Positions 1 through 40,129 of a DNA stretch of 40,129 nt are shown here, one piece after another. The notes under the pieces were generated by a model. It was not told where the DNA came from. It was given only the letters and a program-made list of their open reading frames with translations, and made no database searches. Position 1 is the first letter of the stretch; the number at the start of each line of letters is the position of its first letter. The stretch is taken from contig SXHR01000078.1 in assembly GCA_005773625.1 (NCBI GenBank), forward strand, positions 1 through 40,129. Reading direction: 5' to 3'. Position numbers and translations under genes: made by a program. This DNA comes from Planctomycetaceae bacterium (lineage in GTDB: Bacteria > Planctomycetota > Planctomycetia > Pirellulales > UBA1268).

Positions 1-400
1 GGGTGGCGACGAGCGTCTTCCCCTCGCCCGTGATCATCTCCGCGATGGCGCCCGAGTGGAGCACCATCCCACCGATCAGCTGCACGTCGTAGTGCCGCAT
101 CCCGAGAAACCGCCTGCCTCCCTCACGGCAGACGGCGAACGCCTCGACCAGGATGTCGTCGAGCGTTTCGCCGGCGGCGAGCCGCCGGCGAAACTCGGCC
201 GTCTGGCCCCGGAGCTCCGCATCGCTCATCGCCTGATACTTCGGCTCGAGCGAGTTGATGGCGTCGATCTTGGGCTCGAGCCGCCGCAGATAGCGGGCGT
301 TCGAGGAGCCGAACAGGCCGGTCAGGAACCGCTCCAGGCGGGTGCCCGCACCGGCGGCACCGTTGGAGATGGTTTCCCAGAGGCGTTCGAGCTGTTCCAT
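1..400 (-). CDS. secA: Preprotein translocase subunit SecA, N-terminal part (runs off window edge)
   Basis: Manual translation from ATG at 400: [13 protein letters not shown]...[57 protein letters not shown], the SecA Walker A region. Absent from the ORF track because it is truncated. Confidence 0.97.
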
Positions 401-597
401 AGGAAATGAACCGGGGGCTGGGGAGTGTGGTGCGGGATTGGCGCAGCGGCAAACCTCCGCCGGGCGGAGCCGGGCGGCGGGCGACTGGGGCAGGCGGGCC
501 TGCGACTTTCTGATTCTCGCGGTCGGACGTCGCGGGGGTCAAGGCTGTCTGGAGGCTGGTTCCGGGTGCGCCAATGGTGCGGCCGGCCGATCCACCC

Positions 598-603
598 GAT
601 AAT
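598..603 (+). promoter_or_regulatory. Possible -10 element (GATAAT) 7 nt before the ATG at 611; leaderless-type start
   Basis: gataat-ccgtcgc-ATG with no Shine-Dalgarno sequence. Confidence 0.35.
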
Positions 604-610
604 CCGTCGC

Positions 611-1447
611 ATGCCGCCGACCGACCATCAGCTCCCCGCGCCCGTGAAACCACCGCTCGGCGTGGGTCGTGATCTGACGGGCAGGCTGCTCTTCCTGGGC
701 ACCGGCACGAGCGTCGGCGTGCCGCTGGTGGGCTGCGGCTGCGACACCTGCGCAAGCGACGATCCGCGAGACAAGCGCACCCGAACGAGCGTGCTGCTCG
801 GGCTCCCCGACGGACACCTGCTGATCGACACGACTCCCGACCTCCGCGCGCAGCTCCTCCGCGAGCGGATCGGCAGGATCGACGCGGTGCTCTACACGCA
901 CGATCACGTCGACCACGTCTACGGTCTCGACGACGTGCGGCCGCTCTGCTTCGCGACCGGCCGTGCCATCCCGCTGCATTGCGAAGAACGGGTCGAGACC
1001 CGGATCCGGCGGGCTTTCGACTACGCCTTCTCCGCGACGCCCCCGCCGGGTGGCGGCGTGCCGAAGATCGTGTTCGAGCGGATCTCGACGGTGCCTTTCG
1101 AACTCCTGGGAGCGCGTGTCCTGCCGCTGCGGCTGCGGCACGGCGTGTCTGACGTGCTCGGCTTTCGCTTCGGCAACGTGGCCTACTGCACCGACACCAA
1201 CGGGATTCCCGACGAGACCTGGCCGCTGCTCGAGGGCCTCGACGTGCTGGTGCTCGATTGCCTGCGGCCGTCGCGGCACCCGACGCATCTCTCGATCGAC
1301 GAGGCTCTCGCCGTGGCGGCCCGCTCGGCCGCGAAGCAGACCTTGCTCATTCACATGTCGCACGACGTGCGGCATGCGTCAGCCTCGGCGACGCTGCCGC
1401 CGGGCGTGGCGTTTGCACACGACGGCCTCGAGATTCCGCTCACGTAG
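611..1447 (+). CDS. MBL-fold metallo-hydrolase, PhnP/YycJ-like phosphodiesterase
   Basis: FLGTGTSVGVPLVGCGCDTC, LIDTTPDLRAQLL, THDHVDHVYGLDD (HxHxDH), YCTD, HMSH motifs; start chosen at ATG 611. Confidence 0.9.
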   Translation: MPPTDHQLPAPVKPPLGVGRDLTGRLLFLGTGTSVGVPLVGCGCDTCASDDPRDKRTRTSVLLGLPDGHLLIDTTPDLRAQLLRERIGRIDAVLYTHDHVDHVYGLDDVRPLCFATGRAIPLHCEERVETRIRRAFDYAFSATPPPGGGVPKIVFERISTVPFELLGARVLPLRLRHGVSDVLGFRFGNVAYCTDTNGIPDETWPLLEGLDVLVLDCLRPSRHPTHLSIDEALAVAARSAAKQTLLIHMSHDVRHASASATLPPGVAFAHDGLEIPLT

Positions 1448-1499
1448 CACAATCTGGCGGCACGGTCCGGACCGAGCAGAATCTGGACCATGTCCGCCT

Positions 1500-1532
1500 G
1501 AGCAGGATGCGAGGATCATCGGCCGGTGAAAC
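1500..1532 (+). repeat. 33-bp intergenic element, copy 1
   Basis: gagcaggatgcgaggatcatcggccggtgaaac; 31/33 identical to the reverse complement of 7603-7635. Confidence 0.85.
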
Positions 1533-1653
1533 GGGGTTTCGTCGCGGTTCCGCCGCCTGGCGGAAAGCCGTCACCTGCGCGAGCGTCGTTGCCATCGACC
1601 CGAAGGCTATGATGCCCCTTTCATCATGGCCGCCCGGCTACCGTAGGGGTTCT

Positions 1654-2709
1654 ATGAACCATCAACCTTCCGACATCGAGCGGCAGATCGAGTTCGACTT
1701 CCTCCGTGCCACCGAAATCGCGGCCCTCAACACGCTCCGCTGGCTCGGCAAGGGACAGAAGGAACTCGCCGACGCCGCCGCCTGCGACGCGATCCGCGGC
1801 ATGTTCGATCTGATCGACATGCGGGGGGAGATCACGATCGGCGAGGGCATCAAGGACGAGGCACCGGGGCTCTTCAAGGGTGAAAAAGTCGGCTCTTGGC
1901 GGGAGGGCGCCCCGCGGTTCGAGATCGCGCTCGACCCCATCGACGGCACCACCCACGTCGCCAAGGGAATGCCCAACTCGCTCTCCTGCATCGCCGCGGC
2001 CCATGCCGACGGGGCCGATTCGCCGTGCCTGCTCGACATTCCTGCCTTCTACATGAAGAAGCTCGCCTATCCGCTGGCCGTGCGGAAGGCGTGGATCCGC
2101 GACCCGAAACTGCCCATCGACGTCGATGCTCCGATCGACGAGTTGATCGACGCCACGGCCCGGATCCTCGGCAAGGAGGTCCGCGACGTGATGGTCTGCA
2201 TCCTCGACCGGGAACGGAACCAGCCGCTCGTCGAGGAGATCCGCCGTAAGGGGGCCGCGCTCCGCATGATCCAGGACGGTGACATCGCCGCCGCCGTCGC
2301 GCCGGCGATGATGACCAGCGACATCGACCTCTACCTCGGCATCGGCGGCGCCCCCGAGGCGGTGCTCTCCGCCGCCGGATTGCGGTGCCTCGGCGGCGGA
2401 ATGCGGGCGAAAATCTGGCCGCGGGACGAGGCCGAGCGGAGCCACCTCGTGAGCATCGGCTGGGGTGACCGGCTCGACACGCAGTTCATGTCGCGGGACC
2501 TGGCCAGCGGGGACCACATCGTCTTCGCGGCCACGGGCATCAGTACGAGCCCGCTCCTCGAGGGCGTGAGCGTTCGCGGCACCGTGGCCACGACCCACTC
2601 TGTGCTCATGCGGGCCAAGAGCGGCACCGTCAGGTTCATCGAGGCCCATCACGACCTCTCGCGAAAGACCATCCACCTGCGGAGCACCCAGGCAGAACGC
2701 AGGATCTGA
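1654..2709 (+). CDS. glpX: Class II fructose-1,6-bisphosphatase (GlpX family)
   Basis: RATEIAAL, GKGQKELADAAA, IGEGIKDEAPGL, LDPIDGT, YMKKL, IQDGD, GIGGAPEAVLSAA, FAATG motifs; start at MNHQPSD. Confidence 0.93.
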   Translation: MNHQPSDIERQIEFDFLRATEIAALNTLRWLGKGQKELADAAACDAIRGMFDLIDMRGEITIGEGIKDEAPGLFKGEKVGSWREGAPRFEIALDPIDGTTHVAKGMPNSLSCIAAAHADGADSPCLLDIPAFYMKKLAYPLAVRKAWIRDPKLPIDVDAPIDELIDATARILGKEVRDVMVCILDRERNQPLVEEIRRKGAALRMIQDGDIAAAVAPAMMTSDIDLYLGIGGAPEAVLSAAGLRCLGGGMRAKIWPRDEAERSHLVSIGWGDRLDTQFMSRDLASGDHIVFAATGISTSPLLEGVSVRGTVATTHSVLMRAKSGTVRFIEAHHDLSRKTIHLRSTQAERRI

Positions 2710-2770
2710 GCCCAGGCACGATCCGCGGGCGTTCCGGCGGGTCGGGGCGATCCCCCGCGACAGTCCGCGG

Positions 2771-3874
2771 TCAGGAGGGGGCTGTCTCGTGCGACATCGT
2801 GGCGAATCGTTCGAGCAGGCGGGTGGCGGCGGTCGAGTCGATCGCCGCCTCGGCCATCCCGCGGGCGGCGGGCTTGTCGGCGGCCCGGCCCGCGGCCCAG
2901 AGCACCGCCGCGGCGTTGAGCACGACCACGTCGCGGCGCGGGCCGCGGGATCCGGAGAGCACGTCGCGGATCGCCGCCGCGCTCTCCCCGGGCCCGGCGA
3001 CGTCGAGTTCGGCGGTTGCCGATGCGGGGAGTGTCTCGAGGCCGAAGTCCTCGGGCTTCCATTGCGATCGTGAGATCCCGGTCGCGGCCACGTCGAGCAC
3101 GTCCGTGGGGCCGAACAGGCTCACTTCGTCGAAGGCCCTCGAGTCGTCGGTGCCGATCCGGCCTGAGACCACCAGCGTTCGTTCGGCACCGAGCAGCCGG
3201 GCGGCTTCGGCCATCGGCTCGCGGGCCGATGGTCGGCCCACCCCGATCACCTGCACGGTGGCCCCGGCCGGGTTGCAGAGCGGGCCGACGAGGTTGAATA
3301 CGGTCGGCCGCGCCAATGAACGGCGGAGCGGGCCGACGCGGGCCATCGCCGGATGATGCGTCGGCGCGAGGCAGAAGCAGAGACCGAGTTCGGCGAGACA
3401 GCGGCCGCTCGTCGTCGCATCGGCGTCGATCCTCACCCCCAACCGTTCGAGGACGTCTGCCGACCCGGTGCGGCTCGAGATCGCGCGGTTGCCGTGCTTG
3501 GCCACGGGCTGACCCGCCGCGGCGACCACGATGCCCGCCGCGGTCGAGATGTTGAACGATCCGGAGCCGTCGCCACCGGTTCCGCAGGTGTCGGCGACGG
3601 TGGCCGTCGCCGCGCGGCCCCGCCGCGGCACGGGCAGCATGCACTTCCGCAGGGCCATGGCCACGCCGGCGATCTCCGCCGCGGATTCGCCGAGGTCGGC
3701 GAGGGCCACGAGCCATTCGCCGAACGCCGCGGGCTCGATTTCTCCGGCCAGCACGGCCCAGATCAGGCGGCTGACATCCTCCCGCGCGGCGTGGTGGCCC
3801 GCGCGGAGCATCGAGGTCGAGGAGGCGAGTTCCGCGAGTGGCCGCCGGAAGTCAGTGTCGTTGTCGTGAGCCAC
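2771..3874 (-). CDS. trpD: Anthranilate phosphoribosyltransferase
   Basis: DTCGTGGDGSGSFNIST, VAKHGNRAISSRTGSADVLE, HPAM, TVFNLVGPLCNP, DE, VVLNAA. Confidence 0.95.
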   Translation of the reverse strand: MAHDNDTDFRRPLAELASSTSMLRAGHHAAREDVSRLIWAVLAGEIEPAAFGEWLVALADLGESAAEIAGVAMALRKCMLPVPRRGRAATATVADTCGTGGDGSGSFNISTAAGIVVAAAGQPVAKHGNRAISSRTGSADVLERLGVRIDADATTSGRCLAELGLCFCLAPTHHPAMARVGPLRRSLARPTVFNLVGPLCNPAGATVQVIGVGRPSAREPMAEAARLLGAERTLVVSGRIGTDDSRAFDEVSLFGPTDVLDVAATGISRSQWKPEDFGLETLPASATAELDVAGPGESAAAIRDVLSGSRGPRRDVVVLNAAAVLWAAGRAADKPAARGMAEAAIDSTAATRLLERFATMSHETAPS

Positions 3875-4005
3875 GTGAATGCAGCCTCGGCGATCCGGAG
3901 GGGGGCCCGATCGGCCGTTTTCCGTTAGGATTTCACCGCAGGTCGGACGGGCCGTCCGTCCCCGGCATCCCCAAAGCCTACCTCACGCCCGCACCGGAGA
4001 GCGTT

Positions 4006-4947
4006 TTGCAGCCCCGCAAGGTGATCATCGACTGCGACCCCGGCATCGACGACGCCGTGGCCCTGCTCCTGGCCCTCTTCGACCCACGACTCGAGGTGCT
4101 GGCCGTCACGGCGGTGGGGGGCAGCGTCGGGGCGGAGCAGGCGACCGCCAACGTCCAGTCGCTGGTGTCGTTCCTCGATCCGCCCCGGCTGCCGAGGTTC
4201 GGCGTCGCCCCAGCCGACGTCGTTCCTGCCGAGACGCCTTACAGCTTGCACGGTCCTGGCGGCCTCGGCGGCGCCGAGCTGCCGCGGGTGCAGTTGCACG
4301 GCGGCCATGCCTCCGAGAAGGTGATCTGGGAATGCCTCAAGGCCAATCCGAGGGAGGTCACGATCCTCGCGCTCGGTCCCCTGACCAACATCGCCCGCGT
4401 CTTCACGCGGGATCCCTCGATCGTGGCGCTCGTCGGTGGCCTCGTGATCTCCGGCGGCACAGCCCACGCGACGGGCAACGCGAGCCCGGTGGCCGACTTC
4501 AACTTCTTCTGTGACCCGCAGGCGGCCCGCCACGTGATCCGCGAGCCGGTCGCGAAGACGGTCGTGCCGCTGGAGACCTCATCGCAGTTGCTGTTCGGGT
4601 TCGACCTGCTCGAGCGGCTGCCGCGGGAGTTTTCCCGGGCTGGGAAACTGCTGCGGCAGATGCTCCCCCATGCCTTTCGGGCCCACCGGCAGATCCTGGG
4701 CAGCGAAGGCATCTGGCTGCACGACGTCGTCGCCCTCGTGGCGGCCACGAACCCGGAGCTCTTCGAGCGGGTGACGGTCGCCGCCGACGTGGAGACCGCC
4801 GGCGAGATCACCGCCGGCATGCTCGTCGTCGATCGCCGCCAGAACCGCTCGCAGCGCGGTCACCTCGACCTGCTCGTCGGCTGCGACGCCACCGCCGTCA
4901 CCGACTGCATTCTTCGGGGATTCGCCGCCGCCGCGGATGCCACCTGA
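4006..4947 (+). CDS. Inosine/uridine-preferring nucleoside hydrolase family protein
   Basis: IIDCDPGIDDAVAL, LGPLTNIA, GNASPVADFNFFCDPQAA, LHD; probable TTG start at 4006 after GGAGA. Confidence 0.9.
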   Translation: MQPRKVIIDCDPGIDDAVALLLALFDPRLEVLAVTAVGGSVGAEQATANVQSLVSFLDPPRLPRFGVAPADVVPAETPYSLHGPGGLGGAELPRVQLHGGHASEKVIWECLKANPREVTILALGPLTNIARVFTRDPSIVALVGGLVISGGTAHATGNASPVADFNFFCDPQAARHVIREPVAKTVVPLETSSQLLFGFDLLERLPREFSRAGKLLRQMLPHAFRAHRQILGSEGIWLHDVVALVAATNPELFERVTVAADVETAGEITAGMLVVDRRQNRSQRGHLDLLVGCDATAVTDCILRGFAAAADAT

Positions 4948-5021
4948 CAACGGCGTCCACGGTCGGCCTCCGGGCCGGCGATCCGCCGCAGCCGATGGCT
5001 TTCGGGGGGTGTTCGCCCGGG

Positions 5022-6200
5022 CTACTCGAAGTCCTTGCGGCTGGCGACCTTCATCCGCAGCGCCATCCGCTCACGGTCGCGAAAGATTCCGAGTTCGATC
5101 GTGCTGTCGAGCGGCGTCATGCCGACGAGGCTCATGAGGTGGTCGTCATCCTCGACCGGCTTCCCCTCGAACTCCAGGATCACGTCGTCGGGCCGGATGC
5201 CCGCGAGGTCGGCGGGGGCGCCGCGGGTCACCATTTCGACGCGACTGCCCACGGGCCGCAGCATGCCGAGACGGTCGGCCTCCTGCTGATCGAACTTCTT
5301 GTCGAGTGCGACGCCCAGATAGGCGCGTGGCACCGTGCCGAGTTCCACCAGCTGCCGGGCCACGAACATCACCATCGGGATCGGGATCGCGAAGCCGATC
5401 CCCTCGCTGCCCCCCGAGTTGCTCGCGATCGCGGTGTTGAGCCCCACCACCTCGCCCCGCAGATTGACGAGCGGACCGCCCGAGTTTCCGGGGTTGATCG
5501 CGGCGTCGGTCTGGATGATGTCCTGAAACTTCACGTTGCCGTCGCCGAGATCGAGGTCGCGTCGGCCCTTGGCCGACACGATCCCGAGCGTCACGGAGTG
5601 AGAAAGGCCGAACGGGCTGCCGATGGCGAGCACGGTGTCGCCGATCCGCAGCGTGTCGCCCTCGGCGAGCCGCGCAGGCTGCAGGTCGTCCGCCTCGATG
5701 GCCAGCACCGCGATGTCGGTTCCCGGGTCGGACCAGAGTCGCGTGGGGCGAAGCTCGCGGCCGTCGTCGAGCCGGACCGCGATGTCTTCGAGGGCCGCGC
5801 GGTTGACCACATGGCGGTTGGTGATCACGGCCGTCACCCCCGCCACCTGGGCGATCACGCCCGACCCGGCCTCGTCCTCGGTCGTCCTGCCGCCGCGGGG
5901 CCGTGACATCGGCTTGGTGGCGTCGATGTGCACGACGGCGGGGCGGAGCAGATCCGTGAGCCGCCGCAACTGCCGGCCCTGCAGTTCGAGCACCTCCGCA
6001 TCGCGGGCCGCCTGCTCGTAGAGCCGCTCCCGCTCAGCCGCCGAGATCCGCACCGTCCGCATCGGATCGACGCGTTCGGTGCGGCGATCGACTGCGGGAC
6101 CGACGGGAGTCAGCGGCGGCTCGTCGGCGACCGCATGCGCGAAGACCAGCAGCAGGGACGTGACGGCAAGGACGGCCGGCGGGAAGCCACGACGGATCAT
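5022..6200 (-). CDS. HtrA/DegS-like serine protease with one PDZ domain and a signal peptide
   Basis: Triad motifs TNRHVV, TDIAVL, IQTDAAINPGNSGGPL; IGSPFGL; C-terminal PDZ (PADLAGIRPDDVI). Confidence 0.93.
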   Translation of the reverse strand: MIRRGFPPAVLAVTSLLLVFAHAVADEPPLTPVGPAVDRRTERVDPMRTVRISAAERERLYEQAARDAEVLELQGRQLRRLTDLLRPAVVHIDATKPMSRPRGGRTTEDEAGSGVIAQVAGVTAVITNRHVVNRAALEDIAVRLDDGRELRPTRLWSDPGTDIAVLAIEADDLQPARLAEGDTLRIGDTVLAIGSPFGLSHSVTLGIVSAKGRRDLDLGDGNVKFQDIIQTDAAINPGNSGGPLVNLRGEVVGLNTAIASNSGGSEGIGFAIPIPMVMFVARQLVELGTVPRAYLGVALDKKFDQQEADRLGMLRPVGSRVEMVTRGAPADLAGIRPDDVILEFEGKPVEDDDHLMSLVGMTPLDSTIELGIFRDRERMALRMKVASRKDFE

Positions 6201-6204
6201 GAAA

Positions 6205-6242
6205 CACTCGCAGGAAGTGAGAGGCCCGAAGGCTTCAGCATA
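6205..6242 (-). promoter_or_regulatory. Putative -10 (TATGCT) and leader motif of the htrA-like gene, shared with the ALDH leader
   Basis: Minus strand tatgctgaagcct...cttcctgcgagtg, compared with tatcctgaagcct...cttcccgcgagtg at 18262-18294. Confidence 0.45.
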
Positions 6243-6255
6243 TCCCGGGCGGGTT

Positions 6256-6684
6256 TCAGAGTTCCAATTCGCCGCTCACCGTCTCCTCGCCGGCCTCCTC
6301 CTCCACATTGGCGCGCTGCGGGAACCCGCCGGAGCCCGACCGCTCCAGCTCACGCTGGCAGTCGATGCACACCGTGGCATAGGGCAGCGCGTTGAGGCGG
6401 GCCATCGGGATCCGGCCGCCGCACACCTCGCACTGGCCGTATTTTCCGTCCTTCATCCGCTCCAGCGCGTTTTCGATGCTCGCCAGTTCACGGCTCTCCA
6501 CCTCGGCCAACTGCGAACTGATCTCGTCCTGGGTCGAGTCATAGGCGGCATCGACCACGTCGCCCGGGGACTCGCTGCGGAGCTCCTTGAGGAGCGAGAG
6601 GTCGCCGGCCAGCGCGCTGCGGAGCGCGTCCCGCCGTTTGACGAGGATCGAGCGAAGATTCAGGAGGGATTCTTTGCGTGCCAT
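6256..6684 (-). CDS. dksA: DksA/TraR family C4 zinc-finger transcription factor
   Basis: Coiled coil with DVVDAA (DxxDxA) tip; YGQCEVCGGRIPMARLNALPYATVCIDCQ; start MARKES after AAGGA. Confidence 0.88.
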   Translation of the reverse strand: MARKESLLNLRSILVKRRDALRSALAGDLSLLKELRSESPGDVVDAAYDSTQDEISSQLAEVESRELASIENALERMKDGKYGQCEVCGGRIPMARLNALPYATVCIDCQRELERSGSGGFPQRANVEEEAGEETVSGELEL

Positions 6685-6716
6685 GGGTGCCGTTCCTTGC
6701 CCCGTCGGGGCGGTGG

Positions 6717-6743
6717 AAAAACGGCCGGTTGACGATCGGCCGC
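6717..6743 (-). terminator. Possible intrinsic terminator between the SOUL gene and dksA
   Basis: Minus strand gcggccg-atcgtcaac-cggccg-ttttt. Confidence 0.4.
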
Positions 6744-6856
6744 AATCCATACTACGGGGCTTGGGGAAGGATGGTTCATGGCAGGAAAATCGGCATGATT
6801 TGGGCCGGAAATGCAGTCAAACGCGGTCCTGACAGTTGGGGAAGAAGAGGGCGACT

Positions 6857-7504
6857 TTACGGCCCGACCGGTTTTGGGGCCGGCACGACGGGGATCTGCA
6901 CTTCGGCGTACTTCAGGACGCCGGGCACGAAGGGGCTGTTGTAGGCGAACGTCCGGGGAGGCCCGGCGGCGACCCACTCCGGATGCGCCGCCAGCCATTC
7001 GCGGAGCTTCTCCACGAAGCCCGCGAACCGATCCTCGCCGTAGGACCCGCGGACGCCGAGGGAGACGACCGTCATCTGCGGCACATCCTCCACGACCACG
7101 CCCGGGTCGGCCGGATCGGGCCCGACGACGCCCATGCGGGCGTCGCCGTAGAGAAAGGCCATCGATTCCGTCGCGGCACCCCCTCCGTCGCCGCGCTCCT
7201 CGTCCAGCACCATTTCGACGGGGGCGGTCATCGCGATCTCGTTCCGCTTGATGTGCCGGAAGAGCTTCATGAACGAGCCATCATTTCCGCGATCGCCGGA
7301 CGCCGCCCGCGCGAGCCGGTGGGCGGGGTATGTCTTCGTGATCACCTCGCCCACGGGGCCCGGTGACGGAAAGCCCGCGGGGAGCTTCGCCTCGGGGATC
7401 ATCATCGGTTTCCGCACGGCATCCTCCTCGGCGCCATGGGCGATGGAAGCCACGCCCACGGTGAACGCAATGATGAGCGGAGCGGCATGGCGCTGGAATG
7501 ACAC
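6857..7504 (-). CDS. SOUL heme-binding family protein, exported
   Basis: Signal peptide; FMKLFRHI, IAMTAPV, MAFLY, YNSPFVP motifs; GGAGG RBS before GTG. Confidence 0.82.
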   Translation of the reverse strand: MSFQRHAAPLIIAFTVGVASIAHGAEEDAVRKPMMIPEAKLPAGFPSPGPVGEVITKTYPAHRLARAASGDRGNDGSFMKLFRHIKRNEIAMTAPVEMVLDEERGDGGGAATESMAFLYGDARMGVVGPDPADPGVVVEDVPQMTVVSLGVRGSYGEDRFAGFVEKLREWLAAHPEWVAAGPPRTFAYNSPFVPGVLKYAEVQIPVVPAPKPVGP

Positions 7505-7602
7505 GGCAACCTCCGGGGGTGAACGCCCCGGGATTCTAGCCGTCCGTGGGCAAAGTCATCCATGACCTTCGTCCACTGGATCGGCCGGCCCAAACGCCGG
7601 GG

Positions 7603-7635
7603 GTTTCCCCGGCCGATGATCCGCGCATCCTGCTC
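7603..7635 (-). repeat. 33-bp intergenic element, copy 2
   Basis: Reverse complement is gagcaggatgcgcggatcatcggccggggaaac; two mismatches to copy 1. Confidence 0.85.
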
Positions 7636-7701
7636 GGACAGGCGCGTTCCACAGTCTGCCGGCCGCTTGCTCCAAGGGGGCATCCCGCCCGACCGTCACC
7701 C

Positions 7702-8871
7702 TCACGGGGGCCTCGAGAGCACGGCATTCACCGCGTCGAGAACCCGCCGGCCACCGAAGCCGGCGCGGGCCCAATCCTGGAGTCCGGCGTGATCGAAAGG
7801 CTCGTTCACCATCCGCGCAAACTCCGCTCCGGCCGCGGCCTCGTCCGCCGGAAGAAACACGCTGCCGGGCCCCGCGAGGTCGCGCATCGGCGGCTTGTCC
7901 CGGATCATCACGCGGCAGCCGCAACGCTGCGCCTCGAGCACGGGCAGGCCGAGGCCTTCGTCGAACGAGGGAAACAGGAGCGCCTTCGATTCCAGGAAGA
8001 GCCGGTGCACGGTGGCGGCGCTGGCCTGGGGGAACCATTCCACATGCCGCACCTGCAACGCCCTGAAGAAGTCCTTCAAATCCCGGTTGGAGCAACGCAC
8101 CCCGCCGTAGATGCTGACGGTGTCGATCGCATCCGCGGCTGCGTTGAGGATGGCCGGCATGACCGCCAGCCCCTTGCGGCGATCGAAGGGAGACGCCAGC
8201 ACGACCCGCGGCGGGCGTTCGTTGCGGGCCCGGGCCGCGGTGTCGTAGGAGGCTGGCAGCACGGGCGGCAAGGCCACCACCCGGGCGTGGTCAACGCCGA
8301 ACGCCCGCGCGTAGTCGTCGGCCGCCCGCGGACTGATGGCCAGCACGGCATCACAGTGATCCCGGTAGTGGACGAAGCCCCGCCGGTGCGCGCCGGCAAA
8401 AGCGAACGGCTTGTGCGGCCCTGGCATCGCGAAGACGTACTGGTTGGGCACCAGGTCGTAGACGACTCCCAGCACCCGGCAGGCCGGCAGTCGCGATTCG
8501 AAGTCCACCAGCCAGGGATTTCCGATGATGATCGAGTCGTAGCCCTCCATGGCCAGGTCGGACCCGATTCCGGTGCGCCAGCAGTCGGCCCGTCCGGCCG
8601 GCGCATCCCCCGAGATGCCGGCGGCGGACCGGAACACCTCCTCGGGCCGGCCCTGCAACACCGTCTCCGTCGCCTGCTCGTCGGGGCCGGCCTCGGGCCT
8701 CGGGAACAGATGAAACCAGCGCCGCTCACCCCCCGGCTCCCGTTCGAAGGCGATCCAGTCGACGCGGTGCTCCCGCGACAGCAGGGCGTGCAGCGCCAGG
8801 AGATAGGTGCGGACGCCGACGTGCAGCCGGAGAAAATCCGGTTCGACGACGATCGCGATCTTCTGCTGCAT
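7702..8871 (-). CDS. Glycosyltransferase family 4 (GT-B)
   Basis: VYDLVP, LAISPRAADD, RRKG, LLFPSFDEGLGLPVLEAQRCG (EX7E). Confidence 0.88.
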   Translation of the reverse strand: MQQKIAIVVEPDFLRLHVGVRTYLLALHALLSREHRVDWIAFEREPGGERRWFHLFPRPEAGPDEQATETVLQGRPEEVFRSAAGISGDAPAGRADCWRTGIGSDLAMEGYDSIIIGNPWLVDFESRLPACRVLGVVYDLVPNQYVFAMPGPHKPFAFAGAHRRGFVHYRDHCDAVLAISPRAADDYARAFGVDHARVVALPPVLPASYDTAARARNERPPRVVLASPFDRRKGLAVMPAILNAAADAIDTVSIYGGVRCSNRDLKDFFRALQVRHVEWFPQASAATVHRLFLESKALLFPSFDEGLGLPVLEAQRCGCRVMIRDKPPMRDLAGPGSVFLPADEAAAGAEFARMVNEPFDHAGLQDWARAGFGGRRVLDAVNAVLSRPP

Positions 8872-8884
8872 GGTGTCGAACCGC

Positions 8885-10099
8885 TCAGGCCCTGCCGGCC
8901 AACCGCCTGAACATGGGACGCATGCGTTGCTCTAATTTCCTCCCTCCCGCCAGCAGCGTTTGGGCGATGCCCGCACCGATGGCGGCGACATCCCGCCGGA
9001 TCTCGATCGCGGGCGTCGAATCCGAAAGGAATCCACTCGTGTAGGAGGGATCGATGCCGAGGGTCGTGGCTGCCGAAAAGCAGTTCACCCGCGGCGGCAG
9101 GCCTTGATGGCGGAACTGGCGTGCGAGTTCGACGTCCTCCCACTGATTCCAGAAGAGCAGGTCGTTGAGGCGGATGTCACGCAGGGTCTCGGTCTTGGCG
9201 ATGATCAGGCCGCCGTTGATGTATTGCCCCGGTCGGATCATGTCGTAATCGCGGCAGTCGATCGGTTGGCCGGTGCCAAGTTCATGGGTGTCGGTCGCCA
9301 CATAGGCCGGAAAAGGCGTGCCGCATTCATAGCGCTGGGGAACGGTCACGAAGTCGAAGTCGTAGCCGAACCGGGCGAAGCCCGTGAAAAAGCCCGGATC
9401 GAGCCGGTAGCGGTCGTGCACGATCAGGAGGTTGGGCCGGGCGGCCCGGCAGGCGAGATCGTTTTTCTTGCGGGAAATCTCCGCCAGATGATCGCGGTAG
9501 CCGGGATCGTGGCAGGTGACGCCGTAGGGTTCGTAGGCCGGATCGTCGGGACCCCAGACGAGGATCTCGTGACGGCGGTCCGGATCCTGGTCGCGAATCG
9601 AACGACAGAGTTCCACCACGTTCGACACGCGGGTTCCCCGGGTCAGCACCGCGAAGGTCCACTCGTCGCTGCGGTAGCGGTCGATCCCCTTTCGCTCGAC
9701 GTCGAACACGACCGTGGTCGCGTCGGCCACCGCTTCGCTCTCCACCGAAACCTGCGTCTGGTAACGCCGGCCCAGCAGGTTCTTCAGGCCGACGATGTTG
9801 AAGTGCGGAATCTTCCCCGGAACACGCACGACCAGCCGGCCACGAGCCCCGATGAGCCGCACGAGCTCGTCGAAGACGAGCTCGTGCTGGCCGGGGCGGA
9901 GATCGGCCGGCGACTCCTCGTAGTACCAGACCACGTCGTAGCGGCCATGGTGCGCGGACGACACGCGGAAGTTCGTGCAGCCCCGTAGCGGCAGGCTGAC
10001 GAAGTCGTAGGGGGGATGGCGGCCGATCCAGACCTGTCGGCCCGGCTCCCGGGCGAGATCCCGGAGATGGCCTTCGTCGGCGAGCGGCTCGGTTGACAT
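8885..10099 (-). CDS. Two-domain protein: N-terminal methyltransferase-like remnant plus GT-A (GT2-like) domain
   Basis: WTFAVLTRG...HEILVWG...ISRKKND...NLLIVHDRY...YINGGLII...WEDVELA resembles GT-A; N-terminal FDELVRLIGARGRLVV resembles the C-terminal half of a class I MTase. Confidence 0.55.
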   Translation of the reverse strand: MSTEPLADEGHLRDLAREPGRQVWIGRHPPYDFVSLPLRGCTNFRVSSAHHGRYDVVWYYEESPADLRPGQHELVFDELVRLIGARGRLVVRVPGKIPHFNIVGLKNLLGRRYQTQVSVESEAVADATTVVFDVERKGIDRYRSDEWTFAVLTRGTRVSNVVELCRSIRDQDPDRRHEILVWGPDDPAYEPYGVTCHDPGYRDHLAEISRKKNDLACRAARPNLLIVHDRYRLDPGFFTGFARFGYDFDFVTVPQRYECGTPFPAYVATDTHELGTGQPIDCRDYDMIRPGQYINGGLIIAKTETLRDIRLNDLLFWNQWEDVELARQFRHQGLPPRVNCFSAATTLGIDPSYTSGFLSDSTPAIEIRRDVAAIGAGIAQTLLAGGRKLEQRMRPMFRRLAGRA

Positions 10100-10120
10100 G
10101 CATCGACTCCGTGGCGGGCC

Positions 10121-10906
10121 TCAGGCGGCCCGGGGCAGAACCCGGCAGCGATCGACCGCCTCCAGCGCCCTGGCGGAGACGGGATGCCCCTCGAACAGCC
10201 GCAGGTCGGCCGGGATGCCCACGCCGTACATGCCGGCCCCCTCGGCTCCCACGTTCACGTAGGAGATCCTCCGGTGGTCGGCGATCAGCTGGTTGTAGAC
10301 CGGCGCGACGTAAAACTCGCCGTTCACCCGCAGGTCGTGCTCGATCATCTGTTCGGCGGCCGCCACGAAGTCGCTGCCGTGGCGGAAGTTGTAGATGCCG
10401 ACCGTGGCCTCGTTCGAGATCACCCGCTTCTCCACCACCTCGGTGATCAGCTGATCCGCGGCCGGGCGGACGAACGACCACTTCGGGTCGTCGGCGGTCA
10501 TCGTCATGATCAGGCCGTCGAGCCGATTGTGCTCGAGCGTCGCGAGGTAGTCGTCGATCGGATAATCGACCCATTGATCGCTGTTGGCGATCATCAGGGG
10601 ATCGCTGGTGGCGATCTGCTCCCGCGCGAGCAGCACGGTGCAGGCGGCCCCCTGCGTGACGCCGCTGACGGGCACGATGCAGCAATTCGGGGCGACCTCC
10701 CGGAGGGTCTGCTCCATCGGAAACTGGTCGAGGTGATCCTGCTGGCAGAGAAACACGAAGCGATGCAGCTGCTGCGGCCGGAGGTTGGCGACGACGAGCT
10801 GGATCATCGGCACGCCGTGCACGGGTATCAGCGGCTTGGGGAGGGTGTAGCCCGCCGTCGTGAAGCGGCTGCCTCGCCCCGCCATCGGCACGACAATGTG
10901 GAGCAT
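10121..10906 (-). CDS. Sugar-phosphate nucleotidyltransferase-like protein (GT2_BcE/BcbE-like)
   Basis: IVVPMAGRGSRF...YTLPKPLIPV, TQGAACTVLLA, IANSDQ, VEKRVISNEATVGIYNF, NGEFYVAPVYN; start MLHIVV after AAGGA. Confidence 0.85.
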   Translation of the reverse strand: MLHIVVPMAGRGSRFTTAGYTLPKPLIPVHGVPMIQLVVANLRPQQLHRFVFLCQQDHLDQFPMEQTLREVAPNCCIVPVSGVTQGAACTVLLAREQIATSDPLMIANSDQWVDYPIDDYLATLEHNRLDGLIMTMTADDPKWSFVRPAADQLITEVVEKRVISNEATVGIYNFRHGSDFVAAAEQMIEHDLRVNGEFYVAPVYNQLIADHRRISYVNVGAEGAGMYGVGIPADLRLFEGHPVSARALEAVDRCRVLPRAA

Positions 10907-10976
10907 CGTGAAATCCTTTTCCGCCTCGGAGATCGTTCTCGGCCCGGCCATCCATGACCGGGGTGCCTTCCGCATG

Positions 10977-11297
10977 TCAGTCGAGATATTTGTCGTCTTT
11001 GACGCTGGGCCGCTTCACGACGACCGTCAGCGTCTCTTCCAGGGCCTCGAAGCCGGTCGACTCACCCGGCTCGAGATGCACCACGGTTCCCGCCTCCATG
11101 ATCCCGCCGCACATCCGCACGCGTCCCGTCACCACGACCGTCACCTCCTCGGCGACCTTGTGGTGATGACCGGGCTCACGGGCCCCGGCCGGATAGTGCT
11201 TGACAGCCACCTCGAATTCGCCGGTGCGGATCACGGCGGGCGAAAAATCGCCGACGAACCAGCCGCCGTGCATGTCGGCAAGTCGAAAGGTCTTCAT
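10977..11297 (-). CDS. Small cupin-fold protein
   Basis: GGWFVGDFSP, HHHKVAEEVTVVVTG (cupin motif 1), GTVVHLEPGE, C-terminal VKRPSVKDDKY. Confidence 0.8.
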   Translation of the reverse strand: MKTFRLADMHGGWFVGDFSPAVIRTGEFEVAVKHYPAGAREPGHHHKVAEEVTVVVTGRVRMCGGIMEAGTVVHLEPGESTGFEALEETLTVVVKRPSVKDDKYLD

Positions 11298-11303
11298 GGC
11301 GGG

Positions 11304-11309
11304 AGTCTA
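11304..11309 (-). promoter_or_regulatory. Probable -10 element (TAGACT) 6 nt before the cupin ATG; leaderless-type start
   Basis: Minus strand tagact-cccgcc-ATG with no SD. Confidence 0.45.
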
Positions 11310-11590
11310 GTGCCCTTCGCGCTCTCCGCTCCAGACGGTTCCACGCCTGTTTTGTCGGCGGGACCCGATTCCCGCCTTGCCGAGAGCCCATGCCGCAATC
11401 CTGGGGCGATCTGCGGGAATGGGCAGGCGGGGCAGGCTGGCCTCGGGTGGGGTCGAGGAAGGCGGGCTGCCGCCATGATTCTCCCGTGGACGCCGGGGGC
11501 CCTGATCAAGTACTCCCCCGGGCCGTGTCGGCGGATGTCGCCATTGGAGTCGCCCGGTCCGTGTTTCCGTCGCCGTCCGCCGCCGAAGCC

Positions 11591-12235
11591 GTGATCCTGG
11601 CCCACCGTGGCCTGTGGAGGGAACGGTCCGAGCGAAACACCCCCGTGGCGCTCGAAGCCGCCCTGAACAGGGGTTTTGGCGTGGAGACGGACGTGCGGGA
11701 CTGCCTGGGCGAACTTGTCATCAGCCACGACATGCCGGCCGGCCGCGAACAGCGGTTCGGGGATTTTCTCGACCGCTACCTGGCCCTGCAAAGCACCGCG
11801 CCGCTGGCGATCAACGTCAAGGCCGACGGGCTCGCCGGAGCGATCCGCCAGGCGTTGGAGTCTCGCGGCATCGAGGATTATTTCTGTTTCGACATGTCCG
11901 TTCCGGATGGCCGCTCGTACGCATCCCTCGGCATGCGCTGCTTCGCGCGATTGAGCGAACTCGAACCGCACTCGCCCGTGGCGGAATCGGCCGCGGGCAT
12001 CTGGCTCGACGCCTTCGAGAACACCTGGTTCGATGCGGCCACGATCGACCACTGGCTCGACCGCGGCCGGGACGTGTGCGTGGTGTCGCCCGAACTCCAC
12101 GGCCGGCCCCACGGCCCGCTCTGGCAGATGCTGCGGCGGTGCCGGGCGGCGGAAAAAGCCGGCTCGGGGCCGGGCTGTGGACGGCTGATGGTCTGCACCG
12201 ATTATCCCGAGCTCTTCGCGGGGGTGGCGGCATGA
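11591..12235 (+). CDS. GDPD/PI-PLC-like phosphodiesterase
   Basis: ILAHRG, ERNT, GVETDV, VISHD, AINVK, VVSPELHGR, CTDYP; GTG start at 11591. Confidence 0.75.
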   Translation: MILAHRGLWRERSERNTPVALEAALNRGFGVETDVRDCLGELVISHDMPAGREQRFGDFLDRYLALQSTAPLAINVKADGLAGAIRQALESRGIEDYFCFDMSVPDGRSYASLGMRCFARLSELEPHSPVAESAAGIWLDAFENTWFDAATIDHWLDRGRDVCVVSPELHGRPHGPLWQMLRRCRAAEKAGSGPGCGRLMVCTDYPELFAGVAA

Positions 12236-12897
12236 CGATCAAAGCCGTGATCTTCGACATGGACGGCGTCCTCATCGAGGCCAAGGAGTGGCACTACGAG
12301 GCGCTCAATCAGGCCCTCGGGCTCTTCGGGTTCGGCATCAGCCGGCAGGATCACGAACATCGCTTCGATGGGCTGCCGACGCGGACCAAGCTGCTGACGT
12401 TATCCCAGGAGTGCGGGCTGCCGGTCGCCCTGCACGGCTTCATCGGTCGGATGAAGCAGAAATACACCGCCGAACTCGCCCGCGCGAACCTGCAGCCCAA
12501 TCCGCTCCACACCTACGCGCTGCGGACGCTGCGGGCGGATGGCTATCGCATCGGTGTCGCATCCAACTCGATCCGCGGCACGATCGACCTGATGATGTCG
12601 CTGGCCGGGCTGACGCCCTTCCTCGACTTCATCCTCAGCAACGAGGACGTGAAGCAACCGAAGCCGTCGCCCGAGATCTATCTCAAGGGGATGTCGCTGC
12701 TGGACGTCGCCCCGCACGAGTGCCTGGTGCTCGAGGACAATCCGTTCGGCTGGCAGGCGGCCACCGAGGCCGGCGCCCACCTCCTCAAAATCGGCACCGT
12801 GCACGAGGTCAACTACGGCAACATCCGCCGTGTCGTTCAGGCGGTCGAGTCGCGGGCCAGGGTGGACGACCTCGAGTCGTTCCCGAAGGTGGCGTGA
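12232..12897 (+). CDS. HAD-superfamily phosphatase
   Basis: IFDMDGVL (motif I), ASNS (II), KPSPEIY (III), LEDN (IV); ATGA overlap with the upstream gene. Confidence 0.9.
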   Translation: MTIKAVIFDMDGVLIEAKEWHYEALNQALGLFGFGISRQDHEHRFDGLPTRTKLLTLSQECGLPVALHGFIGRMKQKYTAELARANLQPNPLHTYALRTLRADGYRIGVASNSIRGTIDLMMSLAGLTPFLDFILSNEDVKQPKPSPEIYLKGMSLLDVAPHECLVLEDNPFGWQAATEAGAHLLKIGTVHEVNYGNIRRVVQAVESRARVDDLESFPKVA

Positions 12898-12927
12898 CCC
12901 GGCAGCGGAAGCGGGGGCGAGACCGCC

Positions 12928-14385
12928 TCACGCCGACGCGGACTCAGCAAGCAGCTGCCAGATGGCGGCAACGTCACGTCGCGTCGTGGTGGCCCCGCCG
13001 ATCGCCAGTCTCAGGACAAAGCGGCCGTTGACGCGGGCATGGCTGAGGAAGCCGCGGCCGGAGGCGTTGACGCGGTCGAGGAGCCGCCGCGAGGCGTCGT
13101 CGCCGGCCCGCAGGGCGAAGCAGACGAGCGCGAGGTTCGGTTCGATCACGACCTCGAACCGCCCGTCGGCCGCCACCCAGCCGGCGAACTCGTGGGCCCA
13201 CTCGACGTGCCGGCGGATGTGCGTCCGCAGCGGACCGGCACCGAGCATGCGGAGCGTCATCCAGAGCTTGAGCGCCCGGAAGCGTCGGCCGAGGGGCACC
13301 TGCCATTCGCTGTAGTCGATCACGGCTCCACCGTCGCTCGACTCGTTCCGCAGATACTCGGGCCTCATCGACAGGGCCGACACGAGTGCCGAGCGGTCGG
13401 CGACCCACAGGGCGTGGCAGTCGAAGTTGACGAGCAGCCACTTGTGCGGATTGAAGCCCCAGCTGTCGGCCCGGTCGGCACCCGCCACGACGGTGTCGCG
13501 AAACTCCGGGCAGATCGCCGCGGCGCCGGCCCAGGCGGCATCCACGTGGAGCCAGGCGGAGTGCCGGGCCGCGATCGCGGCGATTGCCGGCACCGGATCG
13601 ACGCCCCCCGAAGCCGTGGTGCCCACGGTGGCGACGACGAAGAAGGGCCGGCGTCCGGCCGCCGCATCCTGATCCATCGCGGCCGAGAGGGCGGCTGCAT
13701 CCATCCGCCCCCCGGCATCGACGGCGATGCTTCGCAGCCATCCGCGGCCGATGCCGGCGATGCCCGCGGCCTTCTCCACGCTCGAATGGGCGTCGATGCT
13801 CGCGTAGGCGACGAGGGGGCGGTCGTCCTGGCGGAGTCCCGAGCGGTTCGTGCCGAGCGCCGTGGCCCGCTCACGCGCGGCGACGAGCGCGCAGAGCACG
13901 CCGCTCGAGGCCGAATCCTGGATCACGCCCCCGCCGGCGGAGCCGCTCGCAAACCGCCCGGGCAGCCCGAGCAGATCGCGGAGCCAATCGAGCACGAGCG
14001 TCTCGAGTTCCGTGCAGGCCGGCGACGTCGCCCAAAGCAGTCCCTGCACGCCGAGTCCGGCCGTGAACAGTTCGCCGAGGATCGACGGGCCGCTCGCACT
14101 CGCCGGAAAGTAGGCGAAGAAGGAGGGATGCTGCCAGTGCGTGAGCCCCGGGACGATCACGCGGTCGAGATCGGCGATGATGTCGGCCAGCGGTTCCGGA
14201 TCTTCCGGCGGCCCCGGCGACAACTCGGATCGCACCCAGCCGGGTGGCACCTGCGACCGCACCGGGTGCGAAGCGAGCGCCTGCCAGTAGTCGGCGATCC
14301 AATCGACCACCAACCGGCCCTCACGGCGGAAGCGCTCCGGGTCGAAAGGGACCGGGAGTGGATCATCGGACCCGGACGGCGGCAT
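12928..14385 (-). CDS. PLP-dependent aromatic-L-amino-acid decarboxylase (group II)
   Basis: PGLTHWQHPSFFAYFP, WATSPACTELE, GGGVIQDSAS, AHSSVEKA, LHVDAAWAG, NPHKW (PLP lysine), WQVPLGRRFRALKLW. Confidence 0.92.
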   Translation of the reverse strand: MPPSGSDDPLPVPFDPERFRREGRLVVDWIADYWQALASHPVRSQVPPGWVRSELSPGPPEDPEPLADIIADLDRVIVPGLTHWQHPSFFAYFPASASGPSILGELFTAGLGVQGLLWATSPACTELETLVLDWLRDLLGLPGRFASGSAGGGVIQDSASSGVLCALVAARERATALGTNRSGLRQDDRPLVAYASIDAHSSVEKAAGIAGIGRGWLRSIAVDAGGRMDAAALSAAMDQDAAAGRRPFFVVATVGTTASGGVDPVPAIAAIAARHSAWLHVDAAWAGAAAICPEFRDTVVAGADRADSWGFNPHKWLLVNFDCHALWVADRSALVSALSMRPEYLRNESSDGGAVIDYSEWQVPLGRRFRALKLWMTLRMLGAGPLRTHIRRHVEWAHEFAGWVAADGRFEVVIEPNLALVCFALRAGDDASRRLLDRVNASGRGFLSHARVNGRFVLRLAIGGATTTRRDVAAIWQLLAESASA

Positions 14386-14386
14386 G

Positions 14387-15643
14387 CTAGCGGTCCCCGC
14401 TCTTGAAGCACCAGATCGTGCCGTCGTCCGACGCGATCACGACGCGGCCGTCGGCCACCGCGGCACCGGCCCCGAAGCCGCCGCCGGCATCGAACTCCCA
14501 AGCCGGCGCGCCCGTAGCCGCGTCGAGGGCGGCGACGTTTCCGGCGGCATCGGCGACGATGGCCACGTCACGGGCCGCGGCGGCGTCCGGCCCGCTGGCC
14601 GACACGACGACGGGTGAGGCCTCGACGCGGCCGCGCATCGGCTGTCGCCACCTCCGGTCGCCATCCGCCGTCGCGAACGCCTCGACCGCCTTGCCCCGGA
14701 AGCCGACGATCGCGAGGTCGCCCGCGATCGCGGCGCTCGAACGGTAGGACTGGCCGGCCGCGGCGGGCTGCTTCCGCCAGGCGACCTCTCCCTTCGCGAA
14801 GTCGATCGCGAAGAAGACGCCCCCTTCGGTGCCGAAGAAGACGCGATCGCCCGCCACGGCGGGCGTCGTGCCGGTGGGCCCGTCGATCGGCACGGCGGCG
14901 GTCTCCCTGCCGGTGGACGCGTCGATGACGTGCAACCGGCCGTCGCAGCCGGCGAGAAACACCCGGTCGCCGGCGGTGGTTCGGGCGACCGTGGGCGAGC
15001 AGCGGATCTGGTCGGCGATCGAAAGCTTCCAGAGGAGCTTGCCATCGACGAGATCCAGGCAGGAGAGCGAGGCATCCTGTGAACCGACGAGGACGCGGAT
15101 GCCGTCAGCAGTCGGCAGGACGGTGGGGCCGCCCGAGATCTCCCCGTCGGTCTCGTACGTCCAGCGGACCGCGCCCGTCGTCGCGGCGAAGCCGCGGACG
15201 ACGCCCATGTCGTCGCCCACCACGACGGTCCGGTCCGGCCCCTCGCCGGCGACCGCCGCGGCCGACGGAAAGCCGGCCTCCGCCGCCTTGAAAGACCAGC
15301 GGTCCGCGCCATTCCCGAGTGACAGCGCATGAAAGGTGCCGTCGAGGTCGCCCACGAAAAGCGTGTCGGCGGCGATCACCGGCACCGCCGCGAATGAGGT
15401 CTTTTCAAACTCGCGGTGCCACGACTCGGCCAGCGGCAGGCGGAGCATCCCGGCTGATCGGCCGGTGCCGGCGAGGCATCCGCGAGCCATGGCCCAGGCG
15501 TCGGCCGGGGCCGCCTCGGCTCGCGGTTCGTCGTCGGCCGCGCACGCGGCTGCCATGCCGCGCATGGCCAGGATGCACGGGATGCCCAGCATGCCCGGGA
15601 TGCCCAGCAACACGACCACGCCCCATGCCCTCAGGCGGCTCAT
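14387..15643 (-). CDS. PQQ-like (BamB-type) beta-propeller repeat protein with signal peptide
   Basis: Repeated blades (ALSLGNGADRWSF, FAATTGAVRWTY, LDLVDGKLLWKL, LDAATGAPAWEF); hydrophobic N-terminus; ATGA overlap with the ADH stop. Confidence 0.85.
   Translation of the reverse strand: MSRLRAWGVVVLLGIPGMLGIPCILAMRGMAAACAADDEPRAEAAPADAWAMARGCLAGTGRSAGMLRLPLAESWHREFEKTSFAAVPVIAADTLFVGDLDGTFHALSLGNGADRWSFKAAEAGFPSAAAVAGEGPDRTVVVGDDMGVVRGFAATTGAVRWTYETDGEISGGPTVLPTADGIRVLVGSQDASLSCLDLVDGKLLWKLSIADQIRCSPTVARTTAGDRVFLAGCDGRLHVIDASTGRETAAVPIDGPTGTTPAVAGDRVFFGTEGGVFFAIDFAKGEVAWRKQPAAAGQSYRSSAAIAGDLAIVGFRGKAVEAFATADGDRRWRQPMRGRVEASPVVVSASGPDAAAARDVAIVADAAGNVAALDAATGAPAWEFDAGGGFGAGAAVADGRVVIASDDGTIWCFKSGDR
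15549..15609 (-). repeat. Degenerate 9-bp-period minisatellite in the signal peptide coding region
   Basis: ccgcgcatg gccaggatg cacgggatg cccagcatg cccgggatg cccagca, encoding LGIPGMLGIPCILAMRGM. Confidence 0.5.
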
Positions 15644-16800
15644 CGTGCCGCCTCGTAGAGCATCGCCAGATCGGCGGCGGTCACCGGCCGTGGATTGAAC
15701 GATCCCGTCCATTGCGACGCCGCGAGGGGGGCGAGCAGACCGATGTCGGGCGCCGGGATCCCGCACTCGCGGAGCGAGGTCAGCAGGTGCGATGCCCGGA
15801 GGAGGTCTGCCAGCCAGCCAGCCAGTCGCTCCCCCGCGGTCGCCGCCCCGGTCTCGACTCCGATCTCGCCGAGCAGTTCGCCGTAGCCGGCACCGCAGGC
15901 CCGGCCGTTGAAGCGGACCACGTGCGGCAGCATCACGCCGACGGCCTGTCCGTGGATCACGCCGTGCACCGCCGTGAGCGGATTGGCCAGCGCGTGGGCC
16001 GCGCCGAGCATGGAGTTTTCGATCGCAAAACCGGCCAGCGCCGCGCCGAGCTGCACGGCCGAACGGGCCGCGATGCTGCCGCCATCGACGAGCACCTCCG
16101 GAAGATTGCGGGCCAACAGCCGCCATGCCTCCCGGGAAAACATCCGTGAGACCGGCGTGGCCGCCGTGCTGACGTGGCTCTCCACGGCGTGCGACACCGC
16201 ATCGATACCGGTGACCGCGGCGAGCGAACGCGGCTGCGTGAGCGTGAGATTCACGTCGAGGATCGCGAGGCGGAACGCGGCCCGGGGATCGCCGCAGGCC
16301 ATCTTCGCACCGGAGTCGGAGTCGGTGATGAGTGCGAACGACTGCGTCTCGCTTCCGGTGCCCGCCGTGGTCGGCACGGCGATCGACGGCAGGAGCGGGC
16401 CGGTGGCCGAGGCACGGCCCCGGTAGTCCTGCATCCGACCGCCGCAGGAGATGAGGAAGTTGATCCCCTTCGCGCAGTCCATCGAACTGCCGCCGCCGAG
16501 TCCCACGAGCAGATCGGGGCGGAAGTCGCGGGCGAAGGCCGTGCCCGCCTCGACTTCGGCCGATGTGGGGTTCTCCGTGAATGCCGAGAAGAGGCCGGTC
16601 ACGAGCCCCGCGGCCTCGAGCGCCGCGATGCCCGCGGCGGTGTGCCCTGCCGCCACGATCCCCGCATCACTCGTCACCAGCACCCGGCTGGCGGCGAATT
16701 CGCGGGCCAGCGTGCCGAGGTGCGTCAGCGACCCGGGCCCCACGATGAGTCGCGTCGGGGCGCGAAAGCCGAACGAGGGTGGATCAATCGTCTGCGTCAC
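15640..16800 (-). CDS. Iron-containing alcohol dehydrogenase
   Basis: GLGGGSSMDCAKG, VPTTAGTGSE, GIDAVSHAVES, GAAHALANPL...HG; GTG start at 16800 (the ORF-track extension is spurious). Confidence 0.92.
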   Translation of the reverse strand: MTQTIDPPSFGFRAPTRLIVGPGSLTHLGTLAREFAASRVLVTSDAGIVAAGHTAAGIAALEAAGLVTGLFSAFTENPTSAEVEAGTAFARDFRPDLLVGLGGGSSMDCAKGINFLISCGGRMQDYRGRASATGPLLPSIAVPTTAGTGSETQSFALITDSDSGAKMACGDPRAAFRLAILDVNLTLTQPRSLAAVTGIDAVSHAVESHVSTAATPVSRMFSREAWRLLARNLPEVLVDGGSIAARSAVQLGAALAGFAIENSMLGAAHALANPLTAVHGVIHGQAVGVMLPHVVRFNGRACGAGYGELLGEIGVETGAATAGERLAGWLADLLRASHLLTSLRECGIPAPDIGLLAPLAASQWTGSFNPRPVTAADLAMLYEAAR

Positions 16801-16826
16801 GGGGCATTCCGGCGAGGTGGCGGAGG

Positions 16827-18254
16827 TCACGCCGACGTGGCTGCCGGCACCTGCAGCGCCCGCGACCTGTAGAGAAAGTCGATGATGTTGCCCTCGTGCG
16901 GCTGCAGCCAGTCGAGCTTCGTCGTCGGGATCGGGCCGAGGTTGAGCCGGTCGATGTGGGTGCACGCCATGAGCCGGTCCCGGAATGCCCTGTCGTGCGT
17001 GATCGCCGAGCAGACGAGCGTCGGGCCGATCGCATCGAGCATCCGCTCCTGCGGGCACTCGACCACGCTCACGAACGGAAACATGTATTCTCCCTTCGCG
17101 ATCGCGGGCTCCGGGCTGGCACAGTGCGCGACCGTGGGCCGGAGCCATCCGCAGCGTTCGCCCTCGACGAGCCGCGGGCCGTAGGCAGCCGTCGCGTGCG
17201 TCACGCCGCGCTCCTTCAGGCCGCCTTCGATCTGCCCCCAGATCGCCTTGGCGGCACCGGGAATCGTGAACGCGGCGAGCTTGGCTTCCGGATCGTCGGG
17301 CTGCTTCACGTCGATCGGACCGAGTCGCTCGGCGACGGCGTCGGCGATCGCCTTCGTGTGCCGGCTGGCGTAGATCGCCGAGGCGTTGATGCAGCCGCGG
17401 CCGCTGTTGAGAGCGACGCTCTCGCACATCATGTCGAGGTGTTTCTCCCAGTCGTCCACGGAATCGTCGCCGAGAAGGATCTTGGAGAAGCCGGGGCCGT
17501 GCACCTGCACGCCGGGGTTGCCGCGGTACTGGTCCACCGTCTTGGCGCTGCCGAAGATCATCGAGCGGCGACAGCCGGCGAGGATGCCGGCGCCCACGTC
17601 GGTCGTGCCCGGATAGAGGCTGATCGCCTCGGCGGGGATGCCCGCCTCCACCATGGCGGCCGCCATGCGGTAGGGAGTCCAGGGCTCCTGGCTGCCCGGC
17701 TTCATCACGAGGCCGACGCCAAGGGCGATCACCGGCAGCCAGAGTGTGTGCACCCCGGGCGAGTTGGAGGGAAGCACGAGGCCGAGCACCGGCGATTGGG
17801 CCTGGTAGCTCACCGTCACGCCACGGTGCTCCACGCCATGCCCCTGCCACAGGATCTTCGTGTCGAGCCCGCGGGAGAGGGCGTCGAGAATCCGGTCCAT
17901 GTTCGAGAGCACGAACATGTTCTTCTGCATGTTGGCCCGACAGAGGCTCTCCGGCAGGCCGGTCGTGGCCGATTGGCACTTCACGAAGTCCTCGGGCGAC
18001 TGCTTCGTGTCTCCGACGACGACCGTGCCGTTCGCGTAGAGGTTGCCCGCGGTCTGCAGCCGCTCCACGATCTCCTCGGGGTCGATCGCGAGCAGGGCCG
18101 CCCGGGCCTGGGACGCCTTCTGCAGGTCGCGGCCCACGACCGCCCCGCCGATCTGGCTCACCTCGACGACGGGATCGCCGGTGAGGAAGTGGACGAGTGT
18201 CTCGCGTTCCAGGGATTCATAGGGTTTGCCGTAGCGCCAGGCGGGAAGATGCAT
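16827..18254 (-). CDS. Atypical aldehyde dehydrogenase-superfamily protein (EhpG/LuxC-like acyl reductase candidate)
   Basis: VLPSNSPG, MKPGSQEP, IFGS, HGPGFSK in place of ELGGK, NSGRGCINAS (catalytic Cys), EYMFPFVSV. Confidence 0.85.
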   Translation of the reverse strand: MHLPAWRYGKPYESLERETLVHFLTGDPVVEVSQIGGAVVGRDLQKASQARAALLAIDPEEIVERLQTAGNLYANGTVVVGDTKQSPEDFVKCQSATTGLPESLCRANMQKNMFVLSNMDRILDALSRGLDTKILWQGHGVEHRGVTVSYQAQSPVLGLVLPSNSPGVHTLWLPVIALGVGLVMKPGSQEPWTPYRMAAAMVEAGIPAEAISLYPGTTDVGAGILAGCRRSMIFGSAKTVDQYRGNPGVQVHGPGFSKILLGDDSVDDWEKHLDMMCESVALNSGRGCINASAIYASRHTKAIADAVAERLGPIDVKQPDDPEAKLAAFTIPGAAKAIWGQIEGGLKERGVTHATAAYGPRLVEGERCGWLRPTVAHCASPEPAIAKGEYMFPFVSVVECPQERMLDAIGPTLVCSAITHDRAFRDRLMACTHIDRLNLGPIPTTKLDWLQPHEGNIIDFLYRSRALQVPAATSA

Positions 18255-18261
18255 CGGAAGT

Positions 18262-18294
18262 CACTCGCGGGAAGGGAACAGAGGCTTCAGGATA
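18262..18294 (-). promoter_or_regulatory. Putative -10 (TATCCT) and leader motif of the ALDH-ADH-PQQ-decarboxylase operon
   Basis: Minus strand tatcctgaagcct-N7-cttcccgcgagtg-N7-ATG. Confidence 0.45.
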
Positions 18295-18359
18295 CCACCT
18301 GCGGGCCGGCATCCCCTCGCCCCCACATCCTGAGCCGGATCGCTCCGACAGGAAGCGGT

Positions 18360-19346
18360 TCAGTAGGCGTAGGCAAACCCGCTGGCGCCGCCCGACGGGC
18401 TCCCGATGCCGTCGAGCGACCAGTTGTAGCTCGTGTAGACGGCGAGCCGCTGCGTCGGATTCCACTGCACTCCCACGCCGCTGACCAGATCGGAGGGAAA
18501 GTAGGGGATGCCCGCGGCGTTGTAGAAGCCCTGATAGAAGATCGCCAGCGTCGGGGTGAGCTGCTTCTGGACGGCCCACTGCGCGCCCAGATCGGGCAGG
18601 CTCAGGTCGTCAGGCAGACTCTGGACGCCGTTCCCGTAGCAGCCGACATTCCATTCGATCACCCAGTCGCCCGGCAGGCGGTGATCGACCAGCAGGCTCA
18701 TCCCCGGCTCGGTGCCGATCTGGAACGGTCGTGAGGCGATGCCCGTGAGCAGGAACGTCTCCACCCCCACGATCGGCCAGTAAAGCAGATCCTTGTCGCC
18801 CCAGAGATGGATCTTGAGATCGAACACGAGCGGCGCGAAACCATCGACCGCGGGATCGGTGGCCGTCGCTCCGACGACCGTGGGGCCCTGGCTGATGATG
18901 CGAAACTCCACGTTGTCGGTGAGCCCGGTTCGCATCATGAACGGCCACGACCACGTCCCCGGAGTGCCGTCGTCGCCCGCCAGGGAATAGGTGCCCGGTA
19001 CCGTCTCGATGTAGGAACGGCCCTTCGGAAGCGTCAGCGGGCTGTTGGGATAGTTCGCGGTGTCGGGCCCGGGACTGGAGATGTCGGCCGGAACGGGTGC
19101 GCCGGGGTCTCCCTCCGGAATCAGGCGGTGCACGAGCCGGTAGACGAAGTTGTCGTCACTCGGCGTCGCCGCAGGCTCGGGCTCGTCAAACTCCGTCACC
19201 TTGAACATCGCCACCGGCACGATCTCCGGCGGCTCCGCGGCGCCACCCGCCATTCCCGCCGCGAGCCATCCCAGCACGACCGCCGCCGCGAGTGACGCCG
19301 GCCGAAAGCCTCGGCCCACCGGAAATCGCAGTCGCTGGCACACCAT
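18360..19346 (-). CDS. Putative outer-membrane beta-barrel transporter (MetA-pathway of phenol degradation/COG4313-like)
   Basis: Signal peptide; PDTANYPNSPLTLPKGRSYIET, MRTGLTDNVEFRI, amphipathic strands, aromatic C-terminus (GFAYAY). Confidence 0.6.
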   Translation of the reverse strand: MVCQRLRFPVGRGFRPASLAAAVVLGWLAAGMAGGAAEPPEIVPVAMFKVTEFDEPEPAATPSDDNFVYRLVHRLIPEGDPGAPVPADISSPGPDTANYPNSPLTLPKGRSYIETVPGTYSLAGDDGTPGTWSWPFMMRTGLTDNVEFRIISQGPTVVGATATDPAVDGFAPLVFDLKIHLWGDKDLLYWPIVGVETFLLTGIASRPFQIGTEPGMSLLVDHRLPGDWVIEWNVGCYGNGVQSLPDDLSLPDLGAQWAVQKQLTPTLAIFYQGFYNAAGIPYFPSDLVSGVGVQWNPTQRLAVYTSYNWSLDGIGSPSGGASGFAYAY

Positions 19347-19559
19347 CGGGCAAACCCCGGAAAACGCGGAGCACGTCTGCCGTCATTTTCGGCATTTCAC
19401 CCGCCGGCGTGCACCGTTCGATCGCTCCGCACACGCCGGCGTCGCCCAGAGTCCGCCATCTGCCCAGCGTGGACGCGGGGCGTTGGCGGTCGCCAGAAAA
19501 TCCCGGCAACGCGGGGGCCCGGGGGCGGGCTGGCAATCTGGCGAGGCTCAGGACTCGCG

Positions 19560-20702
19560 TCAGTACACACCCACGGTCGTGGTCGCCGCCAACTCACGGA
19601 ATGGGCGAACGCCGCTGATGCCGTCCCATGGATATTTCACGTAGGGCAATTCCCGCTCGCCCTCGTCCCGCTCCAGGAACCCCGGGATGAAGGTCTCCTT
19701 CGTGAGCGTGGTGAGACGCACGCGGCCGGTGCCGCCGTAGGCGACGAGTTCGTCAGGGGCGTCGAAATTCACCACCTCGATCACCGCGCGGGGCTGCGGA
19801 GCGTAGTAGGCGATCGTGTAGCCGTCGGCGGGCACGACGGGGCGGCTCGCCGCCAGACCCATCAGGGTGTTGCCGTAGGTGGGCGTCATGAAGGCGCCGT
19901 CGAGGAGTTCCTCGACCGCGAACCTTGTCCACTGCGGCGTGAACTCGGTGCCCCCCGAGAAGATGCCGGTGATCCCGGCCTTCCCGATCGTCGTGCCCTT
20001 CTTTTCGAGCGCCAGGGCGAGGGCCTCGAGCAGCTTCGGCGTCGTGAACATGCAGCGGATCTCGTGGCCTGCCTCGAGAATCGTGATCGCCTGATCGATG
20101 CAATGCTGCTTGTAGGCCTCGAGATGCTCCATCCAGCCCTTCTGGATGAGCTTGATCACCCAGCGGGGATCGAGATCGACGCAGAAGCAGATCCCGCCGC
20201 GGAACTGCGCGAGGTGCTCGATCGAAAGCCGCAGCCGCCGCGGACCCGACGGGCCGAGCATCAGCCAGTTGGCTCCCTTCGGGAAATACTCCTCGGGCAA
20301 CGTCGCCGAGAACTGTTCGTAGTCGGTGCGGAAGTCGCGGGAGTTGTAGCGCGACTTGGGCACGCCCGTCGTCCCGCCGGTCTCGAACACAAAAACCGGC
20401 TGATCGGCCAGACCCTTCGGCACCCAACGCCGCACGGGGCCACCGCGGAGCCACTCGTCCTCGAACGGCGGAAATTTCTTGAGATCGTCGAAGCACCGCA
20501 CCTCGGTGAGGGGATCGAAGGAAAGCCTCGTCGCCTCCTCGAGCCAGAACGGACAGCCGGTCGAGGGATGGAAGTGCCAGGCCATCATCTCGATGGTGTG
20601 CGCGTCGAGCTCGGCCCGGGCCTTCTTTACTCCCTCGTCGCCCGCCACCTCGAAGACCGGCGGCTTTTGGGAACACGATCCCGACGGCGAGGCGCTGGCC
20701 AT
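19560..20702 (-). CDS. EhpF-like atypical ANL-superfamily adenylating enzyme
   Basis: WHFHPSTGCPFWL, FDPLTEV, FETGGTTGVPK (P-loop), DLDPRWV, TTP, GGTEF, YG, ERD and C-terminal GVY match my recollection of Pantoea agglomerans EhpF; only 380 aa. Confidence 0.82.
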   Translation of the reverse strand: MASASPSGSCSQKPPVFEVAGDEGVKKARAELDAHTIEMMAWHFHPSTGCPFWLEEATRLSFDPLTEVRCFDDLKKFPPFEDEWLRGGPVRRWVPKGLADQPVFVFETGGTTGVPKSRYNSRDFRTDYEQFSATLPEEYFPKGANWLMLGPSGPRRLRLSIEHLAQFRGGICFCVDLDPRWVIKLIQKGWMEHLEAYKQHCIDQAITILEAGHEIRCMFTTPKLLEALALALEKKGTTIGKAGITGIFSGGTEFTPQWTRFAVEELLDGAFMTPTYGNTLMGLAASRPVVPADGYTIAYYAPQPRAVIEVVNFDAPDELVAYGGTGRVRLTTLTKETFIPGFLERDEGERELPYVKYPWDGISGVRPFRELAATTTVGVY

Positions 20703-20767
20703 GAACGACCTTTCTTGCGGGGTGGGGCGGGGGGCGGAAGGTTCGCGGACGGCGGGGCCGCGGTCGG

Positions 20768-21238
20768 TCAGGTGTCCGCCGGGGTCTCGGACTGGGGCAG
20801 GGGGGCGCCGAGCTGCGCGAAGAGTTGCAGCACGCCATTGAAGTGGGCGAGCCGCGGGCCGTAGCGGTCGATGAACTCACCGAGGGCGTATTCGCTGTCG
20901 GAGAAGTCGTCGGCGTTGTCGGCCGCTTCCTGCGCGATGCCGGAGAGAAACTCCGCGTGCACCTTCGCGAGCGACTCAGCGGCCTGTCGGCAGGCCTTCG
21001 TGAGCTGCGGGTTGGCTTCCTTCCAGGCCTTGAGTTCCGCCGTCCGCTGCCGCTGCTGGGACGAGACCTGGTTGACCAGCTCCATGAGCAGTTCGCACGA
21101 ACGGTGCTGCCCGGCGACGAGGTCGCGGAGCAGTTGGTTGGTCTCGGCGAGGTCGCCCGTGGGGGGCGGCCGACTCCCGGATGAGACCGTGCCGGCCGAG
21201 ATGTCGAACTGCGAAAAGATCGGAGGACCGTCGCTCAT
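20768..21238 (-). CDS. Hypothetical helical protein
   Basis: MSDGPPIFSQFDIS...QQRQRTAELKAWKEANPQL...EFIDRYGPRLAHFNGVLQLFAQL; coding-like codon usage. Confidence 0.7.
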   Translation of the reverse strand: MSDGPPIFSQFDISAGTVSSGSRPPPTGDLAETNQLLRDLVAGQHRSCELLMELVNQVSSQQRQRTAELKAWKEANPQLTKACRQAAESLAKVHAEFLSGIAQEAADNADDFSDSEYALGEFIDRYGPRLAHFNGVLQLFAQLGAPLPQSETPADT

Positions 21239-21492
21239 GGGCTCGCCCATCCTGGGGTGGTGGCCGTGATTCACCGACTCGACCCACCGGCAATCGTAAG
21301 CAGGGCGGACCGGTTTTTCCACGAACCGGGGCGGATATTCAGCCGCACTGGCAGGGTTTACCCAGCTTCGCGGCCTTTTCGTCGATCCCTGCGAGGGCTC
21401 AAGTGCCCGACCAAGACGCCCGATGCAAGGGGGTGCCGGGGAGCGGAGCCAGGGAAGGCGTCCGCAGCGGTGGTGTGGAGCGGCGAAGCAGC

Positions 21493-22005
21493 ATGCAGCA
21501 GCAGGCGGACGCCCGTGCCGACGGGCCATCGTTCGGGTTTCTCACGGCGGTCGATTCGCCGGTGCACGGTCTCTTCGGCGGCTATCTCGTCGTCGATGCC
21601 CTCGGCCGGCCCCTGGAGTTTCACTGCACGGCGCCCCAGAAGGTGACCCGCGCCCAGCAGATTCTCTACGGCCCGACGCTCCACGGTCATCTCCATGGCC
21701 AGCAGATCGGCGGTGCCCTGCTCGCGGAGAGCAGGGTCACGGCCGCCGTCGTGCTCACCGACCACGACGCGATGCTCCATGTCCGTCCGCACACCAAACT
21801 CCCGGTCGCCCTGGTGCAGGCACTCGATGGCGAGCCTCTTGCGGCCGGATTCACGTTGGGGGCCGCCCGCGTCAGCCCGCATCCGCAGGATCTGGCCGAC
21901 GAGCAGTCGATCCGTGAGCGGCTGGCGGAACTGGCCTTGGCGGTCGACCTCCGCGAACCGTTCGATCGGATTCGCGCCGCGATCGACGAGGCACAGCGGC
22001 ACTAG
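21493..22005 (+). CDS. Hypothetical protein
   Basis: GFLTAV...GLFGGYLVVDALGRPLEFHCTAP...AQQILYGPTL...DLREPFDRIRAAIDEA; directly upstream of the SNF2 gene. Confidence 0.7.
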   Translation: MQQQADARADGPSFGFLTAVDSPVHGLFGGYLVVDALGRPLEFHCTAPQKVTRAQQILYGPTLHGHLHGQQIGGALLAESRVTAAVVLTDHDAMLHVRPHTKLPVALVQALDGEPLAAGFTLGAARVSPHPQDLADEQSIRERLAELALAVDLREPFDRIRAAIDEAQRH

Positions 22006-22014
22006 CGGGACGGG

Positions 22015-23886
22015 ATGGGTGAAGTGAAGGACGGCAGGGGTGGCGCGGCCACCGGCGGGGAATCCGGGCATGGCAGCGCGGAGGCCGCGGCCGGGCACGA
22101 TCGCTTCAGATCAACGGCATGGGTTCGAGGACAGCGGATGAATGATCGCGCCGGCCGCATTCGGTCGCTCACCCCGGACGAGTTGGCGCTGGCCGCCTGC
22201 TCGATCCGGTCGCCGTTCGATCTGCGGCTGCCACGCCCCCCGGCGCTCCGCTTGCCGGTCATGGGGCCGTCGCCGGCGGTGGTGCGGTTCGACCTGTTGG
22301 CCGGCCGGCCGGCGGTGACGAGCTACCGCTTCGCACCGGCTGCCGACGCGCAGCCGCCACGCGTCGCCGCGGCCTCACGCGATCCGAAGACCGGATCGCC
22401 GCCGTCCCCGCCGACCGTCCGCACCCGGATCACCCCCCCCCGCGACGTCGTCAAGCTCTCGGAGCGGTTCTTCTACCTGCTCCAGCCCGACCTTCAGACG
22501 ATGCTGGACGGCGCGGCGCTCGAGTTTCCCCGGCAGCCTTTCCCCTTCCAGCTCGATGGCATGGCGTTTCTCATGCCCCGGCACGGTGCCGTGCTGGCCG
22601 ACGAGATGGGGCTCGGCAAGTCGATGCAGGCCATCTCCTCGATCAGGCTGCTCGTGCGGTCGGGGGAAGCCCGACGCGTGCTCGTCGTCTGTCCGAAGGG
22701 GCTCGTCTCGAACTGGGCCCGTGAACTTGCCGACTGGGCTCCCGAACTCGTCGTGGCCGTGATCGAAGGCGATCAACAACGGCGGCGCTGGCAGTGGAGC
22801 CTCGCCGAAGTGCCGGTGAAGGTGGCCAACTACGAGGTGGTCGTGCGGGATCGCGAGCTCGTGGCGGAACTCGGCCTCTCCTTCGATCTCGTCGTGCTCG
22901 ACGAGGCGCAGCGGATCAAGAACCGCTCCAGTCAGACGAGCCAGGCCATTCGCTCGCTCGATCGCCGCCGGTCATGGGCCCTGACCGGCACTCCGATCGA
23001 GAATAGCGCCGAGGATCTCGTCGGCATCTTCGAGTTCGTGTCTCCGGGGACGCTCGCCGACCGGATGCCTCCCAGGGAGATGGGCGCGGCTGCCGCCGAC
23101 CATATCCTGCGGCGGACGAAGGAGAAGGTGCTCAAGGACATGCCCCCCCGGCTCAATCGAGACGAGCGGATCGAACTCACCGCCGAGCAGCGGGAAACCT
23201 ACCGCCGGGCCGAGGAGGAGGGCGTCTTGCGGCTCGCCGAGATGGGCCGTGAGGCGACGATCCAGCACGTCTTCGAACTCGTCCTCCGCCTCAAGCAGAT
23301 CTGCAACTTCGACACGGCCACGGGCGAGAGCGCGAAACTCGAGTGCCTCCAGGCCGAGCTCGAGGAGGTGCAGGCCAGCGGCCGCAAGGCCCTCGTCTTC
23401 AGCCAATGGGTCGAGACGCTCGGCCGTCTCGACAAGGGCCTCGCGAGGTTCGGGGCGCTGCAGTATCACGGCGGGATGTCGACCGTCGCCCGCGACGAGG
23501 CCATCCGGCGGTTTCGGCAGGAAAAAAAGCATTCGGTGCTGCTCCTCTCGTATGGAGCGGGCGCCGTGGGGCTCAACCTCCAGTTCTCGCAGTATGTCTT
23601 CCTCTTCGACCGCTGGTGGAATCCCGCGGTCGAGGATCAGGCGATCAACCGCGCCCATCGGATCGGCGCGGCGGGGGCCGTGACCGTCACCCGCTTCCTT
23701 TCCGCCGACACGATCGAGGAGCGGATCGACGAGGTGCTCCGCCGCAAGCGGGATCTCTCCGACACGATCCTCTCGCAGGCCGAGCCGCCCGCATCGAGCG
23801 GCCTCACCGCCGAGGAACTCTTCGCCCTCTTCAAGCTTCCCGCGCCCCTGCGGTCGCCGGCCGGTCGCCCCGCCGCCGCCGCCTGA
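22015..23886 (+). CDS. SNF2-family helicase/ATPase (start may be downstream, e.g. 22138)
   Basis: LADEMGLGKS, LDEAQRIKN, LTGTPIEN, ILRRTK, LKQICN, VFSQW, GLNL, WWNPAVEDQAINRAHRIG. Confidence 0.93.
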   Translation: MGEVKDGRGGAATGGESGHGSAEAAAGHDRFRSTAWVRGQRMNDRAGRIRSLTPDELALAACSIRSPFDLRLPRPPALRLPVMGPSPAVVRFDLLAGRPAVTSYRFAPAADAQPPRVAAASRDPKTGSPPSPPTVRTRITPPRDVVKLSERFFYLLQPDLQTMLDGAALEFPRQPFPFQLDGMAFLMPRHGAVLADEMGLGKSMQAISSIRLLVRSGEARRVLVVCPKGLVSNWARELADWAPELVVAVIEGDQQRRRWQWSLAEVPVKVANYEVVVRDRELVAELGLSFDLVVLDEAQRIKNRSSQTSQAIRSLDRRRSWALTGTPIENSAEDLVGIFEFVSPGTLADRMPPREMGAAAADHILRRTKEKVLKDMPPRLNRDERIELTAEQRETYRRAEEEGVLRLAEMGREATIQHVFELVLRLKQICNFDTATGESAKLECLQAELEEVQASGRKALVFSQWVETLGRLDKGLARFGALQYHGGMSTVARDEAIRRFRQEKKHSVLLLSYGAGAVGLNLQFSQYVFLFDRWWNPAVEDQAINRAHRIGAAGAVTVTRFLSADTIEERIDEVLRRKRDLSDTILSQAEPPASSGLTAEELFALFKLPAPLRSPAGRPAAAA

Positions 23887-24049
23887 CCGGCCACGGCGGG
23901 GGAAAACCGGGGTAATCACCGGCAAAACTCGGCTCCCTCCGCAGGGCCCGATGTGTCAGACTCCCGCCCCCATTTCCCAGTCGGAGAGTTTTGGGCGGCG
24001 GTCGCATCGCGGCCGCGGTGTGCGCATCCAGCGGTGGAGGTCGAAGGCC

Positions 24050-26053
24050 ATGTCAGGTGTCATTCGTTCGTATCTGCGGACACTCGAGAAGTCGGTCCGG
24101 GGTCGGCTGCCCACGGGGGTCCGCAGCGCCTTGCGTCCGTACCTCGCGGCGCCGCGGCGACGCTGGCCCGTCCCGGCGGCGCACGTTCGCGCCCAGGACA
24201 GCGGCGGGCAGCCGCCGGCAACGCCCCGGAACGCGTCCCGGAAGGATCCGCTTCCGGGCATGGTGTCGGTGATCATCCCGATCTACGACCGAACCCACGA
24301 ACTCCGCGAGGCGATCGAGTCGGTCCTGGCGCAGACCTACGCCAACTTCGAGCTGCTCCTGGTGACCGACGGATCTCCGGCAGAGACGCGGGCGGTGGTG
24401 GAGTCGTATCGCAGCCATCCGCAGGTCCGAATCTTCAACTACCTCGACAACACGGGCACCGCGGTTCGCGGCCGCAACCGTGGCATCAAGGAAGCCCGCG
24501 GCGAATACGTCGCCTTCCTCGACAGCGACGACATCGCGGCCCGCGACCGGCTCGCCGTTTCGGTGCGCGAGATGAACGCGGGCGGATACGACGTCGTCTA
24601 CGGTGCATGGACCGCGAAGCTCGACGGCACGCGGCACTTCGACGACCTGCGGGACGGCCAGAAGGTGACGAGCCCGCCCTGCGATCTCGAGATGCTTCGC
24701 CGCGTCTGCGTGCCGTGTCAGAGCACCGTGATGGTGCGGCGGGCGGCCCTGCTCGATGTCGGCGGGCTCAAGCCCGGCATGCGCTACCGCGAGGACCATG
24801 AACTCTGGATGCGGCTGGCCCACTTCGGCTACCGGTTCGGGGCCATCCGCGAGAACCTGGTGCACCTGCGGCTGCATCGCGGCAACAACGAGATGAACTT
24901 CAAGGACGACGACGCCTTCTGGGAGCGCCGGGCCAAGGCGGAGCACCGGAGCAAGGCGACGCTCACGCCCACGATCGCCTATCTCATTCCGGGCACGGGC
25001 ATCTCCGGCGGCATCGCCGTGATCCTCGAACACGCCAATCGACTCCTCGAGGCCGGCTGTGACGTGATGCTCATCAGCCAGGACGACAAGGACTCGATCC
25101 CCTGGTGGTCGGGCAACAAGGTGCCGGTGATTCCCTTCAGCACCGCCTCGCGGTATCTCTTCGACTCCCTCGACACCGTCGTGGCCACCGGCTGGACGAC
25201 CGTCTCGATGCTCGATCATTTTGCGACGCGCCGGAAACTCTACTTCGTGCAGTCGGATGAACGGCGGTTCGACGACTGCCCGGAGTTCAAGAAGCAGGTG
25301 CATGGCACCTACCTCCGCCACGACATCGAGTATGTGACGATGGCCGGCTGGATCTGCCGGTGGCTGAAGCAGGAGTTCGGCCACGACTGCGGCTACATCG
25401 GCAACGGCATCTCGCCGGAACGCTTCGCGAACACCAGGCCGCTCGAACCGCGACGGGGCCGGGTGCGGATCCTCATGGAGGGGCCGACCGTGATCCCGTT
25501 CAAGGGCATGGACGACGCCGCCGAGGCGTTGCGGGACTTCGACGACTGCGAGGTGTGGATCGTGTCGGCTGCCGGCGGCCCCAAGCCCGGCTGGCGGTGC
25601 GACCGGTTCTTCGAGGCCGTTCCGCATGCCGAGATGGCGGCGATCTACGCCAGCTGCGACATCCTCCTGAAGATGTCGCGGGTGGAGAGCTTCTCCTATC
25701 CTCCGCTCGAGATGATGGCGACCGGGGGCGGTGTCGTTGTCCGAGAAGTCTCGGGCCTCGATGAATACGCCATCGACGGCGAGAACTGCCTGATCGTCGC
25801 GGATGTCGCCGGCGCCCGCCGGGCCGTGCGGAGTCTCGTTGACGACGTGGCCTTGCGGGCGCGACTCGGCGCCGCGGGGCTGGAGACGGCCGAACAGATG
25901 ACCTGGGATCGCTCCCTGCCGGCGCTGCTGGAGATCGTCGCCGGAGTTCCGCGGCTGGTGACGGCCACGGAGCGTGCCGATGCCCATGTCTTCCCGATCG
26001 CCCTCGGCAGGGCGGCGACGCCGCAGCGGGGCAGACGGGCTTCAGTGGCCTGA
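24050..26053 (+). CDS. Bifunctional glycosyltransferase: GT2 fused to a WsaF-like GT4 domain
   Basis: VSVIIPIYDR...VTDGS...FLDSDD (GT2); SGGIAVILEHANRL, ATGWTT, YFVQSDE, ESFSYPPLEMMATG (GT4); GGAGG before ATG 24050. Confidence 0.88.
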   Translation: MSGVIRSYLRTLEKSVRGRLPTGVRSALRPYLAAPRRRWPVPAAHVRAQDSGGQPPATPRNASRKDPLPGMVSVIIPIYDRTHELREAIESVLAQTYANFELLLVTDGSPAETRAVVESYRSHPQVRIFNYLDNTGTAVRGRNRGIKEARGEYVAFLDSDDIAARDRLAVSVREMNAGGYDVVYGAWTAKLDGTRHFDDLRDGQKVTSPPCDLEMLRRVCVPCQSTVMVRRAALLDVGGLKPGMRYREDHELWMRLAHFGYRFGAIRENLVHLRLHRGNNEMNFKDDDAFWERRAKAEHRSKATLTPTIAYLIPGTGISGGIAVILEHANRLLEAGCDVMLISQDDKDSIPWWSGNKVPVIPFSTASRYLFDSLDTVVATGWTTVSMLDHFATRRKLYFVQSDERRFDDCPEFKKQVHGTYLRHDIEYVTMAGWICRWLKQEFGHDCGYIGNGISPERFANTRPLEPRRGRVRILMEGPTVIPFKGMDDAAEALRDFDDCEVWIVSAAGGPKPGWRCDRFFEAVPHAEMAAIYASCDILLKMSRVESFSYPPLEMMATGGGVVVREVSGLDEYAIDGENCLIVADVAGARRAVRSLVDDVALRARLGAAGLETAEQMTWDRSLPALLEIVAGVPRLVTATERADAHVFPIALGRAATPQRGRRASVA

Positions 26054-26070
26054 AGACGGGGGCAGACGAC

Positions 26071-26853
26071 ATGATCGCCGCGGATTCCGCCGGTAGATCC
26101 TTCGAGAGTCCCGCCAGCCGCTCCGGGGAGCACGGGCAGGCGCCGCTGCGAGGTCTGTCGCGCATGGACCGCGAAGCGCTCGCGCTGGCCACCGGCACGA
26201 TGGTTCAGTATTCCGGCGAGGAGGTGGCGGAGCTTCGCCTGGCGGAAGAGACTGCGGTGCTGCGTGCCCAGCCCCACGGTCATCGGCTCGGGGATCTGAA
26301 CGGCCTCAACGTCGGCTGCGGCGACAGGCTCGTCCACGCCGCGCTCCTCGGCGTCGATGTCCGCGAGGGTGCGTGGGGCACGGGGGTCGATTCGCCGCAG
26401 TCGCATGTCTCGCGGGCCCGTGTCCGCGCCTGGCCGGACGATCTTCCGTTCCGTGCCGCGTCGATCGACTTCATCGTCGCGCTCCACGTGCTCGTCTACG
26501 ACCCCGATCCCGTGGCGACGGTGCTGCACTGGCTCGACATCGTCAAGCCGGGCGGCGGCGTCGGCATCGTCGTGCCCGACTGGCGGTATACCTGGGACGC
26601 CCGCAACGACCAGCATGCGTGGAGCCATCGCTGGAATCCGACACCGCGGCTGCTGCGGACGTTGCACGAGCGGCACTGGGCCGCTGTGGCCGATCTCGAA
26701 CAGATCGACACCTATCCCCAGCGCCTGTCGTTCGACATCGTCCTCAGGAAGAAGGGCACGTTCGTGCCGCTCGACAAGCAGCAGCGGGCGGAGCGACCCA
26801 CGGGCCGGGAACTTCACGAGAGCAACCGCTTTCCCGGCGGAGATCCTGCATGA
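26071..26853 (+). CDS. Class I SAM-dependent methyltransferase
   Basis: LNVGCG, GVD, LPFRAASIDFIVALHVL, VKPGGGVGIVVPD; start uncertain. Confidence 0.82.
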   Translation: MIAADSAGRSFESPASRSGEHGQAPLRGLSRMDREALALATGTMVQYSGEEVAELRLAEETAVLRAQPHGHRLGDLNGLNVGCGDRLVHAALLGVDVREGAWGTGVDSPQSHVSRARVRAWPDDLPFRAASIDFIVALHVLVYDPDPVATVLHWLDIVKPGGGVGIVVPDWRYTWDARNDQHAWSHRWNPTPRLLRTLHERHWAAVADLEQIDTYPQRLSFDIVLRKKGTFVPLDKQQRAERPTGRELHESNRFPGGDPA

Positions 26854-28004
26854 TGTCAGCCGTCCACACCCCGGGCAGTCCACCGCTCGTCATCACCGGC
26901 ATGCACCGGTCGGGCACGTCCCTGCTCGCGTCGCTGTTCGCCAGTGCGGGGGTGTCGCTGGGTACGCGGCTGATCGGCGCCTCCCGCGGCAACGACCGCG
27001 GGCACTACGAAGATCTCGACTTTTACGACTTTCATGCCGCGGCCCTCGAAGCCAATGGCCTGCGCGCCGAGGGTTTCGCGTGTGTCGATGAGATCGGCGT
27101 GCCACCAGCGATGCGGGAATCCGCGGCGACGCTCGTCGCAGGGACGGCCGCGGCGGGAGAGATCTGGGGCTGGAAGGATCCCCGGACCTCGCTGTTTCTC
27201 GACTTCTGGGGGGAGGTCCTTCGGGAGGCGAGGTTTGTGTTCGTGTTCCGGAGCCCGTGGGAGGTCGTCGACTCGCTGTTTCGCCGGGGCGACCAGACGT
27301 TCACCGTCAATCCCGCGGCCGCCGCCCGCGTCTGGCTGCATTACAACCGCCGCATCGTGGACTTCTACAGGCGGAACCACTCGCGGAGTGTTCTCGCCGA
27401 GGTGACAGAGGTCGTCGCGTACCCCTCCGCCCTCTTCGCCAGCGTGCGTCAGCGGCTGGGCGTGGCGGTGGGTGAACCGCTCCCCCGTTATGAAGAACGG
27501 CTTCTCGTCCGCGACGGCCTTGGTCGCCGCGAGGCCATCATCGCCGCTCTGCTCCCCGAGGCGATCGAGCTCTATGCGGAGATGCGGCGGCTCACGGGCC
27601 AGCCGGCACGGACGCAGCCCCAGCATGCGGATGCCGCCGCCGTGGCCGCCGAGCATGCGATCGGGGAGTGGTCGCGGGCGGCGATCGCCGAAGACGGCGG
27701 CCGTCGGCTCGAGGCCGAGAACGTCGCCGCTCGTGAGGCCCTCCGGGCAGCCGAAGCAAGGTGCGCGGCACTCGATCTCGAAAAGCGAGCGATCGAGGGG
27801 AGGCTCCGCGAGGTTCAGGATGTCCGAGAGGCCCTCGCCGCCCAGGTGCGCGAGAGGGTCCTCGAGGAATCGCGGCAGGCGCGACATGGGGAAGCCGTGT
27901 GGGCCGAGCGGGCCCAAGCCCGCACCGCCCCAGCCGCCCCGGAAGACCGGAGTTCAGTCGGCGGGTGGACGTCCCGCGACAGCACCGGGGCCGATCATTC
28001 GTAG
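26850..28004 (+). CDS. Sulfotransferase-family protein with C-terminal coiled coil
   Basis: ITGMHRSGTS (5'-PSB loop), NDRGHYED, WGWKDPRT, FRSPWEVVDSL (3'-PB); heptad-rich tail; ATGA overlap with the MTase stop. Confidence 0.82.
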   Translation: MMSAVHTPGSPPLVITGMHRSGTSLLASLFASAGVSLGTRLIGASRGNDRGHYEDLDFYDFHAAALEANGLRAEGFACVDEIGVPPAMRESAATLVAGTAAAGEIWGWKDPRTSLFLDFWGEVLREARFVFVFRSPWEVVDSLFRRGDQTFTVNPAAAARVWLHYNRRIVDFYRRNHSRSVLAEVTEVVAYPSALFASVRQRLGVAVGEPLPRYEERLLVRDGLGRREAIIAALLPEAIELYAEMRRLTGQPARTQPQHADAAAVAAEHAIGEWSRAAIAEDGGRRLEAENVAAREALRAAEARCAALDLEKRAIEGRLREVQDVREALAAQVRERVLEESRQARHGEAVWAERAQARTAPAAPEDRSSVGGWTSRDSTGADHS

Positions 28005-28825
28005 CCCGCTCGGGCCGCAATCGACGCGAGCCGGGGCCTCGACTCCTCCCAGAGACGTTCGAAGAGCGCTCTGAGCCAGGTGGGCAGGGTGGCCGGTGAC
28101 TCCCGCAGGCCGTTCACCCGCGGATGCGAGTCGGGAGTGACGACGCCGAGCGTCCGTCGGAGCGTTTCCCGGCCCCCGGCGACATTCTCGATCCGCACGG
28201 CCACGACACGACCGGTTGACTCGGCGAGGTCGAGGAGCCGCGTCGTGGTGCCGCCCCACCGCTCGGACTGTGCCGCGTAGGCGGCCTCGGCCTCGGCCGG
28301 GTTCGCGGCGGCCCGTTCGAGCGCCGCGGGATACCAGGCCTGCATCGCGCTCTCGAGGGTCGAACGCGGATGCCTCAGGGTGTGGATGATCGTGCCGCCG
28401 GGAAACAGCTCGAGCAGAAGCTCGGGCGTCTGGTCCCGGAATCCATACTGGATCTCCTTGAAACCCCAGCGGGTCTTGCCGGGCGGGAGCGCGAGCTGCA
28501 TGAGCTCGACGATGAGTCCGCGGAGATGGTCGTCGAAGGCCGTGGCGTCGAATCCGTTTGCCCATGCAAGGCCCGGGGCGCTTTCGGCCGTCGGCTGCTC
28601 GGCATCGACCGGCGTCAGCGGCCGGCCGGCATGCATCTGAAACGCCTCGCAGTTGCGGAGCAGCCCGCGGGCCCGGGCGAACGTCCGCAGCATGCCGGCA
28701 TGCTCGCCCCAGATCCAGATGTCGGCCGAGCGGCAGAGGAGCGTCTGCCAGAAGGTGGACCCGCACCTGCCTGTCCCCAGCAGGAAGAGCGGGCGGCCGG
28801 AGTTGGTGGCGTCGAGAGCGGGCAT
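27995..28825 (-). CDS. Sulfotransferase-family protein
   Basis: FLLGTGRCGST, IWGEH, RWGFKEI, LRHPRSTLES; start MPALDA at 28825. Confidence 0.8.
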   Translation of the reverse strand: MPALDATNSGRPLFLLGTGRCGSTFWQTLLCRSADIWIWGEHAGMLRTFARARGLLRNCEAFQMHAGRPLTPVDAEQPTAESAPGLAWANGFDATAFDDHLRGLIVELMQLALPPGKTRWGFKEIQYGFRDQTPELLLELFPGGTIIHTLRHPRSTLESAMQAWYPAALERAAANPAEAEAAYAAQSERWGGTTTRLLDLAESTGRVVAVRIENVAGGRETLRRTLGVVTPDSHPRVNGLRESPATLPTWLRALFERLWEESRPRLASIAARAGYE

Positions 28826-29108
28826 CGGTGACTCGCAACAATCTACGAGGGGCGGCTGCGGGGAGGAAGTGTCCCATTCGTCGTCGCTGCGGCCGAAGTC
28901 CGTGTTTGCAGGCTTCCCCGCGATGCTCCGCCGACCTTTTGGAGGCATTTGCTTGCGGCTGAAGCGGCTCCCTATGAATCCACCGACGGGTGACCGACAG
29001 GCGGCTTCGTGACCGCCGCCGGGCGCCGCGTCGTGACTGAACCACAACCTACGAGTCGGAAAACGAGTGGAGGGATTGCCCCGGCATGGGGTGCTCCCGC
29101 CCATCGTC

Positions 29109-29160
29109 AGCCGGCGTGAGTCGATGCCCCCGGGCATCCCTTCACGCCGGCTTTTTTGTT
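29109..29160 (+). terminator. Intrinsic terminator in the leader of the giant adhesin gene
   Basis: agccggcgtga/tcacgccggct 11-bp stem enclosing a gatgccc/gggcatc inner stem, followed by tttttgtt. Confidence 0.8.
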
Positions 29161-29212
29161 GCCCACAGCACGAGAGCACGAGCACTGCCCACAGCCCGAG
29201 CACGCCGAGCAC
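29160..29212 (+). repeat. Degenerate ~26-nt tandem duplication with five AGCAC units before the RBS
   Basis: tgcccacagcacgagagcacgagcac / tgcccacagcccgagcacgccgagcac. Confidence 0.6.
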
Positions 29213-29225
29213 GAGGAGCCCGCCG

Positions 29226-32200
29226 ATGAACCTGCTTGCCACCCCCTTCGCCCGCCGCACGTCGCGTTTTGCCCGGAGAACCGCCCGAACGACCGCGCCG
29301 CGCCGCCCGAGCCTCGACCGTGCCGAGCAACTCGAACGTCGCGACCTGTTGGCGATCGTCGCCGGCGGCGTCGAGCGGACGACGCCCGACGACTTCTTCA
29401 CCGACTTCAGCGTGGGCATGACCTCCCAGTACACCGCCTACACGATCGCCAACGATGCGAGCGGCCCGGCGACCGACGTCTGGGTGAAGGCCTTGTTTCC
29501 GGTCGGCAGCCCGGTGGGCGTCGGATCCGGCTACAACAACGAGGACGGTCTCTATCGAGTCGGCACGCTGGCCCCCGACACGAGCGGCACGGCGTTCCTC
29601 TATTTCACGGCCAACGCGCTCTCCGCCACGCCCGTGCCCTATTCGATCGAGGTCTATGCCGGTGAGCCGGGCAACGGTGGATCGCTCCTGGTCACCAAGC
29701 CGTTTTCCCTGACGACCGTCGTCAACACGCTGGCCGCGGAGCCCAACAAGGTCGACACGGTCGCCTACTCCCCCGCAAATCCCCAGATCGGCGACACGCT
29801 CACGCTCTCGGTCACCGGACGGCTCGGCAACGGGGCCAACCGCGTGCTGTTCGCGCCGGCCTCGGCGACCAGCTGGGAGCCGGACGTGTTCGAGCTGCGA
29901 TCAACGAGCCACACGATTTCGGGCATTCCCCAGACGCCCGACGGGCTCTTCTACGACGGGCTCACCGACCTCGTGAACCAGCAGCCGTTCACGAGCACGT
30001 ACGACTTCCTGATCACGCGGCAGTCGGCCACCTCCACACTCACGTCGCCGACGCAGTTCACCCAGGATGGCGCGCAGGCCTGGAAGCACCACAAGCCCGA
30101 CGCGACGCCGTTTCCCACGATCCCTCCAATCCCCCCGCTGCTGACGCTCACGAAGAGCGACGGGGTGACGACCTACACTCCCGGCGGCACGACGACCTAC
30201 ACGATCGTGCTCTCCAACACCGGCGCGGGAGCCGCGTCGGGCGTCGTGGTGAGCGATATCCTGCCTCCCCAGTTGAACGCCGCGACGACCAGTTGGTCGG
30301 TCTCCTACAGCAACGCCAGCGGCACGCTGCCGGCAAATGGCTCGGGCAACATCGGTGGCACCGTCAATCTCGCGGCCCTGAACGGCGTGATCACGATCAC
30401 GATCAACGCGGTGATCCTCTCGGGCGCGGTCGGCGACCTGACCAACACCGTGACGGCGACGGTATCGGGGAGCACCGTGATCGCCACCGACACCAACACG
30501 GCCGCACCGCTGGCCAACCTCACGATCACGAAAACCGACGCGACGAGCACGGTGCTCGCCGGCGGCGGCACGATCCAGACCTACACGCTGCGGGTGCGGA
30601 ACGACGGCCTCTCCGACGCCCGCAATGTCGTGGTCAACGACGCCTGGCCCACCGGGTTCCAGCAGGGCACGCTCGGCACGCCGACACTGGGGAGCGTCAT
30701 CGCCGGCATCGGGGGCAACTTCGTCTGGACGTTGGGCACGCTCGTGGCCGGCGGTGAGGCCACACTGACGGTGACCTACACGGTGCCGGCGTCCACGCTG
30801 CCCGGCACCTACGTCAACTCGGCGACGGTGACGAGCACGACGCCCGACACCAATCCGATCGACACCGCGACGGACTCGACCGACGTCGTCACGTCGGCGA
30901 ATCTCGCGATCACGAAGACCGACCTCACCAGCACGGTGCTCGCCGGCGGCGGCACGGTCCAGACCTACACCCTGTCGGTCACCAACAACGGCGCGTCCGA
31001 CGCCCAGGATGTCGTCGTCAACGACGTCTGGCCGGCGGGATTCACCCAGGGTGCGTTCGGGCCGATCAGTCATGGCACCGTCGTGCCGGGGGCGGGGGGC
31101 AACTTCGCCTGGTCGGTCGGCAAGCTCGTGTCCGGCGGGACGGCGACGCTCCAGGTCTCCTACACCGTGCCGGCGAGCACGCCGCCCGGGGTCTTCACCA
31201 ACACCGCGACGGTCACGAGCGTTACCCCCGATCCGGTGCCCGGCAACAACACCGCCAGCGACACGACGACCGTGACGGCCGCGGCGAATCTCACGATCGA
31301 GAAGTCCGACGCGACCACGACGGTGACCGCGGGCGGCGGCACGGTGCAGATCTACACGCTCACGGTCCGGAATCTCGGCGCCTCGGACGCGCAGAGCGTG
31401 GCCGTGAACGACGTCTGGCCCATCGGCTTCCAGCAGGGGACGGTCGGCACGCCGAGCCAGGGATCCGTGACGTCCGGCGGCGGCAACTTCGCCTGGTTGC
31501 TCGGGACGGTTCCCGCGGGGGGCGTGGCGACGCTGCAGGTCGCCTACACGGTGCCGGCGAGCACGCTGCCCGGCACCTACACCAACACCGCGACGGTGAC
31601 CAGCACCACGCCCGACCCCGATCCGAACAACACGGCCGTCGATCTCACCGACGTCATCGCCTCCGCGAATCTCACGATCACCAAGGATGACGGCGTCACG
31701 AGCGTGCTCGCCGGCGGCGGCACGATGCAGACCTACACGCTGCGGGTGAGAAACAACGGCGTCTCCGACGCCCAGGCCGTCGTGGTCAACGACACCTGGC
31801 CTGCCGGCTTCACGCGGGGTGCGTTCGGGATCCCGAGCAAGGGCAACGTCGCGTCGGGGCCGGGCAGCAACTTCACGTGGACGATCGGCACCCTCGCGGC
31901 GAACGCCGAGGCCGTGCTCACCGTGAACTACACGGTGCCGGCGGGCACGCTGCCGGGCAGCTACACCAACACGGCCAGCGTGACGAGCAGCACGCCCGAT
32001 CCCGATCCGGCCAACACGGCGACCGACACGAACACCGTGACGACGTCCGCGGACCTCAGAATCGCGAAGACCGACTCGGCGTCGATCGTGACGGCGGGTG
32101 ACGGCGTGATCCACAACTATCTGCTCACCGTGACGAACCTCGGCGTGTCGGACGCGCAGAACGTGTCGGTGAGCGACCTGTGGCCGGATGGCTTCGCGCA

Positions 32201-35200
32201 GTCCGGCTTCGGTTTGCCCAGCCAGGGCTCGGTGGCGGCGGACGTCGGAGGGGATTTCACGTGGTCGATCGGCACGCTTTCCGCGGGGGGCGTCGCGACG
32301 CTCGTCGTGTCGTATACGGTGCCGTCGACCACCATCCCCGGTCCGTACGTCAATATGGCCACGGTGACGAGTTCCACCTTCGATCCCGATCCCGACAACA
32401 CGGCGATCGACACCACGACCGTGATCGCGATGCCCGATCTCTCGATCACGAAAACAGACGGCGTGGCCACGGTCGTCGCCGGCGGCGGCACGGTTCAGAC
32501 CTACACGATCACCGTGCTGAATAGCGGTGTCTCCGTCGCGCGGGGCGTCGTCGTCACCGACGACTGGCCCGCCGACTTCACGCCTGACACGGTCGGGACC
32601 CCCAGCCTTGGGTTCGTGACGACCGGCGTCGGGGGCGATTTCATCTGGTCGGTCGGCACGCTCCCGGCCGGCGGCAGCGCCACGCTCACGGTCACCTACA
32701 CGGTGGCGGCGAACGTTCTGCCCGGCCCGCGGACCAACACCGCGACGGTGACGAGCACCGACGATCCCGAGCCCCACACCGCCTCCGACACCACCACCGT
32801 GCTGACGTCGGCCGACCTGATCGTCGCGAAGACCGACTTCACGACGACGGCCACGGCCGGCGACGGCGTGGTGCGGACCTACCTGATCCGCGTCCGCAAC
32901 GGCGGCGTGTCGGATGCCCAGGGCGTGGTGCTCACCGACGCGTGGCCGCTCGGATTCGATCAGACGACCATCGGGATGCCGAGTCAGGGCTCCGTGAACG
33001 CCGGCCCCGGCAGCGATTTCACCTGGTCGATCGGCACGCTGCCCGCGGGCGTGCAGGTGACGCTCCAGGTGTCGTACGTCGTTCCCTCGGACACGCTGCC
33101 GGGGGCGTACGTCAACACCGCGACCGTGACGAGCCAGACGCCCGACCCCTTCGACAACAACACCATCAGTGACACCACCACCGTCGTGACGTCGGCCAAC
33201 CTCACGATCACGAAGGACGACGGCGTCACGACCCTCCTCGCCGGCGGCGGCACGACGCAGACCTACACGCTGACGGTGCGAAACCTCGGCGACTCCGACG
33301 CTCGCGACGTGGCGGTGAACGATGTCTGGCCTGCCGGCTTCGCGCAGACCGGCTTCAGCCTGCCGAGCCAGGGCACGGTGATTCCCGGCACGGGAGGCGA
33401 CTTCGGCTGGACGCTCGGGACGCTCGCCAAGGGCGGGGTCGCCACGCTCACGGTGACCTACATGGTGCCGGCGGGCACGCTGCCGGGTTCCTTCACCAAC
33501 ACGGCCACGGTGACGAGCACGACGCCCGATCCGGTCGGCGACAACACGGCGACCGACATCAACACCGTGACGGCCCTCTCGAATCTCGTGATCACGAAGG
33601 ACGACGGCGTCACGAGCGTGCTCGCCGGCGGCGGCACGATCCAGACCTACACCATCCGGGTGCGGAACACCGGCGCCTCCGACGCCCGTGACGTCGTGGT
33701 GGCCGATGACTGGCCGAGCGGCTTCGCGCCGGCCGGGGCGCCCACGACGAGCCAGGGCATGGTGACGTCGGGGTCGGGCGGGGACTTCAGCTGGGCCGTC
33801 GGCACCATCGCCGCCAATGCCGAGGCGACGCTGACCGTCACCTACACCGTTCCTGCGGCCACGCCGCCGGGCGTCTATGTCAACACGTCCACCGTGACGA
33901 CCTCCACGCCCGACGCCAACCCGACCGACACCGCGACCGACTCGACCGCCGTGACGGCGCTCGCCGATGTCTCGATCACCAAGACCGATCTCGTGACCAG
34001 CGTCACGGCCGGCGGGGGCACCACGCAGACCTACACGATCCGCGTCAGAAATAACGGCCTCGGGTTCTCCGACGCGCAGGATGTGGTCGTGACCGACAAC
34101 TGGCCCGATGGGTTCACGCAGGGGGCGTTCGGCCTGCCCAGCCAGGGCATGGTGACGGCGGGCGTGGGGGGCGACTTCACCTGGTCGCTCGGCACACTCG
34201 AGCAGGATGCGGAGGCGACGCTGACGGTCACCTACACCGTGCCGGCCAGTACGCTCCCCGGGGTCTACACCAACACCGCCAGCGTGACGAGCAGCACCCC
34301 CGACCCCGATCTCAACAACACCGCGACCGACTCGACCACCGTGGTCGCCTCCGCCGATCTGATCGTCGCCAAGACCGACTTCGCGACGACGGTGGCGGCC
34401 GGCGACGGCATCGTGCACACCTACCTGATCCGGGTCCGCAACGGTGGCGTGTCGGATGCGCAGGGCGTGCTCCTCACCGACGCGTGGCCGGCCGGGTTCA
34501 CGCAGGGGGCGTTCGGTCTGCCGAGCCAGGGGACGGTGACGCCTTCGGGCAGCGGCAACTTCTCCTGGGACATCGGCACGCTGGCCGCGGGCGTGCAGGT
34601 GACCCTCGAGGTCTCCTACACGGTGCCGTCCACGACACTGCCGGGCGTCTACACCAACACGGCCTCCGTGACGAGCGACACGCCCGACCCGTTCGGCCCC
34701 AACACGGTGAGCGACAACACGACGGTCGTATCCGTCGCCGATCTCTGGGTGACGAAGGTCAACGGCGCGGCGCCCTACACACCCGGCACGGCACTGACCT
34801 ACACGATCACCGCCGGCAACTTCGGCCCGAGCACGGTCTTCGCGACGACGGTCAGCGATCCGCTGCCGGAGAAGACGACGCTCGTGTCGGCCAGCGGCGG
34901 GGCGACCTACGACCCGGTGACGCGGACGGTGACATTCCCGGTGGGCGTGCTGGCCCCCGGCGCGACGCAGGTCTTCACGTTGACCGTGCTCACCGACCCG
35001 GACCGGACAGGACCGCTCGAGAACACCGTGACGGTCGCGGTGCCCCCGGGCGTCACCGACCCCGATCTCTCCAACAACACGTTCACCGATCCCGCCGGCG
35101 CCGAGCCGGTCTCCGATCTCTGGATCACGAAGGTCGACGGCGATGCGCCGTACACGCCGGGCACCTCGCTCACCTACAAGATCACCGCCGGCAACTTCGG

Positions 35201-36881
35201 TCCGAGCACGGTCTTCGCGACGACGGTCAGCGATCCGCTGCCGGAGAAGACGACGTTCGTGTCGGCCAGCGACGGGGCGACCTACGACCCGGCGACGCGG
35301 ACGGTGACGTTTCCGGTGGGCCGGCTCGATCCCGGAGCCACGCAGGAGTTCACATTGACGGTGCTCACCGACCCCGACCGCCGTGGCCCCCTCACCAACA
35401 TCGCGACGGTCGCCGTGCCCCCCGGCTGGACCGACCCCGATCTCGACAACAACATCGCGATCGACCCGGCGGCCGACACGCCGCTGGTGGCCCTCGGCGT
35501 GACGAAGACCGACGGCAAGACGACCTATGTGCCGGGTACGTCCACGACCTACACGATCGTGGTCACCAACTCGGGCCCCAGCACGCTCCTCGGCGGAACC
35601 GTGAGCGACCCGCTGCCGGCCCTGGCCAGCGGCGGCACCTGGACGGCGGTCGCCACGGCCGGCTCGTCGGTGACGCCGTTGGGCGGCAGCGGTGACCTGA
35701 ATGCCCAGATCGACCTGGCTCCCGGCGGGACGATCACGTTCACCTACGTCGTGTCGATCAAGTCGACCGCCGTCGGCAACCTCGTCAACACGGTCACGGT
35801 CTCGCCGCCGAGGGGCACGGCCGGCGGCGGGGTGTCGGCGACCGACGTCAACGTCTCGGCCGACGTGCCCGCCCTGGTGCTCGGCACGGACGACGGCTGC
35901 CTGCTGGCGCCGTGGGTCAAGATCGTCAATCCGACGACCGGCGGCCTCATCCGGCAGTTTCTGGCCTACGAGGCGAAGTTCCGCGGCAGCGTCCGCGTGG
36001 CGACCGGCGACCTGACGGGAGACGGCGTCGCCGAGATCGTGGTCGCTCCCGGTCGCGGCCGGGTCGGCGAGATCCGCGTCTTCACGCAGCAAGGAGTCGA
36101 ACTCACTCGCTACCGCACGCTGCCGTTCGGTGCGACGTGGGTGGGGGGCGTGGAGGTGGCGGTTGGCGACGTCAACGGCGACGGCAAGAACGACATCATC
36201 GCGGGCCAGTCGACGGGAGCCGGCCGCGTGAACGTGTTCAAGGTGCTTTCGCCCATGACGCCCGATCCGGTCGTCAACGCGCCGATCCGCTCGTTCCGGC
36301 CCTTCGTCTCCCCCTATGCCTTGGGCGTGATGGTGGCGGCGGGGGATTTCGGGACCTATTCGGGCGGGGTGAAGACATCGTCGGCCCCCGACGGCCGCTC
36401 GGAGATCGTGGTCGGCACCAATGCCGGCATCCGGGCGCAGGTGCGGATCTACGACGCCTCCACGGTCACTCCCGTGCTGGTGAAGACGTTGTTTCCCTTC
36501 GCGTCGAACTTCACCGGCGGCGTCACGCTCTCCACCGGCCGCTACACCATCGACAACATCGACGATCTGATGATCGGAGCCGGCGTCGGCGGCGAGTCGC
36601 GGGTTCAGGTCTACAACGGGGCGAACTGGAACCTGCGGCAGAACATCAACGCTTTCTCGTCGTTCGGCCGTCCCAACGCGGCCGTGTTCGCCGTGATGCT
36701 CGACCTCAACGGCGACGGCGCCGCCACCGATGTCTACGGCGTCCAGGGCCGCAACGCCACCGGCGGGTCGAGCGGCGTGCGCCGTTTCAACCGGCTCACC
36801 TCGGCGACCAATGTCCTGCCGCAGTCGATCGTCAACGCCCCGCCGCTGCGGATCGCCGCAATCAAGCTGCGGAACGCCTGA
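29226..36881 (+). CDS. Giant surface adhesin (~2550 aa): planctomycete export motif, unknown N-domain, 15 DUF11-like Ig repeats, C-terminal FG-GAP-like propeller
   Basis: AGGAG RBS; Arg-rich N-terminus with EQLERRDLLA; 15 repeats of L.I.K.D...TYT..V.N.G.SDA..V.V.D.WP...NTATVTS; GDLTGDGVAEIVV and GDVNGDGKNDII motifs. Confidence 0.9.
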   Translation: MNLLATPFARRTSRFARRTARTTAPRRPSLDRAEQLERRDLLAIVAGGVERTTPDDFFTDFSVGMTSQYTAYTIANDASGPATDVWVKALFPVGSPVGVGSGYNNEDGLYRVGTLAPDTSGTAFLYFTANALSATPVPYSIEVYAGEPGNGGSLLVTKPFSLTTVVNTLAAEPNKVDTVAYSPANPQIGDTLTLSVTGRLGNGANRVLFAPASATSWEPDVFELRSTSHTISGIPQTPDGLFYDGLTDLVNQQPFTSTYDFLITRQSATSTLTSPTQFTQDGAQAWKHHKPDATPFPTIPPIPPLLTLTKSDGVTTYTPGGTTTYTIVLSNTGAGAASGVVVSDILPPQLNAATTSWSVSYSNASGTLPANGSGNIGGTVNLAALNGVITITINAVILSGAVGDLTNTVTATVSGSTVIATDTNTAAPLANLTITKTDATSTVLAGGGTIQTYTLRVRNDGLSDARNVVVNDAWPTGFQQGTLGTPTLGSVIAGIGGNFVWTLGTLVAGGEATLTVTYTVPASTLPGTYVNSATVTSTTPDTNPIDTATDSTDVVTSANLAITKTDLTSTVLAGGGTVQTYTLSVTNNGASDAQDVVVNDVWPAGFTQGAFGPISHGTVVPGAGGNFAWSVGKLVSGGTATLQVSYTVPASTPPGVFTNTATVTSVTPDPVPGNNTASDTTTVTAAANLTIEKSDATTTVTAGGGTVQIYTLTVRNLGASDAQSVAVNDVWPIGFQQGTVGTPSQGSVTSGGGNFAWLLGTVPAGGVATLQVAYTVPASTLPGTYTNTATVTSTTPDPDPNNTAVDLTDVIASANLTITKDDGVTSVLAGGGTMQTYTLRVRNNGVSDAQAVVVNDTWPAGFTRGAFGIPSKGNVASGPGSNFTWTIGTLAANAEAVLTVNYTVPAGTLPGSYTNTASVTSSTPDPDPANTATDTNTVTTSADLRIAKTDSASIVTAGDGVIHNYLLTVTNLGVSDAQNVSVSDLWPDGFAQSGFGLPSQGSVAADVGGDFTWSIGTLSAGGVATLVVSYTVPSTTIPGPYVNMATVTSSTFDPDPDNTAIDTTTVIAMPDLSITKTDGVATVVAGGGTVQTYTITVLNSGVSVARGVVVTDDWPADFTPDTVGTPSLGFVTTGVGGDFIWSVGTLPAGGSATLTVTYTVAANVLPGPRTNTATVTSTDDPEPHTASDTTTVLTSADLIVAKTDFTTTATAGDGVVRTYLIRVRNGGVSDAQGVVLTDAWPLGFDQTTIGMPSQGSVNAGPGSDFTWSIGTLPAGVQVTLQVSYVVPSDTLPGAYVNTATVTSQTPDPFDNNTISDTTTVVTSANLTITKDDGVTTLLAGGGTTQTYTLTVRNLGDSDARDVAVNDVWPAGFAQTGFSLPSQGTVIPGTGGDFGWTLGTLAKGGVATLTVTYMVPAGTLPGSFTNTATVTSTTPDPVGDNTATDINTVTALSNLVITKDDGVTSVLAGGGTIQTYTIRVRNTGASDARDVVVADDWPSGFAPAGAPTTSQGMVTSGSGGDFSWAVGTIAANAEATLTVTYTVPAATPPGVYVNTSTVTTSTPDANPTDTATDSTAVTALADVSITKTDLVTSVTAGGGTTQTYTIRVRNNGLGFSDAQDVVVTDNWPDGFTQGAFGLPSQGMVTAGVGGDFTWSLGTLEQDAEATLTVTYTVPASTLPGVYTNTASVTSSTPDPDLNNTATDSTTVVASADLIVAKTDFATTVAAGDGIVHTYLIRVRNGGVSDAQGVLLTDAWPAGFTQGAFGLPSQGTVTPSGSGNFSWDIGTLAAGVQVTLEVSYTVPSTTLPGVYTNTASVTSDTPDPFGPNTVSDNTTVVSVADLWVTKVNGAAPYTPGTALTYTITAGNFGPSTVFATTVSDPLPEKTTLVSASGGATYDPVTRTVTFPVGVLAPGATQVFTLTVLTDPDRTGPLENTVTVAVPPGVTDPDLSNNTFTDPAGAEPVSDLWITKVDGDAPYTPGTSLTYKITAGNFGPSTVFATTVSDPLPEKTTFVSASDGATYDPATRTVTFPVGRLDPGATQEFTLTVLTDPDRRGPLTNIATVAVPPGWTDPDLDNNIAIDPAADTPLVALGVTKTDGKTTYVPGTSTTYTIVVTNSGPSTLLGGTVSDPLPALASGGTWTAVATAGSSVTPLGGSGDLNAQIDLAPGGTITFTYVVSIKSTAVGNLVNTVTVSPPRGTAGGGVSATDVNVSADVPALVLGTDDGCLLAPWVKIVNPTTGGLIRQFLAYEAKFRGSVRVATGDLTGDGVAEIVVAPGRGRVGEIRVFTQQGVELTRYRTLPFGATWVGGVEVAVGDVNGDGKNDIIAGQSTGAGRVNVFKVLSPMTPDPVVNAPIRSFRPFVSPYALGVMVAAGDFGTYSGGVKTSSAPDGRSEIVVGTNAGIRAQVRIYDASTVTPVLVKTLFPFASNFTGGVTLSTGRYTIDNIDDLMIGAGVGGESRVQVYNGANWNLRQNINAFSSFGRPNAAVFAVMLDLNGDGAATDVYGVQGRNATGGSSGVRRFNRLTSATNVLPQSIVNAPPLRIAAIKLRNA
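30141..35860 (+). repeat. Tandem array of 15 DUF11-like domains (~375-390 bp each)
   Basis: Counted from TK-type motifs; units at 34740 and 35115 are near-identical in DNA (375-bp period). Confidence 0.85.
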
Positions 36882-36886
36882 CAAAC

Positions 36887-36916
36887 GCCCCCGGCCGGTC
36901 CGGAGGGGGCTTCGTT
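36887..36916. terminator. GC hairpin between convergent adhesin and beta-barrel genes
   Basis: gccccc...gggggc followed by ttcgtt; weak U-tract. Confidence 0.35.
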
Positions 36917-37007
36917 CGCCGTTCATGGATGACGAGCCGTTGACGTCGGGAAGCCCCTGCCGCGACCGCGGGCGGCAAGGGGCACGTTTCCCGGCGCCGG
37001 GGGAGTC

Positions 37008-38114
37008 CTACCAGCGGGCCTCGAGGCCGAGGTTCGCACCGTGCATGAAGATCCCTCCGCCCGACACGAGCCGCGTGCCGCTGTTTTCCGTCACGGAGAA
37101 GTCGAACTGGTTGGGGGCGAGGGCGAGGCCGTCGATCCAGATCAGGTTGTAGCCCACGCGGAGTCCCCAGACGTCGGTCAGCCGGTAGACGACCGACGTG
37201 TTGATGTCGCCGATGAAGCTCACCTGCCCGCCGGTGGTCGAGATGGCCGGCCGCTGCTGGGTGCCGGTGAAGTCGATGAGCGGCGACTGGATCTGTTCCT
37301 GGGCGTTGCCGAGCAGGCCGGCCTTCGCCCAGCCCTCGAAGGCCCAGCGTTCCCAGGTCCAGCGGGTGCGGTTGCCGATCTGGGCACCGAAGCCGTTGTT
37401 GCGGGTGCGAACGCCGTAGGGAACGAGGATCGAGGTGGAGTCGTCGATGCAGCACTCCGTCGTGATCGACGCCGACTCCTCGACGCCCACGTAACGGAAG
37501 CCCGCCAGCCAGTCGACGGTCATCCAACTGCCGGAGTGGTTGCGCCACTCCGTCGACGTGCTGAAGAGGTTGGCCTCGGCGCTGTTGATGAGCGAGTTGT
37601 ACTTCACGGTCGCCAGCTCGCCGTCGATCGTCATCAGGCCGCCGAGCGGATCGGGCATCTGCACGAAGTCGGGGGGCGAGGCGGCGGCAACTGCCGATGC
37701 CGACTGGCCCCACACGCCCCAGTAGCCGATTTCCCAGCCGCCCCGACTGGGATCCCGCTGCCCATAGAACGCCCGCACGCCCTCGCTGAACGGGAACTGC
37801 AGATCCTGGGCGCTGATCACCGGCTCCGACGGGCCGTCGAGCCTGACGACGAGCGTCTGGTCCGAGGCCTGGTTGTCGCGTCCCCAGAAGAGGGCGTCGG
37901 TGAGGGCGTAGGTCGTCCACAAGGGCGCGGGAAAGGCACCCCGGAAGGCGACGTTGGTCACATCGGCGGCATCCACCACCGGATCGAACGCGGGCAGGAT
38001 GACGTCCTCGCCGTGGCCGGCCTGCATCGAGAGAAGTGCGGCCATCGCCACCGCCAGACGGCGGCCCGCCCGACGAAACCGAATCAGAATCCAGAACACG
38101 CCTGCCGCAACCAT
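37008..38114 (-). CDS. BBP7-like planctomycete outer-membrane beta-barrel protein
   Basis: DALFW, YNSLINSAEAN, WLAGFRY, TRNNGFGAQIG, WAKAGLLGN, LRVGYNLIWIDGLALAPNQF, HGANLGLEARW; GAGGAG RBS before ATG 38114. Confidence 0.8.
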   Translation of the reverse strand: MVAAGVFWILIRFRRAGRRLAVAMAALLSMQAGHGEDVILPAFDPVVDAADVTNVAFRGAFPAPLWTTYALTDALFWGRDNQASDQTLVVRLDGPSEPVISAQDLQFPFSEGVRAFYGQRDPSRGGWEIGYWGVWGQSASAVAAASPPDFVQMPDPLGGLMTIDGELATVKYNSLINSAEANLFSTSTEWRNHSGSWMTVDWLAGFRYVGVEESASITTECCIDDSTSILVPYGVRTRNNGFGAQIGNRTRWTWERWAFEGWAKAGLLGNAQEQIQSPLIDFTGTQQRPAISTTGGQVSFIGDINTSVVYRLTDVWGLRVGYNLIWIDGLALAPNQFDFSVTENSGTRLVSGGGIFMHGANLGLEARW

Positions 38115-38288
38115 TGGGAATACTCCTCGGAAAAGCCCCCTCCACCCACGGCCAGCAGAACCCACCCGTGGTGGGGGTGCCGTGCAGGAGTTCCTTCGGC
38201 GGCCACGACCCCCTCGCGTGAAGGGGTTCGGCCGGAGGTCGCTTTCCGTGGGTCAGGCAGGCTGGGGCGACCGCGACGAGTTTCCCGC

Positions 38289-39191
38289 TCAGGGAATGAG
38301 AGGAGTTGCAGGCTCTGCCGGCTCGATCCGCAGCAGCGGTTTGAGAGCGCGGAACTTGGCCGGGCCGACGCCCTCGATCTCCAGAAGATCGATCAGTCGG
38401 CGGTAGGGCCGGCCCTCGATGATCCGGTTGGCGAGCGTCTCCCCGACGCCGGGGAGCCGCATGAGGTCGCTTCGCGCGGCGGTATTGGGATCGATCACGA
38501 AGCCCGCCGGCGGCGCGGCGTCGTCGAACGCCTCGCGGAGTTCGCGTTCCTCGTCGCGTTCGAGCCGGCGTTCCAGGGGCAGCTTGTCCCAATCGGTATG
38601 GGCCCAGATCCCCGTCGCCCGTTTCGCCGCCTGGAGTTGGAGGTCGGCGAGCCGCTCCCGGTAGTCGTCGCCCGACTCGCCCGCGAGTGTGCCGCGGCCC
38701 ACTCCGTAGGCCCGTGCCAGGCCCCTCGAGACCAGATGCGCGGCGAGATCGCGTCCCTGCGAGTCGAAGACGAAGGCGTAGATCCGTTTGAAGCGACCGT
38801 CGCCGCGGCCATCCGCAAAACTCGTGTGGATGGTGAATGGTTCGGCGAGCAAGCGCCGCGTCTCGGCGGTGGCCTCGGCGGCGAGCCGCTTGGCGAAGTC
38901 GATCGACGCGGTCGCATCCGGCCGCACCTCGGCGATCCCGAAATACCGCCGCTGGCTGCGGAGCCGGCGGGCGTCGGTTTCGCCGCCGACATGGTGCTCC
39001 ATGCAGTCCACGCCGTAGAGACGCACGGTGTGTTCCTCGCCCGCGGGAGTGCGGATCCGGAAGCTGTCGCCGTCGGCCCATTCGGCTGGCACGAACGTGC
39101 AGCCCTCGATCGCGACGAGCTCGTCGGCCCACGCCCGGTCGGCGAGCACCAACCACGAAAGCAGCATCAACAGGCCGGCCGTGATCCGCAT
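38289..39191 (-). CDS. Secreted thermonuclease (SNase) fused to a ComEA-like helix-hairpin-helix domain
   Basis: Signal peptide; DGDS, VRLYGVDCME, DGRFKRIYAFV, LVSRGLARAY, GIW; C-terminal IDPNTA...LPGVGETLANRII...IEGVGPAKF; GAGGTG RBS. Confidence 0.85.
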   Translation of the reverse strand: MRITAGLLMLLSWLVLADRAWADELVAIEGCTFVPAEWADGDSFRIRTPAGEEHTVRLYGVDCMEHHVGGETDARRLRSQRRYFGIAEVRPDATASIDFAKRLAAEATAETRRLLAEPFTIHTSFADGRGDGRFKRIYAFVFDSQGRDLAAHLVSRGLARAYGVGRGTLAGESGDDYRERLADLQLQAAKRATGIWAHTDWDKLPLERRLERDEERELREAFDDAAPPAGFVIDPNTAARSDLMRLPGVGETLANRIIEGRPYRRLIDLLEIEGVGPAKFRALKPLLRIEPAEPATPLIP

Positions 39192-39241
39192 CGGAAACAC
39201 CTCGCTTCGATTCCGGCCGCCCATGATAGCCTCCGGTGCCT

Positions 39242-39250
39242 TGCTACACT
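39242..39250 (+). promoter_or_regulatory. Extended -10 (TGcTACACT) 7 nt before the mnmG ATG; leaderless-type start
   Basis: tgctacact-cgaccgc-ATG with no SD; divergent -10 TATCAT at 39223-39228. Confidence 0.5.
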
Positions 39251-39257
39251 CGACCGC

Positions 39258-40129
39258 ATGGGTTGCATCTACGACTACGACGTGCTCGTGATCGGCGCCG
39301 GTCATGCCGGCGTCGAGGCGGCCTGCGCGGCGGCCCGGCTCGGGGCCCGCACGGCCCTGCTCACCGCCAACTGCGACACCGTCGGCCAGATGAGCTGTAA
39401 CCCCGCCATCGGCGGCGTCGGGAAGGCGCAGCTCGTCCGCGAGGTCGATGCGCTCGGCGGCGTGATGGGCCGGGCGATCGACGCCACGGGCATCCAGTTT
39501 CGTGTGCTCAACCGCTCCAAGGGGCCGGCCATGCACGGGCCGCGTGCCCAGGCCGACAAAAAGCTCTATCAGATGGAGGCGAAGCGGATCGTCGAGGAGA
39601 CGCCGAACCTCGACCTCCGGCAGGAGACGGTCGAGGACCTCGTCGTGGAGCCGCTCGGCGGCGATGGCGTGGCGGCGCCGGCGTGGCGGATCACGGGCGT
39701 GCGGGTGCGGGGCGATGCCGAATATCGGGCGGCGGCCGTCGTGCTCACGACGGGCACGTTTCTGCAGGCCGTGATGCACACGGGCGAGGCGCAGACCACC
39801 GGGGGGAGGGCAGGGGAGGGCACGACCTCGGGCATCTCCGCGGCGCTCGGCCGGCTCGGCCTCGTGATCGATCGCTTCAAGACGGGCACGCCCTGCCGGC
39901 TGTCGGCCACGGGCATCGACTTCGCGCGGCTCGAGGTGCAGGCGGGCGACGCCGAGCCGCAGCCATTTTCGTTTCTCACCGACACGATCGAGCAGGAGCA
40001 GATGGTCTGCTGGATCACGCGGACCTCTCCCGAGATCCACGACCTGATCCGGGCCAACCTGCACCGGGCCCCGATGTTCACCGGCCAGATCGAGTCGCGG
40101 GGGCCGCGCTACTGCCCGAGCATCGAAGA
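39258..40129 (+). CDS. mnmG: tRNA uridine-5-carboxymethylaminomethyl(34) synthesis enzyme MnmG/GidA, N-terminal part (truncated)
   Basis: Manual translation: MGCIYDYDVLVIGAGHAGVEAA...MSCNPAIGGVGKAQLVREVDALGG...LNRSKGPAM...RFKTGTP...GPRYCPSIE. Confidence 0.97.
   Translation, partial: MGCIYDYDVLVIGAGHAGVEAACAAARLGARTALLTANCDTVGQMSCNPAIGGVGKAQLVREVDALGGVMGRAIDATGIQFRVLNRSKGPAMHGPRAQADKKLYQMEAKRIVEETPNLDLRQETVEDLVVEPLGGDGVAAPAWRITGVRVRGDAEYRAAAVVLTTGTFLQAVMHTGEAQTTGGRAGEGTTSGISAALGRLGLVIDRFKTGTPCRLSATGIDFARLEVQAGDAEPQPFSFLTDTIEQEQMVCWITRTSPEIHDLIRANLHRAPMFTGQIESRGPRYCPSIE

Follow-up and report, generated by a model that had tools for sequence, protein, structure and literature searches.

Among the described systems closest to the locus analysed here is EhpF/EhpG of D-alanylgriseoluteic acid biosynthesis in Pantoea agglomerans (EhpF structures 3hgu, 3hgv and 3l2k). 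In grixazone biosynthesis by Streptomyces griseus, GriC/GriD convert 3-amino-4-hydroxybenzoate to the aldehyde via an acyl-AMP in an ATP-dependent reaction, according to the available part of PMC10179220 (citing Suzuki et al. 2007). In LuxE/LuxC, as described in the accessible portion of PMC12041015 (structure 7XC6), an ANL subunit is bound to a Cys-only reductase of the ALDH fold, and this Cys receives the acyl group, which is then reduced with NADPH. A planctomycete is reported to make 3,5-dibromo-p-anisic acid, for which the adjacent genes baaA/baaB (chorismate-lyase-like and flavin halogenase) were proposed as the origin in the section available of a preprint (bioRxiv 10.1101/723874).

The window, the whole 40,129-nucleotide stretch of planctomycete DNA that was analysed, carried six ORFs between 12928 and 20702, all on the minus strand, and the coordinates and common orientation given in a sequence-only reading of this DNA were confirmed. 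These ORFs and the gene preceding them were as follows.

20768..21529, minus strand: conserved protein with no Pfam family, directly upstream of the EhpF-like gene
19560..20702, minus strand: EhpF-like adenylating enzyme, 380 aa (3l2k/3hgu, E 1.4e-38)
18360..19346, minus strand: COG4313/PF13557-like 12-stranded outer-membrane beta-barrel, 328 aa (AF2 model; Foldseek matches FapF and 4rl8)
16827..18254, minus strand: EhpG-like reductase subunit of the ALDH fold, 475 aa (PF00171, E 2e-19)
15640..16800, minus strand: Fe-ADH, 386 aa from GTG 16800 (PF00465, E 3e-43; PF25137, E 4e-35)
14387..15643, minus strand: BamB/PQQ_2-type beta-propeller, 418 aa (PF13360, E 6e-42)
12928..14385, minus strand: PLP enzyme of the aromatic-L-amino-acid decarboxylase type, 485 aa (PF00282, E 6e-109)

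Tight linkage had been claimed for the last four genes. As read from the sequence, the ADH stop and the propeller ATG overlapped (ATGA) and a 1-nt gap separated the propeller stop from the decarboxylase start, but the 26-nt gap between the ALDH and ADH genes depended on an ADH start at GTG 16800; an alternative in-frame start, GTG 16830, overlapped the ALDH stop (GTGA). Contigs from three studies spanned the junctions of the ALDH, barrel and EhpF-like genes, indicating that the arrangement was not an assembly artefact. The true start of 20768..21529 is probably internal, with ~160 aa conserved. A homologue of this gene adjoined the EhpF-like gene in close loci and in locus L032, and a homologue of it or of its divergent neighbour was present in 78/80 close loci.

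The 380-aa protein had been recognized as EhpF-like from its motifs, and a search of the PDB bore this out along its full length: EhpF (3l2k/3hgu) aligned end to end (residues 37–369 against 25–354, E 1.4e-38), and the next match reached only E 0.013. Pfam gave an AMP-binding match only, below threshold, and no PaaK or other NCBIfam model matched at E ≤ 0.01. The protein comprised the ANL N-terminal domain alone; its P-loop reads FETGGTTGVPK, and its C-terminal GVY is invariant. Plasmid NZ_CP076707 carries a complete phenazine cluster of the ehp type, to whose EhpF the protein was 34% identical; its identity to Streptomyces proteins annotated as “arylcarboxylate reductase” was 31–33%. Orthologues with 50–75% identity were found in 79 of 401 Planctomycetota genomes.

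The ALDH-like protein diverged from its Pfam family (PF00171, E 2e-19). EhpG of the plasmid ehp cluster aligned with it at 24% identity over 462 aa (E 7e-32) and the best generic ALDH match reached E 1e-12, indicating that it was an EhpG homologue, as had been proposed; both homologies were far stronger than those to other ANL and ALDH families. The catalytic Cys288 and Asn164 were invariant in 10/10 orthologues, in all of which the general-base Glu was missing; in the protein encoded here, HGPGFSK replaced the ELGGK of ALDHs (alignment to 7bzv). The EhpF-like and ALDH-like proteins were predicted to bind each other. Their complex model scored 0.68, a value reached by 58/80 solved complexes and 2/110 mismatched pairs, and the best of three controls scored 0.02; since a LuxC-LuxE complex has already been solved (7XC6, in the part of PMC12041015 available), the model may pass partly by likeness. 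The runs shared at least 93% of contacts, with a partner pLDDT of at least 90, and the modelled interface involved the N-terminus of the ALDH-like protein, which was family-specific and invariant.

The order EhpF-like, ALDH-like, Fe-ADH and propeller was kept in 52/80 close loci. The other 28 ended at most 943 nt past the last matched gene, bar two that stopped about 2–2.7 kb beyond the EhpF-like gene. Fe-ADH directly followed the ALDH-like gene in 56/80 close loci (the 52 with all four genes and 4 ending after ADH) and in 10/16 close-clade loci from other families, 7 of these 16 having all four core genes together. The propeller, the fourth core gene in the 52 loci, had a hydrophobic N-terminal segment, and BamB models matched it below their cut-offs; judged by size and family, it is a putatively exported, BamB-like protein. 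An assignment as a PQQ dehydrogenase was rejected on the same two features.

In distant Planctomycetota families (loci L040–L045 and L050) the core genes lay within a ~20-kb operon that also contained a HemN-like radical SAM enzyme, adjacent genes for a UbiC-like lyase and a flavin halogenase, a GT4, a thioesterase, a PaaK-like ligase, a MacB-type ABC system and two more propellers, with a sodium:solute symporter standing before the genes; in L045 the three propellers included the type found here. The locus is thus not the orphan, self-contained six-gene cluster that the sequence-only reading had described, its conserved core being four genes of a set of ~15 families found in 79/401 genomes.

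Most genes of the extended operon likely have orthologues on other contigs of the window's genome, as identified by one-way tblastn at 32–54% identity: the radical SAM enzyme (49%), halogenase (51%), PaaK-like ligase (44%), GT4 (39%), ABC ATPase (54%) and MacB-like permease (32%). Two propellers were adjacent on one contig, and contig C6 carried, in this order, the radical SAM gene, a DUF116-polyprenyl synthase fusion and the UbiC-like gene. Counterparts of the sodium:solute symporter and the 4HBT thioesterase were not found in this 71%-complete genome. PhzA/B and PhzF had no match in it either, and the absence of phenazine core genes noted earlier held for both the window and the genome at that completeness.

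The close clade of the EhpF-like protein and the radical SAM enzyme occurred in exactly the same 79 of 401 genomes, an agreement that overstates its statistical support because kin are not independent, and that persisted within mixed families (f5, 2/5; f7, 2/12; f14, 4/8; f15, 7/23). The halogenase was present in all 79 and in 11 others, ten of them with weaker matches (E ≥ 3e-72) and one, G360, with E 8.8e-105. In complete genomes the co-occurring genes lay megabases apart.

Synteny across Planctomycetota was conserved for the four-gene core but not for the decarboxylase and the barrel, on which the idea of a self-contained local pathway depends. In such a pathway an arylethylamine from the decarboxylase would be condensed with, or acylated by, the reductase product, and the channel would pass the product or a precursor. 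The decarboxylase was of the true type (best solved relative plant tyrosine decarboxylase 6eei, E 1e-136; catalytic-loop Tyr aligned) and is probably co-transcribed with the propeller here, given the 1-nt gap; of the 41 close loci reaching far enough, 18 had it after the propeller, 15 of these within 600 nt. These features favour a role in the pathway, but its distribution differed from that of the system: it was found in none of 20 more distant loci, and its profile matched 59/401 genomes, 23 among the 79 with the system and 36 outside, with 0/20 and 0/2 in the two nearest families. The decarboxylase is a lineage-specific neighbour outside the conserved system. Its probable co-transcription in this lineage is left unexplained by the pathway proposed below. 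The product of 18360..19346 matched no Pfam or NCBIfam model, and the “outer-membrane channel” assigned to it had indirect support: 26 of its 118 homologues elsewhere carried PF13557, its Atlas score to PF13557 clusters was 0.98, and the top Foldseek matches of its AF2 model (mean pLDDT 76) were FapF and 4rl8, an outer-membrane channel of COG4313 (E about 7e-7). This family is presumably associated with the transport of hydrophobic aromatics, which would suit the local pathway. As a pathway member it did not stand: none of 80 related loci yielded a counterpart at E ≤ 1e-3, and the same intergenic spot in relatives carried unrelated inserts (an AAA_14/DUF4143 ATPase; a Fic protein). The barrel is an insertion peculiar to this species, separating the EhpF-like gene from the ALDH-like one. 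We therefore consider a self-contained local pathway improbable.

The co-occurring genes also bear on the substrate. The UbiC-like protein matched the DUF98 profile weakly (E 1.3e-4), and its AF2 model (pLDDT 87.5) matched 2nwi (Foldseek, E 4.6e-8) and E. coli chorismate lyase 1fw9 (E 1.9e-6), a fold also common to effector domains of GntR regulators. The halogenase had a WFWYIP motif, and its best PDB matches were all flavin halogenases. Given this lyase, the halogenase and the other members of the set, the most likely substrate is chorismate-derived 4-hydroxybenzoate or a derivative, possibly halogenated or methylated. A fatty acid reductase supplying fatty aldehydes or alcohols for envelope lipids, e.g. 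ether lipids or waxes, would share the logic of an ANL enzyme with a Cys-only ALDH-fold reductase (as in LuxE/LuxC; PMC12041015, in the portion available), and the MacB-type ABC system and propellers of the extended operon suggest the envelope; but no LuxE/LuxC Pfam model matched at E ≤ 0.01, the EhpF-like protein had no LuxE-type Cys near its C-terminus for acyl transfer, the characterised systems most closely related to the pair (EhpF/EhpG and GriC/GriD) use aryl acids, and the UbiC-like lyase, flavin halogenase, PaaK-like ligase and 4HBT thioesterase are of aromatic-tailoring types, so we regard it as unlikely. A catabolic module, with a phenylacetate-CoA-ligase-like ANL enzyme and with ALDH and ADH oxidizing an imported aromatic alcohol or aldehyde, seems slightly less probable still. 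Without the ANL C-terminal domain the EhpF-like protein would be unable to form a CoA thioester and, as noted, it matched no PaaK model, although public pipelines label it a “PaaK-like adenylate-forming protein”; a separate, true PaaK-like ligase with that domain belongs to the same system. Fe-ADHs are reversible and the symporter could fit import, but thioester hydrolysis in the oxidative direction requires the general-base Glu that is missing from the ALDH-like protein.

The split carboxylic acid reductase for an aromatic acid, acting with the Fe-ADH, remains the best reading, resting on EhpF/EhpG homology and the predicted binding. We hold it with about even confidence, extended to one arm of a scattered planctomycete gene set that would take an aromatic acid to the aldehyde and alcohol; the analysis showed homology, gene order, co-occurrence and predicted binding, and chemistry, substrate and product fate we infer as follows. 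The EhpF-like protein would adenylate the acid, and the acyl group would pass to the catalytic Cys of the bound, Glu-less ALDH-like partner, which would reduce the thioester to the aldehyde with NAD(P)H; Fe-ADH would convert this to the benzylic alcohol. A published precedent is the reduction of 3-amino-4-hydroxybenzoate through acyl-AMP by GriC/GriD (PMC10179220, available part). The three-enzyme arm and the exported BamB-like propeller would belong to a conserved gene set, physically scattered in this lineage, alongside the UbiC-like chorismate lyase, the flavin-dependent halogenase, the radical SAM enzyme (HemN-like, class C), the PaaK-like ligase together with the 4HBT thioesterase, the GT4 glycosyltransferase, MacB-type ABC components and two additional propellers. 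The end product may be a tailored hydroxybenzyl alcohol or aldehyde, probably glycosylated and handled in the cell envelope.

The pair resembled EhpF/EhpG in its single-domain ANL enzyme of about 360–380 aa without a C-terminal domain and in an ALDH-fold partner encoded after it that could be aligned in full at 24% identity, with the Cys kept, GPGxxK in place of ELGGK and a common C-terminal PH(E/D) motif. Unlike Ehp, the planctomycete pair had no phenazine core genes with it; identity to Ehp was 24–35%, whereas the planctomycete clade itself was highly conserved (50–75% across families), and its companions were Fe-ADH, propellers, halogenase, radical SAM, GT4 and MacB-type genes rather than phz and NRPS genes. 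GriC/GriD, likened by description in the accessible part of the source and not by sequence, likewise uses two proteins and ATP to reduce an acid of the hydroxybenzoate type, but its genes lie in a secondary-metabolite cluster of a single genus; the planctomycete clade, by contrast, occurred in 79/401 sampled genomes. From LuxE/LuxC the pair differed in having no LuxE/LuxC Pfam match, in an ANL enzyme without an acyl-carrying Cys at the C-terminus, and in nearest relatives that use aryl acids. The net reaction of Car/Npt carboxylic acid reductases (acid + ATP + NADPH to aldehyde; PMC12041015, portion available) would be the same, but here the work would be divided between two proteins, the reductase being of the ALDH fold, and there is no carrier-protein or SDR-type reductase domain. 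As in baaA/baaB of Planctomycetales strain 10988, compared by description, an adjacent UbiC-like and flavin halogenase pair was found in the extended operon, and there and in the phyletic profile the reductase arm travels with it; the available section of that preprint (10.1101/723874) describes, besides this pair, only a methyltransferase that is not linked to it, and the word “aldehyde” does not occur in it.

The window's genome is a metagenome-assembled genome of 2.72 Mb (71% complete, ~69% G+C), and the nearest public relatives of the window are freshwater Pirellulales/Planctomycetia MAGs. ORF reading of the window bore out the six co-oriented genes of the sequence-only reading, all of them on the minus strand. 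Their coordinates and Pfam/NCBIfam assignments are as follows.

Genes of the cluster
12928-14385, minus strand: group II PLP decarboxylase
14387-15643, minus strand: BamB/PQQ_2-type propeller
15640-16800, minus strand: Fe-ADH
16827-18254, minus strand: ALDH, a weak match of 69.9 bits
18360-19346, minus strand: 328-aa ORF, no family match
19560-20702, minus strand: 380-aa ANL protein, sub-threshold AMP-binding match only

The ATGA overlap of the Fe-ADH and propeller genes and the 1-nt gap between the propeller and decarboxylase genes were also read from the sequence as claimed. A 26-nt gap reported between the ALDH-like and Fe-ADH genes stands if Fe-ADH starts at GTG 16800 and fails if it starts at GTG 16830, both in-frame starts being possible (window 16798-16830). 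The latter start would overlap the ALDH-like stop as GTGA, and translational coupling with the ALDH-like gene would follow. Contigs from three studies span the ALDH-like gene, the 328-aa ORF and the EhpF-like gene without a break, indicating that this arrangement is real. Scanning of the window gave 0 promoter-like sites and 9 terminator-like sites, most of them within genes.

The 380-aa protein, recognized earlier by its motifs, is an EhpF homologue: it aligned with solved EhpF structures over nearly its whole length (E 1.4e-38), residues 37-369 matching residues 25-354 of the 366-aa EhpF in the PDB search. It was 34% identical (E 1e-52) to the EhpF of an E. coli plasmid (NZ_CP076707) that bears a complete ehp-type phenazine cluster. 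The next PDB family, 4-chlorobenzoate CoA ligase, matched at the P-loop only (E 0.013). FETGGTTGxPK and TYGNT, which we take to be ANL core motifs, were invariant or almost invariant across 10 planctomycete orthologues and lined up with the corresponding motifs of EhpF. The protein carried an invariant GVY, had no C-terminal domain and ended where EhpF ends; that EhpF is without this domain is taken from the alignment lengths and from a paper title as cited in PMC3175449.

The ALDH-like protein is likewise an EhpG homologue, 24% identical over 462 aa to the plasmid EhpG (E 7e-32) and colinear with it end to end, and generic ALDHs matched it only partially (E 1e-12 or worse). Cys288 and Asn164 were invariant in ten orthologues; HGPGFSK occupied the position of the ALDH ELGGK motif, and the general-base Glu was gone. 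Such a Cys-only pattern is described in a review for LuxC and other reductive members of the ALDH superfamily (PMC12041015). A complex of the EhpF-like and ALDH-like proteins was modelled from a ten-row alignment of each, with three controls. The score was 0.68, against 0.02 for the best of the 3 controls; 58 of 80 solved complexes and 2 of 110 mismatched pairs attain the mark for this score. Contact agreement between runs was at least 93%, partner pLDDT was at least 90, and the ALDH-like protein contributed its invariant N-terminal segment to the modelled interface. The model is a prediction that supports binding of the two proteins to each other, and the already solved LuxC-LuxE complex is a distant look-alike of it.

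Other identities for this pair were weighed. An ordinary PaaK was ruled out, as no NCBIfam model, those of PaaK included, matched the EhpF-like protein at E<=0.01 and the AMP-binding_C_2 C-terminal domain was lacking; PaaK models do match another protein of the system, which also possesses that domain. Membership of LuxE/LuxC was excluded too, neither Pfam family matching the EhpF-like or the ALDH-like protein at E<=0.01. If the cluster served phenazine tailoring, a phenazine core would be expected elsewhere in the genome. None was found: PF03284 (PhzA/B) and PF02567 (PhzF) gave 0 matches in the window's genome (71% complete). PhzA/B was found in 0 of 5 relatives that carry the cluster and are 99% complete, in a search whose controls were also hitless and whose sensitivity is therefore unproven, and PhzF-family genes were present in 2 of these 5. 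On these counts phenazine tailoring was ruled out.

EhpF-like matches at E<=1e-10 were found in 108 of the 401 sampled Planctomycetota genomes. A close orthologue, defined by a best E<=1e-100, was present in 79 of the 401 (48-75% identity; 20 of 20 genomes in one family), and the other 29 had only a distant paralogue of 29-38% identity. Four loci of this paralogue (L046-L049) were looked at, and they showed no ALDH, ADH or propeller neighbour. The EhpF-like, ALDH-like, ADH and propeller genes occurred in that order in 52 of the 80 closest public loci; 26 more ended 943 nt or less from the last matched gene, and 2 stopped ~2-2.7 kb after the EhpF-like gene. Among 16 close-clade loci from other families, the adjacent ALDH-like gene was seen in 13, ADH in 10, the propeller in 8 and all four genes together in 7. 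This two-protein reductase type is strongly kept, at 50-75% identity, in about a fifth of the sampled planctomycete genomes.

Several genomes contain a second EhpF-like copy, about 60% identical. At one such locus (L034, G351:C1:3716500-3736499) the copy is directly followed by an Fe-ADH and a propeller; an ALDH-like gene is missing, and the flanks hold two more propellers and downstream genes of the operon described below. In the window, a conserved protein lies just upstream of the EhpF-like gene, followed by a divergent 171-aa ORF at 21490-22005 (both within 20768-22005; no Pfam family for either) and by an SNF2 helicase (22015-23886), and these three are syntenic in nearly all 80 close loci. 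Genes convergent on that of the decarboxylase (10121-12897) encode an NTP-transferase, a 281-aa protein that belongs to no family, and a HAD hydrolase, and on the other side lies a 700-aa GT2 + GT4-like fusion glycosyltransferase (23951-26053); neither flank is syntenic with the cluster in relatives.

ORFs of 20 loci were clustered and the conserved neighbours searched with Pfam. In several distant families the four-gene core lay within a ~20-kb co-oriented operon with the following order.

Gene order of the extended operon
Position 1: two large propellers
Position 2: DUF3311 protein and sodium:solute symporter
Position 3: EhpF-like, ALDH-like, Fe-ADH and propeller genes
Position 4: radical SAM enzyme
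Position 5: 197-aa protein, no known family
Position 6: FAD enzyme, Trp_halogenase family
Position 7: GT4
Position 8: 4HBT thioesterase
Position 9: 174-aa protein, no known family
Position 10: PaaK-like ligase with C-terminal domain
Position 11: ABC ATPase and ~1150-aa FtsX/MacB-type permease

Other contigs of the window's genome carry likely orthologues of the radical SAM enzyme (49% identity), halogenase (51%), PaaK-like ligase (44%), GT4 (39%) and ABC ATPase (54%), the last with a MacB-like permease gene (32%) next to it. The two large propellers were found side by side, and the 174-aa family as two tandem copies, which are repeats inside a 729-aa ORF at 4491-6680 of one contig (L139, G000:C101) that has no Pfam or NCBIfam match. 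Counterparts of the symporter and the thioesterase were not found in this 71% complete genome. The cluster had been called an orphan, and this description has to be given up: partner genes exist in the same genome, scattered over other contigs, which is a new observation. Because the genes are scattered in Pirellulales-like genomes, operon-based mining misses the system there. At a further locus of the window's genome (L133, G000:C6, 3990-7864), the genes after that of the radical SAM enzyme encode, in order, a 653-aa DUF116-polyprenyl synthase fusion and the UbiC-like protein of the 197-aa family, a hint that in the window's lineage the pathway also involves a polyprenyl chain.

Phyletic profiles were obtained by searching the window genome's own EhpF-like, radical SAM, halogenase and decarboxylase proteins in the same 401 genomes. 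At E<=1e-60 the radical SAM enzyme was present in 79 genomes, the very 79 with a close EhpF-like protein (0 mismatches). The halogenase occurred in 90 genomes, all 79 among them; of the 11 others, 10 had weaker matches (E of at least 3e-72) and one (G360) a strong match (E 8.8e-105). The agreement was kept in patchily occupied families (2 of 5 genomes in f5, 2 of 12 in f7, 4 of 8 in f14 and 7 of 23 in f15), and in complete genomes the profiled genes were often megabases apart (e.g. at 2.19 and 3.00 Mb, or 0.06 and 4.44 Mb). Related genomes are not independent, so nominal P values for co-occurrence were given no weight. The exact co-occurrence of the EhpF-like protein and the radical SAM enzyme across the 401 genomes is new.

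Three remaining genes of the cluster needed a different account from that of the sequence-only reading. The core propeller, previously labelled PQQ, is not a PQQ-dependent dehydrogenase: it has 418 aa as against about 600 aa, its best family is PQQ_2/BamB, PF01011 covers only residues 356-417, and TIGR03075 scored 63.8 bits where its cut-off is 480. The decarboxylase is of the aromatic amino acid type as proposed (6eei, E 1e-136, residues 12-484). Its "vidysewq" aligns with "vvdykdwq" of 6eei and contains the catalytic-loop Tyr, which we take to mark decarboxylases as opposed to aldehyde synthases. It followed the propeller in 18 of the 41 close loci with enough sequence and is probably co-transcribed in the window's lineage. 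As an integral part of the pathway it was ruled out by its phyletic profile (59 of 401 genomes, only 23 among the 79, and 0 of 22 in the two nearest families), which puts it outside the conserved set; within particular lineages an arylethylamine may still be used alongside the aldehyde.

Pfam gave no direct match to the 328-aa ORF, even at E<=1. Its 118 homologues in freshwater planctomycete data included 26 with PF13557, a kinship with which a protein-atlas look-up agreed, and its model (pLDDT 76) was an all-beta barrel from about residue 110, nearest to FapF and the COG4313 outer-membrane channel 4rl8 (TM 0.5-0.64). The gene of this putative outer-membrane barrel was ruled out as an integral part: it was found in 0 of 80 related loci, neither between the EhpF-like and ALDH-like genes nor anywhere within reach. 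The gap between those genes in relatives ranged from 3 nt to 3.1 kb. Unrelated genes filled it in three relatives (L078, 1438-2568; L087, 9896-10999; L085, 11098-14202), the inserts in relatives being an AAA_14/DUF4143 ATPase, a Fic/DOC protein and ORFs without family. Given its absence from all 80 loci and the unrelated genes in the same spot elsewhere, the barrel gene is read as an insertion at a variable spot. That both the decarboxylase and the barrel fall outside the conserved system is a new finding.

The partner genes bear on the substrate. The radical SAM enzyme is HemN-like (best models ChuW/HutW, HemN and HemW, all below cut-offs), and class C radical SAM enzymes include C-methyltransferases acting on aromatic rings and quinones. 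The FAD enzyme contains GGGPAG and WFWYIP, the latter corresponding to WxWxIP, presumably the flavin-halogenase signature, and its best solved relatives are all flavin halogenases (8zop, E 1e-63; CndH, CmlS and Bmp2). The profile of the 197-aa family matched the DUF98 structure 2nwi (E 1.3e-4). An AF2 model of this family (pLDDT 87.5) matched 2nwi (E 4.6e-8, TM 0.75) and E. coli chorismate lyase 1fw9 (E 1.9e-6), with GntR effector domains of the same fold next.

According to a preprint (10.1101/723874), a planctomycete isolate, strain 10988, produces 3,5-dibromo-p-anisic acid, for which the adjacent chorismate-lyase-like and flavin-halogenase genes baaA/baaB were proposed as the source via 4-hydroxybenzoate. 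The same gene types are adjacent in the extended operon; as the likeness is drawn from gene descriptions, this link of the system to a published brominated metabolite, which is new, is a lead and not an identification. Together with the radical SAM, halogenase and UbiC-like partners, it suggests that the EhpF/EhpG-like pair reduces 4-hydroxybenzoate or one of its halogenated or methylated derivatives. The "orphan cluster" thereby becomes a pathway hypothesis open to test, the candidate substrates being 4-hydroxybenzoate and its halogenated forms.

The GT4, the MacB-type system and the propellers suggest that the product is glycosylated and handled in the envelope. A wider reading, which we judge possible and on balance unlikely, is that the four-gene core is the reductive arm of a set of ~15 families, fixed in a large part of Planctomycetota. 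The product of that set would be a hydroxybenzyl alcohol glycoside, halogenated, C-methylated and possibly prenyl-linked, which a MacB-type extractor would place in the envelope together with three BamB-like propellers. This compound would then be a conserved constituent of the envelope and no optional secondary metabolite, with the brominated anisic acid as an intermediate or shunt product. To our knowledge, no halogenated aromatic compound other than that acid has yet been reported from the phylum. In the searchable main texts of the literature, no account of the reductase arm in planctomycetes turned up.

The EhpF/EhpG-like pair is thus a real, conserved form of a known enzyme type, with a testable substrate hypothesis. 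We know of two-protein carboxylic acid reductases only from two antibiotic or pigment pathways, and a small soluble two-protein aryl acid reductase could serve as a biocatalyst. GriC/GriD are described as adenylating 3-amino-4-hydroxybenzoate and then reducing it to the aldehyde (PMC10179220), and this chemistry is a published precedent for the reaction proposed for the planctomycete pair.
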